The notes under the pieces were generated by a model, which saw only the letters and a program-made list of their open reading frames with translations, made no database searches and was not told the DNA's origin. A stretch of 60,110 nucleotides of DNA, the filler included, from Jimgerdemannia flammicorona (taxonomy: Eukaryota), in NCBI GenBank assembly GCA_003990765.1. It is 3 parts of 3 records of this genome, joined end to end, with 100 filler letters (N's around TTAATTAATTAA, not from the genome) between each part and the next. Parts side by side here need not be neighbours in the genome. Positions count along the whole stretch, not along the records: positions 20,073 to 40,043 come from RBNJ01001790.1; 2 more parts are not named here. One strand, 5' to 3'. Positions 1 through 60,110 of this stretch are shown here, piece after piece. A program made the translations under genes and the position numbers. Positions within the stretch are counted from its first letter, which is position 1, and every line of letters begins with the position of its first letter.

Positions 1-315
1 CTGTTAGGTCCTACTCCTAACCCCATCACGAAATTTCCTAATTGGGTATTGTCTGCAGCGATACGCTGATTCAACTAAGCTGGTCTTAGTTTCTTGAACT
101 TCCTGAAATACGGAAAATCCTGAACATCCAGAACTAGTCCAGAAAAGGACTTTGGTTGAGACGTCAACCCGATCTTGAAATCAATAAGCGTAGAGGACGT
201 ACTCTATATGAAATTGATCTTGACCATAAGAAAACAGTCTTCCAGAATATCCAGAACTTCCAGAAAACCCTTCTAGAACTACATAACGGTCACCCTAAAA
301 AGTAACCCTCTTACA
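1..315 (+). mobile_element. 3' end of an LTR of Gypsy family A (partial, opposite orientation to the 10043-19972 copy), inserted into LINE ORF2
   Basis: Reverse complement of ~10043-10355 and ~18594-18905; ends ...CCCTCTTACA at 315, where the LINE ORF2 sequence begins abruptly. Confidence 0.93.
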
Positions 316-2862
316 GCCAGACAGCTATACTCTTCATATGCACCTCCTCCTCCTCTCTTAGCACCTGCTGCATCTTCACTACTTCGAGTTTGGCTTGCAC
401 CAATCTCTAGTCCTCCACTCTCTCTAAGTCTAACAACTCCACCCACCTTAGCTATAATCATATCAACCTAGCAGAAGCCCACCTCACTCTTTGCTATTAC
501 TGGTTTCTAGCAAACCTGCTAGCCTCTCTCCAGTAAGCCTTTGCAGCCTCCTTTAGCCTCACCCACCTAACTGCAACCAGTGCTCTCTCAAGAATTCAAC
601 TTACTATCTTCAACTGTACCTCTGCTGTCCAGAGATCTCACAGCTTACTATCTGCCAGTGGGAGGCATTAAGGTGCCAATGTCTGGGCCTATCCCCACTC
701 CCTCCAAACTGGCCTTTCCCTATCAGGCTCCAGTGGTCTGACCAAGGGCACTACTCCCTCTCCAATGACTTCCAAACATCTATCCCCCAACAGTCTACTA
801 TCAGTATTCAGTTAATCCTTATACCCAGACCATTGACCCAATGAGTATACATATATCCTCTTCTCTCTCTACAGTGTCCTTTCTGCATCTCTCAAGGAGC
901 TAAGGCCCTCTACCTCCTCCCAGGCATCCAGGCTACTGCTTCTTCCTCCAGCACTCCTCTCTCTATCAGTCCTGTCCATCTGAAGATTTCTGACCATATT
1001 GAAGTCACTCACCAGAATATCAACCCTGTCCTCCAAAAGAATACCCTCCTCTAATAGTCTATTAATCCATGCCACACACTCACCCCTGATAGCTGGACAG
1101 TAGCAAGAGCCAACCACTACTAGTACCCAGCCTGGCTGAATCCATTTCCCCCACACCAACCAGTCACCCCAACTCCTGACCCCCCCTATATCTCCTCTAC
1201 CATTCCTCACCAGAATCACCACCTTACCCTTCCACACTGCAGTGCCCCCCTATTCTCTTGTCCACTCCTCTTGATCTGCATCATTCTCACATAATATATC
1301 CTGCAATAGCAAGAGATCAGCCTCCAATCTCTTTAGCCAATTAAAAATGTTATCCCACCTCCTAGAGCCCCATAGCCTATTCACATTTAAAGAAAAAATA
1401 TTGGTTGTACTATTCATTGGGAGTAATGTTAAAAGAAGAATGTTCCCTTAACAACTTAGCACTCAACTCCTCCCTTGCCAGGTCCAATCCCCACTCAGCA
1501 GTAATCTCCATATTCTCCATCCTTTTAGCCTTCAATCCAGCCAGAAGATCAGCCAGTTCCATATTCTCCTTTTTCTCCATAATATCTCTATACTCCTGGT
1601 ATACTTTTTGCCAAAGTTGAAGTCCCTGCCTCTGCTCCTATTAGAAAGCTGCCCATTCTACTGCTACTACTGCCAGTTTCTTCTCTCTTGTTTCATCAAT
1701 CTCATACCCCTCCTTCTCCATAAAGATGGCCAATACCTCAATCTTAAGAGCCTCCACCATACCATCTCCACAGAGCACCCTCTCTCAATACTCCTCACTG
1801 ACAACTTGCAGATCAACATTTTCCAATTTCTCTGCTACAAAGTTATGCATTATGTAGCACATTCACCATAAGTCTCCAATATCCTTACCTCCAGGAGTAT
1901 CAGGCCTCCCCTTATCCAGCATTGAAGTAACTATACCAGTGCTGGCAGATTCTTCCTACTTCTCCTCAGAGATATCAACCAACTTATCCTCCTTGGTTCC
2001 CACCACCTGCCCCCCCATCTCTGCATCTGGCACTCCAAACTGAACCCTGTACATACCCCTCATCTCCACATCCTCACCAGCTTGTATCCTCCCAGCAGCA
2101 GCTGGCACTCTGCTCACCTCCTTCTCCTCCCAGACCTCCAGAATGCCATCATCATACAGTGTCTGATCCCTAGTCACCCCACTTGTTCAATTACTGGCCA
2201 TCTTCTACTCCCCTCCTCCACTGACCCAAATACTTGCCCATATTCCCTCAGCAGTCTCTGATCCACTCAACCCCATGGCTGCCTTCTCCTTCATACTCAC
2301 CAACAGCTCTCTCTGTCTCTTTCTTCTCTATGCTCTCTCTCACTGTCCTCTGTCCACCTAGATATGCTTTCTATCTACTACCTCCAAATGTGTTGAATCC
2401 ACATAGGCCTTCCATGCCTTTGCTCAACATTCTACTGCCTCACTAAGTTCCTCCAGGGCCTTCAGTAGGTCCTCCTCCTCCTCCTCCTTACTCCTCTTCA
2501 CTCTTGATACCTTATAGATAAAGGCTCTCCACAGTATCACCAAAGGCCAGTCCTGAGTCTTCCCAGTAGCCTCCCTCCCAGCCAACTGAATCCTGACATC
2601 CATATTGCCAGTCTGAAAAGTAGTCCCTTCCCATATCTGAAATCCAATATCAACCACTTTCCCATACTCTGCCATGACCTTCTCAATTCTATGCCTCATC
2701 TCAACTATTGTTACTATGGGTACCCCTTTTACCAAGAGCTGGACCACTCTCAGGTCCCACCTTAAGCACTGTGCTATAGGTACTGCTACTTCTCCAATAG
2801 CCAGCCCAGTCTTCAATGTCTCCTCCAGTGGCCCTACCTTCTCAAAGGCCACCTCCACCCTC
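316..2862 (-). mobile_element. LINE (L1/Tx1-like) copy 1, 3' part: most of ORF1 and the APE domain of ORF2 (ATG ~1417), degenerate
   Basis: ORF2 N-terminus MNSTTNIFSLNVN, and DILVSDFNMV (APE GDFN motif); paralogous to 5500-7980; cut by an LTR at 315 and by LINE copy 2 at 2862. Confidence 0.88.
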
Positions 2863-5800
2863 TTTTTTTTTTTTTTTTTTATAGTTACTCAGACTTCTTC
2901 CTTTATTAATACAGTCATCTATCCCATATATAATACACTAAGCCCACTCCTATCCAATCTTCCTAGGCCCCCACCCCCTCTTAATTAAAGACTACTAGGC
3001 CATTAACCACTTCCACCCACCCACCACTCTATCTACAAATATCTTCCACTAGACAGCAGCAACACCTACTCTGGGGACTCCATCCAACCCACCACCCTGT
3101 CAGTATATCTCCCACCAACCCCTCTCATCTTAACAACCTCTTCTGCAGACCCAGCTATCACCTCTCTTCAAAAATGAAGAGCCAATGTCCAGCTAGCCCT
3201 ACCCATATAGCTAAAACCCACCCTATAGTGAGCCATTCATTGCCCACCCCACCCACCAACCTAGTTCTCAAATCTTCCCAGTGACCCCTCTCCCCCTCTG
3301 GTCCCCTCTTCACACCCAGCCAGTCCCCTACCACTATCCAAAAGTCCCCCAGAACCTCACACTCTCTCAGCCAATATTCTGGCATCTGCACAAATCCCCC
3401 AACTTGTCCAACATTGTAACATGCTTCATATTCCAATAGACCACCGTCCACCAGATACTCAGTATGGAAATTCAATATGACATTCCTCCATAGTATCTGC
3501 CACCATACTACCCAGTACTTGGGAGGAAGCCATCTCCACATCTCAGCACTCCATGCCCAGACTTCTGCCCAATCCCAGTCCTTGCCAATTCTCACTGCTT
3601 ACCAACTGCTAGGCCAAAGATCCTGACCAAGTCCCCTCTGACACTCTACTCTATCACCAATATCAAATTCAATAAGAGGAGTGCCCCCCAGAAGCAATCT
3701 GTCCCATCTCTACATAGCTGGTCTCCATAGCATCTCTCCTTCATTGCTATGCCAGTGCAAGCCAATGCAGTGTGCTCCATCTGCTACTCCCCACCAGAAG
3801 TCTTTATACTACAGCCAATGGCTGCCACCCAGGTCCACCAGAGAAAGCAAAATCCCCCAAGGACCCCCTTGAGGAGAATCTCATCTCCCACACCTTCTGC
3901 ATCAATGGCACCCATCTCCCTCCCCTCAGTTCTACTACTTGCTTCAACCACCAAGCTCTCAGGCAGTATAGCCTCTTAGGAAAGTCCACCAGTTCTAGCT
4001 TCCCTTGAACTATGGGCATTGAAAGAGTTTCTCAACTGATCTGGGACTATCTTCCAGCCCAAATCCAGTCCCATCAGTCTCTTCACCACCTAAGCTAGAA
4101 AGTCCAAGTGATAGACAATATACTACAGCTTAGGGAATCAATAGATATTCAGAATCATTACTCCTTGAGTGTATCCCCCCAGATGGCTACCCTCCTCTCC
4201 CACCTGTAGTAAGACTGATCCATATACTGAAAGGAGGATACTCAGATACTGTACAACCTCTCCTGCTGGGACAATTGTTCCAATGACATCCCCTCCCACT
4301 AACCCATCTCCCAGCACCATTGTCTCACACTTATGCTAGTTGAGTTTCACTCCAGAGTATATCTCATATCATTCTACTGTCTCCTTAAGAGCCTCAACAT
4401 CCACCACTAATCCAAGTCCAACTACCATGTCATCTGCAAAGGCCCCTACCTTCCACACTACACCATAAATAGCAAGTCCTACTACCTTCTGCCAAATTCT
4501 ATCTATCAAAGGTTCCAAAGAAAGGGCATATAGAATAGGGGACAATGGATCCCCTTGAGGGACTCCTCTCCCCAAGGGAAACACCATACCCTGGTGACAA
4601 TTACACATCAGCACCACCCTACTTCCCTCCAACAAATTCAACATAGAAGCTTGAAATAGTGAGGGAACTCCTATTCTGTCTAGTACCTTGTCCAGCCACA
4701 CCCACCAAATACAGTCATAGGCCTTCTCCTGATCCAGAAAGACCAGTCTCCCATCCAATCCACTAGCCCTCACCCCTTCAATGACACCATGGACCCAGGC
4801 CATCCTATCCCTGATAAGTCTGCCTCCCACAAAGTCCTGCTGCTCCTCACCCAACATCTGTTGGGCTACCCTCTGTAATCTTGCCACAATTATCTTAGTC
4901 ACCATCTTTCTGTCCATATCCAGCAGTATGATCAGCCTCCAGTTCTTCCAATCCTCCCTCCTCCCCTTGTCCTTATACAATAGAGCCACCAGCCCTGGTC
5001 CTGACCCCTTAGGAGAACAAAATCACAGAGGGCCACCATCTCACCTAATACCCCAGAGACCCCCACCATCTTCTTCCAAAAGTCCCAAGGTAGACCATCC
5101 TCTCCTGGTACTATACCAAGCTTAGTTACTGCAAGGACTCTCTGGATCTCCTCTTTCTGGATCAGAAGGATCAAATCCCCCAGGCCCTCTACTTGCAGTG
5201 GCTCCTAGTTCACCAGAGTATCTTCAATAGCCTCTGCATCAGCACCCCCTTCCTTCTCACTCTACAGACCCCTCCACCACTCCTTCAGCAATTCCAAGAT
5301 CTATTGTGTACCATGTACCATTCTCCCCTCAGCATCAAGGACTCCATCCCACCAATGTCACACCCTTCTTGCCTGGAGGAGCCTTGACAAGTATCTAGTT
5401 GATCTCTCTCCCTCCTCAAGCCCCTGTCACCTCAACCTAGCTGCCATTCCTTTCACATGCATCTCCTCCTCCTCTCTCAACACCTGTTGCAACTCTATTA
5501 CTTCTAATCTAGCTCGCACCAACCTCCAATCATCCACCTCACCAGAGTTTATCAAATCCACCCATTCCATCTGCAATCTAACCAATCTCTTGGAAGTACA
5601 CCACACTCTTTTCCTTCTTTGCCTCCCAGTATCCCTACCAACTTCTCTCCAGTAGACCCTCACAGCCTCTTTCAACTTCATCCACTAGACATCCACTTGC
5701 AAGCCCTCATGTACCCAGCTTATGATCTTCACCTGAATGTCCTCTACCCAAAGGTCCCACAATACCTTCTCAGCTAGCAGAGAGGAGTTAAGGTGCCAAT

Positions 5801-8671
5801 GTCCAAGTCCATCTCCACTCCCCCCAAACTGCTCTTTCTTAACAGTCCCCAGTGGTCTGACCATGGGCACCACTCTACCTCCAGAGTTCTCCAAATATCC
5901 AGGCCCCAGCATTTGACCATCAGTATCCAGTCAATCCTTATACTAAGGCCATTCACCCAATGCATGTAAATCCTCTTTTCTCCCCACTGCATTCTGCCCA
6001 TATCTCCTAAGGAGCTAAGGTTCTCCACCTCCTCCTGCATCCAGGCTGCCACTCCTCCCACCAGCATTCCTCCCTCCATCAGTTCTATCTAACTGAGGAT
6101 TCCACACCATATTGAAGTCACCTTCCAGAACATCCACCCCATCCTCCAAGAATGTGCCCTCATCCAGCAGACCCTTAATCCATGTAATCTGCTCATTCCT
6201 AGCTACTGGGCAGTAGTAAGAGCCAACTCTCACTGACTCCCACCCAGGTTGACACCATTCCCCCCATATCAAACAGTTGCCCCAGCTTCTGATTCCACCT
6301 AATTTCCCTTTACCCCTCTGTACCAAAATTGCCACTTTGCCAATCCAAGCTGTAGCTCCTCCCCATTCCCTAGTCGATCCATATCATCCTTACATCATAC
6401 ATCCTGTAACAGAAAGAGATCAGCCTCCAATCCCTTAAGCCAAGTGAAAATGTTCTTCCACCACTCAGATCCCCATAATCCATTCACATTCAGAGAAAAA
6501 ATATTAGTTGTACTGTTCATTAGGAATAATGTTTAGAAGTAGGGTCCTGCACATCCTCTACAAATCCACATCCCTCCTCTCTTGTACCATGTCCAAGTTG
6601 TGTTCAGCAGCCAATCCCTCCTCTTCAGCCTCCTTTGCCTCCAATCTAACCAGAAGTTCAGCCATCTCCCCATCCTCCTTTTCTTCAAAGTCCTCATGAT
6701 ACTTCAGACAGGCCTCCTGCCAAAGCTTCAGACCATGATGCTCTGCCCAACAGTAGGTAGCCTGCTCATCAGCAATAACTGACAGCTCAGCCTCTCTCTC
6801 CTTATCAACTTCATACCCCTCCTCCTCCAGAAGAATTGTAAGCACCTCTACCTTCAGTGCCTCCACTACCCTGTCACTATACAGAATCTGTGCCCAATAT
6901 TCCTCACTCATCACTCTCAGGTCCACTTCTCCCAACTCTTCAGCTATAAGATTGTTCATCATCCTGCATATCTACAGTAGGTTTCCCACCTTCTTCCCTC
7001 CTGATGTCGCTGGCCTCTCAGCATCCAGCATTGTGGTGTTGGCCCCTACACTTGCAGTCTCATCCCACCCCTCCTCCAGGACATCTACCAGCTCATCTTT
7101 GCTAACTGCCACCACCTGTCCCCCTTTTGCTATGTCAGGAACTCCAAAGTGTACTTGCTGGGCACCATGCATCAGCACATTCTCTGCTGCCTTTCTCCTC
7201 TCAGCTGGACCCCTCCTGACAAGAGAGGGAGTATCATCCAATTCCTCTTCCCAGACTTCAAACATACCATCAGCATAAGGGTCATTGTGTGGCATCTTCC
7301 TGACTCCATCCAGGCCTTCCTCCCCATTCTTCTCTCCCTTACCAGCCCAGACACTCACTTCAGTACCTCCAGACTCCTTAGCTCCACCAGCACTCTTCTT
7401 TGCCCCTCCTTTCATGTCTGCCAACAACTCCCTCTGTCTCATATGCCCTTGAGCTCTCTCCCACTACCTCTTGTCAGTGTGAATACATTTCCCATCCACA
7501 ATTTCCAAATGTGTAGACTCTTCATACATCTTCCAGACCTTTGCCCTCTGCTCTACTGCCCCACTCATCTCCTCCAGAGCCTCCAACAGATCTATCTCCT
7601 CCTCCTCACTCTCTTTCACCCTTGACACCTTACAGATGAAGACCCCCCACAACATAACCAAAGGCCAGTCACTCATCTTCCTTGTGGCCTCTCTCTCTGC
7701 CAGTCTAATCCTAACATTAACATCACCAGTTCTGAAAGCAGTCCCCTCTCACATCTGGAATCCAATATCAACCACATTGCCATACTCTGCCATCACCTCC
7801 TCTACCCTCCTCCTAGTCTCAACCTTCATCACCATAGGCACCCCCTTTATCAGTAACTGAACCACTCTGGGGTCCTATCTCAAACACCATACTATAGGGA
7901 CCACTATCTCTCCTACCACTACTCCAGTCTTCAATACTTCCTCCAGTAGACCTGCCTTCTTAAAACCCACCTCCACTCTCTTCAATTCCTTCAGAAACTT
8001 CACTGAGGCAGCTCCAGCCACTTGCTCTAAAATAATCCCCAGAACTATCCTTACCATCACTGCCAAGCCCCAGAAGTACAAGATTGCTGCAAACTCTGAG
8101 ATCGACTTCTTGAGTAACAGTGCCACTGCTAGCCCCATCATACCATCAGCCAGGTCCCCTTTTCTCTTTGGTCCCATCCATCCAGTTTCACTATCAACAG
8201 TCACATCTGGGGTTTTTTTCCAGATTTTCCATCATGCCACCATCAGCAGTCCCCCCCCTACTTCCAGCAGCTGCTCTACCAGCCCTTCCACCCACTAACT
8301 GCTGAGCTACCTCCTCTACTTCTCCTTCCCTCTGCTTCCCCTTCCCCTCCATCCACTTGCCACGAGATCCAACAGACCATCTGCTAGCCTTCAGCATATC
8401 TGCAAAGCTTCTCCCCTTCTACTCTCTTGCTCCTCCCCCAGTATCTCCACCACTACCCAAACTGCCCTGCCCACTCAGACTACCAAGAGACCCCATACCT
8501 AAACTATAACCTTGTCCAACATGTTGCCAGTTGAAGGCTCTAGGTCTACCTGACCTAGTATGCATATCAGCTTGCTTGTTGGTTGCCATGACTTTAGTAT
8601 CTTTCTCCAATAAATACTTCGAAAGTGTGTTGTAAAAGTGTGTGTAATATGAGTGGTAACTGAGAAAGGTG
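2863..8671 (-). mobile_element. LINE (L1/Tx1-like) copy 2, essentially full length, degenerate; ORF1 ~8560-6558, ORF2 6520-~2990
   Basis: Poly(A) tail (T run 2863-2880) with AATAAA upstream; APE (FSLNVNGL, LEGDFNMV, RIDWIL, WSDH); RT (LYKDKG..DWKNWRLI, FLDQEKAYD, GVPQGDPLSPILY, AFADD); C-terminal zf-RVT-like remnant; flanked by an imperfect 11-bp TSD CCTCCAC(C/T)CTC (2852-2862 / 8672-8682). Confidence 0.92.
4330..5174 (-). pseudogene. Non-LTR reverse transcriptase domain of LINE copy 2 (frameshifted)
   Basis: ORFs 4932-5174 (PGEDGLPWDFWK) and 4369-4989 (DQEKAYD, QGDPLSP, FADD). Confidence 0.93.
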
Positions 8672-9375
8672 CCTCCACTCTCTCCATACTCCTCAGGAAC
8701 TTTACTGAAGCTGCTCCTGCTATCTGCTTTGATATTAGCCTCTATACCATCTTCACCATTACAGTTAGCCCTCAAAAACATAAGGTGATAGCAAACTCCA
8801 AGATCAACTTCTTGAGTAATGGGGTCACCACCAGGCCTGTTACACCATCAGCTAGGTTCTCCTGCCTCCTTTAGATCCCCTGCCCAGCCCTCTCATCAGC
8901 TGTCACATCTCTTTTTTTTTTTTCCAGATCCACTGTCACACTACCATCAGCAGTCATTCCACTGCCTCCAGCTACAGCACTTCCAGCACCTATGCTCATT
9001 CCTCCAGACTGAGGGCCTCTCTCTCTCCCTATACTAGCCTTGTCCTTTTCCTCAGCAATACCAGCCCTAGCTCCAGCTGGCCATCCACTCTCCTTCACCT
9101 TATCTGCAAAGCTTGGGGGCCCAGATCTGCCCCCATTTCCACCAGACACCAGCTCTCTGCCAGTGCTCTCTCCACCATTCACCCCTCCAAAAGCCCCCAT
9201 CCCCAGACCATAATCTCTCCCCACATGCTGCCAGCTGAATGCCCCAGATCCACCTGACCCTGCATGCCTGTCAGAACTCTTGCTCAATGATATTCTACTA
9301 GTATCTTTTCTCTGAGTTGTGTTGAAAAGTATTGCTTGAAGTTGGTGTAACATGAATTATACCAGAGAAAGATGC
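8672..9375 (-). mobile_element. LINE copy 1, 5' part (5' UTR and ORF1 N-terminus), continuation of 316-2862
   Basis: Paralogous to 7970-8670; joins the 2862 side in the (K/R)VEVAF segment once copy 2 is removed; its 5' end resembles that of copy 2 (GAGAAAG(A/G)TG). Confidence 0.82.
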
Positions 9376-9452
9376 CCTTCCATCCCTGGGTGAGGAGCTC
9401 ATTTGTATTAGTACATCATAGATAGTTTGGTAATAAAGTGGAAGTCCTTGCG

Positions 9453-9490
<38 letters not shown>
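9376..9490 (+). mobile_element. 3' end of a related LINE on the opposite strand (3' UTR plus poly(A))
   Basis: AATAAA at ~9432, poly(A) 9458-9490; resembles the 3' UTR of LINE copy 2 (TGTATTA...GATAG...TAATAAAG..GAAGTC...TAT-polyA). Confidence 0.6.
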
Positions 9491-9492
<2 letters not shown>

Positions 9493-10727
9493 AGAACAGA
9501 ATGTCCATGCAGACCTCTCCCATGAAATGCACAGGTGGGTAAAAAACACTCCAGTTAGACATACCAAATTTACCTCAGACCCCTTTTCATTTCATGACAG
9601 TTAGGTCTAAGTCACTCATCAGAAAACATAATACCTTAGTTACACATATCCATTATGTTGAGAATTTGGGCAAAACTGCATAGCTAGCCATACAGAAACA
9701 AATTCTCTAAAATATATAAAGACACCGAAACACAGGATTCAGCTTTATAGAATTGTACTATCAGGGGTGGGAATTGCACTAGTTTCAATATGTTTTTCCA
9801 TTCATTGTTTGTTGCATCATACAACACCATCCTGTTTGGAGTTTTGCACCATAGATAGTAGTGCAATCCTATGGCTTTCAGACTGATTTTGCGAAATTGG
9901 TCACATAATCGGGATGACACGCTTTTGTCAACATTTACAGTCAAGAAAAGTGGTGTCCAATCGCAGATGACGACATGCATGTTATCGCCTAATATGACGA
10001 AATGACCAAAGGCAACATTGCCACAAGTATCTGTTATCATTGTGTAAGAGGGTTGCTTTTTAGGGTAACCATTACATAGTTCTGGAAGGGTTTTCTGGAA
10101 GTTCTGGATATTCTGGAAGACCATTTTCTTAAGGTCAAGATCAATTTCGTATAGAGTATGTCCTCTACACTTATTGATTTCAAGATTGGGTTGATATCTC
10201 AACCAAAGTCCTTTTTCAGACTAGTTCTGGATGTTCAGGATTTTCCATATTTCAGGAAGTTCAAGAAACTAAGACCAGCTTAGTTGAATTGGCGTATCGC
10301 TGCAGACAATACCCAATTAGGAAATTTCGTGACAGGGTTAGGAGTGGGACCTAACGGGGAGCAGATTTACTTAAGAGTGGTTTGTGGGTTATTAAATAGG
10401 TTTATTCACTATTCATGATATTGCTATACTAGGAGTAGTTGTGTAAAAGAATATTGTAGGAAAGTGCTCAGGAGTTGTGTTCGAATTGTTCAAGTCTTCA
10501 AGTCTGAGATTCTGAGGTCTGGGGGAGGGGGTATTTATACTAGTGAGGGGCTATTTGGACTATGCTAAATATGGATGTAGCACTAAGTGCCTTGCTGAGT
10601 CGGAATGCAGTCACGTAGTACAATAGTGATCTGATATGTCAAGAGATCATCTGACTGCTGAGTCAGTTCACAGTCACATCGTACAAGGCTAATCTAACTA
10701 TACTATGACTGCTAGGCTATTTATGGT

Positions 10728-11825
10728 TTAGGCACTGTCTGGGTAGTCTTCAATGACATCACTATCAATTGCATTATCTCTAATGAAGTAGTCATCTAGG
10801 AAGAGTGGTTCACGGATTACTTCTCCTTGTTCGCTGAGGTAGTAATACATTGGGACTTCATCTCCATCCCACAGAATAGCATTGTCTGTCTCATATGCTG
10901 GGTAAGGTGTTGGTGGGCAAAGGATGGGTGTATTGTCTTCACTTTCATCAGATTCACTGTCTGCGTACCTTCTATAGGTTACAGCACTATGAGTCATGGG
11001 GTTATAGTAAGCTAGCAGCTGTGGTTCATGTCACTCATACTCAGGTGGTGGAGTTGTTGGTTTGATTTCGAGAGTTGTCTGAAGGTACAGGTTGTGTTCT
11101 CCGGTCTCTTCATTGTAGTTGAAGTAATTAGGGGTGAATGCGGGTTGGTATTCGTGCCAGTGGTCATTGTCCCAATAAGTCTCATATACAGTTATGAACT
11201 GTTGTAAGTTCATCGGCAAGGTTGGCGGTGTAATCAGGGTTGGCAGAGATCCTTGGCTTGAGGTCATGTCTGCATCAGAGGGATCATTGTCTTCTGCTTC
11301 ATCTTCATCGAAGTGGATTATATCGTAGATATCCTTTATGGCATAACTGACTTGAGGCATTTGCAGGATATGGTTGTCAGGGTGCGAGAAGGTTCTGTCT
11401 GTAGTTTCAACATACTCGAGGTACTTGTGGTTGAGTTCTTGTATCATGTTGTCAATTTGGCAGTAGGACAAGGTAGTAACCATTTTGCTGGTAGTAACTC
11501 GGAGGTGGAGAATAAAGGTGTTGTACTCATAGAAGAGTTCTCAGTGTTTGCGGGTGATGAGCTTCTGGTGTTGAGATATCTGGGTAATGTCTGTATTGTG
11601 GTGGTGTTCAACCATGTCTTCCAGGAGGCAGCTGATCTGGTAGTAGCTTGAGATTTGTCTGATTCGGTGGGCCTCGCTAAGTATGTTCAGAGCATTCTAT
11701 CGGGCTTCCACGAAGTAGAGGGGTGCTAGGCTATGGATATTCATGAGGGGCAGAGGGAGTGTTGCTCGGTTGACAATGGCATTCCAAATGTCAGCACGGA
11801 TGTGGTTATAGATCTCAGTGGTCAT
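10728..11825 (-). pseudogene. LTR-embedded accessory ORF of element A (~365 codons; N-terminal helical domain plus acidic Pro/Tyr-rich tail), three C>T-type in-frame stops
   Basis: One frame from ATG 11825 through the listed ORFs 11031-11483 and 10728-10997; the TGA at 11033-11031 reads CAA in the 5' LTR copy (~19574), consistent with an ancestral CGA. Confidence 0.8.
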
Positions 11826-11889
11826 GTTTGTGTGTTTGCAAGTTGTGGTTGTTGTTTGTTTTGGTTCTCTGTTTCAACACATCTTGGTG

Positions 11890-12000
11890 CTCAGTATATA
11901 TGCATTTAATCCTGATTAGTAAGATTCCGTTTGTGTGGATCTTGTATTCTGTGACTTCGTGTTGACTCAGCTTTGTGCATTGTGACTTTGGTTTGACTCA
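11890..12000 (-). promoter_or_regulatory. Putative internal promoter for the LTR ORF: TATA-like TATATA (~11895-11900) and two TGACTCA (AP-1/Gcn4-type) sites at 11963 and 11994
   Basis: Motifs read directly; a C/A-rich leader (CAAACAACAACCACAAC...CAAACATG) leads to the ATG at 11825. Confidence 0.45.
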
Positions 12001-12082
12001 GCTTCATGATCAGGCAGGTGATTTCCAGATTTGTTCAGATGGTGACATGTGATTTCAGTGGCTTGGAGGTTGTGTGCTTACA

Positions 12083-12097
12083 ACTCTCCCCTTCTTA
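12083..12097 (-). other. Polypurine tract of element A
   Basis: Minus strand AAGAAGGGGAGAGT directly before the LTR TG. Confidence 0.88.
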
Positions 12098-12499
12098 GCT
12101 TTTGACATCCTCGTCAGGCCTTCTAATTTTGTTCTAGTATTGTTATACCATTTGAGAGGTCAAAAGTCCAGTGAAGTCCATATTTCTCAGAAAGTGGCAT
12201 ACTCATAGTACAGTTGCCTAATGTGTTGGATTCATATATTAAAGGGTCGTGTATTCAATGCCGTGTGCCGGAAGTGATTCTGATGTCGTTCACTGCTGGA
12301 GAATTTCCTCTAAGGAATCTTCTTAAATGTCTGCACCTCATTTCCCACCAGTGGTATGGGGAGAATAGGCTTGCTTTCAGTTTTGCTATTTTTCCAGAGG
12401 GTTAGTATTCTTGACTGAGTTCTTGATTTGGTTCATGATAATTATAATGTTCGAGAGGTAATATATAGTGTGTACTGATAGGTATCAGAGTATTCAGAT

Positions 12500-12700
12500 T
12501 TCAGTTGTTCCAGGAATCATATTCCTGAACTAGGTCAGTAGCATTCTGGAGATTGGTCTTGGATTCCCAGATTGCATCATGGATCAGGTAACCTTTCCAT
12601 TTGACAAGGTACTCTGGGTGGCTCTTGTTGCCATGTTTGTTGAGGATCTGCTCAACTTCATATTCTTCTTGGTCATTGATAATGACAGGTACAGGTGGTT
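12500..12700 (-). pseudogene. Chromodomain at the integrase C-terminus
   Basis: Manual translation: EEYEVEQILNKHGNKSHPEYLVKWKGYLIHDAIWESKTNLQNA. Confidence 0.9.
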
Positions 12701-15700
12701 TGGTGGTTCGGTTTGGAAATAGTTCATCATCATTGTCATTGTATCACTTGAGATGTTGAACATTAAAGACTGGGTGAATCTTAATAGTGTCTGGTAGCGC
12801 CAGTTTGTAGGAGGTTGGAGAGACTTGTGCAATGACTTCAAATGGTCCAATGAACTTACTGTTCAGCTTTGTAGATGGTCTGTGCTTGAGGTTGTCCACT
12901 CGGTATCCTCAGATGTCTAGTAGAACCTTTTCTCCAATATCAAAGGTTTACTCTTGGTGGTGTTGGTTAACATACTGTGACTGTTGTTCTTGAGCTTGTG
13001 ATAAATTCTCAATTGCAATCTGGCTCAGATTACGCATTCAGAGTAGGAATTCTTCAACAGCTTCGACTGTGGAGGGTTCTTTGGTAGTTCGGATGAGTGT
13101 CAAAGGGGTGTTTGGATTTTGTCTGGTGTTGGCAAAGAATGGTGTCATTCTAAGAGAGGCTTGCTTGCTATTGTTGTAGGCAAACTCGACTGTGGTGAGG
13201 TATTCATGCCAATCATCTTGTCTATAGGAAACATAGTTCCTTAGCATTTGTTCTAGAGTTCAGTTCATTCTTTCGGTTTGGCTGTCAGTTTTAGGGTGAA
13301 AGGCTGTGGATAGTGCAAGTTTTATTCCAAGGTGTATATGGAGGGCTTTCCAAAAATGGCTGGTAAATTTCGGATCTCGGTCACTAACAATGATCTTAGG
13401 AAGACCATGATAGCAGAAGATGTTGTCAAACAAGAGTGTGGCTATATCTGGTGCTGTTGCAGTGGTAGTTGTTGGCACAAAGTGGGCTTGTTTGCTGAGA
13501 TAGTCCACAAAGACAACAATTGCATCTTTCCCATTCTTGGTTCGGGGTAGTTGTACAATGAAGTCCATAGAGATTTGTTCCCAATTAGCAGATGGTACTG
13601 GGATAGGGTGGAGTAAGCTGGGTTTTGCTAGTGTTGAGGACTTGTTCCGTTAGCAGGCATCACAGGAAGTGATGTAGGTCTTGAGCTGATCTGCTATGTG
13701 GGGCCAATAGAAGTTTCGGGAGATAACTTCATAGCATTTATCAAATCCTAAATGTCCAGCTGTAGGGGCATCATGACATTCAAATAGGATAGTCCTTCAG
13801 AGGTCCCAGTTGTTTGGGACATATAGTCTGTCCTTATAGTAGATAGCATTATCCTTGAGTTGGTATTGATTGTACCAGGTATACTTGTCAGCATCATCAT
13901 TGTTCAGGATTTCTTGGAGTGCTTGAGCTTCCTTATCATTTGCATATGCTGTGATAATTTGTTCTATGATGGAGTTGGTAACCAAGGTGAGAGTTTGGAT
14001 AACCTCTTTGATTGGTGGTCTGGAGATTGCATTGGCAACAATGTTTTCCTTGCTGGGGTGGTACTGGATTTTGTAGTCAAAGTTGGTAAGGACTTTCATC
14101 CATCTGGCTTGCTTTCGAGAAAGGGTAGCCTGGGTCTTGATGTTGACTAATGACTTGTAGTCAGTCAATATGGTGAAGTGTGCTCCTTCTAGGTATAGTT
14201 GCCATTTGATCAGAGTGTCTACAATGGCTAACATTTCCTTCTCGTGGGTTGCATAGTTAATTTCGGCATCATTGAACTTGCAGGAGTGATAGGCCACAGA
14301 GTGTCCTTCTTGTATGAGCACTGCTCTAAGAGCTAGGTCAGAGGCATCAGTAGTGACTTCATATGGTAGGGCAGGATTTGCTGCTTGAAGTACTGGAGTG
14401 GTTATCAGGGCATCCTTCAGTGCTTGAAAGGCAGTATCTTGTTTGGGTCCCCAATTTACAAGATTGTTGAAGTCTTTCTCTTATTTCATGGTCCAGGGTT
14501 ATTCTTGTTTCTTGCTGTACTTGGTCATTTGGGTGAGGGCAGTAGCGATTTTAGCAAAGTTGGCAACAAATTGCCTGTAATAGTTTGCTAATCCCAGGAA
14601 TGACTTGAGGTCTTTCAGCTTCTTGGGTGTGGGCCAATCTTTGATTGCAGAGATTTTGCTGGGGTCCACTTTGATTCCATTCGGAGTGACAATGTATCCA
14701 AGGAATTGAATTTCTTTCAGGAGAAATTTGCACTTGCTGAGTTTTGCAAAGAGTCAGTTTTCTTGGAGTTTCAGTAGTACTAGTTCAAGGTGTTCAAGAT
14801 GTTTCTCCAGGGTTTTGCTGAAGACTAGGATGTCATCAATGTAGACAACAATGAATTTGTCCAGGTATGGATGCAGAATGGTATTCATCAGTGTCTGGAA
14901 GGTTGCTGGAGCATTAGTTAAGCCAAAGGGCATAACCAGGAACTCGAAATGTCCATAGCTAGTTTGGAAAGCTGTCTTGTAGATATCTTCTTCTTTCATG
15001 GCAATTTGCCAGTAATCATTTCACAGGTCAAAAGAGCTTATGAATTGTGGGTTGGTGAGCCTATCGAATATTTCATCAATCCTTGGTAGTGGGCAACAGT
15101 TCTTGATGGTCTGTTCATTGAGATCACAGTAGTTAATGCACATTCGCAGGTCTCCTCCTTTCTTGACAACAAAGAGGACTGGTGCATCATAGGGTGATAT
15201 GCTGGGTCTGATGAATCCTTGTTCTAGGAGTTCGTCGATTTCTTTCTTGAGTGCATCAATTTCTCTTGGAGATATGTGGTAGATTGACTTGAAGGCTGGT
15301 TTGGCATCTGGGATAGTCTTGATTACATGGTCTACTGCTCATTTGGGAGGTAGGCTCTTCGGGAGCTTCTTTGGGAATATGTCTCAGAATTTCTGGAGTA
15401 GTGGTCTGACATGGCTGTCAACTTTGGAAAAATCTTCTTCAGAGTTCTCGGGTTCTCCTTTGGATGGTCTGATGGAGATGGCGAAGAGAGGGCATTTCTT
15501 GGCCAATTTTTTGAGTTATAGCTTATTGATGTGGGTGATCTTTGGTCCAGGGTCACTAGAGTTGAGTGAGTCCTTTTCACCTTGTAGTTTGAAGTTGTGG
15601 TGTCCTTTCTTGATGGTCAGAGAATGGTTTACCAAATCGATCATGGGGTTCTCTTGTTTCAACCATGGAGTCCCAAGAATAATTTTGTTGTCAGGGAGTG

Positions 15701-16058
15701 GTACGATTTGGAGAGTAACATGTACTCAATAGTCACTGATTCGGAAGGGTAGATTGTGGACTTCCTTGCTGATAATATGTGAGGTTCCATCAGCTGTAGC
15801 AACTACTTGAGTCTGCTATACTAGAGAGGTGAAGACCTTAAGTCTGTTGGCTGTTTCTTTGCTGATGAAGTTGCCTGAGGTACCACTGTCTATCATAATC
15901 TTGACAGGTGCTCGGTTGACAAAAGCTTTAAGTGTAAGCAGTTTGTCTAATCCAATGGTGGTGATTTCGGTTGTAGGAGCTTTCCTTCTGTTGGTTCTTC
16001 TTTGAGCCAGTTCATTGACACAAGAGAAGCAATCATCAATTATTCGAGAAGAGTACAT
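12700..16058 (-). pseudogene. pol: pol of element A: aspartic protease, RT, RNase H, integrase (multiple stops)
   Basis: [91 protein letters not shown]. Confidence 0.95.
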
Positions 16059-16164
16059 TCCAATGCCATGGGGGCATCAGCCACTTGGTACATATCCATC
16101 TTCGATTTTCTTGTAGAATTGTTCTTCTTTGTTCATGGTAGGTTGGGCTGGGGCTTTGTTTGAT

Positions 16165-16562
16165 AAGCCAAATCCTTTGGATCCTCAGATGGTGGGCAGT
16201 AGTTCAGGGACTTCCTTAACTATCAGAGTTGACTCAATTTTCTTGAATAGGATCTGGGCAATGCAGAAACCTATGGGGATCTTGAAGGGTATCTAACTAT
16301 GATTTCGGATGAGGACAATAATTTCACCTGTATAATCTTTGTCAATGACTCCTCCTTCTACTGAGAGTCCTTTCAATACTAGGCTGCTGCGACAGCATAT
16401 TCTTCCAACATGTCCTTCAGGGATTTGAATACTGATTCCTGTATAAACTTGCTTGACTTCTCGGTTGGAGACTGTGGCTTCTTCGGCTGCATACAGATCA
16501 TATCCAGCTGCTTTTTGACTTCCTTTGATTGGGGCCTTAGTAGTTTGTCTTAACTTGACAAA
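16165..16562 (-). pseudogene. dut: dUTPase domain of element A, between the Gag zinc knuckle and the protease
   Basis: Manual translation: KAAGYDLYA..TGISIQIPEGHVGRICCRSSL..VEGGVIDKDYTGEI..IAQILF..(R)GSKGFG; all five trimeric dUTPase motifs. Confidence 0.9.
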
Positions 16563-16599
16563 GTCCAGTGTTCTGGTGGTCAGGTTGTTGAGATGGTGC

Positions 16600-18490
16600 A
16601 GAGTGGTAACAGTTGCTCATATTGCTGTTCGGGGTTTTCGGTTAGGGCAGGTGCTGGCCATGTGTCCTGTCTTTCGGCAATAGAAGCATGCTCCGCTTCT
16701 TCGAAGTTCATTCCTTTCTCCTTCAGTGAGTTTCTTGAAGGTACTCAGCTGGGTGGGTTCATGATTTCTGGGTGTCCAAGAGTGGATGTTGAGGGAGCTT
16801 GGGATACTTCATGCTTGGGTTCTTCTTTCTTGGTCCAAGTCTTTTCCTTGTTGTTGAATTGTCTTCGGGGCAGAATGGGTCCAGCTGTTAGGATTTGCTT
16901 GACCATAGTCTTGATTCTTGCCAGGCACCATTGTTGGTGATCGCAACCAAATAGGTGGCCTTGTTCTCGGATTTTTCTAGTAAGCCATTCAGGCAGAGCA
17001 TCGAATAAATGGTCTGCTCTTGTACCATTTCGTGCTTCATCATTGGCAATATATCCTAGGCCAACAGTGTTCAGGAGTGACTCGAGTTTTGTACAGAAGG
17101 TTTCAAATTCTTCCTTGCCATATACATCAAATTTGAGGTTGCAGAGTTTTACTCGAGATTCGACAACCATGGTTTTGCTGTGGTATTGAGCAATCATGAG
17201 TTGTTTGAGTCCAGGGGCTGCAGGATGGGCTCCATATCCTAGGGTATTGTTTGCTGCATTCTGAGCAACTACTGCAGGTCAGGTGTCCCATGTGAGGGGT
17301 TTTTCAGGAAGGGTTCGCCACCATTCTTTAGCAGGTCCTCGGAAGAATATAACAACTCAGCAGACATAGGCTGTAGTGGTAGCAAAGAGTTGTTCCAGGG
17401 TGTGGTCTTGATTGTTTGTCAGAATGTGGTTGGCAACTCGCTCATTGGTCCATTGATTGGCTTCAAAGTTAGTATCAACTACACTAATGAAGCTTTGGAC
17501 TTCTTGTGCAGTACCATTAAAGGTAGGTAGGCTCAGATTTTTGGTAGGTTGGGTCTGTTTAGCTAAGGCAGTAATGGTTGCTGCCATTATGGCTACCTGA
17601 GTTGTAAGGTCTAGAATCTGTTGGTTCGCCATGTTGTTTACTGGAGGCGGTTGGACTACTGGTAATGGTGTTACTGGTACTACTTGAGGTACTGGTGCAG
17701 AGTGTGATGGGGTTCTTTGGGTCTGTGTAAGTTGCTGGAGTAGTATTTGTGGGTCTGGAGTAAGGGCTTGATAGATAACTGTTTGTTGTTATGTAGGTGT
17801 GTTCTGGTCTGATAGAGGTGTGTCTCCTTCGGTGGTATATCTGGGATCGAATTCACTGAGATACTCCTCCTTCTCTTCAGTTTGGTCCCCATGTAATTGG
17901 GTTTGCTTGGTGTCAAAGTAGACAGAATCAGTTATATATCTGATTTCGGATGGACTTAATTCAAAGTCAAGTTCAGGTTCGGTATTGGTTTCAGATTCAG
18001 GTAGAGTAGTGGTAGGGCCTGCTTCTGGTTCGGGGTCTGGTAGCTGATGAAGGGTTTCTCTTGCTTCTTCCTTAAGAATATGGCGGGCCTTGCTATTCTG
18101 GAATTGGTAGTATAACACAGTCTTGGTCCTGGTATGGTGGAAGTCGGTAAAGTTGAGCCACTTGGCTATAGAGGCTTGGGCTTCATAAGGAACTAAGGCT
18201 AGAAAGACTGCTGCTGGTTGTCCTAGGTCACTCGGATTTGTAGAGCTGACAAAACTCTTATTGAGAAGAATAAAGAAGGCTTCAATAAGACCTTCTTCAT
18301 CTTGACTTGCTGGGTGTAGTGCAAGGAGTTCGGTGAATAGGGTTTCGCCTATTTGCTGGTTTAACCGGAGTACTTCTTTTTTTGAATGAAGTTTATCCCA
18401 CTTATTGCAGATATAGAGGTCAAATTGTCCTTGTACATCAGGTTCAATTCTCTCCAGATTGTCAGATGGTTCGGATAAATTCCAGTTCAG
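16600..18490 (-). pseudogene. gag: gag of element A with a long N-terminal extension and CCHC knuckle
   Basis: LPTFNGT..SFI (capsid start) in 17357-17632; CFYCRKTGHMASTC at ~16650-16690; the 17789-18118 ORF is in the same frame; the start position is approximate. Confidence 0.8.
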
Positions 18491-18578
18491 AGGTTGGGCT
18501 TTATACCAACTTGTAGGAATTCACAGAGGGGTTTGTAGCAGGGTGAGGAAGCATCTTGAAGTGGAATTGGATTGTAAA

Positions 18579-18590
18579 CCGCTGCTACCA
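18579..18590 (-). other. Primer binding site of element A (tRNA-iMet type)
   Basis: Minus strand TGGTAGCAGCGG 3 nt inside the 5' LTR end; complementary to an initiator-Met-like 3' end (...CGCTGCTACCA). Confidence 0.8.
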
Positions 18591-18593
18591 AGT

Positions 18594-19972
18594 TGTAAGA
18601 GGGTTGCTTTTTAGGGTAACCATTACGTAGTTCTGGAAGGGTTTTCTGGAAGTTCTGGATATTCTGGAAGACCGTTTTCTTAAGGTCAAGATCAATTTCA
18701 TATAGAGTATGTCCTCTATGCTTATTGATTTTAAGATCAGATTGACATCTCAACCAAAGTCCTTTTTCGGACTAGTTCTGGATGTTCAGGATTTTCCATA
18801 TTTCAGGAAGTTCAAGAAACTAAGACCAGCTTAGTTGAATTGGCGTATCACTGCAGACAATACTCAATTAGGAAATTTCGTGATGGGGTTAGGAGTGGGA
18901 CCTAATGGGGAGCAGATTTACTTAAGAGTGGTTTGTGGGTTATTAAATAGGTTTATTCGCTATTCATGATATTGCTATACTAGGAGTAGTTGTGTGAAGG
19001 AATATTGTAGGAAAGTGCTCAGGAGTTGTATTCGAATTGTTCAAGTCTTCAAGTCTGAGATTCTGAGGTCTAGGAGAGGGGGTATTTATACTAGTGAGAG
19101 GCTATTTGGACTATGCTAAATATGGATGTAGCACTAAGTGCCTTGCTGAGTCGGAATGCAGTCACGTAGTACAATAGTGATCTGACATGTCAAGAGATCA
19201 TCTAACTACTGAGTTAGTTCACAGTTATGTTATACAAGACTAATCTAACTATACTATGACTGCTAGGCTATTTATGGTTTAGGCACTGTCTGGGTAGTCT
19301 TCAATGATATCACCATCAATTGCATCATCTCTAATGAAGTAGTCGTCTAGGAAGAGTGGTTCACAGATTACTTCTCCTTGTTTGCTGAGATAGTAATACA
19401 TTGGGACTTCATCTCTATCCCATAAGATAGCATCATCTGTCTCGTATGCTGGGTAAGGTGTTGGTGGGTGAAGGATGGGTGTATTGTCTTCACTTTCATC
19501 AGATTTGCTGTCTGCGTACCTTCTATAGGTTACAGCACTATGAGTTGTAGTGTTGTAGTAAGCTGGTGGCTGTGGTTCATGTTGCTTATACTCAGGTGGT
19601 GGAGTTGTTGGTTCAATTTCGAGAGTTGTCTGAAGGTACAGGTTGTGTTCTCCGGTCTCTTCATTATAGTTGAAGTAATCAGGAGTGAATGCGGGTTAGT
19701 ATTCATACCAGTGGTCATTGTCCCAATAAGTCTTGTATATGGTTATGAACTATTATAAGTTCATCGGCAAGGTTGGCAGTATGATCAGGGTTGGCAGGGA
19801 TCCTTGGCTTGAGGTCATGTCCGCATCAGAGGGATCATTGTCTTCTGCTTTATCTTCATCGAAGTGGATTATATCGTAGATGTCCTTCATGGCATAACCA
19901 ACTTGAGACATTTGCAGGATATGGTCGTCAGGGTGCGGGAAGGTTCTGTCTGTAGTTTCAACATACTTTTTT
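18594..19972 (-). repeat. 5' LTR of element A (truncated by the contig end), with the second copy of the LTR ORF
   Basis: Colinear with 10043-~11415; differences are mostly transitions. Confidence 0.93.
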
Positions 19973-20072
19973 NNNNNNNNNNNNNNNNNNNNNNNNNNNN
20001 NNNNNNNNNNNNNNNNTTAATTAATTAANNNNNNNNNNNNNNNNNNNNNNNNNNNNNNNNNNNNNNNNNNNN
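19973..20072. other. Artificial contig linker N44-TTAATTAATTAA-N44
   Basis: Six-frame stop linker, identical to 40044-40143. Confidence 0.97.
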
Positions 20073-20139
20073 TTTTTTCTTTTTAAATCAATGTCCGAAT
20101 TTTTTTCCTAATAACATTCGAAATATACATATCCTCCAG

Positions 20140-21107
20140 CTTCTAAGCCTGGGCCGGAGCGCAAATCTTGCTACAATTGCCATTTTTGCCATCAAGTTTA
20201 CCCAAACACCACCTGGAAGCATTGCCAAATCAATTTCCCGGATGCCCCAAACCTCATGGAGAAAAGGCCTTACAAATCAGACATTAGGCATGCTTTCGCT
20301 GCGGCCAACAAATGCATTAAGAAAGTACATGACGACCAACTGAGGCAAGAAGTCATAAGAGCGATAGAAAACCGTATGAAAATCGTGGAACATTCGTCAT
20401 ACCACACCGGCTTCAAGGTGAATGCCAAAGCGTGGAACAAGCGAGGTTGTCCAGATGGAATTGTCATCATAGATGAACACGAAAAACTGCTGGCCATATT
20501 TGAACAAGTACCGGTGAAGAACGACAAAATGCTTTATATGTGACTGATGGATGGCAGGCTTGTGCATTTTGTTGAGGGGGGTGGTGGTGGAGGAGATGGA
20601 GAGGTGGGAGAGGTCAGTGCTGGTGGAGGAGTCGGCGCCAGTGGAGAGGTCGGTGGAGAGGTCGGCGCGGGGGTGGTCGGCGCGGGGGAGGTCGGCGCGG
20701 GGGAGGTCGGCGCGGGGGAGGTCGGCGCGGGGGAGGTCAGCACAGGGGAGGTCGGCGCAGAGGAGGTCGGTGTGGAGGAACATGGGGAGGTCGGCGTGGG
20801 GGAGGTCGGCGTGGAGGAACATGTGGAGGTCGGTGCGGGGGAGGTCGGCGCGGAGGAACATGGGGAGGTTGGCGCGAAGGAACACGGGGAGGTTGGCGCG
20901 GAGGAACATGGGGAGGTCAGCGCGGAGGACGAAATGGAGGTTGGCACGGAGGAGGTCGGCCCAGAGGAGGATATGGAGGAGGAGGATATAGAGGAAAGCA
21001 GTTTGGAATATATGGAGGAAGATGGTTCGGAATATGAGAAGGAGGAGGATCAGTTGGTTTATAGCGATGAAGAGGAGGATCAGTTGGTTTATAGCGATGA
21101 AGAGTAA
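20140..21107 (+). pseudogene. Exon or ORF of unknown function: Cys/His motif, a ~100 aa globular-looking region, (EVGAG/EVGAEEHG)n repeats and a Glu/Asp tail; one internal TGA (20541-20543)
   Basis: ORFs 20256-20543 and 20547-21107 share a frame, which stays open upstream to a branch-point/CAG acceptor at 20137-20139; reads RKSCYNCHFCHQVYPNTTWKHC. Confidence 0.55.
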
Positions 21108-21266
21108 GATCTGTTCATACCGGTAAGTTCTTTATTTTCCTGATTTACTTCCTATTTATTTCCGATTTCATTTTGATTTCTGATTTCTAATTATGTTTCT
21201 GTTTGTTTATTCTAAATATATCTTAGATGTGCAATATTTTTTTTTTGGTGCCTTGTAGCTTAAAGG

Positions 21267-21562
21267 CGGATTAAAGATGGGTCTGTGTCGGGTTAAATAC
21301 GGGTCAGGGTCAGGTCATGTATATTTCTCGGGTTGGGTTAAAGATGGGTTACATATAATTCCGGGTCGGGTTAAAGACAGGTGACGTACGTTTCCAGGTC
21401 AGGTTAAAGATGGGTGACGTATAATTCCGGGTCGGGTTAAAGACAGGTGACGTATTATTCCAGGTCGGGTTAAAGATGGGTGACATATAATTCCGGATCG
21501 GGTTAAAGACGGGTGACGTATAATTCCGGGTCGGGTTAAATATGTACACGGGTCGGCTCGGG
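21267..21562 (+). repeat. 33-bp tandem repeat (GGGTTAAAGATGGGTGACGTATAATTCCGGGTC), about 7 regular units plus degenerate ones
   Basis: Units recur at 21335, 21368, 21401, 21434, 21467, 21500, 21533. Confidence 0.92.
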
Positions 21563-21575
21563 TTGCGATGCACTA
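21267..21575. mobile_element. Possible terminus of a hAT-like DNA transposon (subterminal CGGGT repeats ending ...GCACTA)
   Basis: Dense TCGGGT(T) motifs followed by CACTA at 21571-21575 and an abrupt change in composition; no transposase or second TIR seen. Confidence 0.35.
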
Positions 21576-24130
21576 GCTGAAGGCACCAGAATCCACGAAA
21601 AAGTGGAGGAAGCACCGATCCGACACCAATAAAGGGGCAACTCATTACCATTGCCCTTCTCCCACTATGCCCCTGTAGGCACAGCAAATCAACCCAAGGT
21701 AGAGGGGGTAATAATAGGGGAAAGGGGACTTGAAAGGTCACCTACTAAACCTTGTGACCGGTAAGGTAGTAGAGAAAGGAGCTTGACAGATATAGAATCT
21801 TCATGATCATAGAGATTTCACAGATATAGAGAATCTATACTTGTAAAAAGTGACTTATAGAAAATATAGTCATAACTTAGCCATCTTATAGCTAGTAAAC
21901 TTATATAAATATCTCAATATCTAGAGAGAATAAAACCTCAGATTGAAATAGTTCAAAGTAAAGAAAAAGCAAAGAAACTAATAAGTCTACAGATAGATAT
22001 ACTTTGAATTACTCTTCTGTACTCTGAGAACTCTGTGAGAGTCAGAACAAGTCAAGTTTTCAAGATACAAAAATCTGTCATAATTCTGAGATTAGACATC
22101 TGCTATATTACAACTTAGTGCTCATTGGCTGGTGATTCAAGATAAATTCCTCACTTTCAAGCTGAACAATGAACAACCACTACCACCTGAACAACTATAT
22201 AAATTGAACTAAGATATTTAGATAAGATAGATATAAGACCACTAAGTTTTTATAGTTATACTTTCAGATAAGTCAATCATTATCTTTATTAATAATTTTG
22301 AGCAATACACTACTATAAGCAAGATAGCAAGTAACTCTTATACTCTTTAGTCTTTAAGGACTAGTAAGAGCAGCATTTATAGCTATAACTTATATAGGAA
22401 ATAATGATGATACTATACTAATAGTACAGAAGATTTGGCTCCAAGCCACTTACTATATCGATAAGATCAAGTAAGCTCTAAAGAATTAGCTCAATACAAC
22501 TTACTAAGGAATGAGTAAAGATCCAAACACATTCTATATCAGAATTCAATATCAGATAATTCTCATAGATTATACTACTACCATCAGAGATCAAATAGCT
22601 AAAGTAACTTTTATAAAAAAAATCTACCCAGAAATAGTCCTAGTTATCTACTTATCACCAATAGTCTTAGATCTGCCACAGAAGGTCACTTATACTCAGC
22701 AATATTAGATAGTTAGATACTCACAAGACCATATAATAGAGAGAGTCACTGGAGTCAGAATTAAAGCACTCAAGGCAACTAGCATAATCTCTACCATAGT
22801 GATCAATTGAAATACATCTCAACCAAGAACTACTAAATAATAGAGAAATAGTAACTCTATGGAGGAACTCACTAAATAGTTTGCTGAAATAACTATCCAT
22901 CTAGAAGATATAGTAAAGGAAATCAGAGGAAGAGACTGCTATCCTATTCAGAAGTTTGCCACTATCTTAGACAAGAAGAGGAGTACCTGTTATACCTGTG
23001 GAGAAGACCACTACTCCTATGAATATATAAGTAAAACTAAGCACAAAGCCCAATCAAGCAATACTATATGAAATAAGGAGCAGGCCAATATAATCACCTT
23101 TAAAGAAATTAGATAGTCTGATAAAGAAAAGTGGGAGGCCTATCTAGTATAGACTACTAAGAAGGATATCTACAAAGAATCCTATAAGAAATCACCAGGA
23201 AGATCCAAAAAGAACTCAGTGGAAAGACAGATAGAAACTGCTATAGAAAGTCAAGCTAAAGAGACAGATCAAGATATGGAGCTAGAATAGGCTATTCAAA
23301 ATATTATTTGAGAAACCACTCTAGCCAGTAAAGGAGAAAAGAAGAAAAAGCTTCACAAAACTAAGATCTTTAAGTATGATATCTTCAAGGATCTCAGTCA
23401 ATAAAAAGTCAATGTAATCTTTGACCAGCTGATAGAAATACTCATATTCAGATAGCAAATAAGATATAGACTTACTGAAATAACTAAAGAGCAAGAATGG
23501 AAGATAACTGAGGCCAATAATATTTAAGAGGACTCAGGAGAAGAAAGTGAAGACAACTGTAAGACCTCTGCCTATACAATTTATCAAATCAAGAATAGAG
23601 TCTTTGAGACTATCATTGATATAGAAGCAGAAGGATACTTCCTTAGCAAGAAAGTAGCAGACCACCTAGGTTGAGAAGTTGAAGAAGCAACTAAATTGGT
23701 ATTTGTTACAGCAGATAGTATAAGAGCCATACCTCTAGGAAAGATTCAAGATATTTCTATCAAGTTTGGAGAAGCAATCATTCTAGTAGATATAATCATG
23801 ATTAATACAACTAACTATAATATTCTTATCAGCAATCAATGGCTTCATGAAGCCAAGATAGTAATTGATCTAAATGCTCAGAAGATATAAATCATCTACT
23901 ATAGATAGAAGATATAAATTTCCATCAATGTCAACAAAAAAGTCCTATCTGAGATAGAGAAAGAAGAGAGTGAATAAGAGAAAGCTTATATAGTGACAAC
24001 TCAGAAAAAGAAGAAGAAAATCAGATGGATGAGCAAAGAAGACTGGTGTAAAAATATTATAAAAAGATATATACCATAAGGAGTCTGCTCTCATAGGATC
24101 TGAATGTACTATATAGAGTATATCAATAAG

Positions 24131-24162
24131 TGTTAATGTTTCTATACAATCAATATTTAAAC

Positions 24163-24199
<37 letters not shown>

Positions 24200-24604
24200 T
24201 ATTTGGGAAGTCTGAAAAAGAAAAGGAATATAAAAAAGAAAAAGGGCTATAAAGTCCAGCTTAGCTCAGCAGAAGCAAGTATGGAAAAAAAAAGAAAAAC
24301 CAAAGAGAAAAATAGTGGGTGGGAAAAAGGAGATGAGTGGTAGAGTAAACAAGTGGTAAAGCAGATAATTAAGTTATTCTGCTGAGTGTCCAATGTGTAA
24401 GCAGCATATGTCTATCTTAGGTACTAGCTAGTATATATGAATTACATAGAGGTACAAAATATCTTTAGTACTAAATATCTAGAACTAGCATATATATACA
24501 GTATAAGACCTCTCCACTCACTTCTAACCTATGACTGTAAGTAACTAATTAATACATATCTATTGACTTGTAATCTCAGTTGATATTACCTATTTATCAG
24601 TACA
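24131..24604. other. Unrelated ~470 bp insertion in pol of element B with a (TA)n microsatellite (24166-24197); possibly a solo LTR
   Basis: Non-coding composition interrupting the PR-dUTPase linker; TG...CA ends, but no convincing TSD. Confidence 0.4.
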
Positions 24605-24749
24605 CTGGTAAAATCAAGAAGATATATCACTAAAGAAGAGAGAAGGCTCTTAAGAAACAGGTAAGAGAAGAAAAGAAAATAAAAAAAGAAGAGGATAACA
24701 AACCACCAGCTCTCCTTGAAGATAGTGATGATGAAGAGGAAATTAAGAT

Positions 24750-25155
24750 CAAGATTTGGAAGATTTATTCTAATACAGTCTTATCAGAATATAAGTCAGA
24801 AAATATAGCTGGAATAGATATCAACAGTGGAGGAAACTATACTTAAACCTCAGACAACCACTCTACTTGCAACTGGTCTAGAGATGACCATTCTAAAGAA
24901 TCATGTCAGAATTCTCAAGACAAGAAGTAGCCTGGCTAAAAGTGAAATCACAATTGAAGGAGGAGTCATTAATTCAGATTATATTGGAGAAATACTACTT
25001 ATTACTAGGAACCACAATCCTATGATTTCATTTTTAATCAAGAAGAAGAACTGACTGGCATAGGTATTGATCTTCTCAGTTCTTCAGCCAAGAATTATAG
25101 AAGTCAAGAAGTTGGAGGAAATAGAAAGAGGAAGAAAAGAATTTGGATCCACAGA
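24750..25155 (+). pseudogene. dut: dUTPase domain of element B, between the protease and RT
   Basis: AGIDI, ATGLEM, TRSSLAK, IEGGVINSDYIGEI, ERGRKEFGST. Confidence 0.88.
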
Positions 25156-27935
25156 AAGAGAAGTATTTATCAATACTAAGATCACCAAGCTAGAGTATAA
25201 AAAGGAAGAAACTATAAATAAGCACAGCTATACTATTGGAAATAAATTTCCACTCAAGACAGAGCTCAAGAAAATACTTTACAAATTTGAGAATGTTCTT
25301 GCTATGGACTTTAAGAATATCAAAGGAAAGACTCCATACTACTATTATAATGTAGATACTGGAGATACTGAACCAATTTATCAGAAGACAAGACCTGTAC
25401 CACCAGCCTATCAAGAATGGCTTAGAGAAGAAATCAAGCAGATAGAAGAAGCTGGCATCATCAAAGAAACCAGCAGCCCCTGGTCTTCACCAGTTGTACT
25501 AGTCTCAAAGAAAGAAAGCAAGTCTGGAGAATTTACCCCAAGACTCTGCATCAATTATAGAAAGCTCAATATAGTCATCAAAAAGGATTGCCAACTACTA
25601 CCCTATCAGTAATATCTTTATAACTCTGGAAAATAAAGTACAGTACTACAGTATCTTGAATCTATACTCAGGATTCTACCAAATTGGACTCACAGAAACA
25701 GCAAGTGAGAAATCAGCCTTTATCACTCCAGACAGAACCTATATCTACCTGTAAATACTATTTGAGATATATAATATATCAGTAAGTTTCTAGTGAATAA
25801 TGAACAAAATCTTCTGCTATAATATAGAAAGATAGATGATAGTTTATATTGATGATATAATTATCTTGATGATATAATTATCTACAGCAAGATATTTGAG
25901 GAATATCTGCAGTATATTCAGCAGATGATAGAGAAGCTAAGATAGCATAGACTATACATTAAGCTCAAGAAATATAAATTCATAGAAATTAAGATCTTCT
26001 ATCTTAGCCACATTATTAACTAAGATGGAATATATACTGACTCTCTCAAGATATAAGCAGTAGCAGTATACCCAAGGCCTACTACTGTTACTGAAGCCCA
26101 AGCCTTCATGGAACTTATCTCATACTACTACTGATTTATCAGAGAATTCTCTAACATTGCAAGCCTAATCTACAAACTCAATAAGAAGGATATTAAGTTC
26201 TAATAGACTGGCAGGCAACAAAAAGCATTTAATGAACTTAAGATCAGACTGATCCAGACACTCATTCTCAGAAGACCTAATTGGACTCAAGAATTCATCC
26301 TATAGACAGATATAAGCATATAGAGACTAGGAGCAGTCCTAGCTCAAAAGAAAGACAAAGTAGAGTATATCATTACATACCTAAGCTAAGGAATCTGAGA
26401 AGCCAAAAAAGAATATAAATTCTATAAGTTGGAATATCTTGCAGTTATCTGGACTATAGAGAAGTTTTACTACTATTTTGCTAGAAGACACTTCATCATT
26501 CAGATGGACCACTCAGCCCTCACTTGTTTATTAACCACTGGGCAACCCAAAGAAATCTATGCTAGATAGATCATAAAGTTACAAGCATATGATATAACCA
26601 TCATATACCACTTAGGAAGAACTAATATCAATGCAAATACCCTCTTATAAATACTCCAAAGGACCCCCAACCAGTAAATCAATCATGAATAAGAAGCTCT
26701 ACTATAAAATTATCACTTATCTAAGACAGTGAAAGATACTTCAACATCTGAAAGAATGGATATAAATGATTATCAACAGAACATAGAAACAATTCAAAAC
26801 TGATAAAGAAATATCAAAGAAAAAAAAGCTTCTAGTTATACCAGAATACAAGAAGGAACAAACAATGAAATCAGTATATAAACTTAATCATCTAGGAGGA
26901 ATGAATATATATGATAAAGTAAGAAGAACAATATGGTGACCAGGAATGGAGAAAGATATCAGATGATTTGTCAAGATCTGTGACAAATACCAGAAACAGA
27001 AACAAGATCAATAAAATCAAGCCCCAGAATCAGTACATATAGAATTAGTACTATTTGCCCACATTGCAATAGATGTGATTGACCCTCTACTCTTGACTTT
27101 GATGGGTAACTAATATATAATTATCATCATAGATACTTTCACAAAATGGATAGAGATAGGGCTTCTTAAGAAAGCTAATATACAGTTAATTGCTAATTTC
27201 TTTTATAAAGAAATTATCTACTAGTTCAAGACCTCAATACAAGTAACCACAGATAGAGAAATAGAATTTGTGAATTAGTTCTTTGAGGTTCTCTATAAGA
27301 AGTACAAGATCTAGTACATTTAGACTACAGCATACCATCCTCAAGAAAATGGACAGACAGAAAAGACTAACAAGACTCTCAAGAATGTTATCACTAAGAT
27401 CTGTGATAACTACAAAAACTAAGATCACTGTCTGTCAATAGTATTATCTGCTCTCTACGATATTTGATCATAAAGTTCCATTTTACCCCTTAGAAAATAC
27501 TATTCAGAGAAGAAAGTTCCCAAGAAATCTTATCATCTAATAGAGATGCTATATAGAAATACATAGATACAGAGATATGAAGACTATACCAAATCAGAAA
27601 GAAGGCTGAGAATTATATAACTAAGGTGCAGACACTATAGTGGAATAATACAGAAAAGATTCACAAGTTCCTAGAGATTATCAAGATAAGAGATAAGGTC
27701 CTGGTATATTAGAATATAGTAGAAGCTTCATGGTCATAAAAACTGGAGCCCAAGTGGGAAGGATCTTACCTTGTGTAAGATATAAAAGAGACTACCTTTT
27801 GACTATGAAAACTCTCAAGCAATCATCCCTACTACTATTCACCAAAACTAACTTAAGAAGTATCATGACCAGTCAACAAAGTATAGCCACAGCTCTCAAA
27901 ATCACTAGTACTGCACAATAGACCATAGAAAGACA

Positions 27936-28316
27936 ATGGTATACTACTGAGTCACCTATGATAGAGGAATTCTTTGATAGTATTCAAAGACACATTTATT
28001 ATAAATTTCACACTTCAAGACCTACTAGAATTGGACAGAGCTTCAAAAATACTTTAAGTTAGAATAGCTACTAAACTTGCAGTCAGAGATGATAAAAGAA
28101 GATTGGATCAGAGAGTGCCAGCTCTTCCATGTTTAGATTACTATTGCTAAACAAGTGTATAAGTTATTCAAGGAGGATAAGCCAGCCTTAGCTCACCTTC
28201 AGGAAGTGGTTTCAGGAAACTTTGTATAAGTCAGAAGACATCATTGGGAGATTGTGATGACACAGATCACACAGTATAAAGAGGTATAGATTATAGAGGC
28301 TTGGGAGTTTGAGTGA
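27936..28316 (+). pseudogene. Extra ORF downstream of integrase in element B (~127 codons, C>T-type stops)
   Basis: Single frame from ATG 27936: ..NWTELQKYFKL(E/G)*LL..ITIAKQVYKLFKEDKPALAHLQEVVSGNF..; homologous copy at ~33898-34290. Confidence 0.75.
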
Positions 28317-29089
28317 ATAGAATATTTTAGAAATAAATCATCTATTTAGAAGGAAGTTGTAATGATTGATCTGAATTAGCAATATGAATTAGGAGAATAG
28401 ATATTTGATTGTAGTATCTGAATCTGATTTCCAAATATAGTATAGCCTTATAAATAGCAGTCATGTTTTCACAAATATAGAAACTTCATAAATATAGAAA
28501 TTCTACAGATATAGAATCTTTATAATTATAGAGATTTCACAGATATAGAGAATCTATACTTGTAAAAAGTAACTTACAGGAAATATAGTATAACTTAGCC
28601 ACCTTATAGCTAGCAAACTTATATAAATATTCTAATATCTAGAGAGAATAAAACCTCAGATCAAAATAGTTCAAAGTAAAGAGAAAGTAAAGGAACTAGT
28701 AAGCCTGCAGGCAGATATACTTTGAACTCACTCTGAGAACTCTGTGAGAGTCAGAACAAGTCAAGTTTTCAAGATACAGAAATCTGCTATACTTCTGAGG
28801 TTAGGTATCTGCTATATTATATTAAATAGAGAAAGAGAATATTTATACAAGATCTGAAAGAAAGATCTGAAAAGATTTTAAAAATAAAAAGGAAAGTCAA
28901 GAAAATAGTTCTTAATAAAGATAACTAATAGAATTTTAAAATATTTTAAAAAATTCTCTAAATAATTAGTTAAGATAAAATACTTAATACTGAAAAAAGA
29001 TGAGAATATTCTAGTAAAGTCTTAATACTAAGAAAGGATTTTTAAGTATTTGAAAATACTGAAACATTGTAGAATATTAAAAAAAAAAA

Positions 29090-32000
29090 AAATAGAATAG
29101 AACTGAATCTATAAAGGACAGAAGATTGTACAAGTAATATTCATAAAGATTAAGATTCCCCAACTACAAGAGGTCTCTAAACTGACTCAAGATACAAGAC
29201 AAACTAAAGAATTTAGAAGCTCAGATAAGAAAGAAGTGCATCTTTTCCAGATTAATTACTTTAAGAAAAATACTCCTCAGCAAGTATACTATCAATCAGT
29301 CAAACTATACAAGAATCTCATCCTAGAACCAGAAGAGCAGACTATCTTCAAAATCTTTATACCATCTAATTCTAAAAATCTCTTCTTCAAACTCAATAAG
29401 AACATCAAGAATAAGGATATATATTTCCTAATAAGATAAACTCTATACACTCTTGAGCAATCAACCAAAGCTAAGAAAGCCTCATTTTGCTAAAAGAAAC
29501 CATTATAGGCTATCTGGTGTCCTACCTCAATCTGATACTCAGAGAAATTTATAAACTAATCCTATTAGAAAATAGCAGATCTCAAAAGAAAGAAAAGACC
29601 TTTTTATGATCAAAGAGAAAGTAAAGCCTTCCATCAATATTAAAGAAGAATTGATAACTCAGTAATAATAATATGTAACTAGTAGAACTCCTTCATAAAT
29701 ACTAGAATATCTTTACTATAGACTATAACAATCTACTATATAACCTATTATACTACTATAGCATAAATATAGGAAATATAATACCTATTCAACAGAAGTC
29801 TTATAGATTACTCTATTATCTAAAGAAATTTGAAAAAGAATATATTCAGGAACTCTTAGTCAATAGAGTTATCTGACTCCATGAGCCAGTCCTATACTTA
29901 TTATATCTAAGAAAGAAGAATAGAGACTCTGTATAGACTACAGAAAACTTAACTTAGTAATAGAAAAAGATATCTACTCTTTGCTCAGAATTGATGATCT
30001 CCTAGACCAATTATAAGATATCAGATATAGATTATTTTGTAGGATTTTATGAGATTCTTATAGATCTTAAGGATATTCAGAAAACAGCTTTCCTTACCCT
30101 TGAAAATCTATTTGAATATCTCTAAATGTCTTTTAGACTCTGCAATATATCCCCAACCTTCCAGAAAATAATGAACTCAGTTTATATCTTACTAGTCTAC
30201 TACTGTCTGATTATATATATAGATAATTTCAATATCTATTCAATAAATTTTGAAGAATATCTATACTATCTAGAAGAATTCTTCCAGCTTACCTATAAGA
30301 ACTACCTGAAGCTCAATACTAAGAAATACTACTTTGGAAAACAGAAACTTGAATTTCTTAAATTTATTATTTCTAAAGAAAGAATCTATACAGACTCAAA
30401 GAAAACTGAGAAGATCAACAACTGACTAGTACTCAAGACTCAGAAGGAATTACTATTATTTCTAATACTAGTATTCTACTATAGAAGATTTATCAAGGAC
30501 TTTGCCCAAATTGCTGCTCTAATTTGAACTTTTCTTAAGAAAGAAGTACTATATAAATAGACAAAACCATAAGAATTAGCCTTTAGAGTACTTAAGTAAT
30601 ATATAGCACTAATTCTTGTATAATCCAACCTATAGAAGCTATTTCTTTTATATATAGATACCTTCAAAGATAGCTTTAGAGTAGTTTTAGCCCAAGAAGG
30701 ATCTGATAAGTAGTACTATATAATAGCTTATGCAAGCTGAGCTACCAACTAACAGTAAACCAATTATAGTAACATTAAACTGGAATGACTTACAGTTATA
30801 TATATAGTTACTCTGTTTAATACTATCTTATTAAAAAAAGATTCACTTTGATAACCTACCATATTACTCTTAAATAGTCATTCAACTACAAAAAACCTAC
30901 TAGAATCCTTACTCACTGGATTCTTATCTTATAATAATATTAATATGCTTTCTTATTAATCCCAATAAACCAGAAGAAAGGTATATTGAAGAATCATACT
31001 CTAAAGGAAGTTCTTATAATCACTAATATACAAGAAGACCTCATCTGATAAGAATATCAGAAAGCCCACCAAGGACAAGCAAATATAGAAGAAAAGCTAT
31101 AAATAACATATATACTAATACTGGCTCTATCTCAGAATATAAGTTTGAGATATACTCAAGAAATATAATATCTACCAGAAGTACTAAAGAAAGAAGAATT
31201 ATCAAGTATTATTATAATCAATTGTACTACTAGATAATATCTTTTAGAGATAGAGAGTATATAGATATTATTGAACTTCTGTCAGTTATACTAAAAAGAA
31301 ATAAATATATCTTAGTATTTATAAAACATCTAACCAAATAGCCTGAAGTCTTCTCAATAAAAATTTCTGATATCTTAACCATTGTTGGCCTCCTTTATAG
31401 TCTTATACTCAGATATAGACCTTTAGAAGAACTTATTTCTGACTGAGGTACAGAATTTATCAATAATATAATTACAAGTTATACTTAAATTTATAAGATC
31501 CACCTCAACTAAACCACATTATACTACTCTTAAACTAATAGTATAATAGAATAAATAAACTAGACTATCAAGAAAGAACTTGCTCAAATAAATCCTATCA
31601 ACTGGAATCTCTACTTATCTGAGATCCTATGGAAAATTCAGAATATCTCTACTATCTCTACTAAATAAAAGTTATTCAAGATAATATTTACTAAGAATGT
31701 CAGAACTACTGATTATAAGAATCTTGGAGATCTCCTCAAAAAGGCAGAAAAAATACATAATTAAGTCTGAGCTCAGATAATTAAGATTCAGGAAAGACAA
31801 AAGTAGTATTATAACTAGAAATAAAAGGATCTGAAGATCAATATTGGAGATTAAGTACTAGTTTGGAGAAATATAATTAAAATAAACTTTACTACCAAAC
31901 TAGAGTCCAAATAGAAAAAACCTTATCTTATATATAATAAAACTAGCATCTATTTAAAAAACATAGATAGATATACTCTAAGAACTATAGTCTATATTAA

Positions 32001-33691
32001 TTACCTCAAGATATACCCACTACTCATATAATAAACTAGAAGATTGACTAGTATCTCTAGACTCTTGCTCTCAGTTTTTTCTAATTTCTACTAGTTTTCT
32101 TGCCTCAGTTCTGAGAAATCAATGGAACTTACCTTTAATAGATTCAGATATATCAAGGAATCCTTATCTTAGTAGAATATCTACTGCAGATTCACTAACT
32201 ATAGACCTACTATATAATTAGTCAACTACTGCAAAATCTTCCAGTCTCAGAACAGACCTATATCTGTAATACTACTGGTCTGTCTTAAAGGAATACTATT
32301 ACTATAGACAGACTTTATACAATTTACAAATAAAATATTATAGTACTATCTCAGCAGTTTTCTCTAAATAGCTTTTAGAGAATAATTATACTCACTTACC
32401 GAAGTATTATCAATTATATTGAAATCCTGTTCTTTAAGAAAGAGAAAGAGCTACTTGAATAGAGTGATTCAGATACTAGAAAAGATGATAGTTACTGAAG
32501 ATATCTATAGATACTATAATGATAACTAAAGAATAGTCTGAGAACAGACTACTCTTTAGTGAGAGCTAATATAATGAGCAAATAATATAGTATAGCTAGA
32601 TAATGTGAATACTTGACATAGTATTGTTATTCCTATCTAGTTACTCATATGTGCTATTACTTATAATTAGTAAGATATCAAATCAGGTTTATTGATCTGT
32701 ATTCTAAGAATATATCTGTATTTATCAGATATATCTATACTCACTAGACCCACTAGATACATCTATACCTACTAGATATATCTGATTACTCTCTTTTCAA
32801 AATAGTATTACTATATATTCTATAGTTAGCTATATAGTAACTAGATAGTAACTACAACTATATAAAATATCTCAGAGATAAGAGTGAATAAACCTCAGTC
32901 TGAAAAGTTTAAAAGTAAAAGTCAATTGTCTGATATACTTAAGAGAAATACTTGTCAAAGATTACTTAATCTAGAAAAAATTGCAATACTTAGGAGATAT
33001 ATCTATTAATAAGTTATTATTAAGAAGTTGTGAGCTTACTTTTTACTTTGGTCTACTTTCTGATATAAAGAAGAGAAGTCTATCACTCAAAGCCAGTCTA
33101 ATATAAAATGTATCTTTATAGTAAATCTATTTGTATAAATAAAGTAGTCTTTGATATAACTTTGAGAAGTCTGCTATATTTTAGTATACTTGCTAGATAA
33201 ATTCAAAAGTCTACCAATTCAGAAAGAATTCATATCAACTGAGTTATCTGCCAAATCTACTACTTATTAAGAAAAAGCCACTATTTTTAAGTAATTTATC
33301 AGTTTAGAAAGAATTCATACTATCTATCAAATTGCCAACTTATTGCTTATTAAGAAATACTATTAAATTTACTATGCTATATCAAATCACTTATATAATA
33401 TAGAGATTTTTTTACAGAAATTACATATATAAGAAAACTACTCATACTATAGAGAGATTATTACTATATTTAAGAAACTATCCTAATAAGAAAATTACTA
33501 AAATTATCCATTATATAAATAAAAAAACTTATTTAAGAATTCAGTATTGTCTTTATACTACTAAATACCAATAAAGATACTAGAAATAATTGAATATTTT
33601 ATTGCTTTTTGATAAAGTAACTAGAGACTGAAGCTAAAATATATAGTAGCCCCAATCTTATAATTTGCCTTCATTAAGTCAGCATATTACA
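29090..33691 (+). mobile_element. Heavily mutated Gypsy element C (same family as D): dUTPase C-terminus, RT, RH, IN, extra ORF (~32122-32530), 3' LTR (~32570-33691)
   Basis: Colinear with the reverse complement of 42670-44560; the LTR matches 48534-50014 and ends AGCATATTACA at 33691. Confidence 0.88.
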
Positions 33692-34738
33692 GTAGTTATA
33701 AAAACTGAAGCCTAAGTTAGAAGAACCTTATCTTATACAAAATATAAAAGAAACTACCTTTTGGCTATAAAAATTATTAGATATAATCATCCTCACTACT
33801 ATCTATTGAAACTGACTTAAGAAGTACTATAACTAACTAATAAAGTACTGTTACAGCCCTCAAGATTATAAGTGCTACCTAGTAAGCTATAGAAAGACAA
33901 TAGTGTTCTACTAAGCTACTAGTTATAGAGGAATATTTTAATAATATTCAAAGTATCTTACAGACTTACCTATTATAAATTTCACACTTTAGAGTCTATC
34001 AATATTATACTGAGTTTCAAGAGTATTTCAAGTTGAAAAAATTACTAAATAAGAAGGACATGACTAAAGAAAAATAGATTGCAGAGTGCTAAATACTCTA
34101 TACTCAGATTACTATTACTAAATATATAGATTTATAAACTATTTAAAGATGATAAGTAAGCTTTGGCCTATTTCTGAAAAGTAGTCTTAGGTGATTTCTG
34201 ATAGATAAAAAAACATTATTGAGAGAATATAATCAAGCAGATTATACAATATAAGGATATATAATTGGTCAAAATATAGAAATTTGAATAAGATGATTTA
34301 GAAATAAAATTACTTATTTAAGAGAAAGTTATGATAGTTGAGCCAAATTAGGAACAATAATTAGGGAATAGATATATATTTATATAATTATATAAAAAGT
34401 ATAACTATACAAATCTCACAATTATATAGATTTTACAGATATACAATTTGTACAGATATATATACATATGATCTCTCAACTATATAAAATGACTCACAGA
34501 AAAAGAAGTCTAACTTAGCCATTATAGTTATATATATAAATATCTCTAGTATCTAAAGTAAATAAATTTCAGATCAAAATAGTTTAAGTAAAGAGATAAG
34601 AAACTAGTAAACCTGTAGGCAAATATACTTCAAACTCACTCACTCTATATCTGAGAACTCTAAGGAGTTAAAAAAGATCAAATATTCAAGATACAGAAAT
34701 CTGCCATACTTCTGCCAGTATATATCTACTATATTATA
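33692..34738 (+). mobile_element. 3' end of a second family-B element (B'): integrase tail, extra ORF, PPT, LTR (~34330-34738)
   Basis: Paralogous to 27725-28821. Confidence 0.85.
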
Positions 34739-36037
34739 CTAGTTAAGATATAATACTTAATAATACAAAAAATTTCAAGAATTTCTAAGAATTCAGAAGG
34801 TATTAAAATATTGTGAAATATTCAAGAAAAGGTAAAAAAGACTAGAGAAAAGATATAAAAATATACTATAACTAAGATATAACTAAGAAATTATTATAAA
34901 GTCTGAGAATTTTTAAATTATATACTAATAGAAAGATAAAAAGAAGTTAGTTCTTAAATATCTTATTTATAAGAATTTAAAATATAGTAAATATATGTAT
35001 TGATAAGATCAAATACTAAGATAAGAAACTTGAAGAGACTAAAGGAGATTATGAAAGTAGTCTTAGAGATATCCTTAAACTTGATTTAAATTTGATGATA
35101 ATCAGATATAAAATTAAGCTTAGTAAATTACTTAACATTCTTGAGTACTTTATAACTTCTTTCAGAGAACTAGGTTCTTTTAGTTCAACTTTGACTTATG
35201 TGTTTCCTTTTAATTCACAGATATCGTAGTCAATCTTCTCATTCTTAAAATATTGTACATATGTTCCATGGGATATCGGGCTTTGTCTGAGCGCCCAGAC
35301 CAAATACTAGAAAAATCATTTGTGATGAAGGCGGTTCGGGTGAGACCAGGTTCGCAATGCGTCGACGTGAAGAGTAATATTTCGTCGGAGACGCCTGCAA
35401 GATATATGATGGTAATTTGAGAGCCAGAGATAAGGCGACAACGACATCGCACTTTAGTGGCACTTGAGATAAGGATTTAAGCGACGTTTTCCGTGCCAAC
35501 TACTTCGGATGGAATGTGTTGTGGTCGAGCAAGGGCACTGTACTTCTACAACACTAGAAGATTTCAGGCAGTTTAAGCATTGGGAAACGTAATCGATCAA
35601 GTCTTCAAAGCGCATTATAATTACATCGCGAATGCAATAAATAAACATTATATTCGATCTCACTAATTATGTATTTGGTATAGATGTGATTGCGTTTTTA
35701 TTCTGAGTCATAATTTTGGAGGGTGGTAGTTGCTGCCTGCCGATTGCGTCGGTTTCGAGCTCATCATGAGATACGTGCAGAAACGCTGATTCCGTATATT
35801 TAGCTTTCATTGCATTTATTTATTTGGAATTTACAAACGCGAAGGTAGCTTTTAGCCCCCGAAAAGAAAAATGAGAAAACTCATTGGTTTGATGTCGTTA
35901 TCAATACAATTTACATGTCGCGATGAAAAAACACACTAAGCAAATCCTTGAAACCCTCGCTCACACCACCATCGCACCCTCGACGACCGTTTGCTGGGTC
36001 CCTCGGATTCGCAATTAGTTTCGCGTTGATGATCGGA

Positions 36038-36541
36038 CTAACAATCGCTGTCAGTATCGCAATCAGTTGTGTGATGGTCGGAGCAAGATGACTCGTGGTC
36101 GGAGCATGATGTGTCATGGTCGGAGCAAGACGTTTCATCGTCGGAGCAAGACGTTTCATGGTCGGAACAAGACGTTTCATGGTCGGAGCAAGACGTTTCA
36201 TCGTCGGAGCAAGACGTTTCATCGTCGGAGCAAGACGTGTCATGGTCGGAACAAGACGTGTCATGGTCGGACGTGTCGCAATCAGAGTAGCGGGGCTTGT
36301 GGTCGGACTCGGAGGAGTGGCAAGACTCGTCGGAATCATGGTGGTGCTTCTTAATCGGATCACAAGGCTTCTTCCCCTTCTTCGATTTCTTCCCTTTGCC
36401 TTTCGGAGCGGGATGCGTAGGTTCTCCTCTGCGTGCGAGGGCGGCACTATCCCTATGGGCAATGGGGATTGGGGTGGACATGACAATGGTGGCGAACATC
36501 GCCAGGAGGACAAGGGGGACGAGGGCGTTGGAAGGCTTCAT
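36038..36541 (-). CDS. Small secreted protein (167 aa): signal peptide, dibasic RR site, Lys-rich patch, HHH, nine SCSD[HD]xx heptad repeats; candidate metal-binding or effector protein
   Basis: MKPSNALVPLVLLAMFATIVMSTPIP hydrophobic leader; intact ORF in a CpG-rich island; TATAAAAG ~90 nt upstream; AATAAA at ~35820-35815. Confidence 0.85.
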   Translation of the reverse strand: MKPSNALVPLVLLAMFATIVMSTPIPIAHRDSAALARRGEPTHPAPKGKGKKSKKGKKPCDPIKKHHHDSDESCHSSESDHKPRYSDCDTSDHDTSCSDHDTSCSDDETSCSDDETSCSDHETSCSDHETSCSDDETSCSDHDTSCSDHESSCSDHHTTDCDTDSDC

Positions 36542-36626
36542 GATGATGGAGAGGAGAGGAGATGAGGGTATGAGATTGCGAAGTGGGCTGATGAGGCTGT
36601 CGGTTAATGAGTGCTGAGGATGTGTG

Positions 36627-36634
36627 CTTTTATA
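36627..36634 (-). promoter_or_regulatory. TATA box of the secreted-protein gene
   Basis: TATAAAAG on the minus strand, followed by a CT-rich leader to the ATG at 36541. Confidence 0.7.
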
Positions 36635-37087
36635 CACAACATTTGGGTGGATGGCACGTCTGGAGGGTAGCTCGACTTGTTTTTGGTATGTCCACAAGAG
36701 CCCGTTACGGCCTGTTTTTTTTTTAAAAAAAGCGCATTGTTATTTTTGGGTGCTTTGATATTAAATAATTCACATTTTTTATCGTAAATAATACACATTG
36801 TAAATAAATGCGAGAGGACCCTTCGCAACAAGCCACCCTGAACGTTTTCCATGCTATATTTGAATGCATGGCTATTTATAGACCATACATCGAGCTAACG
36901 ATCCTCGGAGGCGGATTTTTCTATTTTCGCCAACTGTCATCCAAGCGCCACTATTTCTTTAAACTGGGTCAACTTGGTCTAAAAATAGGGTACTTCATAT
37001 ACATAACTTATGGTAATTGACAGCGATCCGATTTCGGATTCTATTTGTGCAACTCCAAAATAGCCATCAAACCGGTTGTTGACGATC

Positions 37088-37360
37088 ATTTTCAAAGTCG
37101 TTTGCGACGCGTGACACCTCGTGAGCAGGGGTTTGCGATCTTCGCGTCTTATCGAGTGCATATTTTTCAAAGTTATTTGCGACGCGTGACACCTCGTGAG
37201 CCCTATAAACGACATATTTTCTAAAGTCGTTTCCGACGCGTGACACCTCGTGAGCACTTTAAACAGCATATTTTCCAAAGTCGTTTGCGACGCGTGACAC
37301 CTCGTGAGCACTATAAACGGCATAAGTGAGCAGGGGTTTGCGTCTTCGCGTCTTATCGAG
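37088..37360. repeat. Tandem array of four ~38-bp cores TTTTC(A/C)AAAGTCGTTTGCGACGCGTGACACCTCGTGAGC (spacing ~74/54/54), plus a second 35-bp duplicated motif (37121, 37326)
   Basis: Read directly; each core contains ACGCGT. Confidence 0.88.
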
Positions 37361-38034
37361 GGCACATTTCCAGACGACGTTCGGCGATGATTAGATCCAT
37401 TATCAGGGCATCTGTGCATCATCCGATATATTTTACCCACTAATACCAATCAATATCTTGAAGCGGGCGTTGTGGTGTTGGGGTAATCACCTTTCTTATC
37501 ACGACGCCCCGAATCTTCTACCGACTCAGCCCTGTGGAGCTGAATGTAGTTTGTGAATGACCATTTGTAGCGCCAGGTGTCCTGGGCATGATGTCCGTCA
37601 GCTTTTGGAATAAATTTATTTTACGGACTCCAACTTAACGACATATGATAGCGAAGTAGCATACCATCTTCGGTATTTAACTTTTTTTTTTTTTAAAAAA
37701 AAAAAATACAAACCTCTTAGCGCTACAGAAGCCATCACGAGGGGGTGGCTTCCACGTACCTTATAGCGCGCCTCCGTCCTAAATCCACCCATCCAGACCA
37801 CCCCTTATACCGACCCCACCGACTCCACCGATCCTAATACGGGTGGGAATGGTCATATTATCCGAACGCTATCCGTGCTTTTCGAAGGGCTCCCAAATCA
37901 CCGAACGGATAATTCCTTTTGCATCGCTCGTCTTCTTGAGTCATCCGGCTCAGATAACGTAATCGTGAGAGACGGAGGTGACCTAGTCCGCTTGACTCTA
38001 CACACTGACACATCGGGAGAGACACCGCAACTCA

Positions 38035-39900
38035 CCCGCGGGACAATGGCTTGTGGGAAATAAACAAAAAAATGTAAAAATAAGCGGTTCTGTCATGATC
38101 GATGCGAGTGGCGGGTACCGCACTTGAGAGGAGGTGGGGGGCTGTGTAAAAACAAAAGAAGGTTTTCCGATCAAATGCAGGGGGTTGTTGTCGTAAGATC
38201 GGGAAAACACGAACAATGAACAAAAGCACTAACAAAAGCATGAACCTAAGGCGAATGAAGGGCGGAAGGGCTGTTTGGGGGGGTCTTGCAACGGATCGCA
38301 CGGCTCATGCGAAACAACGGAAACATGGACCTCGCGCGAAACACCGGCGTACGTCACTGCATCACTAACTAGTGAAAAAACCATTAGTTAATTTATCACG
38401 GGTATGGACCGTGGGGCGATGCGCTTATGTCATGGTGTGAGTGTAAAATGTATAGGGAGCACGTAGGTAACGTAAATAGCAAAAGAGATGAAGAAAAATA
38501 TAATAGAATTCAATCTATAAATAATGATGCTAAAAAAATACCAAATATTTTCTAATAACTTATATAAATACATTGTTGGAATGTGCATGTTGCTGTTGAT
38601 AATTGTGACGCTAGTTGAGATTGTTGCGAGATTTGAATATGGTGGTATATTGACATTGGCAGATCACTTGTACATCACGTGCGAAAAGTTCGTAATGGAT
38701 ACCGCTGCCCACATTTGACCCGCGGTTGCTCCTTGGTGAGGAAAATAAACCAAATAAGTGGTCCGGTCGTGACCGATGTGAATGCTGGCGCGTGAGGGGA
38801 GGGGCGATGTGTAAAATTTTTCGATCAAATGCAGGAGCTTGCCAACAGAAACTCGTGAAAGCGCAAAAAACGAGAAAAAAAAAAAGCATGGACGAAGGCG
38901 GAAGGGCGGTTTGCGGGAACCTGGTTCAAACACCTCAGCTGAAACTGCCATTTAGCCATTTACCAAAACAGCCAATTGTTGGATTCTATATATATTTCTG
39001 CCATCAAATGCCACCAGAAAATATTGACATCGACGTGCAAAAATTTGGTCACGTAAATTGATTTGTGATACTCACGATAATATTGCCAGGCGTCACAGCG
39101 ATTTTTGCTTCCAGTCAATTTTGTTTTGGCAAAGGACACAATATTTCGCCTCTGCATTGAGACATGTCCCCCATACAATATCCACCACAACATTTATTTA
39201 TGCAGTAAGAGGTTAGGTTTACATTTTATTTTTTTTTATATTTATATTTTTATTTTGGCTTTGACTTTTGATTCTCGCACAAATACGAGAAAAAAGAAAG
39301 AAAGAAAAAAAGCGATATAGATGAAATCTACTTTTGTGGAGGGTTCAAATAACTTCCAGTTTATATTTTTTTTCTATTTAATTTACATTCCAATCAATCT
39401 ATTTCAGCTGCTCACACGAGATGTCATACCAGTGATCAATGCAATGTCGATATATGTAGGACCAAATAGACCCCATATTCAAACCTCTGGACATTTTCGC
39501 TTTTATAGGAACTTACAATGTTATCAGACAAACCAAAATATTTAAACAATCTCAACGAGCATCACAATTCTTAATATCAACATGCACATTCCAAAGATTT
39601 AAATTCCATTGTAATTTTTATTTATTTCATTTTTTATTTTTACCTCTTTTGCAAAAGCATTGTCATTTAATTCGTTACCTACATTGCTCCCTATACACTT
39701 CACGCTAACACCATTACGTAAGCGCATCGCGTGACCCGTACCCATATTTGTCAATGGCCCGTGTTTCGCGCGACATGCAAAACCCAAAACCGCCCTTCCG
39801 CCTTTGTTCATGCTGTTGTTATGTTTTCGTACATGATTTTTTGTGCATTTGTTCATACCTGAGTTTTCCGTCGACAACCCCTGCATTTCATCGGAAAAAG
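38035..39900. repeat. Diverged non-coding module in three copies: direct 38035-38690 and 38718-38915, inverted 39415-39900
   Basis: TTTT(C/T)CGAT(C/G)AAATGCAGG and AGCATG..GGCGGAAGGGC in all three copies; GCGATGCGCTTA, TATAGGGAGCA and TTGGAATGTGCATGTTG in the first and inverted copies. Confidence 0.8.
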
Positions 39901-39999
39901 CTTCAAGCGGACGAGGTCACCTCCACGACGCCCTAGATTACGTTCCTGGGCCGGATGAGTCAAAGGGACGCTGCCGTCCTAATTCCACCCATCTAGATC

Positions 40000-40043
<44 letters not shown>

Positions 40044-40143
40044 NNNNNNNNNNNNNNNNNNNNNNNNNNNNNNNNNNNNNNNNNNNNTTAATTAATTAAN
40101 NNNNNNNNNNNNNNNNNNNNNNNNNNNNNNNNNNNNNNNNNNN
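40044..40143. other. Artificial contig linker N44-TTAATTAATTAA-N44
   Basis: Same as 19973-20072. Confidence 0.97.
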
Positions 40144-40182
40144 TTTTGACAAATTTCATAAGAGTTATCAAATAGGAGTAAT

Positions 40183-40290
<108 letters not shown>

Positions 40291-40904
40291 CAAAATTATG
40301 GTTTTTATATAACTTATCTACTTTTTTTTTTTCTTTTCTTATTATTAATTCATTGCTACTTAATAATTCTCTAAATAGCTAAGATTTTCTATAAAATTAT
40401 TTTAAGACAAACTTATTTACTAAATTATCCATGACAGTTAGCCTTTTAAGTTATTGAGAATTTAGAGCTAAAGGGTCTTTTTTGTCTTCTGAAATCAGAT
40501 ATTACTATTCCTTCTGCTAGAACTATATGAAATAAAATTAGACTGATCTTTTAATAAAAATATAATACTGTCAAAATTATACTACAGATAAGATTTAATA
40601 TTTTAATATTAAATATAAATTTAAAATTTCAAAGTTAAATAACTTTAAATTAATTTTATTTCAATTTATTTATTTAGAAATAGAATATATCTAATCAAAT
40701 ATCCTTCACTATTGATATATAGATATTATTCAATATATATACATTTCTTAAAATTAATATATACTGGATTTGTCAAAATTAGCAACTCAACTATATATAG
40801 AATCTTATTTAGGTGAAAATCTTACTGGTGTTTTTGTGAACTGTGTTTGAGATTTTAATATATAGATAAAGATATATAAAAAATAAGTCTTTTAAAAAGA
40901 TTAT

Positions 40905-41155
40905 ATTTTAAAAAGGTTGAGTTTTTGAAAAAGGTCAAGTTTTTGAAAAAGGTCAGGTTTTTGAAAATAGTTGGATTTTCAAAAAAGATTAGGTTTTCAA
41001 AAAAAGATTGAGTTTTCAAAAATAGTCAGGTTTTTGAAAAAGGTCAAATTTTTGAAAAAGGTCAGGTTTTTAAAAAAGGTTGGGTTTTTAAAAAAGATCA
41101 AGTTTTTGAAAAAAAGTCAGAGTTTTAAAAAAGATCAGATTTTCAAAAAAAGATT
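40905..41155. repeat. ~18-bp tandem repeat (GTTTTTGAAAAAGGTCAG variants), ~13 units
   Basis: Read directly; TTGA/TCAA and GTCA/GTTG variants fit CpG decay of GTTTTCGAAAAAGGTCGG. Confidence 0.85.
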
Positions 41156-44100
41156 ATCTTATATTTAAATTATTGATTTTTTACTCTAGATATTAGCTAT
41201 AATAATAAATAATATATTTAACAATATTATGTTTTTTCAAATAATTAGGACAGAGTTTGATTATACTGATCTCAACTATTAGCTAATATAATATATATAC
41301 TACTTGACTCATATCATTAATTTGACTGTTCAGGACTTTTTAGTCTATTTAAAAGCTGATGATAATGTGATTGAAGATAGTTCTGGAGAAATAATTTCAA
41401 AGCTCTGATTAATTATTATTAAGATCCAGTTATCACTACAATATTGAGAGAAATTTACTATACAATATAAAGCTTTTGGAGTCTGCAATCTAAAAGAACT
41501 TATTTTTAATATTAAAATCAATATATTTGATGATTGAATAGATCTTAGAATTATTAGAACTAAGCTGATTATATTATATTTAATTTTTTTATTTTTTGGG
41601 GTTTTCTTTAAATAATTCAATAAATTAATTTATTAATAGCCTTTAATCTCAATAGTTATAATTGATAAAGATTTGCAAAAATATGCTATAAAAGACTATA
41701 CTTGGCAGATGTTAAAAGATATTTTTGATAAAGTACTTTAAACAAGTAATAGATCTTACAGCTCATCATAACTATCTAATAATTTATTCTATTATTCCTG
41801 TTTATAACTTTCTAATAGATATACAGTAACAGTCAAAAATATACCAATGTTTGATTATTATTAATATTTTAATTATATTATATCTTCAATTTAAATTCTA
41901 TTTAACTAAAATTTTAAACATTAATAAAATAGCCTTTAAACTTTTAAATAGTATGTGTTTTATTATATTTAGATAATTATGGACATTAATATAACTATTT
42001 TAAGTTAAATTATCCATTAGTACTATTTTGACCCTTCTCAATATATAGACCTTTTTTTTTTTTTTTTTTTTTTTGATGTATACATTTTGTATGCTATTAA
42101 TATTCAAATTTTTGCCATTATTGTTTCAGACATTCTTTACAACTCTACAATATTTTTGTACAATATCAATTTAGTTTTATTGTTCTGATTTCCAAATTAG
42201 ACCACTTAATGTTTTTCTCAATAACTTAGCAAGTTTTCAGTCAATTTTGATGATCCTGATGACATTGGAAAGTTATTCTCAAGAGTTTTTCAAAGATACC
42301 AAGGACATTAAAATCAGATGAAAATTTACTAAGTTATCAAGGAAAATGTCTAACTTGCTAAGTCTGAAACGAACATTTTCCTCAAAATCTCAGTGAATTT
42401 TCATTCGATTTTAATGTTTATGATATCATTGTGAAGCTCTCTATAATAGCTTTCCAATGACATCAAGATCATCAAAATCAGATGAAAACTCACTGAATTA
42501 TCAAGGAAAACAGTTGGTGGTCTAATTGGTAAGACAATGGCAAGTATCAATAATGTAAAAAGAACTCTCAAAAAGGCCAGTATATATATGTAAGCAAAAA
42601 AAAACTGCTTTTGCTGCCTTGTCACATCAAGGTATAATACAAATTTGCAACATAAAGATTGAACCATTTTGTGAATGATGGTAATTTTGTAATTCTGAAG
42701 GATAAGAATCCAGTAGGCTAGAATTCTGATGGGTTCCTTGTAGTTGAATAACCATTTGAGAGCTGTATGATCTGTGATCAGGGTGAACCTTTTTCCAATA
42801 AGATAATGCTTGAACAGGGTGACTATCCATATAACTGCAAGGCATTCTAGTTTGATGCTACTATAGTTTATCTGTTGCTGATTGGTAGCTCTACTTGCAT
42901 AAGCTATCACATAGTACTGTTGACCAGATCCTTCTTGGGCCAGAACTGCCCTGAGGCCATCTTTAGAAGTATCTATATACAAGATGAATAGCTTCTGTAG
43001 ATTGGGGTGCACAAGAATTGATATTGTAGTTATACAGTTCTTGAGTTCCCTGAAGGCTTTTTCTTGTATTTCTGTCCTTCTTTCTTGAGAAGAATTTGGA
43101 TTGGGGCAGCAATTTGGACAAAGTCTTTGATAAATCTTCTGTAGTAAGATACTAGCATCAGGAATGATAGTGTTTCCTTCAGAGTTTTGGGTACTGGCCA
43201 ATTGTTGATCTTTTTAGTTTTCTTTAGGTCTATATGGATTCCTTCTTTTGAAATAATAAATCTAAGGAATTCAAGTTTCTGTTTCCCAAAGTAGCATTTC
43301 TTTGCATTCAATCTCAAGTGGTTCTTATGGGTGAGTTTGAAGAATTCCTCTAGGTAGTATAGGTGTTCTTTGAAATTTACTGAATAGATGTTGGAATCAT
43401 CTATATATACAATCAGGCAGTGGTGGATCAGAGGAGCATAGACTGAATTCATCATCCTCTGGAAGGTGAGGGGTATATTGCAAAGTCCAAATGATATTTG
43501 GAGATATTCAAACAGTTTTCCTAGAGCAAGGAAGGCTGTCTTTTGAATATCTTTGGGGTCCATGGGGGATCTCATAGAATCCTATGAAGAGGTCTATACT
43601 GCTGAAGTATCTGGCATCTTATAACTAGTCCAAAAGGTCATCAATTCTGGGCAAAGGATAAGTATCCTTCTCAGTGACTGAATTGAGTTTTCTGTAATCC
43701 ACACAAAGTCTCTATTCTCCTTTCTTTGGTACAATAAGTATAGGGCTAGCCCAAGGGCTGGTAGAGGGTCAGATGACTCTATTATCTAAGAGTTCTTGAA
43801 TGTGCTCCTTTTTGAATGTTTTCAAGTGATGGGGTATTCTATAGAATTTCTGCTAGATAGGTGTTACATTTCCTATATTTATACTGTGGTAATATAATGG
43901 ATTATATGGTAGATTGCCATAATCGGTAGTGAAGATATCTTGATATTTGTTGAGAAGTTCTACTAGTTATTGTTGTTGTTGAGGTGTTAATTTTTCTTCA
44001 ATATTGGTGAAAGGCTTCACTGTCTCCTGGATTGCAGAGGGGTCTTTCCTTTCTTCTGAGACCTTTTGTTGTTTCCTGATAGGTTTAGTTTATAAACTTC

Positions 44101-44429
44101 CCTATGAGTTCAGTTGAGAAAAGGCACCAGATGTCTTATGATAGTTCCTTTCAGTAAGATGATAGTCTCCCAACTTTGGTTAGTTGCTCAGGAGTGTACT
44201 GGGTTTATTTTGTTGAGGAATGTGTGTCCCTCTATGTCCAGATGAGGAATATCTTCCTTGGGTTCAAAGAAAAGGTTTCTGGAGTTGGGTAGTACAAAGA
44301 TTTCGAAGGTTATTTGTTCTCTGGGCTCTAGGATAAGATTCTTGTATAGTCTGACTAGTTGTTGGTATACTTACTGAGGAATATTTCTCTTGAGGTAGTT
44401 AACTTGAAGGAGGTGTACTTCCTTCCTAT

Positions 44430-44800
44430 CTGAACTTCCAAATCCCTTGGCTTGTTTTGTTCCTTCAGTTAGTTCAGAGACTTCTTGTAACTGTGGGGTC
44501 TTGACTTTCATGAAGACTACTTGGGCAATCTTCTGTCCTTTAATAATTCAGTGCCATTCTGTACTACTGTTGTGTAGAATGACCTTGATTTTGCCTGTGT
44601 ATCCTGGGTCAATGGTTTCTCCTTCCACAGTTATTCCTTGTCTGGTAAGTCCAGACCTTGAGGTCAGTTGGATATAAGATCCTTGAGGTGGCTGCATGGC
44701 TAATTTAGTTCTGATCATAAAGGTTTTTCCAGGTTTGGTAGATTCATCCTCTAGACTGTGAAGATCATACCCTATATCTTCTGGGTGGGCTTTGGTCAGG
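44430..44800 (-). pseudogene. dut: dUTPase domain of element D, between the protease/insert and RT
   Basis: AHPEDIGYDL, TSRSGL, VEGETIDPGYTGKI, KIAQVVF, KGFGSS. Confidence 0.9.
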
Positions 44801-47800
44801 GTTTGGCCTTGGGATGTAGTAGGGCATACTGGGCAATGTTCTTGTTGAGTTCAGACTGTCCTAGGGCTGAGGCTCCACTAATAGAGAGCCTCCAGGCTCT
44901 GAGGTTGAGGTGTGGCCATCTGGCTCCAGTAGAGGGGTCTCAGATATAGTTGATTCCTCTTCTTCCTGTAGGGTCTAGGGCTTCCATGAAGTTGGTGGCA
45001 TCTTCTACCCATCCTTGGCAGGTTGCATGTCTGATGAGAGCTAGGATGTCTTCTCCTAAATCATAGATCTTGAGAATTCTTCTTCCTGGCTTCTTGGTTC
45101 AGCTTTTTCAGATCTGATCTCTGTTGTCTCCTCTCTTTAAAGTATGGACTGCAACATCATGACTGAGGCAAATCTTCTAATGTCTGTAGTCTCAGCAGTC
45201 AGAGTATCTCCCATGGTTGCAATATCCCATTGCTCGAAAATGGTATTTCCAGCTATTAATCTCTTGTTGCCTTGGAAATCGGTACCCATCTTGGTCATAA
45301 GTGGGTGGAAGAGTAGACAAGGGATATATTTCTGTCTGGGTGAAGAAGCCTTATTCCCTGAATCAGCTTTGCAACTTAGTGGTAATTTTTTGGAAGGTAG
45401 TTGACTGTGTAAGTATGTTTGAGGGTTCTGGTCTCTGGGGTCTCTGTCTTTTCTATTGATCTAGTAAGTGGCACTGATAGCAGTAGTCTCGGGGGAAGTG
45501 GAAGATTATTTGGTGTGGACATCTTTCTAGCCAAAAAGCCTTTTCTTGGTGAGTCTCTTTCTTGGGGATAATAGTGATTGTACTGGGTCCTTCTTCTGTA
45601 TTCCAAGGGTCATTGTCTTCAGGTAGTGTCCAGTGAGGATCATCCCAGGGAATGAGTTCAGAGACTTCTTCTTCTTCAGATGCTTCTTGTTCAGGGACTT
45701 CTTGATCAGAAGTTTCTTCTTCCTCAGATAATTCTTGATCCCAAATTGCTTATACTTCTGCAGCTTCAGTTGCAGGTATTTCTGGAACATATCTGTATTT
45801 CTTCTTCCTCCTGCACTCTGGGCAGGCTGTGCCAGGTGATTTCCTTGTTCCCATAATCTTAGAGGAGTGCTCAGGACACTTATATCTCTTGAGGCAGGCA
45901 GGGCATCCTTTGGCTTCTCCTGCAATGGCTCCAATAGTGATGGGGATGGTGTTCTTAGCCCACATATTATCTTCTGGTCTGTCATCTACCAGGTTAATTC
46001 AGGGATTGAGTCTGGGATCATTTCCATCTTCAGATTCTTCCTTTTCTTCTATAGTAGATTCTTCACTGCTGGCATATTCTTCCTGAATGGTGACCTTCTT
46101 CTTCTTCTTTGATTGCTTATAACTAGTCACCTTAACTCTATATTTCTTGCCTCAGTAATCAAACTTGAGTACTTGTTGACCAATATCAACAACTGCATTC
46201 ATTTCCTTCATCCAGTTGGTGCCAAGAATCATGTCATAGGTGACAGCTTCAGTGACAACAGCTTTAGAGATGGAGAACTAAATGTGTCCAAGGGAGATGG
46301 TGATATTTCATACTTCTCCAAGGGGTTGAGTTTGGGCTCCATATGCTACTATGATGCTGAGGTTGAATGGTTCATCAATGGGCCATTGAAGGGTGTCCAG
46401 GAACTATTTGACAATGATACAGATAGCTGCTCTTGTGTTTATGAGAATCTTCACCTTTTGTCCTCCAATATCTCCAAATAGGTAGGTGCTGACATATCTT
46501 TCAGCTTCCTGAACAGAGATGGGAACTGGTTCTTACTGTGGGATTGGGACCTGGCCAGTGCTAGACCTAGTGGTTCTCAGCAATTTGTTTTGGACTCTAG
46601 CTGGTGTTAATTGCAGGAACTGCAGGAGGGGGACTTCCATCTTGGCCTCTTGAATCTTCTGCCAGGCTTTATTGTAAATGTCTCTAAGTATGGTCTTCAG
46701 AGTGTATTTCTTCTTGAGCTTTAGAGCAGCAGGTTCCTGTTCTTCTTGTTCTATTTCTTCATCTTCTGGTGACAACTCATTTGTCTTGGGAACAAAAGGT
46801 AAGGGGGTTCAGAGAGGTATTTCTACCTGCTCCTCTTCATGTTCTTCATCCTCTTCTTAGATAATTCTTCTGCTGATATTCCTGGATAGCCTTCCCACAG
46901 GTCTCTTCCTTTTCTCTGCTGGATAAACTGTTTTTTAGGAGGTGATCTTGGTAGGGTACAAGTCTAGGTCACTATAGTCTTCACTGTCACTTACTTCCTC
47001 AAAATCTTCCACTAGATAGGCTTCAGTCTTCTTGTACTGAGTGTCATTCCTTCGGTTTAGTAGTTCTGAGTTCCTTTGGTCACTTCTTTTATTATCACAT
47101 TCAGTGGTATAGTATCCAAATTGTCCACAGTGGAAGCATTAGACTTGGGCTCTATCTTGGGCAGGATATCTTCTTTCTTCTTGCTGATAACCCCTGTTAT
47201 CTCTGGGTGGATAACCTTGACTCCTCTGTGGTGGGTATCCTCTATTGTCTTGGTAGCTCCAATTTTCACATGTAGTGAGCTTTTCAATCTGTCCAACCAA
47301 TCAGTCCAACTTAGAGCTGAGGTCTTGGATTTCACTTCTATCCTTCTTTCCTTCCTTGACTGGCCTTCTTTCTTTAGATCTTTTCTGTTTTTGAAGGAGT
47401 CCTTGTAGGGCTTTGACCAGGATGTCTTCTTTCTCTTCTTTCCTGTTATGATCACTCTAGGTAGTTCCTTGTCTGACATCAAAGAATCCTTGGGCTGTAT
47501 CTACTTGTTCTTCAGACCTTCTGATATCCAAGGTGCAGACATGCTGGGCAATGTTTAGAGGAATTCCATTCATAAAGGTCATTGGACCTATAATGTCCTG
47601 ATTGGTGGCATTGAACCCAGCAGCATAAATTCTCTTCTGGATTCTTATGAAGAAGGTTCTGGGTGATTCTCTAAGATTCATCTTCATCCCCATAATGGAT
47701 TCTTGGACCTTATGGCAGGTTTCATTTCCTGCATACTTTCGATGAGCCAATGGACCATGGCCTCATATTCTAGCTTATAAGATATTGCTACTTGTATTTA

Positions 47801-48514
47801 TCTCACCAGTTCTGAATCTGGTTGTTTGCTGTTCAATGGAAAATTCCTCTGGCTGGTTCTCTGAGCTAAGTTTTCATCTGAGAGATTTCTTAAGACTATG
47901 ATTTCTTCAATTCCATCAAGGAATTCTCTAGGGTCTTCCTCTGGGTATTCTGCAAAGGTTGGCAATGAGGTAGCCATTTCTTCATCACTTTCTTCTAATT
48001 CTGGTTCAGGTTCGGATTCTGATTCTGATTTGCTTTCTAAGCTATCACTGGAGGTGGGGGTGCTTGGGTACCTTGAGGATGGTGTTCTGGACCTTGGATA
48101 AAGTGGAGTAAGTCTAGGTATTCTTATAGAAGCTACTTCTAACTCTGCAAGGGGTTGTGGTAAAGGTTCTATTAGTGAGATTGGTAGGGCTGATACATAT
48201 GGGGCATCTGGCTGTAAGGTCTCAGATTCATATGATAAGATCTTCTAGTTCTTGTACAAGTTCTCTGAAATCTCTAACAGGGCTGTCTATATTGTCCAGT
48301 TGATCTGGTTGGAGATTTCAGGCTATACTACCTTCTGGTTGGAAACCTTCTAATGCTGGGTAGTTGGCAAGTCTTGATGTGATTACTTCTCTTTCTGTCC
48401 AAATACTGGTAATAACTGGTTCTCCTGTAGTAGCAGAGATTAGTATTATATCAAATGTATCCAGTTTGACTGTGGGTTTTTGTGAGCTGAAAAGTCACAT
48501 TGATTTTAAAATCT

Positions 48515-48531
48515 TCCCAGTTGAGCCCCCA
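48515..48531 (-). other. Primer binding site of element D (tRNA-Pro type)
   Basis: Minus strand TGGGGGCTCAACTGGGA next to the LTR; resembles the tRNA-Pro PBS TGGGGGCTCGTCCGGGA with CpG decay. Confidence 0.75.
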
Positions 48532-50014
48532 AATGTAATATGCTGGCTCAATGGAGGCAAATTACAAGGTTGGGGGTTGATGTAGTTTGGCTTGAGCCCA
48601 CAGTTACTTTGTCAAAAAGCAATAAAATATTTTAAGATTTCTGAGGTCCTTGGTATTTAGTGGTATAATGGTCAAAAGCTGGATATCTGCAAGCAATTTA
48701 TATGTCAATTTCCTAATTAGGACAGTTCTCTGAGTATAGTAGCAATTGGTGTGTGAATGGGTTTCCTTCTTAGGTCAACTAGGAATTAGTAGAAATTCAT
48801 GTATAGCATGACAATCTCTATATGTGACAGTCTGGCAATTTAGTAGTTCTCCTTATGTGATTTCTGTATGACAATCTTGTATAGTGTGAGTGGATTCCTT
48901 ATTCAGGTCAACTGGGAATGCCACAATTTTGTATAGTAAGATAATCTCCAAAAGTATGCAATTTTCTAGGGATAACTCGATTTGGTGCGGGTTCTCCAAA
49001 AGCAGTGGGCTTCTTGAATATTGTGGATTCTTCTTACTGGGAATTATACTGGTAGTGGATAACTCAATAACTCAGGCTTACTGAGAATAACGAATAACTC
49101 AGATGTCATAGATTCTTCCTAAATTGGCAGCTTTAACTGGGAATATGATGGCATAGATTCTTCCTGAGTTGGTGGAGTTCTCTAGGAATGTGGATAACTC
49201 AGAAATGGTGGCTTCAACTGGGAATTAACTTGGGTAGCACAGATTCTTTTGAATTGGCAGCTTTAACTAGGAAACAACTTGGATGGTATGAGTTCTTCCA
49301 AATTGGGCTCTTCTGGGAATACAGCAGATATCTTGAAAATGGTGGTGATATTTTTCCTTGAACTTGGGCAGCAAATCTTCAGACTTATCTAGCAAGTAAA
49401 CTAATAACAATAATTCCAAAAGTGGTAAAGTTCTTCCTCAAACTTGGGTGGCAAATCTTCAGCTTTGTATCAGAAAGTGGACTGGAGTAGAAGAGAAGAG
49501 AACCAAGCTCACAACTTCTTGGCAGTGGCTCATTGGTAGACATATCTCCTAAGTATTGCAATCCTTCTTGGATCAAGTGGCTTTTGGCAGATATTTCTTC
49601 TAAGTATACCAGACAATTGACTTTTGCTTTGGTTTATATTCAACTTTCAGACTGAGGTTTATTCACTCTTGTCTCTGGGGTAATTTATACAAGTTGGTTG
49701 CTATCTGGTTGCTATGTGGCTAACTATAGATTTACTACTTCTGGTAATACTTGAGTGTGTCCTCTAGGTCTACAGGATATAAGTGTGTCTGCAAGATATG
49801 AGTATGTCCACAGGATATGAGTGTGTCTGCAGGACATGAGTATATCCTCAGAACACAGATAAACAATTCTAATCTGGTGTCTTGGCTAATTATAAGTGTG
49901 GCAGGTAGGGATAACTATGATATACTGGAAGTCATATTATGCTGAGTAAGTATGCTAATAGTTTGCATCATCTGGCTAAGTTATAATTTGGATGGTATGT
50001 TTTAGTCTATTACA

Positions 50015-52172
50015 ATATACATAAATTGGTCTTGTAATACTTAAATCTATTACTCATAAGATATTTGTCAATTTTTCAGTTTCACAGTCTTACTACTTGC
50101 TTGATATCATAAAGACCTTTATATAACTTGCATATAAGCTCCTTTTTCTTATTGTTATATTATTTATATTCTTATAATTGATAGATATATAGCTCTATAT
50201 CTATATTACTATTTAAGAAAGCTGTTTTAATATTTATTTAATAGATTTTATAATTATATTTAGCTCTAATTATAAGAAGTATTCTAAGTAAAGTAAGCTT
50301 GAATATTGGAAAAAAGGTCTTATTATAGTCTATGATATATATATCCTTATAAATACCTCTTTACTACAAATTAGGTCTTATATTATTCTATATTATCATT
50401 GCTATTATACTTAATCTTATACATCTATTAGAATTCTATTACTTATCAATTTGTCTAAAGAGAGACTAAATCTCAGATATCATTCTTGATGAGTGAATCA
50501 TATTTTTTATCTATAGTCTTTTTTTATTCTTTTTTATCATCCAAATGCATGGCTTCATTATAGTTTACTAGTTTACTAGTTATTACAATATAAGCACACT
50601 CATAGGTATAGTTTATATAATATTTGTTATTATGACAGGATTTCTTAGGCTAATCTCAATAATCTTCTAAATCTACTTCTATCTTATTACATAATCTAGA
50701 TTTGTATTTTTTTCTTATCTTTTAAAGAGATATCCTCATTATTATTCTTATCTATAATTTCTATAATTCTTAGCTCTGATAGCCTTATTAGTATAAATAA
50801 GGATTGCACTAGTACTACTATAGATATTATTCTACTTATCTTTGAAGTTAGTATAGTTATTACTAGCTATACTATCAGGTTAGTCAAGATAGGAATTTCT
50901 ATATAAATTTCCTACTTAGTTTTCTTGAATTAAATGTCATATGAGATAATGATATAATATTTCTATAGATTTTATAATCTATATACTGCTCTGTTATATC
51001 TAAGAAATATATACTTATCTATCTTAGACTTAAATTTACCCCTATTATTACTCTTATCTAGGATGTAAGCTTCACTCTCAAATATCTATAAGTGTAAAAT
51101 ATCTGACTTAGATCTACTTTATAATTCTTTAGGGGTAAGATTACTATTATTTCTAAATTATTGATTATTATTATCAGATCTATCAGATTCACTAGAGTCT
51201 TTGCTTAGAGTTTGGAAAATATAATGATTTTAAGTATATATTGCTATATTTACTACTTCAGCCCAGAAGAAGTACATATGATAAGTTAGCTATATTCATC
51301 ATTATTTGAGCTATCTCTACTATCATTCAATTAAAGCACTCTGCTACACTATTCTGCTAAGATATATAGGAGGCTATTGTAGAGTATTGGATACTGTACT
51401 TCTTCAAAAAGTATCTGAAGGCTTTGTTGATATATTTCTTATTATTATCTAAACATAGGGTCTATATCTTATATTCTGTTTCATTCTCTATAGTTATTTT
51501 AAATTCTCAGAATTTTTCAAATATCTCATTTTTTATTATAAAGAAGTATATATAGGCTTTGCAAGTATAATCATTAATGAAAGTAATAAAATACTTCTTC
51601 TCAGAATATATTGTCATTTGTATAAAGCTACAGATATCTGTATATATCATATCAAGAATGCTGGCCACTCACTTTGTCTATTCCTAAAAAGATTACTAGA
51701 AAGTCTTATTTACTATATATTTATTATAAAAGCTAAAGTTCAATAGTATATAGTTTGGTAATCTATATATAGATTTACTCCTTATTATCTATTTCAAGCT
51801 TATATTGCTGATATATTTTAAGTATTTATACTATATATATTAGAGATCTTCTCTAGTTATAGCAGATTATATAGATAATATCTACTTAGTATACTATCAA
51901 TTATATATAGATTCCTCTTTTTCAATATATATATTAACTCTTTATTATTCTTTAGATTAATTACTATTACACTATTTAGTTATATATTTACAACTTTATC
52001 TTTTTGAGCTATTATCTAGCTGATTGAAAAGAGGTTCTTACTGATATCTAGAGTATATAATATATCCATAAAGGTGCCTGAGAGTTCATTGACTTTCCTA
52101 TATAGATATATACTAATATTTTTCTTATCTTGAGTATAAATGATATTATTATTATCTAGTTTGATAGTGTTA
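50015..52172 (-). mobile_element. Old, AT-eroded Ty1/Copia fragment (PR end, GAG-pre-integrase, IN, RT start), related to the young Copia at 55029
   Basis: The reverse complement aligns by eye to 56580-58700 (e.g. KKYFITFI(D/N)DY, (P)QQNSVAE, FWAEVVN). Confidence 0.85.
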
Positions 52173-55028
52173 CATAATGGGTACTGAGTTCTTCAAGTAT
52201 ATCAGATTTTCTTCAAGATATATCTCTTAGACTAACTATAAGTTTGTTATAAGTAAGTTCTTATTGGAGTATCTTTCTAAGATCTTATAGTTCTCAAACT
52301 TCTTATCTTTAAACTGTCTTGTTATCTCTTTAAATTACTTATATAGAATTGAGTATAAGTAAATTGAGAGAACTAACTTTATTTTAAAGAAAATAAGAGG
52401 AGTATTTATATAATATATAATTCAATAGTTGCTAAGATATAAAGCTAAATATAAATTCCAATAATCAAATAAATAAGATACTGGAATACAGAAAACTTCA
52501 GTTATAAGTACAAATTAAAGTATCTATATAATTGTTGTACAAGTTCAGGATACAAGTAGATTTTGATTGTATAAAAAAAGGATATCAAAAGATTTAAGTA
52601 TTATAAGAAACTTAGAGCAGAATGTTCAGGATCCTGGAGACTTCATCTTCATTACTATCAAGGCTAGAGATTGAGAATAGGATGTCTTCAAAAGAAATGA
52701 GATCAGTGAATATTTTGTCTGTCTTGCATATATCATATGTTTTACATACTTCTCATATATCACTAATTAGTAGGATGACATCATCACTAATGATATCACT
52801 ATATTTGATAATAGTGGAGAAGAGAGCAAGGAGATCTGGGGTTCTCTAATCTATACCATTCTCTTCTACAAAATAAAGAACAAATGTGGGATCTTGGAGA
52901 GGTCTAACCTGGATACTGAGACCTTGGAATATTGAGATAAATTCTTACAGAAATTGATCTGGATTGTCCTTGAGGATGGAATTATAGAACTCTTCTATCT
53001 TATTACTATTGAGAGTGATGGTGAATTGGGCTTCTATAGCTACTATGGCCTCTAGTATATTTGTGCAGTAAGTTGATAATTCTTTGAAGTCTGAGACTCT
53101 GATATACTCTAAGTTGGAGATTGATCATAGTATATGTCTGAAGATCTAAAGAATCTTCTTGGCTATCCTTATTTTATATATATCTATAGGAGTGACATCT
53201 TGTATCTCTTAGAGACTGGTATGAGGAAATTCTCAGCAGAGAAGATTTCTTATTTTATATTCCTGCTATATCTAGAGGTATTTAGTAGTGATAGTGATTC
53301 TTGTTTCTATTTTACAGTAGTAAAGAATAAAGTGATAAGGGTCATCAATACTTAGGTTGAGGCTAGGAGTTCTTCTGATATAGATCCTTATAGCTCTTCT
53401 GATGTCTTGGAATATTCTTTCTTAGACTGAGGAGTCTTGATAATTCCTAGACCTTAAGGTTTGATAAGCAGTAGGTATTTTGTTTATAATGAGTCTTTAA
53501 ACTATTTTGGAGTTTTGTGAGTCTTGTTTGAGTTATTGCTACTGTAATTCCTTAGTCCTTCTTTTATATTTCTTGAGATATCTATCTTGTGGTCATGATG
53601 ACTTATAGTTGATTATTATTGCTTATCTTATAGTCTAGGTAAGTTATACTATATGATCTTCTTATACTCTGATATAGTGACTTATAAGAAAAGGCTGTCT
53701 TCTGTGATGATATCACTATTCTGAGGTCATCATTACATCTTCCTCCTGAATAAGGATCTTCTCTTAAATATTCTTATTTATTGGTCCAGTCAGGAAAAAT
53801 TTGCTAATCTCATAACCTCTGGCAGGGGGTCGAAAAGTGGTATTTATAGACTGATATCTTTCTTATACATTTTGGCATAATAGTGAAGAGTCACTCTCTT
53901 TATATAGAGCAAAGACCTGATTCTGATCTTGATCAATCAGTTGATAGTTCAAACTCCTCTGGCTTCAAAAGTCTTATAGATGAGTAGTTACTAGTGCCAT
54001 ATCCCTTAGAAAATGGTCCAGACAAATTGCCTGCTAGTTATGAGATATGCTGTTATGATTTATAGACTAGAACCTTATAGGTAGTCATCACATTTTACTT
54101 CTCTTATATAGGTTCATGATACTTCTTGAGTCTGTTCCTATATACTGTAGTAAGCAGTATGGTCTCTGAGAGTTTTCTAAGCCAGAAGGTAGTTTCCTGG
54201 ATATCTTGCATATAGAAGAGTTTATCTTATTTGGGCTTTAGTTTTTGTAACCATAAGGCTTCTACCATATTTCAATACAGTAGAACTTTTTCTCTAATTT
54301 GAATGAGTTCTAAGATCTTATGATTCTTTTCTATATTCTTTCTTATTAGTGCTTATGACTTGATGATGTAATCTTCTGCCTTCTTCCTGATTTGGTATAG
54401 TCTCTGGATTTCTGAGTCAATCTATTATCAAGTTAGGTCTAGATTTATAACTAAGGTTCTATCAGAATCTTCTTCTCTGAAGAGTAGTTCTCTTAGTATA
54501 CTTTATGACTATATATCTTAAGAGCAGTTAGGAGGTAGTTATTCCAATTCTTATATATATCTGAGATCTTGGCCAGAATGTTCTTGAGAGTCTTGTTGGT
54601 TCTTTCTATCTGTCTATTTTCTTGAGGATGATATGCAGTAGTCTTGATATACTGAATCTTATATTTCTGATATATTATTTCATAGAATCTATTGATAAAT
54701 TCTATACTGCAGTCTGTAGTGATTTGTCTTGATGTCTTATAGCAGCAAATGATTTCTCAGTATAGGAAGTTAGTAATAGAGAGAGTATTGACTTCTTATA
54801 ATACTCCTGCTTCTATCTATTTAGTAAAAAGATCTATAATAACTATAATATAGTAATTTTCTAATAGAGTTACTAGTAGTAGTCCAATGATGTCTATTGT
54901 AATGTAGTGGAAGGAGATAGATTCAATTCTTGATAACTCAGATATCTGGTCTTGCTGATCTTGTTTCTATTTTTGATACTTATCACACTCTTTGACAAAT
55001 TGGTACAGGTCTTCTTCTATTTTAGGTC
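52173..55028 (-). mobile_element. Gypsy element E, 3' part: integrase (~55028-54110), extra ORF (~54090-53800), PPT (53738-53750), 3' LTR (53737-~52173) containing a second ORF
   Basis: TTAYHPQENRQIERTNKTLK at ~54640-54590; minus strand CAGGAGGAAGA-TGTAATG; TATAAATA at ~52410-52403; the distal LTR end is approximate. Confidence 0.82.
52612..53470 (-). pseudogene. LTR-embedded accessory ORF of element E (~285 codons, no frameshift, C>T-type stops)
   Basis: Manual translation: ERIFQDIRRAI..YL*I*QEYKI(R/G)NLL..KIRIAKKIL*IFRHIL*SISNLEYIRVSDFKEL..; similar to the A and B extra ORFs. Confidence 0.7.
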
Positions 55029-55194
55029 TGTTGAGATTTCTAGCTAATCAACTCGGTATGTAGCTCACGTGAAGGTGGCGCGGCTCATGTGTGAGGACAT
55101 CATCAGTGGAAACGTCATCAACGCGTAAATACATGCTTCGCGCATATCAATAAAGGTTGCTCCTTTATCCCTCAAATTCCAGTATTTCACAACA

Positions 55195-55206
55195 GGTTAT
55201 GAGCCC
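55195..55206 (+). other. Copia-type PBS GGTTATGAGCCC (internal, half tRNA-iMet priming)
   Basis: Directly after the LTR CA; similar to the Drosophila copia PBS GGTTATGGGCCC. Confidence 0.85.
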
Positions 55207-55268
55207 CGGTTAGTGGCTAACCAAAACACCTCTTTAATATACGCTATACTACTCTACGCGCAAAAGAG

Positions 55269-58200
55269 ATGTCGAATACGCCAGGGAGTCCCTCGGCGGG
55301 TGCCGGAACGGGTACCGGAACGGGTGCCGGAACGGGTACCGGAACGGGTACCGGAACAGCCCCAGTGGCAACTACTACGACCGTCACGACGATGTCAATT
55401 CCAGCCCCAGCGGCTATTACGACAGTGCAAACGTCCAAGAGGTCCATCCCTGTCTTCGACGGGAAAGATTACGCAATCTGGGCCTATCATATGAAGAATC
55501 TCCTTATTGAATGTGGCTTGGCGGACTACTGGAAGCCGCAAGCACAGATTACGGGATACAATGTCACTAACGACGAGAGAGCCTTACGCGAGATTACGTT
55601 CACACTATCTAACGCACAACTGAAACACGTCATCTATGCTACAACAGCAAACGAAGCCTGGGAGATCTTACGCGATCTACACCAAAAGGACTCCGCCTCG
55701 AACAGATTCCACTTGAAATCGCAACTATTCAGCCTACGGATGAAGTTTAAGGAGACGATCCGTGAATACGCCGATCGGGTTGACGAGCTGACGAATCACA
55801 TTAATGCTCTAAGCGCACCAGCGGATTACGTCAAGGACGACGACAAGGTCCTGACCCTTACACGTGGCCTTCCCGAGGCATATAATATCATTGTCATCGT
55901 GATGAGGGAGAGCGGTAAGCTTTCGGACTACAAACACGTGATAACGAGCCTCCAGAACGTGGAATCTCAGGCACAGGAGAACGACGATGATGAAAGAGCA
56001 CTCTATGGCTCGCGTGGATGAGGCAAAAAGCAGCGCAAGGGTCAACACGGCAAAAGCCAGCGCGACAAAAGCCAGCAAGGCCAAGACCAATCAGAGAAAT
56101 TTGACGGGAGCTGCTATTATTGCGGCAAGTATGGACACCGTGCGAATGAATGCATGAAAAAGGAAAAGGACAAGGGTGGAAAGAAAGGAAAGAGTGGCAA
56201 GCAAGCGAATAGCGCAGATTCTAATGCCGATAAGGGAGGATTGTTCTTCGCCAATGTAGATTCGGACCCTTTTGGACCGGTGAAAAATGCGCAAGCCACC
56301 CCGACATCTACGAGATCTAGTTCTACATCCACCAGCGCCAGTTCTACCTGCAAATGTGCTTGCTCGACATCTACGGAACCCGACATTCGGAATACTTTTC
56401 AAGGTGCGAAAAGTGGCGGTGACGTAAACAGCACGTGCGCCAGCGCCAGAGACGAGTATACACTGAGCACTAACATTGCATACGACGAAGAGGACATCTG
56501 GCTCCTAGATTCGGGTGCATCCCAGCATATGACTTCACACCGCGAGTGGTTCTCTACGTACGAACCCTTTGACAACCCCGTGCATATCAGATTGGGCGAT
56601 AATAAGGTTATATACGCTCAGGGGAAGGGCAATGTCGGCATGTATTTGCATGGAAACATTAAGGAATCCTACGCGACCTTTATGGACGTACTGTACGCTC
56701 CAGGGATAGGAAAGAACCTCTTCTCGATAGGTTGAACACTAGCACGAGGGGATAAGTGAATCTCAGGAACGTGCGATGGCGTGAAGATATACGATCTCGA
56801 CGGCAAAGAAGTATTAACGACCAGGAAGCATGGATACTTATACGCAATAAACGGAACGCCGAGTGGCACAGCTGCGGCGAATGCAGCGTGGTCTGGAACG
56901 ACCAGCGTAGCGTATACCTGGCACCGGAGACTCGGACATATCAGCCCGACAAGCCTCGAACGTATGATAAGGAATGGTTCGGTGAGCGGACTCCCGGACA
57001 ACTTACGCCCGGACCATATGCCATGTGATGATTGCGTGATGAACAAGGCCTGTCAACAACCCTTCCAGGAATGGATGAAACGAGCCTCAGGGATACTCGA
57101 TTTGGTACACTCAGACATATGGGGACCTGCGAGAAATAAATCACACTCCGGGAAGAAGTATTTTATTATGTTCATCGACGACTATACGCGCAAGGTCTAC
57201 GTATACCTTATGGCGGCGAAGAGTGAAGCTTTGGAAAAATTCGGAGAATACAAGGCTATCGTCGAAAACGAGACCGGACGTAAAATTCGAGCACTACGCT
57301 CAGATAACGGCAAGGAGTACGTTAATAATCAGTTCAAGAACTTCTTGACGAGACACGGGATAAAACACCAAACGACGGCTCCCTATACGCCTCAGCAGAA
57401 CAGCGTAGCGGAGCGTTTTAACCGAATGGTAGTGGAGATGGCCCGTACAATGCTCAACGCGGCCGATCTATCAAAGCCCTTTTGGGCCGAAGTGGTGAAT
57501 ACGGCAGTGTATATACGCAATAGGTGTATTTCTCGAGCTCTAAGCAAGGATGCTTGTGGCAACGATCAGCAATCCAGGGACGAGGATAATGCTACGCTAC
57601 ATCAGCTATGGAGTGGAAATCGGCCCGATATCTCACATCTACGCATATTCGGAAGCAAAGCCTACGTGCTAGATAAAAGCAGAAATAAGGATAAGTTTGA
57701 TCCAAAGGCTACTAAGTATGTGTTCCTCGGGTATAGCAACGGTTGCAAAGCATATAGGCTGTGGAATCCAAGGAAGCGGGGAATTGTTAACTCCCATGAC
57801 GTTACATTCAAGGAACCCGGCATACAGGATTCACACGTGAATATCGAGAAGACGACTACGATTACACATACGCTTCCGGGAACGCCCCCGGCAATCAACC
57901 TTACGCCTCCGGCGGCCAGTACTACGCCTCCAGCAAGTCCTCCGGTCACACCCCTGAAGACACCCCCGAAAATGTCACCTATCCCGGCGAGGATTCCTTC
58001 GCCACCTCCTGGACCGAGGATAACTGAGATAAGGGATAGCGATGACAAGACTAGTGAAGCGGAGACGATTCTCCCATCTACGAAAGGTAAACAAAAGTGC
58101 AAATCCAGGACATTGGATACAGATCTAGGAGACTATTGGAATGTTCCGAAGACCCGACGCAAGCATCATGTGAACTACGCTTGCGAGTACGCATACTTGA

Positions 58201-59810
58201 CAACGGTGGATCCACGATCATATGACGAAGCCATATCCTCCCCTGATAGCAAGGAGTGGAAGCGAGCGATGGATGAAGAGTATAATTCGCTCATCAGCAA
58301 CAGTACTTGGGATCTAGTACCTCTTCCAAGGGATCATCAAGCTATAGGATCTCGTTGGGTATATAAAGTTAAGCGTCAAAGCGATGGAAGCGTAGAGCGG
58401 TACAAGGCACGCTTCGTTGCTAAGGGATATTTACAGGATTACGGCGTAGACTACGATGAGACGTTCTCTCCTGTATTCAAGCTCACTTCTCTACGCATAC
58501 TACTGGCTATCGGCGTCGAGTACGATTACGAAATACAGCAGATGGACGTTAAGACTGCATTCCTGAATGGTGACATAGATACGGAACTATACGTCCAACA
58601 GCCGCAAGGATACGAACTATACGACAGGCGGAAAGAGCTCATATGCAAACTACGTAAAGGGTTATACAGAATCAAGCAAGCGGCAAGACTATGGAATCGG
58701 AAGATCAATCAATATCTGCTTGACAACGGATTTTGGCGGTGCGAAGCGGATCCATGCATATATACGCGACATACATCCTCAGGAATGGTATACTTGGGGA
58801 TATGGGTCGATGACATCATAATCGTTGGCAAGAGGAGCCAAGTTAACGAAGTAAAAGCTACGCTATGCCAGGAATTTGAGATGACGGACTTAGGCGACGC
58901 GTCCTTCTTATTGGGGATAGCGATTACATGTGACAGAAACGAGCACGCTATACACCTATCCCAAGCCACCTATGCTAAGCAAGTACTTGAATGATTCAGG
59001 ATGAGCGATTGTAAGCCAGTGGCGATGCTAATGGAAACTATGACGAGGCTAAGGAAAAGTGACCCTACGCCCGACAAGAACATCTCCTATAGACAAGCGG
59101 TGGGATCCCTTATGTATCTTATGCAAGGAACGCGACCAGACATCTCCTATGCAGTAAACAAAGTGGCGCAGTACGCCTCATGCTATGACAACTCGCATTG
59201 GACAGCAATTAAGCGCATATTCAGGTACATCAAAGGAACAGCGGATTATACGCTCAGTTTGGGCGGTGATAAAGGACAAAGCAGGAGTCACGTGCGTGTC
59301 TCCGGAGCTTGCGACGCCGATTGGGCTGGCGACCTCGACGACCAGCGCTCTACGACCGGATATCTCTTCCATATCGGCAAAGGGGTTATCTCGTGGCAAA
59401 CACGTAAGCAATCATCGGTGGCCACATCCTCTATGCAAGCAGAATATCAAGTGTTGTCCACAGCAACTAAGGAAGCCGTATGGCTACGGGAATTACTAAA
59501 GGAATTAGGGTATACTCAGGAACGAGACTCTACGCTGATCTTACAGGATAATCAATCTACGATTGCATTAGCAAAGAACCCTATACATCATGCAAGGACT
59601 AAGCATATCGACATTCAACATCATTATATACGTGAATGCGTGGAAAACGGTACTATATGCCTGGAATATACGCCAACAGAGTCTATGATGGCGGATTCTC
59701 TTACGAAGGCCCTTCCGAGGCCAAAATTCGAACACTGCGTACAAGGGATGTGTCTTACGAGCAACCCTACGCTACGGCCAGGATTCAGGGACCACCAACA
59801 ACAACAATAA
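55269..59810 (+). pseudogene. Copia gag-pol polyprotein (~1513 codons) in one frame with four TGA stops (56019, 56733, 56757, 58992)
   Basis: FDGKDYAIW; CYYCGKYGHRANEC; WLLDSGASQHM; WHRRLGH; LVHSDIWGP, LRSDNGKEY, PQQNSVAER; YKARFVAKG, QMDVKTAFLNG, WVDD; CDADWAG, RTKHID, MADSLTK. Confidence 0.96.
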
Positions 59811-60110
59811 TTGACGCAAATCACGAGACTTTCCTAACGGCGAAAAGCCTCCAACATATACATCTTACATCCCCTATGAACATTGCACATCCGTACTGCA
59901 TTTCTATTTGCAAGCAAGCAAGCAAACATTTCAAGTGGACATTCAGACTGTTTATCAGTTCCTAGCGCACTCTTTCTACTACGTATTCTACCTATTTTAG
60001 TGCTTATAAGCAGGGAATTCGGACATTTTTAGGTTGATAGATAGCACCCATTCTACCTATCGTTTCCTGCATTGTATTCATTAGTTAGTTAGCATGCATT
60101 TCTGCAGTTT

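Follow-up and report, generated by a model that had tools for sequence, protein, structure and literature searches.

We tentatively propose, at slightly less than even confidence, that in a dUTPase-bearing Ty3/Gypsy chromovirus family the long terminal repeat (LTR) carries a selected accessory protein gene, placed wholly in U3 and served by a promoter of its own. The open reading frame (ORF) lies in a window of 60,110 nucleotides, filler included, the whole stretch of Jimgerdemannia flammicorona DNA (assembly GCA_003990765.1) that was analysed. In the proposed mechanism, selection would keep the accessory gene in the family's LTR, and the window copy would owe its death to the C>T / G>A decay that runs through the whole element. 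A separate promoter within the LTR's first 257 nt would drive the ORF, with its RNA ending at the single AATAAA, so that every LTR, even a solo one, would combine promoter, ORF and poly(A) signal in a unit complete in itself. The predicted product is a soluble acidic protein.

The carrier is a degraded Ty3/Gypsy chromovirus on the minus strand that encodes both a dUTPase and a chromodomain (Table 1). Protease, RT, RNase H and integrase follow one another in the Ty3/Gypsy order, with the integrase after the RT, and the chromodomain sits at the C-terminal end of the integrase, as in chromoviruses. The LTRs end in TG...CA, the 5' LTR is followed by a primer-binding site, and a polypurine tract precedes the 3' LTR. 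The best relatives of the element's RNase H ORF are 40-51% identical, and distant plant retroelement proteins also match it. The element's other ORF, of no recognised type, is unrelated to the LTR-borne one (best E = 1.0). A search for tRNA genes found none, and an Rfam scan matched no family.

Table 1. Features of the element, its LTRs and the LTR-borne ORF, in positions of the window
Feature	Position	Strand	Remarks
LTR-borne ORF, 365 codons + TAA	10728..11825	-	dead copy, 3 internal stops; intact relatives P0004, P0002
Stop 1, TAG, codon 43	11697..11699	-	W in P0004; TGG (Trp) in other copies
Stop 2, TGA, codon 95	11541..11543	-	Arg in P0004
Stop 3, TGA, codon 265	11031..11033	-	CAA in 5' LTR; Gln in P0002
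Complete 3' LTR, 2040 bp, TGTAAG...CTTACA	10043..12082	-	LTR pair, terminal inverted repeat, polypurine tract
5' LTR, cut by contig-join linker	18594..19971	-	contains ORF codons 137-365
Third LTR copy, final 313 bp	3..315	+	opposite orientation, 92-93% identical
Primer-binding site, beginning TGG	18579..18590	-	3 nt past 5' LTR; same junction in other copies' contigs
Polypurine tract	12084..12096	-	adjoins 3' LTR
Internal region, degraded	12501..18520	-	domains ordered from 18520 down to 12501
ORF of no recognised type	18520-17789	-	first in element order
gag-like region with CCHC	16808-16617	-	
dUTPase	16616-16293	-	between gag-like region and protease
Protease	16076-15816	-	weak match, E 2.8e-4, below curated cut-off
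RT	15338-14754	-	RVT_1 at 15020-14754, E 1.4e-20
RNase H	14480-13797	-	RT_RNaseH, E 3.9e-29
Integrase	13649-13260	-	rve, E 7.4e-10
Chromodomain	12743-12501	-	PF00385 Chromo, E 2.4e-14, downstream of rve
Proposed promoter + leader, 257 nt, LTR start to ATG	11826..12082	-	inferred
Two TGAGTCA sites	11963-11969 and 11994-12000	-	direct duplication, 31-bp spacing
TATATA	11900-11895	-	70 nt before ORF's ATG
3-codon mini-ORF	11882-11874	-	in ORF leader
TGACTCA	10659..10665	-	upstream of main TATA; ancestral
TATAAATA, presumed main promoter and U3 end	10532..10539	-	identical in both LTRs
AATAAA, presumed poly(A) signal	10401..10406	-	conserved in 5' LTR at 18952-18957

The ORF almost certainly lies inside the LTR. 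The two LTRs of the element align over 1374 bp (10043-11416 against 18594-19967) at 93.5% identity and without gaps, and ORF codons 137-365 occur in both of them. A linker, N44-TTAATTAATTAA-N44, at 19973-20072 truncates the 5' LTR, and hence the top 666 bp of the 3' LTR, which hold ORF codons 1-136 as well as the putative promoter and which no second LTR covers in the window, are assigned to the LTR from indirect evidence. Three marks make up this evidence: the terminal inverted repeat, the polypurine tract, and the contigs from other copies, whose breaks or joins fall exactly at 12082. Thus codons 137-365 are placed by the repeat itself, and the remainder by the boundary marks. Cover in the contigs of other copies begins at ~10043, and contigs of runs X2 and X6 join the LTR end to the primer-binding site at 10043/10045; the third LTR copy has no primer-binding site after its end. 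The ORF is in sense orientation, with its start 257 nt and its stop about 685 nt from the two LTR ends. Its ATG (11825-11823), measured against the LTR start at 12082, bears out the initial annotation, which had put the ORF start 257 nt inside the LTR; its TAA is at 10730-10728. Translated searches (tblastn) with four proteins against the window gave matches confined to the two LTR copies.

The window holds two ORF copies, each of them dead and decaying freely. The three stops of the 3' copy had been described in the initial annotation, together with the absence of frameshifts, and so they read: the ORF aligns gaplessly with the 5' LTR copy and without frameshift with two intact database proteins, P0004 and P0002. 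At these three codons the relatives have Trp, Arg and Gln, in keeping with the earlier view of a formerly open gene wholly within the LTR. Codon 43 (place 11698) is TGG in contigs from four public runs, among them 29 contigs of run X1 at a depth of 407.3 of 410.7. At codon 265, the one stop covered by both LTRs, TGA faces CAA just as annotated, a TG/CA difference between the LTRs that an ancestral CG would explain. To judge from these comparisons, the three stops are products of transition decay, and the window element as a whole is heavily C>T / G>A mutated. The 5' LTR copy has three other stops (TAA, TAG, TAA) in codons 137-365. The two copies differ at 31 non-synonymous versus 18 synonymous codons, and the LTR pair differs at 56 of 689 ORF bases versus 33 of 685 non-ORF bases.

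Dead, unconstrained copies are what one would see if the ORF were not a functional gene but a frame open by chance in sequence rich in A and C, or the fading remains of a fragment of a captured host gene, dispensable to the element. That its relatives number only two in very large protein collections, and that no domain or fold is recognised in it, also fits such a reading, which we nevertheless consider very unlikely indeed. Stop codons are depleted far beyond chance: the ORF frame holds 4 in 366 codons (the terminal one included), against 16 and 38 in the other sense frames. A first-order Markov simulation led us to expect 22.7 +/- 4.6 stops, and a chance ORF was rejected because the lowest of 5000 runs still had 8. 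Scored with the element's own gag-pol codon frequencies, the ORF frame reached +75 bits and the other five frames -2 to -112, so that its codon usage is that of gag-pol.

The relatives argue further against a non-functional frame. P0004 (128 aa, JGI) is intact, covers ORF residues 1-128 at 83% identity and shares the ATG. P0002 (247 aa, ENA), likewise intact, covers residues 115-365, with 162 of 250 positions identical (65%) and 207 similar over residues 115-364; its only two gaps, each of 2 residues, stay in frame, and its stop position is that of the ORF. Neutral decay simulated to 65% identity left a mean of 3.0-5.1 stops and a probability of 0.004-0.031 of none. Conservative replacements were also in excess, with 83% positives observed against 74-76% expected under neutral decay, a value above every one of 3 x 1000 runs (maximum 81.5%). 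An open frame and conservative replacements between diverged copies are, at the protein level at which selection was gauged, the pattern that purifying selection would leave. P0002 was the sole match among 1.84 billion representative proteins, and a homologue of host type, as a captured gene might have, was absent from that collection.

Other copies of the family, whose contigs in four of 20 listed public runs (the remaining 16 with small shares) span the whole ORF stretch, agree with this pattern. Among the 40 variants listed, of 624 relative to the window, 21 fall in the ORF, and these recode the window to residues of P0004, P0002 or the 5' LTR, TAG>TGG included. Only 2 of the 12 indels listed, of 22, lie inside the ORF, which makes up 47% of the covered stretch; both belong to a +1/-1 pair 6 nt apart in a single contig. 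At 10724, loose ends in runs X1 and X6 (minus strand, read by eye) show the frame running on as ...DSI-stop, and the end in run X6 reads ...YPDSI-stop, the ending of P0002. This match implies that the 65%-identical form also adjoins the non-coding part of the LTR. A locus encoding a relative was not found in metagenome contigs (queried with alignment A1 and P0004), in viral contigs (alignment A1) or in genome contigs (alignment A1 and P0002).

Taken together, the ORF is very probably a real coding gene, a judgement that rests on comparison of sequences. Its openness is pieced together from the 128 aa of P0004 and the 247 aa of P0002, which overlap by 14 residues, with no single intact full-length copy seen. 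P0002 begins at the residue aligned with M115, and its subfamily may therefore encode a shorter product. Both proteins are database entries because they are open, which introduces an ascertainment bias.

The window ORF encodes a strongly acidic protein (pI 4.4, GRAVY -0.60). Its N-terminal part of ~140 aa is helical, and in its C-terminal part of ~225 aa conserved aromatic and proline-rich blocks stand between variable acidic linkers. By 19-residue hydropathy the protein has no hydrophobic segment; the highest Kyte-Doolittle means are 1.14 (P0001), 0.97 (P0002) and 0.57 (P0004), all below about 1.6. Scanned against Pfam, P0001 and P0002 matched 0 families at E<=1, and a sequence search of the PDB gave 0 chains at E<=10. 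With these searches and that of the 1.84 billion proteins, the product appears to be an orphan and not a captured gene. In the ESM Atlas, P0002 gave no usable feature match (its own model has pLDDT 0.39, best TM-score 0.30), and the matches of P0004, at a score of 0.93, share merely 145-155 features and are unspecific. AlphaFold reached pLDDT 32 for the whole protein (alignment of 4 rows) and 54 for the N-terminal 128 aa (2 rows). Because these models are of low confidence, any function proposed here is without structural support. Our best guess, a doubtful one, is that the protein acts in trans to regulate how its own element is transcribed or silenced, and that the acidic-aromatic tail would serve as a kind of activation domain.

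Where the ORF stands relative to transcription is judged from motifs, which place it probably in U3, upstream of the point where the genomic RNA begins. Both TATAAATA and AATAAA are downstream of the ORF, and they make plausible the U3 assignment that the initial annotation had held. The TAA ends 189 nt before TATAAATA, close to the ~190 nt before the main TATA given there. The AATAAA follows TATAAATA after 126 nt and is the only one on the sense strand of the 2040-bp LTR, with none between the ORF's ATG and the main TATA.

The TATATA and the two TGAGTCA sites ahead of the ATG could also be taken to mean that the sole promoter lies near 11900, that the ORF is the first cistron in a very long R/U5 leader, and that TATAAATA at 10539 is incidental. 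There is a parallel of sorts in LTR retrotransposons whose gag translation begins inside the 5' LTR, as it does in Ty1. We find this arrangement distinctly unlikely. It requires an R of about 1.5 kb, stretching from near 11870 to a poly(A) site past 10401, and a first cistron of 365 codons would presumably hamper gag translation. Moreover, TATAAATA followed after 126 nt by the only AATAAA, identically in both LTRs, is the classical U3-R arrangement.

For a promoter proper to the ORF, lying within the opening 257 nt of the LTR and paired with poly(A) addition at the single AATAAA, we put the chances close to even, if not quite there, on the strength of motifs in the sequence. The ORF begins 257 nt into the LTR instead of overlapping pol, which leaves room for a promoter, and its leader is C/A-rich. 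TGASTCA sites number 4 in the LTR against about 0.4 expected (13 in the window against 11.06 expected per 60 kb). The TATATA and the TGAGTCA/TGACTCA sites reported in the initial annotation are present. Of the four TGASTCA sites, one was created by decay. This site, at 10990-10996 within the ORF, was rejected as a binding site because the 5' LTR has CA where the 3' LTR has TG. The TGACTCA ahead of the main TATA is ancestral, since the 5' LTR has its G>A form. Copies in public runs vary within 11963..12000, and the upstream motifs are known from one mutated LTR copy. C>T / G>A mutation creates TA-rich motifs, which weakens the promoter-motif evidence.

The ORF may instead have no promoter of its own and be a 3'-proximal gene, expressed like sag and nef through a spliced or subgenomic RNA that starts at the 5' LTR's main promoter; its copies in that LTR and in solo LTRs would in this case be carried along unexpressed. 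In retroviral replication, it is the 3' end of the genomic RNA alone that supplies U3 to both LTRs, and 3'-proximal reading is for that reason the default for any U3 gene. The evidence for coding and placement serves this explanation exactly as it serves the one we prefer, and the motifs upstream of the ATG are putative; one TGASTCA site is decay-made. We nevertheless hold it to be somewhat unlikely, given that the ORF does not overlap the end of pol and that the duplicated TGAGTCA pair stands ~140-170 nt from the ATG and ~1.45 kb from the main TATA.

A gene with its own promoter could go further. The LTR might be a complete RNA polymerase II gene, expressed from solo LTRs too, whose product is a trans-acting factor encoded at two copies per insertion and acting on the family's LTRs by activation or anti-silencing. 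This extension is, in our estimate, rather improbable. Were it true, living copies would go on being supplied by dead ones and by solo LTRs, and, with the dUTPase beside the protease, a retrotransposon would have independently reached the genome plan of mouse mammary tumour virus (MMTV).

The U3 of MMTV contains additional promoters that serve sag. The sag (superantigen) gene is likewise a complete sense ORF of a few hundred codons inside the LTR, doubled in every integrated copy. In the available text of PMC11998498, Sag is an 'LTR-encoded' type II membrane protein on which purifying selection acts, and a dUTPase (dut-pro) is among the other products that MMTV encodes. The element here resembles MMTV in having its dUTPase beside the protease. 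It differs in being a chromodomain Ty3/Gypsy retrotransposon without env, whereas MMTV is a retrovirus. Unlike Sag, the window ORF protein is strongly acidic and lacks a hydrophobic segment, and it has no sequence relation to the Sag family in the Pfam scan at E<=1. HIV/SIV nef and foamy-virus bel/bet are 3'-end accessory genes that begin upstream of the 3' LTR and overlap its U3. Our ORF, in contrast, has both start and stop inside the LTR.

Retrotransposons offer partial parallels. The additional ORFs (aORFs) of Grande, RIRE2, Retand, Boty and Retrosat2 (ORF0) are, in the accessible parts of PMC7264820 and PMC3485330, lineage-restricted orphans of no established function whose place is internal to the element, either ahead of gag or after pol and before the 3' LTR. 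Like them, the window ORF is carried by a retrotransposon family and lacks relatives outside elements; unlike them, it is in the LTR and not in the internal region. Cassandra, Helenus and Ajax carry small-RNA genes in their LTRs, as far as the available text of PMC10886601 describes them, and thus share a gene-like unit at two copies per insertion. Those units are small and derived from non-coding RNA, in non-autonomous elements, whereas the present one is a 365-codon protein gene beside a full but degraded gag-pol. Fungal dUTPase chromoviruses of Postia, Phanerochaete and Tuber have the same make-up of Gypsy order, chromodomain and dUTPase; in the accessible portion of PMC2864245 an 'add. ORF' appears in a figure legend only, without location, and no LTR-borne ORF is described. 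PMC3248453 makes no mention of dUTPase or additional ORFs. Two candidate precedents were rejected: the 'ORFs within the LTRs' of PMC6673714 lie between LTRs, and the U3 variation of crapaud (PMC10787394) is non-coding and under 200 bp. Our literature search turned up no paper in which an LTR retrotransposon other than a retrovirus has a protein ORF within its LTR.

The accessory ORF itself is of a known kind; its placement wholly inside the LTR is a layout otherwise known from MMTV. Little is understood about the accessory genes that LTR retrotransposons carry, and the cited sources, in the parts available, describe them between the LTRs. A gene inside the LTR is doubled at every insertion and outlives the LTR-LTR recombination that removes gag-pol. 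Annotation of genomes and metagenomes would label such a gene an orphan 'hypothetical protein', as happened for P0004. An LTR ORF combined with a dUTPase, as in MMTV, would amount to convergent evolution between retrovirus and retrotransposon. If the ORF does have its own promoter, solo LTRs would be dispersed coding genes and not mere regulatory debris, which would bear on the origin of orphan genes and on how a retrotransposon controls itself in trans.

The 3′ LTR of a degraded Ty3/Gypsy element, situated in the first window piece and read from the minus strand, contains an ORF of 365 codons, from an ATG at 11825 to a TAA at 10730–10728. Its coordinates, its length and its three internal stops (TAG, TGA, TGA), all read out by the initial annotation, are borne out in the sequence, and the nearest upstream in-frame stop sits 16 codons ahead of the ATG. 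Per 366 codons, the ORF frame holds 4 stops with the terminal one included, and the other two sense frames hold 16 and 38. In 5000 first-order Markov simulations of this sequence the stop count was 22.7 ± 4.6, with a minimum of 8, which rejects a chance opening.

Intact relatives came from a word index of 5.8 billion proteins, searched by length class; as database proteins they are open by definition. P0002 (247 aa, on a 998-nt ENA contig), the sole match in the near length class, aligns to ORF residues 115–364 with 162/250 identities and 207/250 positives; its start aligns with M115, its two gaps are each 2 residues long, and the stop position is common to both. P0004 (128 aa, on a 1180-nt JGI contig, annotated ‘hypothetical protein’), the sole match in the shorter length class, shares the ORF’s ATG, is 83% identical, and carries Trp and Arg at window stop codons 43 and 95. 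Codon 265 is Gln in P0002 and in the 5′ LTR copy. When the window’s own codons were mutated randomly down to 65% amino-acid identity (3 × 1000 neutral runs), a mean of 3.0–5.1 stops arose and 0.4–3.1% of runs stayed stop-free; positives reached 74–76% (maximum 81.5%) versus the 83% observed. The divergence is constrained.

Codon usage and other copies speak to the same frame. Scored with frequencies from the element’s gag-pol frames, the ORF frame gains +75 bits and the other five range from −2 to −112. Contigs of four public sequencing runs, aligned at a likeness of at least 80% (3950, 450, 341 and 507 pieces), covered the LTR. Among the best 40 of 624 variant places the ORF holds 21, and its variants there recode the window toward residues of P0004, P0002 or the 5′ LTR. 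At place 11698 nearly all contigs read TGG for TAG (depth 407.3/410.7 in 29 contigs of run X1, 85/85 in run X6). Although the ORF accounts for 47% of the stretch with contig cover, just 2 of the best 12 of 22 indels fall in it, and these are a +1/−1 pair separated by 6 nt within a single contig. Database proteins and run contigs included no copy that was both full-length and intact. Taken together, intact relatives, constrained divergence, codon usage, agreeing copies (TGG at codon 43 included) and indel avoidance argue that the ORF is a genuine protein-coding gene, as had been claimed.

Linkers of the form N44-TTAATTAATTAA-N44, at 19973–20072 and 40044–40143, artificially join three pieces of ~19.97 kb each, so features are not to be read across them. 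The carrier element’s internal region runs from an unassigned 243-codon frame and a gag-like region with a CCHC knuckle through dUTPase, protease (a weak match), RT, RNase H and integrase to a chromodomain. By this domain content and order, the carrier is a chromovirus with a dUTPase, a combination reported for elements of several fungi in excerpts of PMC2864245. The best relatives of its RNase H frame are only 40–51% identical. The 243-codon frame (17789–18520, minus strand), flanked by the primer-binding site on one side and the gag-like region on the other, stays free of stops in an otherwise fragmented element. It matched no Pfam family and does not resemble the LTR ORF; it could represent either a further orphan ORF or the N-terminal portion of gag. 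The LTR pair aligns gaplessly over 1374 bp at 93.5% identity (10043–11416 and 18594–19967), and of a third LTR copy only the last 313 bp are present, at 3–315, in opposite orientation and with the same terminal base.

Features of the LTR ORF and its carrier element
Feature	Position	Strand	Remarks
3′ LTR	12082→10043	−	complete, 2040 bp; starts TGTAAG, ends CTTACA
Polypurine run	12096–12084	−	adjoins 3′ LTR start
5′ LTR	18594 upward	−	cut at 19971 by first linker
Primer-binding site	18590–18579	−	begins TGG, 3 nt past 5′ LTR
dUTPase domain	16293–16616	−	PF00692, E 2.2e-22; between CCHC knuckle and protease
TATATA	11900–11895	−	ahead of ORF’s ATG
Mini-ORF	11882–11874	−	three codons
Internal stop 1	codon 43		TAG
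Internal stop 2	codon 95		TGA
Internal stop 3	codon 265		TGA

The ORF lies inside the LTR. For codons 137–365 this location is direct, by way of the duplicated 5′ LTR copy; the putative assignment of the upper 666 bp rests on the polypurine tract, the terminal inverted repeat and contig breaks or joins. Contigs of other copies break or join exactly at the LTR boundary, 12082, and at the other end contigs run from 10043/10045 directly into a primer-binding site. Loose contig ends of runs X1 and X6 at 10724, translated by eye from the minus strand, carry the frame on to ...DSI-stop (in X6, ...YPDSI-stop), which is how P0002 ends. This P0002-type ending adjoins the LTR’s non-coding part; therefore the 65%-identical form is LTR-borne, and its candidacy as a free host gene is ruled out.

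The ORF starts 257 nt into the LTR and ends 189 nt ahead of TATAAATA (10539–10532), the main TATA, which is identical in both LTRs. The sole sense-strand AATAAA of the whole LTR follows 126 nt past it (10406–10401) and is likewise conserved in both. A TATA-type motif followed by AATAAA is the usual U3–R layout. Since both motifs lie downstream, the ORF probably occupies U3, upstream of the genomic start. Hence, of the proposal of a gene inside U3, the gene inside the LTR holds through the duplicated copy and boundary marks, and its U3 placement is probable from these motifs.

Both window copies of the ORF have clearly been inactivated: the one in the 5′ LTR carries three additional stops (TAA, TAG, TAA), and between the copies there are 31 non-synonymous against 18 synonymous codon differences. 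Transitions account for 88/89 LTR–LTR differences. If C or G is assumed to be ancestral and a hit is counted in either LTR, decay struck 45/86 CpG, 30/192 CpA, 11/143 CpC and 2/189 CpT sites, and the LTR has a CpG observed/expected ratio of 0.37. Such decay is methylation-type hypermutation, and LTR divergence therefore overstates insertion age. At codon 265 one LTR has TG and the other CA, the signature of an ancestral CG, in agreement with the CGA suggested earlier; all three ORF stops are a single transition from the relatives’ residue or from the inferred CGA.

A second promoter had been proposed ahead of the ATG. Its motifs are present (TATATA, TGASTCA sites, a C/A-rich leader before the ATG), and the site at 10659 is the sole one of the LTR’s four TGASTCA sites shown to be ancestral; the one at 10990 fell away as a genuine site, being made by decay where the other LTR has CA for TG. 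The LTR holds four of the window’s 13 sites, with ~0.4 expected there from shuffles (11.06 per 60 kb). We consider it slightly less than an even chance that the ORF has a promoter of its own. In the chief rival reading, the main promoter of the 5′ LTR drives the ORF by way of a subgenomic RNA, the route taken by retroviral sag and nef. Several points weaken the motif evidence: two of the four sites, both TGAGTCA ahead of the ATG, are one duplication with 31-bp spacing, one site is decay-made, and TATATA may not be ancestral in a copy this rich in C>T changes. Favouring an own promoter instead, the duplicated TGAGTCA sites lie ~140–170 nt from the ATG versus ~1.45 kb from the main TATA, and no poly(A) signal falls between the ORF and the LTR’s own AATAAA, because of which a transcript from such a promoter, starting near 11870, would be a tidy mRNA of ~1.5 kb. 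With such a promoter, solo LTRs might act as stand-alone genes, as had also been proposed. The 31-bp TGAGTCA unit near the LTR 5′ end (11958–12048, minus strand) differs among copies in the run contigs: one contig of run X9 skips 82 nt (11958→12041), and several have other letters at 12031–12048.

Retroelements are abundant in all three pieces, and no tRNA genes or Rfam families were found within the window. A Ty1/Copia element at 55221–59810 (plus strand), retains long open frames, with gag (Retrotran_gag_2) and CCHC followed by 744 open codons that span integrase and RVT_2 (E 7.4e-69); it looks far younger than the Gypsy carrier of the LTR ORF. Units at 333–2864 and 5452–7982, ~5.1 kb apart and 68% identical, are strongly C-rich on the plus strand (GC skew about −0.5), include an RVT_1 frame (4369–5022, minus strand), and represent old retroelements arranged in tandem or nested. 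Just past a contig join, a 244-codon open frame (20397–21131, minus strand) overlies G+C-rich short tandem repeats (about 20600–20980); the neighbouring frame at 20115–20543 (plus strand) has no Pfam family. Two copies of another Gypsy-type element, 29094–30928, in very A+T-rich sequence (26–29% G+C), and 42701–44560, are 74% identical in opposite orientation, with RT_RNaseH at 42401–43213.

The ORF protein is acidic (pI 4.4; 60 Asp+Glu versus 18 Lys+Arg), contains 29 Tyr and 26 Pro, and has no hydrophobic segment. Residues ~1–140 are predicted to be helical; the rest alternates conserved aromatic and proline-rich blocks with variable acidic linkers, where both in-frame P0002 gaps sit. Searches against Pfam (E≤1) and PDB chains (E≤10) gave no match, a profile of its C-terminal 251 positions found no relative besides P0002 among 1.84 billion representatives, and an ESM Atlas search gave no usable lead. 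Structure models (pLDDT 32 and 54) were too poor for fold comparison. From composition alone, we would guess that the protein is a regulator acting in trans, its tail resembling an activation domain.

By position, the nearest known gene is MMTV sag, also in an LTR, which has no homology to the ORF protein (0 Pfam families at E≤1) and whose membrane topology a protein lacking hydrophobic segments does not match. Sag is described as LTR-encoded and under purifying selection, and MMTV as also encoding a dUTPase, in excerpts of PMC11998498. MMTV and the carrier element thus both combine a dUTPase with an LTR ORF, and dut-pro occupies the same position as the element’s dUTPase, in the CCHC knuckle–protease interval. 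Parts of PMC7264820 and PMC3485330 assign the additional ORFs of LTR retrotransposons to the internal region, whereas this one is inside the LTR; Cassandra and its relatives carry small-RNA genes in the LTR (PMC10886601, in part), whereas this one is protein-coding. An earlier description is possible; full-text literature, with subscription journals mostly outside its scope, yielded no non-retroviral LTR retrotransposon whose LTR contains a protein ORF.

Follow-up and report, generated by a model that had tools for sequence, protein, structure and literature searches.

The stretch of Jimgerdemannia flammicorona DNA analyzed here (hereafter the window; 60,110 nt, made up of three joined parts with filler included) is a nest of retrotransposons, as delineated by self-comparison in conjunction with a tblastn map that used the pol of element A as query. 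Elements A to E and a tail-only copy of B (B′) were distinguished (Table 1). Element A is a chromovirus by its Pfam domain set, pol identity between elements in the tblastn map is 23–40%, and the integrase DNA of E (55000–54114, minus strand) is 67% identical to that of B (26966–27868). Elements A, B, and E each carry an extra ORF beyond pol. An earlier note on this DNA had proposed that four Gypsy lineages share such an ORF; A, B, and E were upheld by natural relatives and by hidden Markov models (HMMs), whereas element C was not. The candidate segment in C (32270–32330, plus strand) was matched by the A HMM only at an E-value of 5.3, and the E HMM detected nothing in the C tail. Likewise, a second E frame that had been placed ahead of the polypurine tract (PPT; 53880–53990, minus strand) received no family support in either the comparison with relatives or the six-frame HMM scan.

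Table 1. Positions of the retrotransposon features delineated in the window (P0009 and P0012 are open relatives of the B ORF)
Feature	Position	Strand	Details
Element A	LTR copies 10043-11416 / 18594-19967	minus	93.5% identity between LTR copies; self-comparison
Pol of A	12504-16700	minus	Pfam: dUTPase, protease, RT, RNase H, integrase, SH3, chromodomain
PPT of A, AAGAAGGGGAGAG	12084-12096	minus	followed by T, then TGTAAGC; lies after chromodomain stop 12504
3′ LTR of A, 2038 bp	10045-12082	minus	TG...CA; supported by PPT, LTR pair, contig ends
Extra ORF of A	10728-11825	minus	ATG 11825; 365 codons + stop; 3 internal stops
TATA-like box of A, GTATAAATACC	10534-10539	minus	195 nt past ORF stop; sequence pattern only
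Second copy of A ORF (distal 228 codons)	19285-19968	minus	in 5′ LTR cut by N run at 19973
Element B	21786-28819	+	self-comparison and tblastn map
5′ LTR copy of B	21786-22110		similarity starts only at about 21769/28488
Extra ORF of B, ~150 codons	27865-28316	+	P0009 match, P0012 N-terminus, tblastn 27987-28313
PPT of B, AGAAGGAAG	28348-28356	+	followed by T, then LTR start TGTAATGATTGA; same form as E PPT and LTR start
3′ LTR of B	28358-28819	+	short, without ORF
B′, tail-only copy of B	33695-34741		67% identity to 27733-28824
B′ remnant of B extra ORF	33925-34288	+	two frames
Element C	29094-33070		74% identity to D
Element D	44560-42701	minus	74% identity to C
Extra ORF of E, ~288 codons	52612-53478	minus	10 stops; start codon decayed to ATA
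PPT of E, AGGAGGAAGA	53738-53747	minus	followed by LTR start TGTAATGATGA at 53737

Sequence decay is extensive in the window. The CpG observed/expected ratio is 0.00–0.04 in the old retroelements (333–9900, 21786–34741, and 40150–55047), 0.30 in A, and 1.16–1.19 in both a Copia element (55221–59810) and the 36–40 kb region, with a RIP substrate index of 0.8–1.5. The damage looks like CpG decay and not classical RIP, and the depletion pattern fits methylation-driven decay of silenced repeats; the Copia element looks young or unmethylated. The extra ORFs in the window are dead copies, broken by C>T and G>A decay at CpG sites, and they were examined together with intact relatives. Open relatives exist for all three families (121–323 codons, 54–83% identity). 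For A, these are P0003 (128 aa, 83% identity to ORF residues 1–128) and P0002 (247 aa, 66% identity to residues 115–364). For B, 5.8 billion proteins were searched; the single candidate was also the single match, P0009 (121 aa, 67% identity, E-value 1.1e-40), which has an open cluster mate of 139 aa, P0012. For E, all four database matches are open proteins (174–271 aa, 54–59% identity), and a metagenome locus, L001, carries an open 323-codon relative. The latter was the one locus confirmed among 92 pattern matches in a second metagenome scan; none of the 228 pattern matches in the first scan, based on the E alignment, was confirmed. Another A match, the 436-aa repeat protein P0004 (E-value 4.2e-4), was dropped, as its Pfam pattern is an artefact of the repeats.

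With these relatives, the limits of the three ORFs could be drawn. The A ORF comprises an N-terminal core of ~125 residues followed by an acidic tail, and it is located wholly within the 3′ LTR, the ends of which were set at 10045 and 12082 since contigs of four public runs end loose at exactly these positions. A TATA-like box at 10539 and an AATAAA at 10406 in the same LTR suggest, by sequence pattern, that the A ORF lies in U3. For B, the segment 27936–28316 reads as the earlier note had written it, with 10 stops in 127 codons, but its true span is longer: the N-terminus of P0012, which starts MANQQSTATALK..., matches the window frame from the ATG at 27865, and thus the real B ORF extends from there to the stop TGA at 28316, with one frameshift near 27985. 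This ATG is located within the last pol codons in another frame, the second frame (27987–28313) contains six stops, and the B ORF ends 32 nt ahead of the PPT at 28348. The E ORF begins 636 nt beyond the end of the integrase similarity at a decayed ATA that corresponds to Met in P0005, and stops are dense immediately past the end of its frame (53478–52615). The E LTR start closely resembles that of B.

These positions agree with the earlier proposal that the ORF lies 3′ of the integrase or in the LTR, given that the B ORF precedes the PPT and the A and E ORFs are wholly inside the LTR (the E boundary being inferred). The ORFs are not integrase tails either: those of A and B have their own ATG, the latter in a frame other than that of pol, and no Pfam Chromo or SH3 domain was detected. 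The decayed ATA of E and the Chromo domain of A, which ends at 12504, both place the respective ORFs apart from an integrase extension.

The highly implausible alternative that these frames are not genes, having been called by gene finders as accidental open frames on short contigs, draws on the fact that every relative is a gene call from a contig of 0.7–2.4 kb that is either unannotated or labeled “hypothetical protein”, and on an ESM Atlas search with P0005 that gave nothing usable (best score 0.83, with a pLDDT of 0.35 for its own model). It is opposed by the same frame staying open over the full range of lengths given above in copies that are just 54–67% identical. It is also opposed by the nature of the window stops, 15 of 19 of which correspond to W, Q, or R codons of the relatives and differ from these by a single C>T or G>A change (E, 10/10; A, 2/3; B, 3/6). 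At position 11543 in A, the window has TGA, and most mapped contigs have G, yielding CGA (Arg), in 372 of 445 depth units in sample X1 and 20.1 of 20.1 in sample X2. Differences between L001 and E by codon position (85/60/124; 41/23/44 for transversions only) also speak against accidental frames, though they are confounded: the two LTRs of A, supposedly neutral, show the same position-2 deficit (26/7/23). The codon-position test for selection was discounted since CpG placement confounds it. What supports coding is the open state of the frames in copies that have diverged.

Whether the three genes are related was addressed both with the window copies and with their intact relatives. When only the window copies were used, Smith-Waterman comparison of the whole tails in all frames left A-B, A-E, and B-E within the codon-shuffle null, and the chosen frames gave p-values of 0.14, 0.26, and 0.08. 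The motif from the earlier note, expressed as a regular expression, occurs at exactly the three loci and in 0 of 200 shuffled windows, but it had been fitted to those loci and thus proves nothing. Intact relatives gave a different picture. They read SYYQIGRLLE and IARKHRELF (A), QEYFKLGELL and IAKRIHKLF (B), and QEYEIGNLL and AKKIHQIF (E), so that the glycine, which had been predicted by undoing G>A changes, is present in natural relatives of all three families. The shared core motifs are P..N, [EY]Y.[ILM]G..L, [IL]A[KR][KR]...[IL]F, and ..LS, with IP.L in A and E only. An HMM of the four E-type proteins matched P0003 with an E-value of 3.5e-4 in a single comparison over 110 colinear positions (score reached by 3 of 2000 shuffles) and P0009 with an E-value of 1.8e-4 (score reached by 2 of 2000 shuffles).

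A decoy test was then based on ~500 sequences, with L001 and two cluster mates added and 501 six-frame window pieces serving as decoys. The E HMM ranked P0003 first (14.4 bits, E-value 4.9e-4), followed by P0009 (7.2 bits) and P0012 (7.1 bits), with the top decoy at 1.7 bits. The P0003 HMM ranked L001 first (20.9 bits, E-value 8.5e-6 in 507 sequences) and P0012 second (7.4 bits), with the top decoy at 4.2 bits and with P0005 and P0007 at ranks 12 and 16. The B HMM ranked P0003 first and P0007 second, followed by P0005, P0006, and L001 at ranks 11–13. The tail protein P0002 was not recovered by the family HMMs in this test. When the window was scanned in all six frames and self matches were set aside, the E HMM matched the A ORF best, and the top two matches of the B HMM were the A and E ORFs. 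Pairwise hhalign comparisons gave P-values of 0.011 for A-E (116 columns), 0.0093 for B-E (33 columns), and 0.35 for A-B (53 columns) in the same register throughout; this register was reproduced by MAFFT unaided, with B offset by one residue at the glycine motif.

On this basis, the A and E extra genes are clearly homologous as judged by sequence profiles, and the B gene is a probable, not certain, member of the same family, given that the direct A-B comparison by hhalign reached a P-value of just 0.35. The profile similarity anticipated by the earlier note is significant for A-E when intact relatives are used and lifts B above the 501 decoys, whereas the decayed copies alone stay within the null. 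A very improbable reading is that A, B, and E carry three unrelated, lineage-specific ORFs and that the motif is an effect of chance or composition. The null-level scores of the window copies, the fitted nature of the regular expression, and hhalign probabilities of just 3–4% would be in line with it. It is difficult to reconcile with the A-E E-values obtained among ~500 sequences, with the placement of all cross-family targets carrying the core above the 501 real-sequence decoys or close to the head of that ranking, and with a register that is identical by all methods. The A, B, and E genes are thus considered quite likely to form a real, homologous accessory gene family.

The best overall explanation, judged likely, is that A, B, and E each have a third sense-strand gene after pol and that these genes belong to one diverged accessory family. 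They would encode proteins with a shared N-terminal helical core of ~60–110 residues, followed in A and E by a long acidic tail. The gene is situated between pol and the PPT in B and inside the LTR in A and E, where it lies putatively in U3 upstream of the TATA box and would be the 3′-most gene of the full-length RNA. The order of pol, extra ORF, and TATA is constant in all three families and only the side on which the PPT lies differs, suggesting that a gene once internal came to be carried by the LTR through PPT relocation.

A somewhat unlikely alternative retains the single family but dispenses with ancient vertical descent, the gene having moved by recombination or template switching from one co-resident Gypsy family to another, or having been captured repeatedly from a host gene family. 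ORF3 types common to unrelated retroelements are documented in rotifers (PMC5408684), the tails differ entirely between the families, and the position of the gene on different sides of the PPT in B versus A and E suggests a module that moved relative to the landmarks of the element. However, A and E share the same layout, with the ORF starting 257 nt (A) and 259 nt (E) from the LTR start, the latter boundary being inferred as the window contains no second E LTR. A TATAAATAC-like box also follows the stop at a similar distance (195 versus 206 nt), which is weak support given the 10 TATA-like sites within 820 nt of E. Moreover, core identity between families (~18–23%) is lower than that of pol, as expected of a fast-evolving gene inherited with pol, and a search of 1.8 billion representatives revealed no relative that is a host gene. 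Between the LTR start and the ORF start, the leaders of A and E have no sequence similarity (score 93 versus a null of 92.7), and the B LTR compared with the sequence downstream of E did not score above the null.

The encoded proteins match no known family. Pfam returned no family for the six intact proteins (0 at E-value ≤5) and none for the window copies, leaving them without any gag or pol domain, and a PDB profile search gave 0 relatives at E-value ≤1. A simple hydropathy scan detected no hydrophobic segment in five of five proteins, with maximal Kyte-Doolittle means over 19 residues of 0.46–0.97 as compared to ~1.6 for a membrane helix; together with the Pfam result, this bears out the earlier view that the ORFs are not env-like. 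AlphaFold models of an E-type and a B-type protein are poor overall (mean pLDDT 43 and 57). In both, the conserved core is modeled as a helix, a short helix, and a helix with pLDDT 65–84 (H26-62, H68-74, and H79-92 in the E type; H60-75, H81-88, and H92-105 in the B type), in line with the predicted helical protein. Foldseek gave no match at E-value ≤0.001. Fold scores of the core against helix-turn-helix DNA-binding domains (ParB/SopB/KorB, sigma region 4, and DeoR) are within chance for helical models, and it shows neither sequence signal nor Foldseek match to them; the helix-turn-helix reading of the models is no more than a lead. Strongly acidic tails (net charge −22 to −34) are a feature of the A and E types, and the B type has no such tail.

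Based on the shape of the core, the acidic tail, the position of the gene, and its likeness to the 3′ genes of complex retroviruses, the favored proposal for its function, held with low confidence, is that the protein binds nucleic acid and regulates expression of the element that encodes it, combining a helix-turn-helix-like core with an acidic, activator-like tail. It could instead be an RNA-export or packaging adaptor of the Rev/Rex kind and not a transcription factor, which is quite improbable. An arginine-rich stretch near the N-terminus of the E type (RRAMRTRSRR) and its leucine-rich end (...LILNFLL) point in that direction, as does the location of the extra ORF as the 3′-most gene, as in complex retroviruses. 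Neither of these stretches, however, is conserved in the A or B types, and neither Pfam nor the PDB profile search found homology to a known family.

LTR retrotransposons with extra genes are known, although a function has been assigned to few of these genes and very few occur in several lineages. Additional ORFs after pol have been described in plant, rotifer, and fungal Gypsy elements (PMC5718144; PMC2864245, as “add. ORF”; PMC5408684). By position, the genes reported here belong to the accessory ORF3 class, as they are sense ORFs after pol, located before or within the 3′ LTR, and devoid of gag or pol domains. They resemble the ORF3/aORF of Ty3/Gypsy elements in being a third sense-strand ORF after pol, of non-env type and unknown or non-structural role, that occurs across lineages. 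They differ from named ORF3 proteins in having no sequence relation by Pfam (0 families) and, for A and E, in the location inside the LTR. Boty-like Gypsy elements of Botrytis cinerea carry an additional gene, brtn, according to PMC8365987, and the title of the study cited there (Zhao et al. 2011) describes it as antisense. The A, B, and E genes are similar to brtn as extra ORFs in a fungal Gypsy element but, in a comparison by description only, differ from it in that all are on the sense strand of pol. A limited literature search found no published description of the A/B/E gene family, yielding just the general precedents cited here, and no paper was retrieved in which “ORF within the LTR” occurs alongside “retrotransposon”.

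The unusual trait of this family among extra ORFs is its LTR location. Such an arrangement, seen here in two families, is the one that complex retroviruses use for regulatory genes. Mouse mammary tumor virus sag, lentiviral nef, and spumavirus bel/tas are accessory genes located in or overlapping the retroviral U3. The A and E genes would be similar to sag, nef, and tas as 3′-terminal accessory genes that are located in U3 ahead of the LTR promoter and are duplicated in both LTRs, with U3 here deduced from the TATA-like box and AATAAA. They differ in lacking homology at the Pfam and PDB profile thresholds given above and in belonging to a retrotransposon without env. The family is an unnamed one without a Pfam or PDB match, retained both in a Gypsy lineage that has a chromodomain and in a separate one that lacks it. 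If its proteins regulate transcription, RNA handling, or silencing, they would be a retrotransposon counterpart of retroviral accessory genes, and solo LTRs would be able to carry coding capacity. In addition, annotators gain a profile for a gene that is now called “hypothetical” or masked as a repeat.

TATA-like boxes also occur 60–85 nt ahead of the start codons (A, 11880–11900, minus strand; E, 53560–53575, minus strand; L001, 1–12), and an A-rich ...AAACAA context is found right before the ATG in A, E, and L001. These boxes hint that the gene may have its own promoter within U3, although the leaders cannot be aligned. A more speculative and distinctly unlikely extension is that the A/E LTR is a complete gene cassette, with a TATA-like leader, the ORF, and its own polyadenylation signal. 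Any LTR, including solo LTRs, could then express a trans-acting helix-turn-helix and acidic-tail factor that activates the family or shields it from silencing, and the conversion of an internal gene into an LTR gene would have come about when the PPT, downstream of the gene in B, moved to its upstream side in A and E.

Several other features of the window were recorded. Short contig pieces on the A LTR region (10043–12600) with 85–99% likeness number 3897 in X1 and 431 in X2, and where they differ from the window, the change is mostly A>G or T>C; these thousands of pieces indicate that the A family is high-copy in both samples and that its copy in the window is one of the more decayed. As evidence for expression or a start site, the same two samples, guessed to be RNA, were unusable, since they cover the LTR unevenly and have a loose end at 10479 that is adapter-like. 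A further A-family LTR is present at the window edge (3–315, plus strand), with 92–93% identity to the terminal 313 bp of the A LTR, inverted. The N runs at 19973–20072 and 40044–40143 have an identical pattern (44 N, 12 bases, 44 N); the first cuts the 5′ LTR of A, the similarity of which is not resumed beyond the run, so that it behaves like an assembly gap.

In the CpG-normal stretch at 35.9–39.9 kb, 12 of 12 ORFs are without a usable Pfam family, the one weak match, to a viral glycoprotein (E-value 0.0025), being under the cut-off. Atlas taxa for relatives of the RNase H piece were mixed and thus uninformative. The Copia element (plus strand) is nearly intact by Pfam; its gag, protease-like barrel, integrase, and RT are distributed over four ORFs that share the same frame, so that a single frame of ~1530 codons is interrupted by just three stops. 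Tandem units at 333–2864 and 5452–7982 are 5.1 kb apart and 68% identical, with an RVT_1 ORF at 4369–5019 on the minus strand, and a very strong GC skew (−0.31 to −0.52) extends across 1–10 kb. Minisatellites were located at 21329–21559 (period 33 nt), 36015–36287 (21 nt), and 40888–41188 (18 nt), the first of them directly upstream of the truncated 5′ LTR of B.
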